A DNA stretch of 64,000 bases from Octopus bimaculoides (taxonomy: Eukaryota): the NCBI RefSeq assembly GCF_001194135.2, contig NC_068985.1, positions 18,191,142-18,255,141 on the forward strand, in the 5' to 3' direction. Made by a program: the position numbers and the translations under genes. Positions 1-64,000 of the stretch are shown piece after piece. Position 1 is the first letter of the stretch. Each line of letters opens with the position of its first letter. The notes under the pieces are model-generated. The model did no database searches and was not told where the DNA came from. It saw only the letters and a program-made list of their open reading frames with translations.

Positions 1-154
1 TACAACAGGGGTCTCCACCATCCCCTGCCGGAACCTCGTGGAGCTTTAGGTGTTTTCGCTCAATAAACACACACAACGCTCGGTCTGGGAATCGAAACTG
101 CGTTCCTCCGACCGCGAGTCCGCTGCCCTAACCACTAGGCTACTGCGCCTCCAC
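1..154 (-). mobile_element. tRNA-derived SINE family A, 5' part (runs off the window start)
   Basis: Reverse complement of the GTGGAGGCGCA...GTGGTTAGGGCAGCGG...TTCGATTCCCAGACC head also seen at 14986 and 28086. Confidence 0.85.
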
Positions 155-179
155 ATAATCTCAACTATAATGTCCATAA

Positions 180-484
180 GTGGAGGCACAAGGCCTAGTA
201 GTTAGAGCAGCGGACTTGCGGTCGAGGGATCGCGGGTTCGAATCTCAGACCGGGCGATGTGTGCGTTTATGAGCGAAACACCTAAGCTCCACGCGGCTCC
301 GGCAGAAGGTAATGGCGAACTTCTACTGACTCTTTCGCCACAACTTTCTCTCACTCTTACCTCCTGCATCTTGCAGCTCACCTGCGACGGACCGGCGTCC
401 CGTCCAGGTGGGGAACCTATACGCCAAGGAAACCGGGAAACCGGCCCTTATGAGCTAAGCATGGCTTGAGAAGGAACAAAAACG
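180..484 (+). mobile_element. tRNA-derived SINE family A (variant tail) with 12-bp target-site duplication
   Basis: A/B-box-like head GTGGAGGCACAAGGCCTAGTAGTTAG...GGTTCGAATC and A-rich end. TAATGTCCATAA flanks it at 168-179 and 485-496. Confidence 0.88.
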
Positions 485-1462
485 TAATGTCCATAAAGTC
501 CCTTTACAATTTTAAACATTTATTACAAAAGCAAATAAGTAATTATATCTGTGGAAATTATTACAAAATGAGGAGTAGATATTGGAGTTTTGTTTTTTGC
601 CTCATTTAATACGTCTCTATATGGGCACCATTAGTTACGCGAAGCACATCAAGACGGTTATCAATTTCTTGCCATGCTCGTTGTAGTATAGTCTTATCAA
701 TGGTCGCAATGGCATCAGTGATTCTTTGCTTCAGGACGTTGATGTCCCCTAGCTTTGTCCGATACACGATGTTGTTAATATAACCCCATAGAAAAAAGTC
801 CAGGGGAGTGATATCCGGGGAACGAGGTGGTGAGGGAATTGGGCAATCCCTTCCAATCCACCGGTCTGGGAATGTTTGATTTAGAAGCCCGCGAATATGC
901 AGTCCCAAATGTGATTTATCATTTGGTTCGAGTGCCTGTAAGAGTTGCATTTTGTACGCGTATAATTTCAAGTTCTTGTGTAGGACTTTGTGTACTGTTG
1001 AAAGTGGTAGCTGTAACTGTCTGGCAGCACTACGTATGGACATTGTTGGAGAACTAGCAATGGCTTGTCTTACACGATCGATGTTTTCCTTTGATAATTT
1101 TGGTCGTCCACTCCTTCCTTTATCCAGCACTGTTCCTGTTTTCATAAATTTCTTGTGCCATGCACAAATTGACGGACGTACAGGTGAATGTCTTCCATAC
1201 TTAATCCAGTTGTTTCGCTGGGTCTGCGTGTCCGATTTTGTTTCAATAAACCACGATACACATTGCGCCTTTTCTTGAGGAGTAGCAATTGTTTCATTTA
1301 ACAAAACCTTTCCCATCGACAGAGTCCCTCAAAAACACAAATGCAATGTGGTTTAAAACTTTGATAACCACTGAATACATAGAATAAATCTGATAAACAT
1401 ATCCCATCAATTGCCTTTGTAATAAATGTTTGAAATTATAGAGACCTTGTGGACACCTTGTA
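485..1462 (-). mobile_element. Tc1/mariner-superfamily DNA transposon (DD41D/rosa-like), internally deleted
   Basis: Imperfect TIRs: TGTCCATAAAGTCCCTTTACAATTTTAAACATTTATTACAAAAGCAA on the left, TTGCCTTTGTAATAAATGTTTGAAATTATAGAGACCTTGTGGACACCTTGTA on the right. A transposase ORF lies inside. Confidence 0.85.
606..1316 (-). pseudogene. Transposase ORF (236 aa) with an in-frame deletion of the central catalytic region
   Basis: N-terminal HTH region (EKAQCVSWF...GRSGRP) is joined after LEPNDK directly to C-terminal PPRSPDITPLDFFLWGY. The region carrying the first two catalytic Asp residues is missing. Confidence 0.8.
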
Positions 1463-1472
1463 TATACATTCA

Positions 1473-1503
<31 letters not shown>

Positions 1504-3484
1504 CACACACACACATACACACACACAAACACACACATACAAACATACATACATACATACATACATACATACATACATACATACATACATACATACATGC
1601 ATATGTGTGTGCGTAATAATGTTATTATTTAATTTCATTTCTAAGTTTTTTGCCAATGGAAAGAGAAACGGTTTCTAACCTAGAACCAAGGCCTTTCATT
1701 GGCATTTCAATATCACCAGGGTAGTTTTGCATGTACAGGTAGTTTTGCAGGTACATGTATATATGTACAAGTATTTGGAGACGATGCTTGTGCAGATCTG
1801 AATGTCTTGTTTTTTGTTTTATGTATGTGTGTCTCTTCTGTATTTAACTATTTAAACTCTTCCTCTGAAGAAGGAGCTGGTTTCTAAGAAAGATGCAAAG
1901 CTCCATCTTTAGAATGTAGGTAATGAAAACAATGTCACATTTTAAACCTAAGAAAAGTTTTGAAGAGTTTTACTGTTCTGCTTACAAATTATATTTTTAA
2001 TGTGTGAATCAGTTGATTGATTTCTTTTTCTGAAAATCCAAACATTTGTATGTATGTATGTATGTATGTATGTATGTATGTATGTATGTATGTGACTACT
2101 CATTGACCAATGTTTTTCTTCATCCTACAATGTCTATTAAATCAGCCCTCCTTACCGAAATAAGTTTGGTGGAGTCGCCAGTTTAGTCGCCGACGACTCA
2201 ACTCTGTAACATATTTTCCTGGATTGCTCGTCACCAGTAGCACACAAAAGTGACCTCACACAACAAGGCAAATGAACTTAAAGGGAGTTAATACACATCT
2301 AATAATGTGTACATGTGCACATTAAATATAAGTATATATGGCTATTGGCATTTTTCATTTCATTCGAACGAAGTATGAAAGGAAGAAATAACCTTTATTT
2401 CCATAGCTTCAACGTTGGTGCTAGTAGGCCAATAGGGGTATTTGGTGCAAGTGGCATCATACCATAATGTTGAGGTAGAAGCCATATTGCTGGACAAACA
2501 TATGGAATGATGTTTTATAGTCTGGGCACCTACCAGTAATGAGAAATCTGAAGATCCCTACAGTCACTTTGTCAATTTCTTGCTTTCTCATACGAAATCA
2601 GTTGTCTTGATTTCTGTTTCCACAAGACATATTGTCTGAGAATGAAAAAGTGAGTCGGATGTGTACGTTGCTATTTCTCAGTTTTAATCTTGCACTAGTT
2701 TAGCATCTATATCTAGCAGGTAAGACCGCATGGTACATTATTGAAATAACTCCACCCCACAACAAAGTGTCAAATAGTTTTGTTGTTGTAGTTGAGGTAT
2801 TCTACATGTCTGCAGCAATGAAATACATTTCGTAGTTTCTGGTGTGCAGAAGATATAGTATAAGAGCAGTTGCATTTTTCTTCTCCCACCCCATATGACC
2901 GTGTCCCTGTTTAAATGCTGCATGGTCGGCCATCGTAATCATTGATTAATTATTAATGGCTGAAACTTCTTGGAGCCACACTCGATGCAGCTCTCGTGGC
3001 AATTATCAAATATTTGTGACAATCAAATACCGCAACTTCCTTCGTTTCAGACATACAAAACGTGTAGTATAGCCAGGGCATTTGTACTTCTCTAGTCCCC
3101 TGCCTGGACTCGTTCCCCGTTGAGGTGCCGTACGGTTGACGTCAGCTTCTCTATTCATTACCAATGAACGAACATAACTTTAGATATTTCTTCTTTTCTT
3201 CATTGCTTCTTTTTCTCCTTTTATTTATTTATTCATTTATTTATTTTGTCAGCTGCTAGGTCATCGTCAAATTTGACACCCAATCTATCATATGTATGTA
3301 TAAACATATAGCAGTGTGTGTGTGTTTACACAGAAGTATACACACACACACACACATATATATGTACATATAATACCACGTATGTGCACATATATAGATG
3401 TATCATATAATATATATTACATATATGTATATGTATATAAGTATATATATATATGTATGTATATGTATATGTGTGTGAATATAC

Positions 3485-3521
<37 letters not shown>

Positions 3522-3618
3522 TATATATTTATAATACTACATGTGTATATATATACACGAATTATATGATATATATTATCATATATGGTATGAATATATG
3601 TATATATATATATGTGTG

Positions 3619-3654
<36 letters not shown>

Positions 3655-3665
3655 TTGTGTGTGTA

Positions 3666-3725
<60 letters not shown>

Positions 3726-3728
<3 letters not shown>

Positions 3729-3930
3729 AATGAAAAAATGCATGGTGAATAAACATACGACATAACGGATACGGAGTGTAAATACTCAGTTTCGCATTAA
3801 AGGTGCGAAACTGAGTATTAGCAATTGGTTGATAACTGATGAAGAATTAGGGACCTTCTGTGTTTGTCCCCCGTCCGTTTTTTACACTCTGTATACGTTA
3901 TGTCGTTTGTTTATTTACCATGTATTTTTT
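3726..3930. repeat. Fold-back copy of a PLE-tail-like repeat
   Basis: About 55-bp outer inverted arms (3726-3783 and about 3878-3930) and a perfect 16-bp inner hairpin AATACTCAGTTTCGCA-ttaaagg-TGCGAAACTGAGTATT (3781-3819). An unfolded copy lies at 16088-16220. Confidence 0.7.
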
Positions 3931-4006
3931 CATTACGTAATGGAGGGCAAGACACTGAATTTCTATGTGTATATATATATATAAAATATATAGTTTTAGG
4001 GAAAAT

Positions 4007-4102
4007 AACCAAGTTTCAAGAACTCATCGATGAAAATGCACTATCACATATATATCTATATGTGATAGTGGATTTTCATCGATGAGTTCTTGAAACTTGG
4101 TT
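4007..4102. repeat. Near-perfect palindrome (about 47-bp arms) abutting an N gap
   Basis: AACCAAGTTTCAAGAACTCATCGATGAAAATGCACTATCACATATA and its reverse complement, with 1 mismatch. Confidence 0.85.
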
Positions 4103-4290
4103 NNNNNNNNNNNNNNNNNNNNNNNNNNNNNNNNNNNNNNNNNNNNNNNNNNNNNNNNNNNNNNNNNNNNNNNNNNNNNNNNNNNNNNNNNNNNNNNNNN
4201 NNNNNNNNNNNNNNNNNNNNNNNNNNNNNNNNNNNNNNNNNNNNNNNNNNNNNNNNNNNNNNNNNNNNNNNNNNNNNNNNNNNNNNNNNN

Positions 4291-4338
<48 letters not shown>

Positions 4339-4435
4339 ATACATATACATACATATATATATACACACGCACACACACACTCACATATATATACACACGT
4401 ATATGCATACATACATACATACATACATACATACA

Positions 4436-4467
<32 letters not shown>

Positions 4468-4777
4468 CATATACATATATATGGGAACAGGATGTCACCA
4501 ACTCTGTAAACAACATGAAGTACGAAAATAAACGAGTTAAATACGCAAACAATGAGAGCAAAAAAAAAAGAAGAAAATAGGACAAGTAACATAGAGAACG
4601 ACCCTACATCAGTTGTCGGCTGTCTATCTACTCCTCATTTCGAGAATTTCGTACTTCATGTTGTTTACACAGTTGGTGACATCCTGTACCCATATATGCA
4701 TATGTATGTATATGCCTGTATATGTCTGTGTGCGTATACATATATATATACTATTTATATTATTATTATATATATAC

Positions 4778-4935
4778 GACAGGCTTCTTTCAGTTTCCCT
4801 CGACTAAATCCACTCATAAGGCTTTGGTCGGTCTGAGACTATAATAGAAGACACTCGCTCAGAGTGCCACGCAGTGGAACTGAACTCGGAGCCATGTGTT
4901 TGGGAAGTAACTTTCTTTCCACACAACCACGCCAG
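4778..4935 (-). mobile_element. SINE family C head (tRNA-like plus CORE/MESC-like domain)
   Basis: Reverse complement reads GGCGTGGTTGTGTGG...GAGTTCAGTTCCACTGCGTGGCACTCTGAGCGAGTGTCTTCTA...AAACTGAAAGAAGCC. Confidence 0.75.
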
Positions 4936-5814
4936 TTCCTATAGATATAAATACACGTATTTAATATCTGTCTGCCTGTCTGTCTGTCTATATGTATGTA
5001 TGTATGTAGTGAGTAGGGATCTGGGAATTCAGGCGGCTACGATTACCGCAAGCAGCACTCTTGCGAACATTGTCTATCAGAATATGTAGGAATGGAAATT
5101 TCTAGAGTAGAAGCAACAGTTTCATTCAAACTGAAATTCCAGAAGTTTACCTTTAGTTGCAGAGTATAAATAATACGGAAAGAATAGAATTAATGTTAAA
5201 TTTATTCCACGGTTTACAATTGTATCAATAACGTGTTGTTGACAAGTCATACAATATCGTTGAAGATATGGGAGAGAGGAGCAATGATCCTGTCATATTG
5301 GTCATATTCGTATTATATAATGATTGTTTGTCAGTCATTATATAATACAAATTATTTAATCGATATGACAATATCGTTGGTTTCTTTCAAGTTTTCAAAG
5401 ATATTGTATGATCTGTTACACTCACATTATTGAAAATTTGTAAGCCATGAAATGAATGCAATACCAAAAACTATATTCTTCGTTTGTTTCATGTATGTGC
5501 ATGTGTGTGCGTATGTATAATACATACATACATATATATATATATANNNNNNNNNNNNNNNNNNNNNNNNNNNNNNNNNNNNNNNNNNNNNNNNNNNNNN
5601 NNNNNNNNNNNNNNNNNNNNNNNNNNNNNNNNNNNNNNNNNNNNNNNNNNNNNNNNNNNNNNNNNNNNNNNNNNNNNNNNNNNNNNNNNNNNNNNNNNNN
5701 NNNNNNNNNNNNNNNNNNNNNNNNNNNNNNNNNNNNNNNNNGACAGACAGACAGACAGACAGACAGAGACAGACAGACAGACAGAGAGACATGCAGACAG
5801 ACAGACAGACAGAC

Positions 5815-5886
<72 letters not shown>
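5815..5886. repeat. (GATA)n microsatellite preceded by (GACA)n
   Basis: Direct reading. Confidence 0.95.
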
Positions 5887-5889
<3 letters not shown>

Positions 5890-5959
5890 TGGGATAAGAC
5901 AAAAGGCCTTATATATAGGCGAAAATGAATCCAAACGAAAAGCTTTGGTGAACAAAGTT

Positions 5960-6450
5960 TGTCAATTTTTTTTTACAAAGCTGTAATACTGGCAGAAATG
6001 GTAAAGTAGGAATTGATGCCAAATCTAGACTTGGCAAAGCAATGGCTGCTTTCCAATGTATCAGACCAATATAGTTATGCTCTTCAATTCGCCAAGGGAT
6101 TAAACTTCGTCTATACGCATCTATGATCTTCATCTACGGGATTGTATGCAAGTCAAACATGGATGCAGACGGACAGCATTTGCAATATAGTGAACGTTTT
6201 CCATCGCCGGCGCCTTAGAAATATCCTGCAGCTCACCTAACGTGACCAAATTACAATCGATAAAGTCATAAGAAGAGCTGTCTTGAGTAAACTGCAAAAC
6301 ACTATCACAGCTAGACGAAAGTAAACTGCTTAGCCATTTTTCGCGCTTACCGTTGGAGAGATCGACAAAAACATCAGTCAAAAGTTTGTCTCGTAACTGG
6401 CGTAAAACTCGAGTCGCAAGGGAAAGTCTCAGATTCTATTTTAATGAAAA
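5960..6450 (+). mobile_element. Decayed RTE-clade LINE, C-terminal RT region
   Basis: Broken frames give SRLGKAMAAFQCIRPI...IKLRLYASM and NVFHRRRLRNILQLT*RDQITIDKVIRRA, matching the RTE motif FHRRCLRRIL-I-W-D-I-NEEVL. Confidence 0.7.
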
Positions 6451-6506
6451 ATACTATATCCTCGACAGCATCTACTGAGCACGCTTTACTCATTCGTCCG
6501 ACACTA

Positions 6507-6572
<66 letters not shown>

Positions 6573-6589
6573 ATATAGTTTAAATTTAC

Positions 6590-7102
6590 AGACAATAAAA
6601 TTCGAAGGCAGGTGAAGGAACAAGCTGCTACATTTGTTTGATGCTCAGGAAGAATGGAAAAGTCTCTGACGTTTCAAGCCTACGCTTGGGATCAGAGGGA
6701 AGAAATGAGAGGGAAAATATGGAGTAAGGAAGAAGAAACGGAGAGGGTTAAAGATGTGTGTGGATTAATGGTTTAACATGATGAAATGACCGGAAGAAAG
6801 AGTGTGCGTGTGTGTGTGTGTGTGTGTACACACACACACACACACACGCACACACACACACACACATATATAGTACGTGTGTGTGTGTGTGTGTGTGTGT
6901 GTGTACACATATAGTTTAAATTTGCAAGCTACATTTGCTTGATGTTCGGGAAGGATGGAAAAGTATTTGACGTTTCAAACCTACGCTCTTCGATAGAAAG
7001 GGGTATGAAGGAAAAAAAATGGAGAGAGCAAGAAAAGGCGGAGAGAGAAATAGATGTGTGGGGATTAATGATTTAACATGATGAAATGACCGGAAGAAAG
7101 AG
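6590..7102 (-). mobile_element. Two tandem diverged copies of a PLE-tail-like repeat with decayed hammerhead motifs
   Basis: 6590-6800 and 6905-7102 align. The minus strand reads ...AAGC-GTAG-GCTT-GAAAC-GTC (6664-6697) and CTATCGA-A-GAGC-GTAG-GTTT-GAAAC-GTC-AAA (6966-6999). Confidence 0.6.
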
Positions 7103-7129
7103 TGTGTGTGTGTGTGTGTGTGTTTCCTT

Positions 7130-7590
7130 TATCATTTACTTGTTTCAGCTATTAGACTGCGGCCATGCTGGGACACTACCCTGAAGAATTCAAGTAGAAT
7201 GAATCGGCCCCAGTATTTTTTTAAGCCTAGTATTTATTCTATCGGTATCTTTGGCCGAACCGCCATGTTACGGGGGCATAAGTACACTAGCACCGGTTGC
7301 CCGGTGGCGGTAGGGGACAAACACAGACACAAAAACACACACACATAGACATACACACACTCACACACATATATATATATATATTAAATAATGAGGGTAG
7401 AATAATATATATATATATACATATATACTTACGACGGGTTATTTCAGTTTCCTTCTACAAAATTCACTTGCAAGATTCTTGTCTGTCCGAGGATGTAATA
7501 GAAGACACTTGCCCAGGATGCATACAGTGGGATAGAAGCCGGAACCATGTGATTGGGAAGCAAGTTTTTTACCACACAGCCACTCCTACA
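7130..7590 (-). mobile_element. Full-length SINE family C with internal (CA)/(TA) microsatellite
   Basis: Head at 7430-7590, microsatellite at about 7330-7430, tail at 7130-7330 (TTACTTGTTTCAG...CTGCGGCCATGCTGG). Confidence 0.8.
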
Positions 7591-8204
7591 CACACACACA
7601 CACACACACACACANNNNNNNNNNNNNNNNNNNNNNNNNNNNNNNNNNNNNNNNNNNNNNNNNNNNNNNNNNNNNNNNNNNNNNNNNNNNNNNNNNNNNN
7701 NNNNNNNNNNNNNNNNNNNNNNNNNNNNNNNNNNNNNNNNNNNNNNNNNNNNNNNNNNNNNNNNNNNNNNNNNNNNNNNNNNNNNNNNNNNNNNNNNNNN
7801 NNNNNNNNNNNNNNNNNNNNNNNNNNNNNNNNNNNNNNNNNNNNNNNNNNNNNNNNNNNNNNNNNNNNNNNNNNNNNNNNNNNNNNNNNNNNNNNNNNNN
7901 NNNNNNNNNNNNNNNNNNNNNNNNNNNNNNNNNNNNNNNNNNNNNNNNNNNNNNNNNNNNNNNNNNNNNNNNNNNNNNNNNNNNNNNNNNNNNNNNNNNN
8001 NNNNNNNNNNNNNNNNNNNNNNNNNNNNNNNNNNNNNNNNNNNNNNNNNNNNNNNNNNNNNNNNNNNNNNNNNNNNNNNNNNNNNNNNNNNNNNNNNNNN
8101 NNNNNNNNNNNNNNNNNNNNNNNNNNNNNNNNNNNNNNNNNNNNNNNNNNNNNNNNNNNNNNNNNNNTATGCGGTCTGTACCTTTCGAAAAATATAACTA
8201 TATA

Positions 8205-8249
<45 letters not shown>

Positions 8250-8600
8250 CAGATTACAAAAAAATGGGACAAGAACGCAACAGGCGACAACAAAATATCC
8301 AGACAGATGATACAAAAAGGGACAAGAAAAAACAAGGACTGGTCATTCGGAGTTTTCTTTCCTCAGTCGAGTTCCATATCATCTTTGCAGTTTCGGCTGG
8401 TTATACTCGATACTGCTCCAATCTGGCCAGCCCCAAGCAAAATCTAAGCTAAGAACACTAGATTCCTTGGAAGAAAGCAGCGAATGTATACGAAAACAAG
8501 GACGGGAAAAAAACGGAGAAATGGTACACAAATACAAATGCAAACAACAGAACATTAACAACAGGTGTCTTTCGACTAAGGACGAATTAAATTAAGCTGG
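8250..8600 (-). mobile_element. Putative PLE-tail-like repeat fragment
   Basis: The minus strand has GGCTGG...CCAGCC-GAAAC followed later by CTGAGGA, a layout like other PLE tails here. It is degenerate. Confidence 0.35.
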
Positions 8601-9324
8601 CGTGTGTGGAAGTGAAGCCTTTCAGCAGGGACATAAGAGATGACATGCATAGGAAGGAATATAGATGTTGCACAGATGGTAGTATAACCAAGAAAGAAAG
8701 GTCAGGCTTAGCAGAACAACGGCCACGTGGAAGGAGAGGAGAGAGGTTGAGGCAGAGGGATACAAGAATTAGGGAGGGACGAGAAAGTAAGAAAAAAGAA
8801 AAGGGACAGAGTGAAGTGAAAGGGGAGAGAAGGCCAAGAAATGTGAGAGAGGGGGGGCGAAAGAAAGAAGAGTGGAAAGAACGAAGTGTGAAGGGCTGAA
8901 AGAAAGTATGAAAGAAAAATTGAGCCTTACAATATATATATATGCATCAGCATCAAAAGTAACATCATCATTTTGCATCTAATTTTCCATGCTTGTATTT
9001 CAACATACGTCGTTGTTTTCGACATTTACATGGGTTTCAGCATTTCATTACGTGTCTTCTGTGTTCTTCCTTTTCTGCAGTTTCGTTACGCAATAAGCAG
9101 CCTTCCTACACATGATGTGTCCGTACCAGTGCTATCGTTTCTATACTGCAAGGCTTTTCCTTCTTACACTCAGCACATTTGTGCTCTGACATTCATGCAC
9201 ACTAATATTACTCACATAAACACACCTACACATACACAGACACATACATACATACATGCATATATATGTGTGTTTGTGTATGTATATACTTATATGTTCA
9301 TATATAATCATGTGTGTATGCGTG

Positions 9325-9398
<74 letters not shown>

Positions 9399-10032
9399 TA
9401 CATATACATATGTTTTTATATATAACTTGATATAAAACATTTATTTACAATAAATAAATATACACATCACATGCATATAACCATATACACATATATGTAT
9501 GCATGCATTTGTGTGTGTGTGTGTGTGTGTGCTTTTGCGTGTGTGTCTGTCAGTCTGTCTGTGTGTATAAAGTCAGTTGGTGTAAAAGGCTTTATATACT
9601 CCCCACTGAATGATTTATTTCTCGGATTTTCTGGATTTTCAGTTACCCAGAAACATTACATTACACCACATCGTAATTGATTGCCACGTGGATTGATAGC
9701 CATTTACAAATGAAGAGCTTACTGTGATGGTCGCATGATTCTCTGAATCTACATTTTATACTACTATTTTATCAATATATAAATATGTATATATGTATGT
9801 ATGTCAAGTCGCTCTTGGGCGCTACTAGTAACATGTAAGCCAGAACAACCTGTTGCATGGCCGGGTCGTCGGCATCTAAACTGGCAGCCTTATCAAGCTT
9901 GCTTGGTGAGGAGGGTGATTATTGGACATCCTGCAGATTCAAGGCTGGTTATACAGTCTCCATGGTGAATAAGTAACACAACTCTAACCCTAACCCCAAA
10001 CAGGACGCTGGTCCGTTTAAGGGTTCAAGACC

Positions 10033-10160
10033 ATCGACCCCGAAAGGATGAAAAGCAAAGATGACCTCGGCAGGATTTGAAAACCGAGCATTAAAAAAGC
10101 TGGAAGAAATTCCACTAAGCATTTTGTACAACGTGCTAACGATTCTGCCAGCTCTCTGCC
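10033..10160 (-). mobile_element. V-domain-type tRNA SINE fragment
   Basis: Reverse complement reads GAGCTGGCAGAATCGTTAGCACG...CTTTGCTTTTCATCCTTTCGGGGTCGAT. Confidence 0.7.
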
Positions 10161-10214
10161 TTTGATCTAACATTAATAAACCAGAAAATAATATCCAGGT
10201 AAGCCATACTATTT

Positions 10215-10500
10215 TCTGACAAAACTAAGAATTTGTATGAGGTAGATAATACTTGATATGAACTGCTGCAAAATCAGAGTGGCAGAAGAGAAAATCCACA
10301 GGCAAGTGACAATATGTACAAAGAAGCTAAAGAGATATAGCAATAAAGTTAGATACAGACAGTAGGATAGAAACAGTAGTGAGGTACAATGACCTCATCA
10401 CAATCAAGTTACCATAGAGCTAACTTCACTTCAAATCCTAAACGAGGTTGATAAAGTTGCTAAATCGGAGAGTGGTAAGGTAAAGCCAACAAACATACTT
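10215..10500 (+). mobile_element. Decayed Penelope-like element, pre-RT coding region
   Basis: Broken frames give SDKTKNLYEV...KEAKEI-IKLDTDSRIE...ITIK-H-RANFTSNPK-LI-VAKSESGKV. This matches, from memory, the PLE motif ADKTRNLY...[29 protein letters not shown]. Confidence 0.6.
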
Positions 10501-11799
10501 GTCTATTACATAGGAGGAATTTCAACCATGTTTCGTGGTCTGCTACCACAACAGCTCCTTTATAGGATCCAGTTAGCTGAAGACATCATCAGGAGGAACC
10601 ACGTCCGGTTTCGGCCCCTACTCCTCTACCGTTTTGACGTGGCGGGGCCCCTCCTTTCGGAGGTGTCTTCAGCTCTGGTGTTGGGTGCATGTCTTCTTTC
10701 ACTGTTTGTGACTGTTCTAATTCAACTGTGGAATGTCCCTCGCTATGGTTATATATTCAAGCTAATCGATTTTTTAAATATTATTGGGTTCTCATCACTT
10801 GATCAATCCCAGAAAAGTAAATAGCCTGCCTCCTTATATATACAACAAATCCAATAGCTTCAGAGAATTGGAGCTACTAATTTGCATACTATCAGTATCT
10901 TATATCACCAACCTACATCATAAACACACACACACACCGCATACAATACACACACACAGTTACATAAATACATACATACATGCATACATACATACATACA
11001 TACATACATACATACATACATACATACACACATACATACATATATACCACATCTATCCATGGATTGATTATTCAAATTAACAGAAAGCTATAAATAACGC
11101 CAATGCAGCTGAGCAGGAGAAAACCGAGAACAGCTTATACAGAATTTGAGAAAAGCTTTCACCAAAAGCATGCAATGACTTCCTAGAATTTTTCGAGGTA
11201 ATAGAACCAGTGGCCATCAAGGAAATATTTGAGCTGATCTCGGCAATGAATGGAAAATGCAAAACGTCAATGCAAAAGATATGGAGAATTTACTAGTCTC
11301 GTAGTTAGAGTTTATTTCTTTAAAAAGCTGCAGGAGTTAGCAGAGCCATGTTTTTAAAGTGGAACTGGAAGACTCAAGAAAGAAAGAACTTTTACAACTG
11401 AAATCTTCCATATCAGCATCACCAAGATTACGGGAATCATAAAGTGGGATGTACGTTGCATGACTCTGACTGGAAGCGCAGTTGTAAGACAAAGAAAAGT
11501 GTTCTGGACGTGGTATGCTGTCGCTGTGAATTGCTTTATGAGTGAAGGTTCGTGAAAGACAGATGATATTCGATGCTTTCTTTGAAAAGAAACCAGCGTA
11601 CGAGGAAGAACTACAGTTTAAACATTCATTTAAACATTCATTTAGACATTCAGTGTAGATATAACATCATCTACTCTACTTGTCACTGGTGTTTTTTAAT
11701 CGAATTAACGGTGAGTAGACATTTGTATGCATAATTGAAGATGATTAACTTACATCATAATTTTATACCATTAGATCTTAATTAAAGTGTGTGTATGAT

Positions 11800-11882
<83 letters not shown>

Positions 11883-24110: not shown

Positions 24111-24843
24111 GGTTTCAGTTCTCAAAATGGAAACTTTTACAGGGTCCCTCGACTAGCTAGAAATAACAGGCAAATTCCCCACAAATCATCTCACCCTACT
24201 GTATTACTTGTTAGATCATGTGCTTTCTGATATGTATAAAGATGGGATGGTCACGATTGTAATACTTTTCATCGTAGATTCATCTCTGTCTAGGCTAAAC
24301 TACAAAATTTACCTACAGCCAACGAGGGAATATCTCTGCACGTTCGACTGAAATGCGAGAAATATCAGCTAAACTTCCCTTAGATCATATTTTGCCTTTA
24401 GGAATTGACTCGTTGGATCATGCGTACATGTTTGCTAGCATACATACAAATGTGTGTGAGCGTGTGTGTGTTACATCACTAAACTTTGCGCCCATTTAAG
24501 TAATGCGTTCGTAGATGGTTAATGGGTTGGAGATGGTGCTGAAAAAGAAGCAAAAACTCCCTGAAATATGCATATACAGCCATTACCTATTTTTCAATCT
24601 TCGATCGCATTCTTTACATACACATGCAAACGAAACGTCGTAACTTTCAGTACTGGGCTTAGTTACTTTTGGAAACATCAGTTGAGAGTACTTTAAAAAA
24701 CGATTGAATTGCACTTCTAGCACAAGTAGCACACGATATTGACTTATTAGCCTTCGATGTATTTGGTAGTATATTCTCGTTGTATAACGAAATACGGTTG
24801 CAACTTCTACATACATGCATACATACATACATACATATATGTG

Positions 24844-24882
<39 letters not shown>

Positions 24883-25436
24883 NNNNNNNNNNNNNNNNNN
24901 NNNNNNNNNNNNNNNNNNNNNNNNNNNNNNNNNNNNNNNNNNNNNNNNNNNNNNNNNNNNNNNNNNNNNNNNNNNNNNNNNNNNNNNNNNNNNNNNNNNN
25001 NNNNNNNNNNNNNNNNNNNNNNNNNNNNNNNNNNNNNNNNNNNNNNNNNNNNNNNNNNNNNNNNNNNNNNNNNNNNNNNNNNNNNNNNNNNNNNNNNNNN
25101 NNNNNNNNNNNNNNNNNNNNNNNNNNNNNNNNNNNNNNNNNNNNNNNNNNNNNNNNNNNNNNNNNNNNNNNNNNNNNNNNNNNNNNNNNNNNNNNNNNNN
25201 NNNNNNNNNNNNNNNNNNNNNNNNNNNNNNNNNNNNNNNNNNNNNNNNNNNNNNNNNNNNNNNNNNNNNNNNNNNNNNNNNNNNNNNNNNNNNNNNNNNN
25301 NNNNNNNNNNNNNNNNNNNNNNNNNNNNNNNNNNNNNNNNNNNNNNNNNNNNNNNNNNNNNNNNNNNNNNNNNNNNNNNNNNNNNNNNNNNNNNNNNNNN
25401 NNNNNNNNNNNNNNNNNNNNNNNNNNNNNNNNNNNA

Positions 25437-25710
25437 AACTGAAAGAAGCCCATCGTATATATATATATGTTTTCATATATATATGTTTGTTGTCTGTGCC
25501 TGTGTTTATGCCCCCACTATCGCTTGACAACCGATGTTGGTGTGTTTACGTCTCCGTAATTATAGCGGCACGGCAAAAAGAGACCGATAGATTAAATACT
25601 AGGCTTACAAAGAATAAGTCCTGGGGTCGACTGATTCGACTGAAGGTGGTGCTCCAGCATGGCCGCAGTGAAATGGCTGAAACAAATAAAAGAATAAAAG
25701 AGTAAAAGAA
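25437..25710 (+). mobile_element. SINE family C body and tail (head probably in the N gap)
   Basis: AAACTGAAAGAAGCCC-(TA)n-...ATCGCTTGACAACCGATG...GGTGCTCCAGCATGGCCGCAG...AAAAGAGTAAAAGA. Confidence 0.8.
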
Positions 25711-26363
25711 TATATATATATATGAGGATAATTTTATAATTTCGTGAAGCCGAAAAGTAATTTCGTTAAACCGAGGAATAAAAATAGGACTGCAGATGGA
25801 AGTGCTCAGGTAACACTGAGAAGAAAGGAAGAATTTTATTTGTCTGATTACTTTATGTCATTGAACACTATATATTTTACCTCCCTATTTTAGAAATCGA
25901 TTTAAGAAGGTGTGGCTTTTGTAAATATTCTCCTGATGCAAAGGTCGTTGCCTTTGGATTTCCTTAATAGATTTTACATTAACGAAGTGAGGTAACGTCT
26001 TTTGAAACGATCGTAGAGATGGATTTGAATGGACTCTTTTCTGGTTATCACTTTGCCCATTATTTATATTTATATTTATGTTTACATTTATATTATTTTA
26101 GTTTCATTGCCTTAAATTTTTAGTCGCTTTTACTATGCATTAATTTAATCCTTTTTTTTTTTCGTTCGACTTCACTCGTATTACTCTTTTAGGTTTTATC
26201 ACCTTTTATTCGTATATATGTGTATATTTTATACTATTGGGTTTTACCATTGGATGCCCTGGTGTTTTTATATATATTTATGTTCGATTCGATTTCTGAT
26301 AATATGGAAATGTTATAAAGTTGCTTTGATCAATTAGAGCGTTTATTCAGTATACCTTCCAAT

Positions 26364-26429
<66 letters not shown>

Positions 26430-26434
<5 letters not shown>

Positions 26435-26830
26435 ATAAGACTAATGGAAAATGGAGGCAAATGCACAAGATGTTATTTAAATAATTTATATCACTATATC
26501 TCCGACATATGTTTCGATTGATACATTAAAATAAATTCGAGAGGAAGAATAATGTGGAAAAATGTGTCAATCTCATCAGGGAGAAGACTATAAACAACAG
26601 TGCTCATTAATAAGCCATTTTTACAGATGTAAGAAACTATAATATATAATAAATGAAATACAAAGGTGGATAGAGAACGCGAGTAACTTTAAAATACCGT
26701 TTGTCTCCATTTTCTGTTACACTTATGTTTTCCAAAACACATCTCACTTCTCCTCGGAATTGTCACCCATGCAAGTGTGGTTACTAATTACTTATGTGAT
26801 ATATATAATATATCTTTACTCTTTACGTCT
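26430..26830 (-). mobile_element. 3' end of a Penelope-like element (pLTR-like tail)
   Basis: The minus strand encodes ...RRSEMCFGKHKCNRKW...*, resembling PLE C-termini, followed by a hammerhead motif. Confidence 0.55.
26499..26584 (-). ncRNA. Canonical-core minimal type I hammerhead ribozyme
   Basis: The minus strand reads TCTCC-CTGATGA-GATTGA-[long loop]-TCAATC-GAAAC-ATAT-GTC-GGAGA. Stem I is 5 bp, stem II is 6 bp or more, stem III is palindromic ACATATGT, and the triplet is GUC. Confidence 0.85.
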
Positions 26831-27693
26831 TAATCGTTACTCGCCGTTCGTTGTTTCATCAACACAGAGCCTATACAAACCCTTTTCCCACTCTTTCCTT
26901 CCTTGAAATGCAACTCTCTGGATCCCACTTGCTGCCTATGGCTTGAGCTAATAACCAGCTCTATCTAAGTCACTAAGTACAAATTTTAAAAATCTCTAAA
27001 TGTTTTCCCTAGCTCCAGAGGGGTCATAAAAGGTGGTGCTTAGCAGTGTTTTCAATATGATTGGGAAAGTAACAAATAAATTTCTCTTTGGTTAGAAAAT
27101 CAAGATTATCATAAATAAAATTCTCAGATGTGTTACTCGTTTCGAAAACCAATTAAACCTACAAATGGAGGATGTGTCGTCCACCTTCATGTTACCACAT
27201 ATTTACGCATGCTGAACTCATATATATATCGTTCGACTGACATTTAAACTTTAACTGTGTCGTCTGTTTTTCTTATATTCAAGGTTACTTTATCCACTAC
27301 ATTCGTCCATTTCTAAAACTATTGAGTAATATTTGGAAGATGTTCAATGTTTGTTGTGATGTTTGTTTCTTTGTTTTCAAAGGGATACTTGTTTCTTTAT
27401 GCTTGTTTTTATAGCCCAGATCAGCCCTAAGTGGCCATGATTTGCTCCATGATCAGAGTCGTTCAAACAGCAGAATGAGGCGATTGGGCGAACCGATTTG
27501 GACGCTGACGATTTGACATGGCTGACTGGACAGTCAACCTATTTTGATGTCAATAGTTCCTGTGCTAGAAGCAAACACACGCGCGCGTGCAGAAATATAC
27601 GCATACAGATAGAGAGAAGGTGGGTGAGAGACATTACACACACATAAAAAGAGAGAGAGTAAAAGAATATCAGAGAACATCTGATGTCACATA

Positions 27694-28086
27694 GATGTTG
27701 TTGTTGTTGGCACTCCGTCGCTTACGACGTCGAGGGTTCCAGTTGATCCGATCAACGGAACAGCCTGCTCGTGAAATTAACGTGCAAGTGGCTGAGCACT
27801 CCACAGACACGTGTACCCTTAACGTAGTTCTCGGGGATATTCACCGTGGCATAGTGTGACAAGGCTGACCCTTTGAAATACAGATACAACAGAAACAGGA
27901 AGTAAGACTGAGAGAAAGTTGTGGTGAAAGAATACAGCAGGGTTCGCCACCATCCCCTGCCGGAGCCTCGTGGAGCTTTAGGTGTTTTCGCTCAATAAAC
28001 ACTCACAACGCCCGGTCTGGGAATCGAAAACCCGATCCTATGATCGCGAGTCCGCTGCCCTAACCACTGGGCCATTGCGCCTCCAC
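27694..28086 (-). mobile_element. Full-length SINE family A with 11-bp TSD
   Basis: Reverse complement of the 14986 copy. GATGTCACATA lies at 27683-27693 and 28087-28097. Confidence 0.9.
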
Positions 28087-28924
28087 GATGTCACATAACT
28101 CAGCGTGGAATCAACAACACCAAATAGGCAGCGCCAGGCGGTTGTGCCAAATTGTCTTATATACTTTTAGCCCTCACTATCTCATTTTTGTTTTTTTTTT
28201 ATTTCAGAATCAGTGAAGCTAGTACTATATTACCTAATGTATATTTCTCCCTTTTAGCCACTTTGAAGGAGATCTGGCAGCGATTTCTAACAGATCGAAC
28301 AACCACCTTTGTTGGCTCCTTACTAGTTGTAATTGTTGACGATTCAGTCGCAGATATTTATTGCTGTTGTTGTTTTTGAAAGCATTTCCACAGTATCAAC
28401 TTAAGTACAAACTAAAATAAATGCATCTACTTTTGCAAGGATGTCGACAATTTATTTTAGTTTATTTTATTTCGCCGTTAGAGGAAAAGAGTCGATTACG
28501 TCGGCCAATTACTACTTTATCAGAATAATCAGTCTATACATTTTTCCTAGGCCCCCTGGGGTATATGGTCGATAAGGATGCTGGGTTTGAAATAGGAGGA
28601 ATCGTTCCCTCCAACCTGCTCTAAACTCTTCAGGACACTTAGTTTCCAATTTATTACGTTCCAGAACATTTGACGACTGACAAGGAGCTCGGTTTTTAAC
28701 ACTCATCTGACTCTTGTTCTTATTTGCATTTATTTATTTATTTATCCATTTATTTATTTGTTGTACTCTCTCAGATAATTCTACTTCTAAGTGGTTGCAT
28801 ACATGGTTCTGTTCTAATTCTCTGATTCCAACGTCAAAACATATCTTCATAATTATTAATTTACTACTATTATCATGATCGTTTATCTTCCATATCGAGG
28901 TATTTTTTTTTCAAGAGGTCCTTA

Positions 28925-29082
28925 AGGCTGTGTAGCTAAGAAGGTCGCTTTGCAGCCTAGAGATTTAGAGTTCGGTCCAACTGAGTGGCACCTTGAGCAA
29001 GTAACTTCTACTATAGGTCCAAGTTGACCAATGCCTTGCGATAAATTTGGCTGACAGAAACTGTGTGGAAGCTTGTCGTCTA
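28925..29082 (+). mobile_element. SINE family C head
   Basis: GGCTGTGTAGCTAAGAAG...GGCACCTTGAGCAAGTAACTTCTACTATAG. Confidence 0.65.
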
Positions 29083-29230
29083 TATATATATGTATATATA
29101 TATATACGCATATATAATTATATAAAAATCGAACGCACATACACAATGTGTGTGTTGTTAGTTCGTGGGTCGGCTGCGTTTTTAGGCGTAATATATTCTC
29201 AATGCACCTGGTGTTAAAACACCTGAAAGT

Positions 29231-29469
29231 AATTATTTACATTATTTACATTTGACCTCATCTTGTTTGTTGTTAATACAACGTTTCGGCTGATATACCT
29301 TCCAGCCTTCATCTTGGGGAAATTTCCAACCTGGGTTCTCATTCCTAAGGTATTCTTCGATTTTGTTGTTGTTGTTATTATTATTATTATTCAGGTCACT
29401 ACCTGGAATCGAATTCGGAATCTTGGGGTTAGTAGCCCGCGCTCTTAACGACTACGCCATATGCCCGTG
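29231..29469 (-). mobile_element. Second copy of the tRNA-head/PLE-tail SINE, hammerhead core deleted
   Basis: Homologous to 13661-13951. The minus strand reads AAGA[deleted CACCTGA]TGAAGGCTGG...CAGCCGAAACGTT. There is no inverted 5' tail. Confidence 0.8.
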
Positions 29470-29769
29470 ACGAATATATAGAGAGAGAAGGTCTCGCTTA
29501 TACTAATCAAAGCAAAGTAGTTAGCGATAATGCTAAAATTTCATGCTATCATAAGTTTCCATTCCATATTACTAGGAGGAGGGATATTTTGAAAATGAAT
29601 CTGGTGACAAATAGATTTTATAGGAGGTAATCAGTAATTATTATTAGAAGCATAGGACGTAATAAACTTCTTTTTTTCTTTCTTTTTTTAAGTGAATTGA
29701 TTATAATTAGATTAAGAAGTCAATAACCAAATAGTATTTAGTTTATGCCACCCAAAACATGTCAAAATA

Positions 29770-29940
29770 AGAGGTGCGTTCAAAAAGTATCCGACTATTT
29801 TTTCCCGCCTACCGAACAAAATCCTTTGGATAGGAGGTGACGCCACTCTTCCTGTGCATGCGTTAAAATATTCGCGCCTGTAGACCGCGTCAGTTCCTGC
29901 CTGTTACGGCTGGAGTGCATGCGTGTAATGTGCTACTGCG
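29770..29940 (+). mobile_element. Mariner-like terminal fragment
   Basis: GAGGTGCGTTCAAAAAGTATCCGACT resembles a mariner TIR. No partner TIR was found. Confidence 0.35.
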
Positions 29941-30072
29941 CCTTTATATGTTTGTGTGTGTATGCGCGCGCTAATGAAGATATGCTGAAATAATTATTTT
30001 CTCTCACTAACTCTTGCTCTCTCTTTCTCTCTGAGTAACACCATCTTTCTTTCTTTCTCCCTAGCTATAAAA

Positions 30073-30256
30073 ATGCGAGTTTCCTGTAGAATAAGCTTAT
30101 GGGCAATTGTTTTATTGCTGTACCTAGAAACAGTTGTATCTCAGCTGACTGATAAATCTAATATGGAACAATTCGACAAGTGGTCTTTCCTGCCAGAAAA
30201 TACTCCAGATAAAAGCAAACAACACTCGAATGAAGCTCGCTATATAAGAGCGACAC
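30073..30256 (+). CDS. Prepro-neuropeptide, coding exon 1 (signal peptide and pro-region)
   Basis: Acceptor TTCTTTCTCCCTAG just upstream of the ATG. Encodes MRVSCRISLWAIVLLLYLETVVSQ (hydrophobic signal). GTAAGT donor at 30257, phase 1. Confidence 0.85.
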
Positions 30257-31624
30257 GTAAGTATATTTTCTTTCTGCTTTTTTCTGTGTTCCCAGAATGC
30301 AATTTTGTTCAGCCAATGATTAGGCATCAAATAATCCTTGAATTAGCAAACTAGCTCCCCGTTTACAATATATATTGAGGGCAAAGCGCACTGAATAACC
30401 AGTAGGAGGAGGAGTCCTCCTGGGGTTAAAATAACAGTATCGTCTATTCTTGCAAAACATCCACGTTTAGGTGGCGATAAACAATCCTTGAATTAATCGT
30501 TCGAAATTGGTGACCATATCTGAACAGGTATTTCTGGTTGATTATCAATAATTATTTTAATAGTTTAGAGAAGGAGGAGGTAGTTATCTTCAAAGTAAAG
30601 TGGGCTCCGCTAAAGGTACGTAAGGACCCATTGTTAGTGTTAAACCACTGTATGAACAAGAAGGTCCTTCTGACGGCCTCCACACAGTTTCCGTCTGTCA
30701 ACCAACCTATGCTCAGAAGGCTTTGCCCTACCAGCGGCTATGACAGAAGATACTTGCTTCAGACGCCGTGCTGTGCGAATGAACCTGAAACCACACAGAT
30801 ACAACGTGCAATTGTACTAAGTTGGACAAAATAGAACAGAAGGAAGGTAAAGTGTGGGAGCAATAAAACAGTACCATGGAAAATATATTTGGAATTTTTT
30901 TATGCTTATCAATCATTCAGCGTGTCATGCGATCTTGTTGTCTATTGACCAATTTCCCTGGATCTTTATTCATAATCATTTATCTTGAAGAAGCATTTAG
31001 ATATTATTCTCATTTATACAAAGCTCATAATGTTATATATCAAAAATTGGAACTGACTAGTAGCTTTTAGTGTTTCTCGGAATCCATTCAGTAAAAATAA
31101 CTGAAGAAGTATAAAAATTTAAAAAATTGAAGGTTGTTACTGTATTGTGAGAAAGATTTTCTGATGAAGGATATTGATTGAAACGCATGGTGTTTCTTTT
31201 TGCTTTGTTTTCTTTGTTTGTTTGTTTGTTTTTTTTGTCTTTTTTATGTTTTTCTCAAAGTTCGCAGAGAAACTTCAATTTTGTTTTCACACATTTCATT
31301 GAGTAAAAATAAAATCGCCCCAAACACGCTGCAACGTTGTTAATCAATTAAATTAAGTAAGATATTGATTTAACAAACGAAAGCATAAATAAAAATATTA
31401 ATTATTGAGAGAGATCTCCATATAATGAATATTTTGTTTTCTCAACTCTCTTAACAAATCTTGAAATGCAACCTCCCTGTATATAAACTACACTTCCATA
31501 ATGTGTGAAACAATATTTAACTCGACTGACAGATCATAAAATTATAATAGAATTGATTGTAAGATCATAGAAGTTAGGAAATTGTGAAACCTTCGTTATT
31601 ATCATTGAGCTGTTTAAGACGACG

Positions 31625-31790
31625 AGGGGCAGAATCGTTAGCATGCCGGATAAAATGCCTAGCGGCGTTTCTTCCGGCTCTACGTCCTAAGTTAAAAAAT
31701 TATGCCTTACCTTTCATCTTATCGCGGTCGATACAAGAAGTGCCAGTTGAGCAATAAGTGGCGATGTAATCGACCAGCCCCTTCCCACCG
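31625..31790 (+). mobile_element. V-domain-type SINE (degraded)
   Basis: GGGGCAGAATCGTTAGCATGCCGG...CCTTACCTTTCATCTTATCGCGGTCGATA. Confidence 0.6.
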
Positions 31791-31944
31791 AAATTCGCTT
31801 AATTCTAGATTTGCTATTTATTGCAATATGGTACAATGTTGTCACATCATTTTAAGAGTTTACTCGATGTCTCCATAACGATCCACAAATTGTCGAAACA
31901 TAGAGTCTGAATTCTTTTTCAACTCTATACAAAACTTTATAAAA

Positions 31945-33378
31945 CTTAGATATGTTTCGACCAAAGATTGGCCCAGGCCATGTTTAACTTAATAGCACTG
32001 CCTGACAGGATTATCTAAATCCTTTTTAAGTCAAGTTTTATGATATCATGGTCTATTCGAGTAGGGAGTTCTTGTTGAGTGAGTTGTATCCAGGTATAGG
32101 TGGTTTATCTGGTATTCCTTGAAGAAATTTGTCCAGATTCCGTTTAAAGGTGATGGGATCCTTTTCCTCTTTAATCTGTCTTGGGACAATGTTAAATAGG
32201 GCAGGGCCTGTTGAGGAAAAGAAATTGTGTTGCAGTGTATTTATGTGTTGTGATCCTGAATTGCGTAGGGGACTATGGCCCGTAGTCCTAGCCTTGGATG
32301 ATTTTTGAAGCTAATGTTGAGATCGTTTAGGCAATGCTGGTGGTATATTCTTCACATCGTGCAAATGCTGTATCGCTCGCGGCGGCGCTGGAGAGAATAG
32401 AGTTTCAATGCTTTAAGGCGACCTCAATAATCGAGATCAGTCATGCCCTTAATTCGTTTAGTGAATGCCCTCTGGGGTGATTCAATTTTCGAGATGTTTT
32501 GTTTTGTATAGGGAGACTGCAGGGGGCAGCAGTATTCGAGGTGTGGCCGTACAAAGGAGAGACAAGTGGAATGATGATCCCTTGTTCTCTTGACTGGAAG
32601 GTTCTTAAGATCCAGGAGCTCATTCTACGAGCCATATCGACCTTATTGTTGATGTGGGCACTCCAACTGAGATTGTTATCAACAATTACTCCTAGGTCTC
32701 TGATATTATTAGATGCTGTGAGAGGTTTCCCTAAAGGAAGAGAGTATGGTTGTTTTAGTATAGTCTTTTTTCCAAAATGCATCAGCTCAAATTCTCCCTC
32801 GTTTAGTTGCATTTTGTTTTTGTCTGCCCATTAACTCACCGCATGTAGATCAGACTGGAGTTGAGTTCGGTCTTCTTCTTCATTGATGATTTTCTGGAGC
32901 TTAGTGTCATCAGCAAATATTTCCACTTTGCTGTGTTTTACGACGCTGGAAAGGTCATTTATATAGATTATAAAGAGGAGCGGGTCCAAGACAGTCCCTG
33001 AGAGACACCACTAGTGACTTTTGCTGGGCTTGAGTGGACTCCATCGACCACAACATGTGTTCTGTTCGCCAAGAAATATTCAATCCAGTGTAGAAGTTTT
33101 CCACGGATTCCAACATTTGACAATTTTGAGAGTAAGATATGGTCAACTCTGTCGAACGCTTTACTGAAGTCAAGATATATGACATCAGAGTTCGAACCTG
33201 TTCCCAAGGCTTTAAGTATATCATCGATGTGGAGTAAGAGCTGTGTTAGACAGTCCCTGCCACAGCGAAAACCATGCTAATTTTCATTTAGGGGTTTGTG
33301 GATATCCAGGAAGCCAGCTATCCTTGACCTTACCACTCTTTCAAACACTTTAATGATATGGGAGGTGAGTGAGATATA
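31945..33378 (-). mobile_element. 5'-truncated CR1-clade LINE (RT domain and 3' end), frameshifted
   Basis: ISLTSHIIKVFERV, DVIYLDFSKAFDRVDH, SGVSQG, IFADDTK, RDLGVIVDNNLSW and DKFLQGIPD motifs. It lies antisense in intron 1 of the neuropeptide gene. Confidence 0.9.
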
Positions 33379-33536
33379 AAAATGTATTTGAAATTTTTTT
33401 ATGCTTTTCAATCTATATAAATTTACACTTTTCAATCTATATAAATTCCGTAATACTGATTGTGAAACAAATAATTAAGAAAAATAAACTGATATTGAGA
33501 TAAATATTTTGCTTATTGTTGATATTTATCTTTCAG

Positions 33537-33569
33537 AAATTCTGGTACCCAGATGGAAGAAACGAATTG
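33537..33569 (+). CDS. Prepro-neuropeptide, 33-nt micro-exon 2 carrying the KKR cleavage site
   Basis: Acceptor TATCTTTCAG and donor GTGCGT. Phase 1-1, encodes (Q)ILVPRWKKRI(G) and keeps exons 1 and 3 in frame. Confidence 0.72.
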
Positions 33570-33669
33570 GTGCGTATTTTCCAATTATCTGTTTACAGAT
33601 TCTATTTATGAAAGGATAAGAACTAAATAAATAAGGAAACTGCATACGTTATGTTAATACCATGCTATC

Positions 33670-34125
33670 CTTATTGTAATTCTTGTTGTCGTCGTCGTCG
33701 TTTTACTTTTCAGAGCGCTCGGTTTTATTTGCTCTGGATGATTCTGTGAGAGCCTGTTGTCAAGGGTCTCACGGGGTCCCTTTCTGCACATTATAAGCTT
33801 TGATACTTGGTTGTTAATTATCGTGGAAGACATTCAACATCCAAGTACCAATCTCAAAATCCTAGCTGTCTCCAGCAGAGCAGTTTTGTTGTGGGAGTTG
33901 GGGCTTGCTCTGTTCTCACGTTAATTCCAATTTCCCTGACATATTTCTCGAACTTGGTTGTTAGTGCTCCGAGTGCCCCTACGATTACTGGAATGGCAGA
34001 CACTCTCCTCATAGTCCACATTCTTGCAATTTCGTCTTTTAGTAGTCTGTACTTTTCAATCTTTTCTAGTTCTTTGTCACTTATGCGTGCATCCCCAGGT
34101 ATTGTAATATCTATAATCTTGGTTT
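33670..34125 (-). mobile_element. R4/Dong-clade LINE 3' end (restriction-like endonuclease domain)
   Basis: The minus strand encodes IIDITIPGDARISDKELEKIEKYRLLKDEIARMW...IPVIVGALGAL, followed by a UTR and a short repeat tail. Confidence 0.8.
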
Positions 34126-34979
34126 CTTTTTTTTTTTTTACCTTATCTTCAAATATTTACCTCCTCATATAGAAAACCTTTCTTTGATTTCCTTAACTGT
34201 CTTCTGTTTCTCTACCTCTAGGTATTTCCCCTCCATAACATCAACATAGAACATGAATAGAAACGTTATTTTCCATTCATTTCCAAACTTTTCTTTATGT
34301 ATCAATTTCAATTTTAATCAACGTCATCTATCTTTTGCTGTTGTTGTTTATTGAACTCATTAAATATTTTATTGATTTATTTAAATTCACGCATGAAAAT
34401 TGTTTCAGTTTAAAAAGAGATTACTTAAAACGTTTCTCAACTAATATGAGTATCTATTAGTTTTCGAGAAAATTCCATCCTTATTCACAGCTGTTTTTTG
34501 AAATTCTTTGTCCTATAGCTGAGAATATTTCACATATAACATCCGCTTAATTAATGCGAGGACATAGTATCACATTTCGAAGTTCGATTGTAAAAACAAC
34601 TTATATTGTTTGATTTTAATTTAACTTGCGTATATTCTAAAGAACCATTGTTCATTTTGGGAACAAGTAACAGGAAACAGATTGAGTTTCACCTTGATTA
34701 GTCAAAGACAGGAATATCAAACTAAATGTCAGTTTTAATTTCTAATACTTTACAATTGCCCTAAATACTGCAGCTATAAATATTTTTATCAAAGTACTCT
34801 TCAGTGCCATATGCAAGATATGTGCTATTAATTGTATTCTCACTTTTTTTGTCTTTTTCTCTGAAATTCTTCGAAATTTGTTTACAAAGAAGCAAAGCGA
34901 AACGATAATAGTAGTAAAAGTATTTATATACATACATGCATACATACATACTTCAGCAATGTAACTACACACATGCTGT

Positions 34980-35150
34980 GGGCGATTTCTTTTTCTTTCT
35001 TGTACTTTTCTCTCTCTCTCTCCTTTCCGACGAAGAGCTATACTCGAAACGTCAAAAACTCTCTCCTTTTACTGAACGTCAATCTAATTCATTCCCTGTG
35101 CACGTTCTCTTGTTGTCTGCTATTGTTAATTTTATTATTCGTTTATTTGA
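34980..35150 (+). mobile_element. PLE-tail-like repeat with variant hammerhead motif (35024-35056)
   Basis: TTT-CCGACGA-A-GAG-CTATA-CTC-GAAAC-GTC-AAA. Confidence 0.6.
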
Positions 35151-35152
35151 AT

Positions 35153-35217
<65 letters not shown>

Positions 35218-35417
35218 NNNNNNNNNNNNNNNNNNNNNNNNNNNNNNNNNNNNNNNNNNNNNNNNNNNNNNNNNNNNNNNNNNNNNNNNNNNNNNNNNNN
35301 NNNNNNNNNNNNNNNNNNNNNNNNNNNNNNNNNNNNNNNNNNNNNNNNNNNNNNNNNNNNNNNNNNNNNNNNNNNNTGTGGTATTGTCCGTACAACTCAA
35401 AGTAAGGTGAATAAAAT

Positions 35418-36644
35418 CAAAATAGCAACAGGATAGCAACAGGATAGCAAGAGGTATTGCAGTGCGACCGTTTCAAGTGACTCCATTTAATTGAACAATA
35501 CAATCATTACATCAGTTTAAATCCGGGGCTATCCTCAGCTGCATAAATAAGTAAAAAATTTTAATCAGTTGAACACATTAATATAATTTTACTTAAATTC
35601 TCTAATAGAGCAAGAAGAGGGGAAAAGTCCATGTTGCTACTAATGAAGCTCAAAATATACTACACTTCTAAAAACTTATGAAGTTTGTTAGGGCCATAGC
35701 TTGTAAAGGATTGTGATTCATTTTTAATTTATTAGTCTTTTTTATCAACTACCAAATCTAAGGCTAGAGGACAATGTCTGTTTAGAATGGATAGACGGAG
35801 TGAGTTGACAGTTTATAGTTGAGTATGGTCATAAATATTGTCGTGATTTTAAGAAATGTGTAAGTAATTGTCTATAAAGAAGGCTGTAGGGGAAAACCCT
35901 AAATCAAGATGTTAATTACCAGTTAAAGGGGCAAGACGCTAATAAAACCTAGGATGTTAATACAGAGGAAATTATCATGGGGTACAATGGATGATTGTAT
36001 ATAAACAATATTGTTATATTGTATGACGATAAAATTTAAGATTACGAAAAATGATATTATAACCAGAATAGATAAACTGTGTATATATAGCAATTTTCAA
36101 CATTAAAAAGGGAAGATTATATAGAATTAGTTTAATATTCATTCCTGTACTTAATTATTTACTTATAAGGTGGTTTTCTATAAAGATTGCTCTGGATATT
36201 TACTTATAGAATACTGGGGCAATAAATCATGCTCTCTTTATATTAATTGTAAGCTAAGAATCAGAAAAAAATCAGAAAAATAAGTTGTGCACAAATACGT
36301 ACTCATATTTAACTATGTGCACACAAGCAAATATACACAAATATTTGTAATTTATTATGGATATGCTATAATCAACTCTTCTAGACTTAAGTAACTAGAA
36401 AGTTTATATTTCTCTTTGAGAACATTAATAACTAGATTTAGGGTTTTTTTCCCTCTTCTTGCTCTATTAGTGAATTTAAGTAAAATTATATTAATGTGTC
36501 CAACTGATTAAAAAAATTTGTTTATTTAAGCAGCTGAGGATAGCCCTGCATTCAAATTCATGTAATGGTTGCATTGTTCAATTAAATGGAGTCGCATGAA
36601 ACGGTCGTACTGCATCACCTCTTGATATCCTGTTGCTTATTTTG
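35418..36644 (+). mobile_element. Putative decayed Penelope-like element with inverted terminal tail copies
   Basis: About 210-bp inverted arms (35418-35630 and 36441-36644). The right arm has GCAG-CTGAGGA...GAAAC-GGTC-GTA-CTGC. The interior is AT-rich and only weakly coding-like. Confidence 0.5.
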
Positions 36645-36698
<54 letters not shown>

Positions 36699-36699
36699 A

Positions 36700-36918
36700 C
36701 ACGAAGGAGTGCTGAGAAGTTCCTGGCTTTGGGTAAAAAAATATAGGAGGATCAGTGAATTATGATTTTATTCAACATATTCCCCTCTCAGATCCACACA
36801 CCTATTGCAGCGCTCCTTCAATTTGTCTAAACCCTGTGAAAGAACTCGGGAGGTTGAGCCTCCAGCCAGGCCTTTCACGATACCACTAAAGCCATGAGCT
36901 TTTCAACATCCCCTCGTA
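36700..36918. mobile_element. Mariner-derived MITE
   Basis: TIRs ACGAAGGAGTGCTGAGAAGTTCCTGGCTTT and AAAGCCATGAGCTTTTCAACATCCCCTCGTA. Confidence 0.75.
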
Positions 36919-37056
36919 TCCAGCTAGGGAGTTAATCCTACGACGAATCGACGCTTCGTTCAGGAGTGAGGGAGTATTGTAATCTGTCAGTCAGTCGCAC
37001 GCCATTCAAACCGGGTCTTATGAGTCTTAGGGCTCGTGACAGACTTAAGTCGTACG

Positions 37057-37087
<31 letters not shown>

Positions 37088-37329
37088 AAGAGGAGGAGGA
37101 GGATGCAGTTGTTGTTTATAAGTATGATGACGATGATGATGGTTCACAACTCAAGTCGTTCTGCTTCATTAGGTATAGACAAAAATGTAACTGGCCCAAT
37201 GAGTCAGAATGTCACGTGTGTTGCCGTCGGTGTTTCATAAATGTTTCATTGGTTTCTTTTTATTCTTAAATTTTTGAATAATTTTACCTTTTTCTTTTCT
37301 TTTTTTTTCTTTTTCTTTCATTCCCCCAG

Positions 37330-37487
37330 GATTCGCTGGTTTGGATAATATGGATGTCATGACCTCCGTTTTAGAGCATACTCGGCAAAAAGACACCTCC
37401 ATGGACTTAAGGAAAATACGAAATCATAACCCACCTCTACATTTGTCTCCGATGGATGTCCGCCGGCTGTTGGAAGCCGGCAAATAA
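37330..37487 (+). CDS. Prepro-neuropeptide, exon 3: mature peptide ending in an amidation signal (CRF/DH44/ELH-like)
   Basis: Long polypyrimidine tract ending CCCCCAG. Encodes (G)FAGLDNMDVMTSVLEHTRQKDTSMDLRKIRNHNPPLHLSPMDVRRLLEA-GK-stop. Confidence 0.82.
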
Positions 37488-37926
37488 GGATGATTACTTA
37501 ACATGATAGTGACAGAAATACTTGGCAAATGTTTAGAATATTTTCTTTTTCCTAGAGTCTCTCACTACAAATTGGAGGATCTGAAGCCACATTTTTTAAA
37601 TCTTCTCTCTGTATGAAATTTCATTCCATTACAATTTACTATGTACTAGCGTCTGATAGTAAACATATCAAAGCAAATATATTGAAACTTTTGCAATTTA
37701 TCCAAGGTTTAAAATTAAAATGTTCAAAGCAAATGTATGCTGTGTGTTTATTTTTATTATTATTTCATTCCATTTGTAATTCTGTGCTTTTCTTTGTTCA
37801 TTAATCAATCGTTTCAAACTTTTTGTTTTTGTATTGTATTTTGTATTTTCATANNNNNNNNNNNNNNNNNNNNNNNNNNNNNNNNNNNNNNNNNNNNNNN
37901 NNNNNNNNNNNNNNNNNNNNNNNNNN

Positions 37927-37957
<31 letters not shown>

Positions 37958-38574
37958 ACAGTGGTCCAGTGCTTCAATAAGTTTTATGAGTCAGAAAAAA
38001 TTAGGCTCTCGATTATTAGGTAAAAGAGTGGGTATATTATTATTTATAACATCCACTTAATTAATTAATTAATTAATTAATTATGTAATATTGTAGTCCT
38101 ATAACATCCAGTTATCAGCATATCACCAACTGGTGTCATGCTGATAACCTTCCAGAGGCGGGGTGGAACGTTTTCAGCATGAAAACTTTCGGTAACATTA
38201 ATTGGTTGTTATGATACTATGGTGTTGTATAAATAATGTGTGTTTGTGTGTATGTGTATACGTATACATATAAACTATATTATATAAATATTCCGGTATG
38301 TTGGAACTTGTCGGTCAGACTTGATGATGTTAGCACCTGTTAGAGCTGGCCTGAACATCTTTTTTGTGGAAAACTACCAGTTGCCCATAGCTGAAATCTC
38401 CCCATGTCATTGATGTTGCTAAAGAGAAAGGCCACCGCTTAAGGGTTTGTCCAGCTTGGCAGCAACGCTGTCGCAGGCGTTACCGTCAGAACGCAAAGGG
38501 CTGAAATAGACATTACAAGACATCTTGTCCGATGGTCTAACTGTTCCATCAATCTACTCCTTTGGGTTGATCCT

Positions 38575-38690
38575 TTATTTTACAACCCCTGAAGGATGAA
38601 AGGCAAAATGACCTCGGTGGGATTTGAACACAAGGTGCAGACAGTTACAATAAATACTGCAAGGATTCTATCCAACGCTCTAACGACGCG
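38575..38690 (-). mobile_element. V-domain-type SINE fragment
   Basis: GAAGGATGAAAGGCAAAATGACCTCGGTGGGATTTGAAC. Confidence 0.6.
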
Positions 38691-38711
38691 GGTAAAGCAA
38701 AAATAGTCTTT

Positions 38712-39160
38712 GCCTTTTATCTTTTACTTGCTGCCATCATTGGACTGCGGCTCCGTCCTGAGGGGCTTAGTCAAACAAACAGACCCCAGTACTAATTTTT
38801 TAAGGCAGGTACTTATTCTAGCTGTACTTTTGACGAAACGCTAAGTTACGTGGGCGTAAACTAACCAATACCGATTGTGGAACGGTTGTAGAGGACAAAC
38901 GCAAGCACAAAGACACACATATACACCCCCACACAGGTATATGTATATGTATACACACACGCACACACACATATTTATATGTATACATATATATACACAC
39001 ACACAACGTGTGGGGGGGGGCGGCAGTCTTCTTTCAGTTTTCGTCTACCAAATTCACTCACATGACATTGGTTGATCCGGGACTTTAGCAGAAGACACTC
39101 GCCCACAGTGGGACTGAACCCGGATCCACGTGGTTGCAAGCAAGCTTGTTCGCCATACAG
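38712..39160 (-). mobile_element. Full-length SINE family C with internal microsatellite
   Basis: Tail at 38712-38910, (CA/TA)n middle, head at 39025-39160. Confidence 0.75.
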
Positions 39161-39904
39161 ACAGTTTAGCATGCTATTAAACTTCAACGTCCAATAGGAA
39201 ATCGTTCGTGTTGTGAATGCGACAAATTTGACAAATATGAAGTTTCCATGTTGTTCAACAATGCTTTTACAACTAGCTACGTCATTTAACACCTGCTAAC
39301 AAATAAATTTCGTATTTGTTTCCATCCGAACCAGTTAAATTTGCTGCAAGAACAAGAAAAGCTGTAAAGAAAAGAAAATTTTGCTTGCAAATGTGAAAAT
39401 ATTAGACAATAGATCTTTTTCAAAATATGTATGAACAACTTATGATTTCGTTTCTTACGTTCTTAAGTGGTTCATTCATATTTTTCTGCATCAATAATGA
39501 CTGCAGTGTTTCTTCTAGATATTTTATTATCAAGATTCCTCTGTTATATATATATATATATATAAGAATGGTTTAAATAGCTTAAGTTTCACGCTTTAGC
39601 AAAACTTCAACTCACTCAACCCATCAATATTGCAAAAGAGATTCTTACGTTTACACGTAAGTGTCATTTATTCAAAATAAATAACAAATGAGCAGATAAA
39701 ATGACAAGCACAGACTATTGAATATATTTTGTTCATTTGATAGCTATTTCCATCGACCTTGCTGCTGTTGTTGCTGCTGCTGCTGCTGTTGTTTGCAGTG
39801 CTTCAAAACTATCAATATCAACCGTGTAGCCTGTCGTTGAGGTTTTTAAATGCCTAATAACGTAACTAAGAAGAAACATGAGAGATAATGCAATATAGTT
39901 CTCG

Positions 39905-40070
39905 TTGTGCGGCTAAGAAGTCAGCGCTTCGCATCCAAGTGGTTTCAGGTTCAGTCCCACTGCGCGACAATTTGCACAAGTATCTTTTTTGCTATAGCCC
40001 TGGGCCGACTAAAGCCTTGTGTATGAATTTCACTGATGGAAAAATGTGTGAAAGTCCATTGTGTATACTT
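39905..40070 (+). mobile_element. SINE family C head
   Basis: GGTTCAGTCCCACTGCGCGACAATTTGCACAAG...GGGCCGACTAAAGCCTTGTG. Confidence 0.65.
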
Positions 40071-40099
40071 GTGTGCGTGTGCATGTGTGAGTATACGTG

Positions 40100-40137
<38 letters not shown>

Positions 40138-40632
40138 CTTTATTACCCACAAGGGGCTACACACAGAGGGGACAAACAAGGACAAACAAACATATTNNNN
40201 NNNNNNNNNNNNNNNNNNNNNNNNNNNNNNNNNNNNNNNNNNNNNNNNNNNNNNNNNNNNNNNNNNNNNNNNNNNNNNNNNNNNNNNNNNNNNNNNNNNN
40301 NNNNNNNNNNNNNNNNNNNNNNNNNNNNNNNNNNNNNNNNNNNNNNNNNNNNNNNNNNNNNNNNNNNNNNNNNNNNNNNNNNNNNNNNNNNNNNNNNNNN
40401 NNNNNNNNNNNNNNNNNNNNNNNNNNNNNNNNNNNNNNNNNNNNNNNNNNNNNNNNNNNNNNNNNNNNNNNNNNNNNNNNNNNNNNNNNNNNNNNNNNNN
40501 NNNNNNNNNNNNNNNNNNNNNNNNNNNNNNNNNNNNNNNNNNNNNNNNNNNNNNNNNNNNNNNNNNNNNNNNNNNNNNNNNNNNNNNNNNNNNNNNNNNN
40601 NNNNNNNNNNNNNNNNNNNNNNNNNNNNNNNN

Positions 40633-40790
40633 GGGGGGCGACCCCTGTTGTACTCATTCGCCCCAACTTTCTCTCACTCTTTCTTCCTGTTTCTTGAGTA
40701 ACGCTGCGGTGGACTGGCGTCCCGTCCACCTGGAGGGAACACATACGCCATAGAAACCGGGCCCATGAGCCTGGCTAGGCTTTAAAAGGG
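40633..40790 (+). mobile_element. SINE family A 3' part
   Basis: CAACTTTCTCTCACTCTTTCTTCCTG...GGCGTCCCGTCCA...GAAACCGGGCCCATGAGC. Confidence 0.7.
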
Positions 40791-41131
40791 TCCATAAATA
40801 AATTTAAAAATTGCTTTGTTCAAGTTACAACAAAAGCAGCCCAGCACCGTCTGAAGCCACTTCTCTGCCAGTTCTTTGACACCCCCACCCCATGCTGATA
40901 CCAGTTTTAGTTGTTAGAGGCGAAGAACTCCTTCACTGAAGCTTCCACTTCCTCTTGGTTGATGAAGTGTCGCGAAGTGAGCGATAGATAGGAACAAGGT
41001 TGCTTTTGTTGACGAATGAAATAAATGGGTTACCAAAATATTTCAAAACTTTTGATTCAACACAATATATTTCATCAAGATCAAAGGACCGCACTGAGTA
41101 GCCTGAACACAAACAATATATGATATACTGA

Positions 41132-41278
41132 AGGCGGCGGGCTGGCAGAAACGTTAACACGCCAGGCGAAATGCTTAGCGGTATTTCGTCCGTCTTTACG
41201 TTCTGAGTTCAAATTCCGCCGAGGTCGACTTTGCCTTTCATCCTTTCGGAGTCGATAAATTAAGTGCCAGTTACGCAC
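41132..41278 (+). mobile_element. V-domain-type tRNA SINE (young-looking)
   Basis: GGCGGCGGGCTGGCAGAAACGTTAACACGCCAGGCG...GAGTTCAAATTCCGCCGAGGTCGACTTTGCCTTTCATCCTTTCGGAGTCGATAAATTAAGTGCCAG. Confidence 0.8.
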
Positions 41279-41592
41279 TTTGATGATTGCAACAATCACC
41301 AAAGAAACAGCTTCGTAAAATATCACACGGGACATGGTGCCACATCATTTTGTGCCACGAAAATGATGGTGTTCATACAGACCTTCTCGATGTGTGTCAG
41401 TGTCAATGAAAGTGAATATACTAAAGCCAGTTACATGTGTTTCATATTATTATATTGTTCCTCTATTGTTCTTATTACTTTTCGGTAAGGAGTGACAAGA
41501 CAATCGGACCACCCTATACATACACACTTAGATGTTTGCAGACATGCATATATAAACGTGTATATGCAGTTACGCGTGCATGCACACACACA

Positions 41593-41634
<42 letters not shown>

Positions 41635-41848
41635 GTCTCTCTCTCTCCAGATATATAAACACAATTTCATTCATTTATGTAGCACGTGTGCAGGCATACA
41701 ATATAGAAAATATAAGATTATTTTTTTTTTATGATTTCGAGCAAAAATCGGTTCGTAAATAAAACCAGGCAATATGAAGTGTCGAAAATAAAAACATACC
41801 AATTAGAAGGCAAAATTGCTATGAAGAAAGAAGGAAGGAAAGAGTTCA

Positions 41849-41889
<41 letters not shown>

Positions 41890-43194
41890 TGTGTGTGTAC
41901 ATGTATGTATGTGTGTATGTATGTATGTAAATTGCGACGTGAATTCTTCAATACTGTAGGTAGGAAAGTAAACTAAACCAAATTCAGTATTTCATAAGGC
42001 AACATTGATTCACGACAAAGAATGGATTGTAATCAACTTATACAAACTTTAAACCACTTTAATGCATAATTATGCATTTAGGTGATTTATAATGAGTTAA
42101 AACTTATTTCGGTGGGTGTCTATGTAAACATATTATTGAGGTCTTAGATTCAAGCCAATGGAATCTTGATACAACTTAAGCATTCTCTGAGTTAATCAGA
42201 AATGGAAATAGATCTAGATATAAATCTGCCATGGCGATAGGGTATGTGATCCAGGATATACCTAGCAACATTGTATATGTGTTCGATCGTTTCTCTTAGA
42301 AACCAAATGTACCTCGATAAGACAGTCGCAAAATATTTTTAACGGTTACAAAAAAAAGAAAAAAGGAAAATGTCTATGTTTGTAGATTCGCGTTTAAAAT
42401 TTTGCTCAGTTAATCCAATTTAAAATTTCAGTTCGGGGTTGTTGCTCAAATGTAGTTTTGCGTAAAATAATAAAAATTGTAAGAACTTCGTAATAAGTAA
42501 GCAAAACAAATCAAATATGTGAATTCTATTGCATATTACTTCTCATAATTCCTTAATTTCAAATTCAAATTTCTAACCCCACCTCTTTTTATGAAGAAAT
42601 AATTATCTCCCTTCTAATAGCTGCCATCGCTAGGGAAACCACATGATATACCAACTTCAAGCAGGTAGTTATTTGTGTCAGCACAGTTACAAATAAGTGC
42701 GGGGTTTAGATTCGAGTTGTTTGTGGCATTTTTTTTAGCATTGTGACAGTCTTCTGAATGTGGTTATGAAGATTTATATGCAGAGTAACTGACTTAAATA
42801 ATATTCCCTTTTGAGGATCATATAATATCTGTGGTTCTTCGGGAAATGGCAAGAGAGTAATTTAAAAAGCTTCATTGTTATTTTACCTTTTTACAGCTAA
42901 GTTGAAAACAGGATTGTCCTATAATGTTTTGCGTTTTCTCCCCGCCAAGTCTTGGTATATTAATTTGCACCATGTATCATATCTTCTCAAAGAATCCACT
43001 ATCTTTTAGTGCTATATCATAACGCTGAGGAGATATTTTTAAATGTGATTTCATATGCAGACAATAAAGTATCCGATTACTGATATTAAAGACTAAGTTA
43101 AATGGCAAAAATATATAAACAACGGTAATAATAAATACTACGACTAGTAGCAAACCAATACCACATGGAAATAATAACAAACCTGACTTCGGTG

Positions 43195-44400
43195 GGAATT
43201 TTATCAATTTGAATTTATCAAAATCTTTCGATATCGGTAACCATCGTTACTTGGTGGCTGCCGTCAGACAGTCGATTTCGGTTCCGTTTCTAGAGACTGC
43301 TGCTTCAATGTATAGCGGAATCTGCTCAATGGTCAGAGTAAACGGTCATTTATCAGAACTATTTCGAATCATCCGTGCGGTCTGTCAAGAGCGTACTCTG
43401 TTACTTCTGCTGTATATACTGTCTCTTGTTTTCCTTCCGTGGAAACTGGAGATTATGAGGAGCATTTGTGCAAGTTTGGTCGCGAAAGAGCTGTAATGGT
43501 ATTGGACAGCAGAGAAGTCAAAGTTTACGGTATTGTACATGTGACGGTGACAGAAACAAAGATCAACCAAGATAAGTCGGTAGGCTTGCAGTTTGCCATC
43601 TGGACAAGAAAATTCATTCATGCTCTCGGCTTTCGCTGTGGGTTGCCAGGCTGATGAACTGGTTAAGTTGCTTAGCTCTAGTTCAGTCCGGACTGCTACG
43701 GACTGGAACGTGGTAACGGCAGAGTGGCCAGCCTCAGCCGGAGTAAGCTATAATTAGAAGGCTGAGCAAAGGTAGTGAACAAGAACATCGTTTCCGTTAT
43801 ATATCACAACCTGACTATCATACCTTGCACTTGTTTCCATATGATCAGCTTAGAGCGTCTACCCTTACATATTTTATAAAAGAGATACGTTTCACAGGTC
43901 AGGCGGTCGATCTGCCAACAATTCCCACAGCATTCTGTGACTAATGATTCGTTGACATGCACTGAGGCTAAGACATCTGAAGAGATTTCTAGATGGTGAG
44001 CAAGTTTAATTGCTGTTTGTCATGTACCTTTTCCTACACTGCATCTGTTTGATGGAGCTCCAGTCCTACATCAAACGATAACAAATATTTCTATAAAAGT
44101 CTAGAGAAGAGCGACGATGTTCTTGGGTAAGATCTAGACATCGACGACAATCAACTGATTCGCCTGTTCCGGAGACCTTTCGACCTGAAGACTATGGATA
44201 ACGTCCGTTAATCCATGGTCTGTTAGTGATACAGGAGTGGAGGTATTCCAAGTTCGAGATAAACTGCACAGGCTCAGAAATGCCGTTAATGCGCGCAGAG
44301 CGACGAAATTGTTCTCCACGCACTAATTTAAAGCCCGAGCGTTGTTGACTTGTGCAAATAAGTCGATCAGTAGTTGTTTGGCTGAGTCCTTGGTGAGATC
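43195..44400 (+). mobile_element. Decayed Tx1/L1-clade LINE remnants
   Basis: NLSKSFDIGNHRYL...MYSGICSMVRVNGHLSELFRIIRAVCQ matches the Tx1 RT, and VFQVRDKLHRL matches the C-terminal zinc-knuckle region. It has large deletions. Confidence 0.7.
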
Positions 44401-45065
44401 CCCACTACCTTCTTTTAGCCGTAAAGGCCATGAAGTTTTCGTCTTTCTAATGGTTATGATGAAAATAAATTGCATGGTAGACACTGGTGTTTTGAAGAGA
44501 ACGGGTGTATTTAAGCAATTCCGTGAGAGTTGAATTGTTGAATTTATTTAATGGGGGGAAATCATTTCTGGAATTATTGCACTTTGGAACATTTAAGTAT
44601 GTTGCTAGTACTTTCTCATATAACATTTAATGAAACAACTACAATAAAAAAAATCTTACTCAAAACTACGAAATGTTAATCAAAACGAACCATTGTAAAT
44701 ACTAACCTAGTTAAGGTTGCAATCAAAAATCGTTTAACTAATTATACTGAAATTATATTACAGCAAAAATAAGGATTTCAATTATTTTCAAAGCACTTAA
44801 ATCAAATTAACATTTGTAACTTTCATAAAATACGAAAAATATAATCTTTTAGTGGTGCTTTCAAGGTTTTCCAGAGAAAATATGAACGCTGTATTTTTGG
44901 GTGACATTAAAAATCGATTTAATCAATTTAAGTACATTTAAGTTATTTTAATGAGATTCCAGGTGCAGGTTACTATTCGTTTTAGAATATATTGTTTGAT
45001 ACACAACATTGATTCTTTTGAAGTGTATTTCAGAATATTCTTAAATCAATATATGGGCACCACTG

Positions 45066-45067
<2 letters not shown>

Positions 45068-45152
<85 letters not shown>
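45068..45152. repeat. (AGT)n microsatellite
   Basis: Direct reading. Confidence 0.95.
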
Positions 45153-45423
45153 ATATGAACTTTAGTTAAGATAAGTGTGCAAAGGTAGCACTTGAGAAAG
45201 GTAGAGTTACTCTCACATCTCCCATTGATTTTCACATATCAACCACCATAAGAGATCTTGAACAAGGGAAACATAGCAGTACCTTGATATCAACCAAGGT
45301 GAACACTCCCAGATGAAAGAAAATATTGAAAAGATAACTACAGAAGAATAAGGCTTATCCTTAAAATGGAGCTTAATTCACAAAACCGATTTAAGGCAAT
45401 AAATAATCTGGCGATACCAATTC

Positions 45424-45552
45424 TTTTACTCTTTTACTTGTTTCAGTCATTTGACTGTGGCCATGCTAGAGCACCGCCTTTATAGTCGATCAAATCGACC
45501 CTAGGACTTATTCTTTGTAAGCCTAGTACTTATTCTATCGGTCTCTTTTGTT
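45424..45552 (-). mobile_element. SINE family C tail
   Basis: CTTTTACTCTTTTACTTGTTTCAGTCATTTGACTGTGGCCATGC...CTATCGGTCTCTTTTG. Confidence 0.75.
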
Positions 45553-45554
45553 AA

Positions 45555-45690
45555 ACATAGCTTCAACATAACTAATTGGATCTTCCAAGACACCAAAAGG
45601 ACGGGTGTGAAAACCAGAAAACTCCTCACGTCTCACAAATCTGCACCATCCTAAAACTGACATTGAGCGTCTATATTTTCCATGGCTCTC
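45555..45690 (+). mobile_element. R4/Dong-clade LINE internal fragment
   Basis: SFNITNW...VKTRKLLT...HHPKTDIERLY matches the R4/Dong motif LDRKTRKLLT...LHPKADVDRLY. Confidence 0.6.
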
Positions 45691-46807
45691 CCCATGGACA
45701 ACAAATTTCACAGAAGGAAGCGGAGGAAGAGGAGGTGGAACAACAAGATACGCTGCAAGCCGTGATTTTCACCCATAACTCCATCAGAAATTGTGGGCTC
45801 AAAGTATATAAGATAAGGGGTAATCTTCAAGTTTAGGGGGGTAAAAAAAGTAAATAAAAATATTCAAGGGAAATAACTGAACGACTTACCAAGGTAGTGC
45901 GGAGTACACTATTCTCGAGGGAACAAATATCTATACAGGAGGGTCATGGCTGGTATATCTATAAAGAAAGTGCTTTTTCCAACGACTTAGTTATTTAATT
46001 GTGGATTTCACCAGGGAGACAAGAGGGAAATAACACGATAAATAATGAGAGGGAGTGAAAGAGAGGATGAAAGAGTGGCTGAAAGAGAGGATGAAAATAT
46101 ATGACGATGTGTTATCTTTTCAACTTCGCCAGGTGGAGAGGTTCTAATGGGGAGATTATCTTGTATTATCCTGTGTTAATTCACATTTGGCAACCGACCC
46201 AGAATGCTTTTAAGATGATTTTTAACTGTACTGAGTTGTGTGTGTGCGCGTGTGTGAGTGTGTGCCTGGAGGAGGGCTCGTATGTTTGTATGTGTAGTTG
46301 TGTACCTGTGTGGGGCGTGCATGTAGACGTGTGTGTGCGTGTGCGTGTGCGTGTGCGTGTGCGTGTATGTGCATGTATGTGTGTATGTAACATGTATGTG
46401 TGTATGTAACATGTATGTGTGTATGTAACATGTATGTGTGTGTACGTGCATTATGAGTGTATGCCTGTGCATATCTGAGTGTGTGTACATGCATGTATCT
46501 GTGTATATTTCTGTGTATCCATATGTGTATGTGTATACCTATGAGTGCATGATATGTCTGTGTAAATTTGTCTGTGTAAATTTCTGACTGACGGCCTGCC
46601 GGCCTGTCTGGCTGTCTGGCTGTCTGGCTGTCTGTCTGTCTGTATGTATGTATGTATGTATGTGGGTATCTATACATGTGACAATTATGTGTTCTCTGGA
46701 TCTTCTCTGCCATTTTTAATTTGATGGGAAGGGTGGACCTACAATGTTTCTAAATTCAAACATACACAGATATATGTTTACACACAAACACACAGATACA
46801 TAGACAC

Positions 46808-46950
46808 GGGCGTGGCTGTGTGCTAAAAACTTTGCTTTCCAACCACATGGTTCCAAGTTTAGTCCCACTGTGTGGCACCTTGTGACACATCTTCTACTAC
46901 AGCGTCGGGCAGACCAAAGCTTTGTGAGTGGATTTAGTAAACGAATTAAA
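46808..46950 (+). mobile_element. SINE family C head
   Basis: GGGCGTGGCTGTGTGCTAAAAAC...AGTCCCACTGTGTGGCACCTTG. Confidence 0.7.
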
Positions 46951-47294
46951 AATTGCCTGACACGTTTGTCTTTCCTCCTTCCACCACTCTTACTATGTCT
47001 GCCTCCCTCCAGTCCCCGCGCTAACCACTGCGCCCAGACCTTCCCAGAACGTCAGCCCTCTCTAAAACTTTCTCTCAGCTCATGTCCAACCGAAACTTCA
47101 ATTGCCTCCGTCAAACCAGTCTAAAAATATGGCCTGCGAAGACCATGGGCACTGTCCCTTCCTCCAAACAAATGTACCTTTGACGCAATTCTTCAGCCAA
47201 AACAGTGTGACGCTAGGTGTCAAAGCTGCGCCGTTGAAAGTCAATTACAATTCAGATAGACAGTTAGTGATTGAATACCTACCCCAGATCTGGA

Positions 47295-47440
47295 CTGGGG
47301 TATATTCTTATTATTTGTCGACTCCGAAATGATAAAAGGTGAAACTGAAGTTGGCACGAATTGAACTCAGGGAGCAAAGAATAGGAACGAAAACAGCCAA
47401 ACGTGTATCGGAAACACGATTCTACCAATTCGCCGCCATT
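47295..47440 (-). mobile_element. V-domain-type SINE (degraded)
   Basis: Reverse complement reads GGCGGCGAATTGGTAGAATCGTG...CTTTTATCATTTCGGAGTCGACAAATAA. Confidence 0.55.
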
Positions 47441-47582
47441 TTCTGAATTAAGTACGGCATAAACAATAAGAGGATTATGACGTATCAATAGATGCTAACT
47501 GAACTTTTTCTTCTTTTCTTTTTCACTTTTCTCTTCTCTTAGCTATCCAATTGATGCGAAAATCAAATTCTTATCGATATTA

Positions 47583-61176: not shown

Positions 61177-61960
61177 TTATAGACTGATTTCAATTGGAGT
61201 TGTTTTGGTTTTATTAATTTTAAAATGTTCGACAGTATCAATATCTATGGAATGTCGTCTCATCAAATGTGCTTTTAGGTTGCCTTTTGTTGTGCTTTTA
61301 TAGTCACAAACATGACATGCAAATGGTTTTTCATGGGTGTGCAAACGAATATGAACTTTCAAATGGTCTTGTTTTTTAAATGTCCGTCCACAATAAAGGC
61401 ATGACCATTTGCGCTCGCTATTATGACAATTATAAATATGCTTTTGAAGACAGTTTTGGATCTTGTATGTCCGGCCACAATGTTCACACATGAAATGTGC
61501 TTCTTCTTTATGAAACTGTTGTATATGCTCAGTAAGGCCACGTTTCCTTATAAATTCTGCATTACAGAACTCGCATTTGAAGAGGGTGCAGTTAGCTGGC
61601 AATGGCACAGCATGCTGAAAATATCGATGAAAAGGTAAATAATCAGGATTTTGAGAACTGAAACCACATTCTATACAAGAGTTGCTATTGGCAATATTCT
61701 CACCACTGGAGTGACTACCAACTACAACAAATTCTGGAATATCATCTAAGAGAACATTGTGCACATTTCTCAAATGTGACACAACAATTTCGGCAAATAG
61801 GAATGAGGTATGGCAGATTGTACAGATGAATTCCACTTTATCACTGGAGGCAGTGGCACCGATTTGTCCAATAACCATCTTTTCCTGAGAATCACATTCT
61901 TCAATTTCATAGACCGTTGGAGATGAACTACTCTCTAATTCCACCTCAATAGGATTGCTG
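61177..61960 (-). CDS. Terminal coding exon of a C2H2 zinc-finger protein (about 6 fingers)
   Basis: Uninterrupted ORF with C-x2-C-x12-H-x3/4-H repeats, including CLYCGRTFKKQDHLKVHIRLH-THEKPF-ACHVCDYKSTTKGNLKAHLMRRH. Tandem acceptor TTTCAG/CAG at 61961 and 61958. Upstream exons were not found in the window. Confidence 0.88.
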
Positions 61961-62061
61961 CTGAAATGATAGAGGAAAACAAAAATTAATCGAGGAAAAT
62001 AAGTGTTATTCTTCAAAATGGTTAAAACTTCAAAACACAGCTTTGAATAAAAAGTAATTTA

Positions 62062-62665
62062 AACAAGAGCACTCAGAAAGCGCAAACCTCCACCAAGGCA
62101 ACACCAACATCCTCTCAAAGATTAGCCAGAAATGATTTTTAAAATGAGAATATCTTAAATATACTCGACTGCTCTCACAAACAAGAATACTAAAAATGAA
62201 CCTGACCACTCTCAAAAATTAAGTAAAAAAAAAAAGGAAAAATAATGCAAACTCCTTGTCTGGTACCTGATCTATCCCAATGGTAGTCATGAAATGTGAA
62301 GGTGGCAGTAGAAAATTTAGTAACACTTATAAATAGTTTATCCTTATCTAAAACAAGCCAAAGTTAACAAATTCACCATTCAAAATAGTTACAGCCTAAA
62401 GGGAGATCATTGAGAAAGTCTTGAAAGTTAACATAAGATTATAATCATGTAAAGTAAATAAATATAACAAATAACCCAGAATCCTTGTCTGGTACCAGAT
62501 CAATCCCAAAATCTAAATACTTTGTGCCAGTCACAAGGCCAAACATCCTTGAAAGTTTCATCCAAATCCATCCAGTGGTCCTTAAGAAATCTTGTCCACT
62601 GACAAACAAAGAAACAAACACGACTGAAAACAATACCTCTGACTTCTTTAAGGTGGAGGTAATAA
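62062..62665 (-). mobile_element. Non-autonomous Helentron-type element
   Basis: Reverse complement begins TTATTACCTCCACC and ends CCTTGGTGGAGGTTTGCGCTTTCTGAGTGCTCTTGTTT, the same architecture as 51072-51701. Confidence 0.7.
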
Positions 62666-62752
62666 CTAATAATTATTAAAAAATAAATAATTAAAATAAC
62701 TAATGATGACTTACAAATTCATTTTAATACATTCCAACAGATTTAAACATGA

Positions 62753-62935
62753 TTATGCTAATCACTGTTGTATATCTTCATTGGAGAATAACTTTCAGAT
62801 GAATGTGAGTTCAAAATACATAAGAGATCTTTGGGACTTATGTTAATGAATTTAGTGCGTTATAATCACACATTCATCTAAAAAGAGAAACTGTTCTCAA
62901 ATAATGAAATACAACAGTGATTAGCATAACATTCA
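62753..62935. mobile_element. MITE-like inverted repeat
   Basis: TTATGCTAATCACTGTTGTAT...GATGAATGTG versus CACATTCATC...ATACAACAGTGATTAGCATAA. Confidence 0.6.
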
Positions 62936-63410
62936 AATCTGCCAGAACATATTAAACATAAATATGGAAGTTAATGTTCTGATTCTTGCTGTTCACTAGG
63001 CACATAATGATATTCCAGTATTTTACCAATGTCATTTCTTAACCTATGTGGACAGCTTGCTTCAAAACAGTAGAATGGCAAATTAATGGGTGGCATGCTT
63101 GCATGAAATCATTGAAGTGTTTGGAAGGACAGCCAAACTAAATCTCTTAAAGTTACTAAATTATGAAGTGATAACTCCAAAAAATTTGTTTATTTTGTTG
63201 AATTATTTGACCTTTCAAAATATACACACTCTGAAATACAATATCACATCAACATTAATGCTTCTCATAAGCTGTTTACACCTTTGATATAACATGAGTA
63301 CTGACAAAAAAAAAACAAGTAAGGTTTAGCAACAGGAAGAGCATCTAACCATAAAAATCTTGCCTCAAAATGTGAACCAGTTTATGTCATGCTAACATGG
63401 ACAACATACA

Positions 63411-63552
63411 TTAACCCTTTTGTTACTATATTTTTGTTGAAATATAATATTTTTGTTTCAATTAATTCTGAATATATTAAATTTAGTAAAACAACTTGTA
63501 CTGTAGAACCAGGGGTGGTCTTAGGTATGTTGGTTGCTAGCAAAAGGGTTAA
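63411..63552. mobile_element. piggyBac-type MITE with TTAA target duplication
   Basis: TTAA-CCCTTTTGTTAC ... GCTAGCAAAAGGG-TTAA. Confidence 0.7.
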
Positions 63553-63789
63553 ACAACACAAAATGAATAAACAGAAGATTGACATTAAATATGGGGAATT
63601 AATTTGTGATGTTCTCTTTTATTGTTTATTTATTTCTGTGATTAGACAGGGACTTTGAAGAGTTTTGTTGAACAAATCAACACAAGTAGTTTGTTTGTTT
63701 TTGTTTTTAGTGTGATACTTATTCCGTTTGTCTCTTTTGCTGAGCCACTAAGTTACACAGATACAATCACACACACGCACACACACAAC

Positions 63790-63935
63790 GGGTTTCCATC
63801 AATCAAATACACTCACAAGACATTGGTTAACCCAGAGCTATGGTAGAAAGCACTTACATAAGGTGCTACACAGTGGGACTGAACCTGAAACCATGTGGTT
63901 GCAAATTAAGTTTCTTAACTACACAGCCATGCCTG
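63790..63935 (-). mobile_element. SINE family C head
   Basis: Reverse complement reads GGCATGGCTGTGTAGTTAAG...GGTTCAGTCCCACTGTGTAGCACC. Confidence 0.7.
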
Positions 63936-64000
63936 CACCTTATTTTGATGCTAAAGAGCAGTGACTGCTATCAATAATACTAGCAGTAGTAGTGGTTGTA

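What the first reader, a model, noticed from the sequence alone, without database searches (positions are those of the whole stretch)
30073..37487. Hidden three-exon neuropeptide precursor encoding a 51-aa amidated CRF/DH44/ELH-like peptide
Seen: consistent phase-1 splicing yields 124 aa, with a signal peptide, an acidic/basic pro-region, KKR, then IGFAGLDNMDVMTSVLEHTRQKDTSMDLRKIRNHNPPLHLSPMDVRRLLEA-GK-stop. Known: CRF/DH44/ELH precursors have a long helical peptide after a dibasic site and a C-terminal Gly plus basic amidation signal. RRLLEA-amide resembles Aplysia ELH RQRLLEK-amide, and MTSVLEHTR resembles CRF LREVLEMAR. Inference: a divergent, longer family member with a proline-rich insert. 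The ORF track misses it.
Basis: partly seen in the sequence, partly recalled or inferred. Interest (0 to 1): 0.7.

Follow-up and report, generated by a model that had tools for sequence, protein, structure and literature searches.

The report
Unnamed octopus amidated peptide-hormone precursor gene
This is a real octopus gene, already modelled in public databases but unnamed, that encodes a secreted precursor of a long amidated peptide conserved in other cephalopod-like transcripts. Its claimed kinship to CRF/DH44/egg-laying hormone fails every sequence test, yet octopuses keep two receptors of that type and no ligand has been reported for them.

Summary
The three phase-1 exons exist exactly as described: 30073-30256, 33537-33569 and 37330-37487. 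Spliced, they give a 124-aa protein identical to RefSeq XP_014773869.1, "uncharacterized protein LOC106871753" of Octopus bimaculoides. The gene is therefore modelled already, but unnamed.

The assembly gap at 35218-35376 lies inside intron 2. Gap-free O. sinensis and O. vulgaris loci show collinear flanks 74 and 55 nt apart, filled by (TA)n and non-coding sequence.

Two more distant transcripts carry the same architecture. KKR and Gly-Lys are invariant, the two ends of the peptide are 67-68% identical, and the pro-region is 18% identical. dN/dS is 0.03 for the peptide and 0.67 for the rest. A secreted, amidated regulatory peptide precursor is well supported.

Membership of CRF/DH44/ELH is not supported. 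A profile of 26 lophotrochozoan DH44/ELH peptides gives true members from left-out clades mostly 14-22 bits. It gives the cephalopod peptides -1.4 to +1.7 bits, which is shuffle level. hhalign, Pfam and the PDB chain library find nothing.

Octopus nevertheless retains two CRHR/DH44R-type receptors, while the literature reports ELH/DH44 as lost in cephalopods. The peptide is thus a testable candidate ligand.

The KKR cleavage site sits on a 27-33-nt microexon that one transcript lacks.

The parts
11560..11710 (+). Upstream 5' exon, non-coding in O. bimaculoides. Its donor is ACG|gtgagt at 11711. The 5' boundary is not determined.
   Evidence: The N-terminal extension of O. sinensis isoform X1 (P0006) maps here at 88% aa identity. 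Sequence and donor were read. The stretch is 96.7% identical in nucleotides to the first exon of the O. sinensis locus L005.
30065..30256 (+). First coding exon. The acceptor is ccctag|CTATAAAA, the ATG is at 30073 and the donor is CAC|gtaagt. It encodes residues 1-61 plus one base (phase 1): the signal peptide and most of the pro-region.
   Evidence: The 'AIK' residues that precede the Met in P0001 and P0006 show that this acceptor is used. The exon is 96% identical in O. sinensis and O. vulgaris.
30073..30141 (+). Predicted signal peptide, MRVSCRISLWAIVLLLYLETVVS, with cleavage expected after Ser23 (V at -3, S at -1).
   Evidence: Read from the sequence. S23 and Q24 align with VES|Q in P0007, and P0009 has VKS|R at the same place. 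AlphaFold2 models an N-terminal helix over residues 3-36. No SignalP run was possible.
33537..33569 (+). A 33-nt frame-preserving microexon encoding (Q)ILVPRWKKRI(G). It carries the only basic cleavage site directly upstream of the peptide.
   Evidence: The same length and splice sites occur in O. sinensis and O. vulgaris. The homologous 27-nt exon is present in L001 and precisely absent from L003.
33566..37478 (+). Coding span of the predicted 51-aa peptide IGFAGLDNMDVMTSVLEHTRQKDTSMDLRKIRNHNPPLHLSPMDVRRLLEA. It runs from 33566-33569 across intron 2 to 37330-37478.
35218..35376. Assembly gap (159 N) inside intron 2. It sits over a (TA)n microsatellite and is not coding.
37330..37487 (+). Last coding exon. 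It encodes residues 73-124: the peptide, Gly123 (amide donor, 37479-37481), Lys124 (37482-37484) and TAA (37485-37487).
37714..37719 (+). ATTAAA, a candidate polyadenylation signal 227 nt after the stop codon.
   Evidence: This is a pattern match only.

Best explanation
LOC106871753 is a gene of at least four exons for a secretory prepropeptide. Detectable relatives are limited to Octopus species and two unidentified, more distant transcript sets, which are probably decapodiform cephalopods.

Inferred processing:
1. The signal peptide is removed after Ser23.
2. A prohormone convertase cuts after Lys69-Lys70-Arg71, a site encoded on the 33-nt microexon.
3. Carboxypeptidase removes Lys124.
4. 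Peptidylglycine alpha-amidating monooxygenase converts Gly123 into a C-terminal amide.

The product would be a 51-residue peptide, IGFAG...RRLLEA-NH2. Its N-terminal ~22 and C-terminal ~9 residues are conserved and predicted helical, and they flank a variable linker. The pro-region behaves as a spacer that drifts nearly neutrally.

Conserved ends around a variable middle in a long amidated helical peptide are what a two-site ligand of a secretin-type (class B) GPCR looks like. The most likely mode of action is therefore as a neurohormone or neuropeptide acting on such a receptor. The two retained CRHR/DH44R-type paralogues are the first candidates.

The peptide cannot at present be filed in CRF/DH44/ELH or in any other described family.

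Shown: gene structure, splicing, conservation pattern, purifying selection, presence of the receptors. Inferred: each processing step, amidation, secretion, neuronal expression, the receptor class.
For: Gene and splicing:
- The spliced CDS equals RefSeq XP_014773869.1.
- The orthologous ORF is uninterrupted in transcript-like contig L001.
- The exons are 96-97% identical in O. sinensis and O. vulgaris.

Precursor logic, octopus against P0007:
- signal peptide 35% identical
- pro-region 18%
- KKR 100%
- peptide N-terminal 22 residues 68%
- peptide middle 30%
- peptide C-terminal 9 residues 67%
- Gly-Lys 100%

Selection between L001 and L003 (78% nucleotide identity): the peptide has 21.5 synonymous against 5.5 non-synonymous differences, omega 0.03. 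The signal peptide plus pro-region has omega 0.67.

Structure: AlphaFold2 at low confidence (pLDDT 54) puts helices at 78-93, 99-105 and 113-123 and leaves the pro-region disordered.

Receptors:
- A Mytilus CRHR query finds O. vulgaris, Argonauta and O. sinensis proteins at 43-46% identity and E 1e-92 to 1e-98. They rank above all vertebrate CRHRs and above Aplysia CRFR1.
- O. bimaculoides has two such paralogues, XP_014771477.1 and XP_014778785.1. The cluster representatives compared (O. vulgaris P0045 and O. sinensis P0051) are 54% identical to each other.

Literature: no ELH/DH44 was found in any cephalopod dataset (PMC6425005). This protein is absent from that paper's supplementary catalogue.
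Against: - There is no expression, peptidomic or localisation evidence. The tissues of runs SRR24189501 and SRR29271471 are unknown, and the gene IDs do not appear in the papers or supplements searched.
- No recognised family matches in Pfam, the PDB chain library or the DH44/ELH profile, so the receptor class is inferred from shape alone.
- The structure model is of low confidence.
- A conserved internal basic site (L-R-K in octopus, L-R-R-K in P0007 and P0009) could split the 51-mer.
- One transcript lacks the microexon and with it the KKR site.
- Only five distinct sequences support the conservation analysis.
Confidence: 0.72

Rival explanations
1. The peptide is the true but hyper-divergent cephalopod orthologue of lophotrochozoan DH44/ELH (the CRF family). 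It would be the cognate ligand of the two octopus CRHR/DH44R-type receptors.
For: - The receptors are retained and duplicated in octopods, while no other ligand candidate has been reported (PMC6425005).
- CRF-like immunoreactivity has been reported in the O. vulgaris optic lobe (Suzuki et al. 2003, as cited in PMC12607849).
- A transcript annotated as CRHR2 is expressed in O. maya white body and heart (PMC6522055).
- The general format fits: a single long amidated helical peptide at the C-terminus of a short precursor, with conserved ends.
- The C-terminal D-[VL]-R-[RK]-L-L-E motif scores weakly positive against family C-termini (p 0.05-0.14).
- The cross-phylum pairwise test has little power, because Aplysia ELH itself fails it against CRF and insect DH44 (p 0.26).
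Against: - The within-Lophotrochozoa profile test does have power. Gastropod, annelid, nemertean and 'type 1' molluscan members left out of the model mostly score 14-22 bits, with a minimum of 4.4. The cephalopod peptides score -1.4 to +1.7, which is shuffle level.
- The family's N-terminal LS[IV]N..L..LA.ML motif is absent; an N-core HMM scores -0.6 bits or less.
- hhalign gives probability 0.3%.
- Pfam CRF and ELH models give no hit.
- At 51 residues the peptide is longer than the 31-42-residue members compiled here.
- Other orphan secretin-type receptor groups exist in lophotrochozoans (PMC8557429; PMC7200681), so CRHR is not the only possible target.
Confidence: 0.3
2. The 51-residue segment is not the final product. 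Cleavage at the conserved internal basic site (Arg100-Lys101 in octopus, Arg-Arg-Lys in the distant homologues) would give a 28-residue non-amidated N-terminal peptide and a 20-21-residue amidated C-terminal peptide. Each would carry one of the two conserved blocks.
For: - L99 and R100 are invariant and the next residue is always basic.
- The two conserved blocks lie on either side of this site.
- This would explain the unusual total length.
- AlphaFold2 breaks the helix between residues 93 and 99.
Against: - From general knowledge of prohormone convertase specificity, RK is the least-used dibasic site, and in octopus it is followed by Ile.
- Accepted DH44/ELH peptides contain uncleaved internal RKR, RRR and RQR runs (sequences).
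- The middle region is still under constraint within the L001/L003 pair, with 4.5 non-synonymous against 9.5 synonymous differences.
Confidence: 0.3
3. It is a secreted peptide with a non-neuroendocrine role, for example a salivary or venom component, an antimicrobial peptide or a reproductive or chemical cue.
For: - No tissue information is available.
- Cephalopod salivary glands express many neuropeptide-like precursors (bioRxiv 10.64898/2026.02.02.703354).
Against: - The net charge is 0 or -1 and amphipathicity is modest, unlike cationic antimicrobial peptides.
- Omega of 0.03 on the peptide is opposite to the diversifying pattern that is usual for toxins and pheromones (the comparison rests on general knowledge).
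- The amidation signal and tribasic site are conserved across deep cephalopod divergence.
Confidence: 0.08
4. It is a chance alignment of open frames and splice-like motifs, or an artefact of the assembly gap, and not a gene.
For: None was found. The only prior concern was the N run inside the span.
Against: - An identical RefSeq model exists.
- Orthologous models exist in two other Octopus genomes.
- Spliced transcript contigs exist in more distant species.
- The coding sequence is under purifying selection.
- The gap is intronic and its flanks are collinear in gap-free relatives.
Confidence: 0.01

Closest known systems
Lophotrochozoan DH44 / gastropod egg-laying hormone (ELH) precursors (De Oliveira et al. 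2019, PMC6425005)
   Same: - A signal peptide, then spacer, then a dibasic site, then a long cysteine-free helical peptide ending in Gly plus basic residue(s) for amidation.
- A C-terminus rich in R/K-L-L.
- The receptor type for this family is present in octopus.
   Different: - It lacks the defining N-terminal LS[IV]N..L..LA.ML motif and scores at shuffle level against the family profile.
- It has one peptide copy, against 1-16 in that family.
- It has 51 residues, against the 31-42 of the members compiled here.
- The cleavage site is on a microexon.
- The literature reports this family as absent from cephalopods.
Vertebrate CRF/urocortins and arthropod DH44 (Pfam CRF, PF00473)
   Same: - A long amidated amphipathic peptide with conserved N- and C-terminal thirds and a variable middle.
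- A short VLE..R stretch and an R-[RK]-L-[LM]-E stretch can be lined up by eye.
   Different: - Pfam gives no hit at E<=10.
- The PDB chain library, which I expect from general knowledge to hold CRF and urocortin chains, gives nothing for the profile.
Other ligands of secretin-type (class B) GPCRs: PDF/cerebrin, calcitonin/DH31, PTH/glucagon/PACAP-like
   Same: - Long, largely helical peptides, often amidated, read by a two-domain receptor.
- Several lophotrochozoan receptors of this class are still orphans (PMC8557429; PMC7200681).
   Different: - There is no sequence match in Pfam or among PDB chains.
- It lacks the Cys pair of calcitonin.
- It is much longer than PDF.

Membership tests
CRF / DH44 / ELH peptide family | Secretory precursor in which the peptide is bounded by an N-terminal basic cleavage site and a C-terminal Gly plus basic amidation signal | tested here: met
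   KKR lies before the peptide. It ends in GK-stop in Octopus and GKRR-stop in P0007 and P0009. These residues are invariant in the alignments. The feature is shared with most amidated neuropeptides, so it is not specific to this family.
CRF / DH44 / ELH peptide family | N-terminal activation motif: lophotrochozoan LS[IV]N..L..LA.ML, or arthropod and vertebrate [PS]-[LI]-S-[IL]-D/V...L-L-R | tested here: not met
   The full-length family HMM scores the cephalopod peptides -1.4 to +1.7 bits, against 4.4-36 bits (mostly 14-22) for left-out true members. The N-core HMM scores -0.6 bits or less. An end-anchored PSSM gives p = 0.07-0.31.
CRF / DH44 / ELH peptide family | C-terminal receptor-ECD-binding motif, roughly N-[RH]-x-[RK]-[LIF]-[LF]-x-x-amide | tested here: inconclusive
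   An end-anchored PSSM of family C-termini scores 0.75-3.1 bits, against a family leave-one-out median near 8 bits and a minimum of -2.3. The p value against shuffles is 0.05-0.14.
CRF / DH44 / ELH peptide family | Recognition by curated family models (Pfam CRF PF00473, Pfam ELH) or by profile-profile comparison | tested here: not met
   Pfam gives no family at E<=10 for four precursor or peptide queries. hhalign of the cephalopod alignment against the DH44/ELH alignment gives probability 0.3%, E 0.21.
CRF / DH44 / ELH peptide family | Peptide length typical of the family (about 30-46 residues) | tested here: not met
   The cephalopod peptides have 51 residues (49 in the microexon-less P0009 if counted from IAGLD), against 31-42 in the 26 compiled members.
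CRF / DH44 / ELH peptide family | A cognate CRHR/DH44R-type class B1 receptor is present in the same genome | tested here: met
   The two O. bimaculoides proteins XP_014771477.1 and XP_014778785.1 belong to clusters whose representatives hit Mytilus CRHR at 43-46% identity and E 1e-92 to 1e-98, inside a hit list made up almost entirely of CRHR and diuretic-hormone receptors. This condition is necessary but not sufficient.
CRF / DH44 / ELH peptide family | The peptide activates the CRHR/DH44R-type receptor | not testable with these tools
   This needs a heterologous receptor assay.
Generic neuropeptide / peptide-hormone precursor | Signal peptide, conserved processing sites, and purifying selection concentrated on the predicted product rather than on the spacer | tested here: met
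   Region-wise identity is 18% for the pro-region and 67-68% for the peptide ends, with KKR and GK at 100%. Omega is 0.03 for the peptide and 0.67 for signal peptide plus pro-region. The signal peptide was judged by the (-3,-1) rule and hydrophobic core only.
Generic neuropeptide / peptide-hormone precursor | Expression in neurons or endocrine cells, and detection of the processed peptide | not testable with these tools
   The papers and supplements searched contain no mention of the gene or the peptide. The tissues of the Logan runs are unknown.

The most novel reading that the evidence does not exclude
This peptide is the 'missing' ligand of the cephalopod CRHR/DH44R-type receptors. Under that reading the ELH/DH44/CRF system was not lost in Cephalopoda, as published, but diverged beyond sequence recognition. 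In addition, release of the peptide would be gated by alternative inclusion of a 27-33-nt microexon that carries the prohormone-convertase site.
Probability: 0.27. Interest if true: 0.75.

Novelty: new member of a known kind. Interest (0 to 1): 0.5.

Why it matters
Cephalopod reproduction, feeding arrest and post-spawning death are under neuroendocrine control, yet the inventory of cephalopod peptide hormones is incomplete.

A published molluscan survey concluded that ELH/DH44, the family that triggers egg laying in gastropods, was lost in cephalopods (PMC6425005). I show here that octopuses still carry two receptors of that type, which leaves those receptors without a known ligand.

This gene supplies a concrete, synthesisable candidate with defined variants: the 51-mer amide, the 28-mer and the 21-mer amide. 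That turns the question into a direct receptor-pairing experiment.

If the peptide instead acts on another orphan class B receptor, it would define a new cephalopod peptide family.

The placement of the cleavage site on a skippable microexon is an unusual way to control whether a precursor can be processed.

Tried and rejected
1. Assembly artefact. Rejected: the gap is intronic and collinear with gap-free relatives.

2. More distant relatives.
- An exhaustive phmmer search of 1.84 billion representatives gave three hits.
- A profile search of 5.8 billion proteins gave four.
- Nothing outside these cephalopod-like sequences was found, and no bridge to DH44 appeared.

3. DH44/ELH membership. The profile HMM with leave-one-clade-out controls, pairwise Smith-Waterman against shuffles, hhalign and end-anchored PSSMs were all negative or marginal.

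The result was not significant, and the test lacks power because Aplysia ELH also fails it.

5. An alternative register. The best local alignments repeatedly placed the cephalopod C-terminal segment against the N-terminal motif of DH44. An N-core HMM gives -0.6 bits or less, so I rejected this (where the script stopped after that result).

6. Pfam on four queries and the PDB chain library gave nothing meaningful.

7. AlphaFold2 reached only pLDDT 54. I did not run a fold search, because a low-confidence short helical model gives meaningless matches.

8. Literature. Gene IDs, peptide strings and SRA run numbers returned nothing.

9. The ORF at 32441-32812 (-) looked like a retrotransposon fragment by eye, but Pfam gives no hit, so I make no claim about it.

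Full report
**What is there**

The window is 64 kb of draft Octopus bimaculoides chromosome. It has 36% G+C and 16 runs of N. Locus L004, fetched from GCA_001194135.2 CM046605.1:18218214-18231628, is base-for-base identical to window 27073-40487. The window is therefore CM046605.1:18,191,142-18,255,141.

| Exon | Coordinates | Length | Junctions |
|---|---|---|---|
| 1 (CDS) | 30073-30256 | 184 nt | donor CAC\|gtaagt |
| 2 | 33537-33569 | 33 nt | acceptor ctttcag\|, donor G\|gtgcgt |
| 3 | 37330-37487 | 158 nt with TAA | acceptor cccccag\| |

All junctions are phase 1.

That protein is identical to RefSeq XP_014773869.1/70/71 and XP_052824124.1, "uncharacterized protein LOC106871753". The gene is therefore not hidden from public annotation. 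It is modelled but unnamed.

**The gap**

The N run 35218-35376 lies within intron 2. It is 1,649 nt downstream of the microexon and 1,954 nt upstream of exon 3, so no reading frame crosses it.

The chromosome-scale O. bimaculoides record has the same Ns, so I used the gap-free orthologous loci of O. sinensis (L005) and O. vulgaris (L006).
- The 500 nt on each side of the gap align collinearly in both species, 74 and 55 nt apart.
- The intervening sequence is a (TA)n run followed by non-coding sequence with stops in all three forward frames.
- Exon order is the same in both species, and the microexon is 33 nt with the same splice sites.

**Fuller gene structure**

The ATG exon starts at a splice acceptor, ccctag|CTATAAAAATG at 30065. 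The N-terminal extensions of the O. vulgaris and O. sinensis models end in "AIK-M", which shows that this acceptor is used.

The extension of O. sinensis isoform X1 maps to window 11573-11710 at 88% identity. A donor, G|gtgagt, follows at 11711. The gene therefore spans at least 11.56 to about 37.7 kb, with a 5' exon 18 kb upstream.

An ATTAAA lies 227 nt after the stop codon.

**Relatives and selection**

An exhaustive phmmer scan of 1.84 billion representative proteins gave three hits. A profile search of 5.8 billion gave four.

The hits are the Octopus cluster, a genomic read-through from another octopod (P0002/L002), and two Logan contigs from unnamed runs:
- P0007/L001 (SRR24189501), 41% identical
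- P0009/L003 (SRR29271471)

L001 carries the whole ORF uninterrupted, which shows that a spliced transcript exists.

Conservation between octopus and P0007 follows the pattern of a peptide precursor:

| Region | Identity |
|---|---|
| Signal peptide | 35% |
| Pro-region | 18% |
| KKR | 100% |
| First 22 peptide residues | 68% |
| Peptide middle | 30% |
| Last 9 peptide residues | 67% |
| Gly-Lys | 100% |

L001 and L003 are 78% identical in nucleotides. Between them the peptide has 21.5 synonymous and 5.5 non-synonymous differences (omega 0.03). The signal peptide plus pro-region has omega 0.67.

AlphaFold2 at low confidence (pLDDT 54) models helices at 78-93, 99-105 and 113-123 and leaves the pro-region disordered.

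I conclude that the C-terminal 51 residues are the functional product of a secretory precursor. The processing steps themselves are inferred, not shown. They are signal peptidase after Ser23, convertase at KKR, carboxypeptidase, and amidation of Ala122 from Gly123.

**The microexon**

L003 lacks exactly the 27 nt that in L001 lie where the octopus 33-nt exon lies: CATAA|...|GAATTGCAGG.

This exon encodes the KKR site. Skipping it is frame-preserving and in octopus would give ...RAT-R-FAGLD..., with no dibasic site. In P0009 the nearest upstream site is QKKR, 17 residues earlier.

L001 and L003 come from different species. The data therefore cannot distinguish alternative splicing from lineage-specific loss.

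**Is it CRF/DH44/ELH?**

I took 26 mature DH44/ELH peptides of molluscs, annelids and nemerteans from Supplementary note S2 of De Oliveira et al. 2019 (PMC6425005).

- Profile HMM. The cephalopod peptides score +0.2 to +1.7 bits (E 0.02-0.05 for a single comparison), and 10-17% of shuffles reach this.
- Leave-one-clade-out controls. The test has power. Most left-out members score 14-22 bits, with a range of 4.4-36. The same models give the cephalopod peptides -1.4 to +1.3 bits.

| Left-out clade | Scores of true members (bits) |
|---|---|
| Gastropod ELH | 14.4-19.2 (one at 4.6) |
| Annelid DH44 | 14.1-16.6 (one at 4.4) |
| Nemertean | 5.7-21.8 |
| Molluscan 'type 1' | 9-36 |

- Pairwise local alignment against shuffles: p = 0.26-0.88.
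- hhalign: probability 0.3%.
- End-anchored motif tests: p = 0.05-0.14 for the C-terminus and 0.07-0.31 for the N-terminus.
- Pfam: no family at E<=10.
- PDB chain library: nothing for the profile and only chance hits for one sequence. I expect that library to hold CRF, urocortin, PTH and glucagon-type chains.
Aplysia ELH also fails this test (p 0.26), so the test is uninformative.

If this is a family member, it is far more divergent than any accepted lophotrochozoan member.

**Why the hypothesis is still worth testing**

De Oliveira et al. state that no ELH/DH44 sequence was retrieved from any cephalopod database, including the O. bimaculoides proteins. They propose loss of the family in Cephalopoda. 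The present protein is not in their supplementary catalogue.

A Mytilus CRHR sequence (PMC7200681 supplement) nevertheless retrieves octopod proteins inside a hit list made up almost entirely of CRHR and diuretic-hormone receptors:

| Protein | Species | Identity | E-value |
|---|---|---|---|
| P0045 | O. vulgaris | 46% | 5e-98 |
| P0047 | Argonauta hians | 46% | 3e-95 |
| P0051 | O. sinensis | 43% | 2e-92 |

All three rank above all vertebrate CRHRs and above Aplysia CRFR1.

The two clusters contain O. bimaculoides XP_014771477.1 and XP_014778785.1. The cluster representatives (O. vulgaris P0045 and O. sinensis P0051) are 54% identical to each other.

Other reports add context. A CRHR2-annotated transcript is expressed in O. 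maya white body and heart (PMC6522055). CRF-like immunoreactivity was reported in the O. vulgaris optic lobe (cited in PMC12607849).

The receptors therefore exist without a known ligand. However, other secretin-type receptor groups in lophotrochozoans are also orphans.

**Verdict**

| Claim | Assessment |
|---|---|
| The observation (exons, splicing, peptide) | confirmed |
| Precursor of a secreted, amidated regulatory peptide | well supported, confidence about 0.7 |
| Member of CRF/DH44/ELH | defining sequence features tested and not met; about 0.3 remains as a functional or orthology hypothesis because of the orphan receptors |

A conserved internal basic site (LRK or LRRK) leaves open that two shorter peptides are made rather than one 51-mer.

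I file it as a new, unclassified member of the known kind 'amidated peptide-hormone precursor', with moderate interest.

Noticed in passing
window 33537-33569; L001 569-595 compared with L003 near 343: The prohormone-convertase site (KKR) lies entirely on a frame-preserving microexon of 27-33 nt. One of the two distant transcripts lacks exactly this exon, which removes the site. Microexon inclusion could therefore decide whether the peptide can be released.
   Followed up: partly
window 37410-37418 (codons for L99-R100-K101); P0007 and P0009 have 'LRRK': A conserved internal di- or tribasic site splits the 51-mer between its two conserved blocks. Cleavage there would give a 28-mer and a 20-21-mer amide.
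   Followed up: partly
window 11560-11710 (+): An upstream 5' exon lies 18 kb before the ATG exon. In O. sinensis it is read as an alternative N-terminal extension (isoform X1, 173 aa). In O. bimaculoides the public models give only the 124-aa product, so the exon is treated as non-coding there.
   Followed up: partly
not in the window: O. bimaculoides XP_014771477.1 and XP_014778785.1: Octopods carry two CRHR/DH44R-type receptor paralogues. The cluster representatives compared (O. vulgaris P0045 and O. sinensis P0051) are 54% identical. A published survey of family B receptors reported a single CRHR-like gene in molluscs (PMC7200681).
   Followed up: partly
window 61177-62016 (-): A 279-aa ORF contains several C2H2 zinc fingers (Pfam zf-C2H2, E 8e-14). 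It is probably one exon of a C2H2 zinc-finger gene, a family I recall as greatly expanded in octopus.
   Followed up: partly
window 606-1316 (-) and 48443-48787 (+): These ORFs resemble DNA-transposase remnants. The first has helix-turn-helix matches (HTH_32, DUF4817) below Pfam's cut-offs. The second has no Pfam hit.
   Followed up: partly
window 4103-4290, 5547-5741, 7615-8167, 20952-21321, 24883-25435, 35218-35376 and others: Most of the 16 assembly gaps are flanked by (TA)n, (CA)n or (CT)n microsatellites. For the one gap I tested, relatives show that the missing piece is only about 55-75 nt, against 159 Ns written.
   Followed up: partly
peptide residues 33-51 of Obim and P0007: The best local alignments repeatedly put the cephalopod C-terminal segment (..NPPLHLSPMDVRRLLE / ..NHDIVLNDLRKLLE) against the N-terminal motif of DH44/CRF peptides, not against their C-termini. 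A motif HMM did not support this register.
   Followed up: yes
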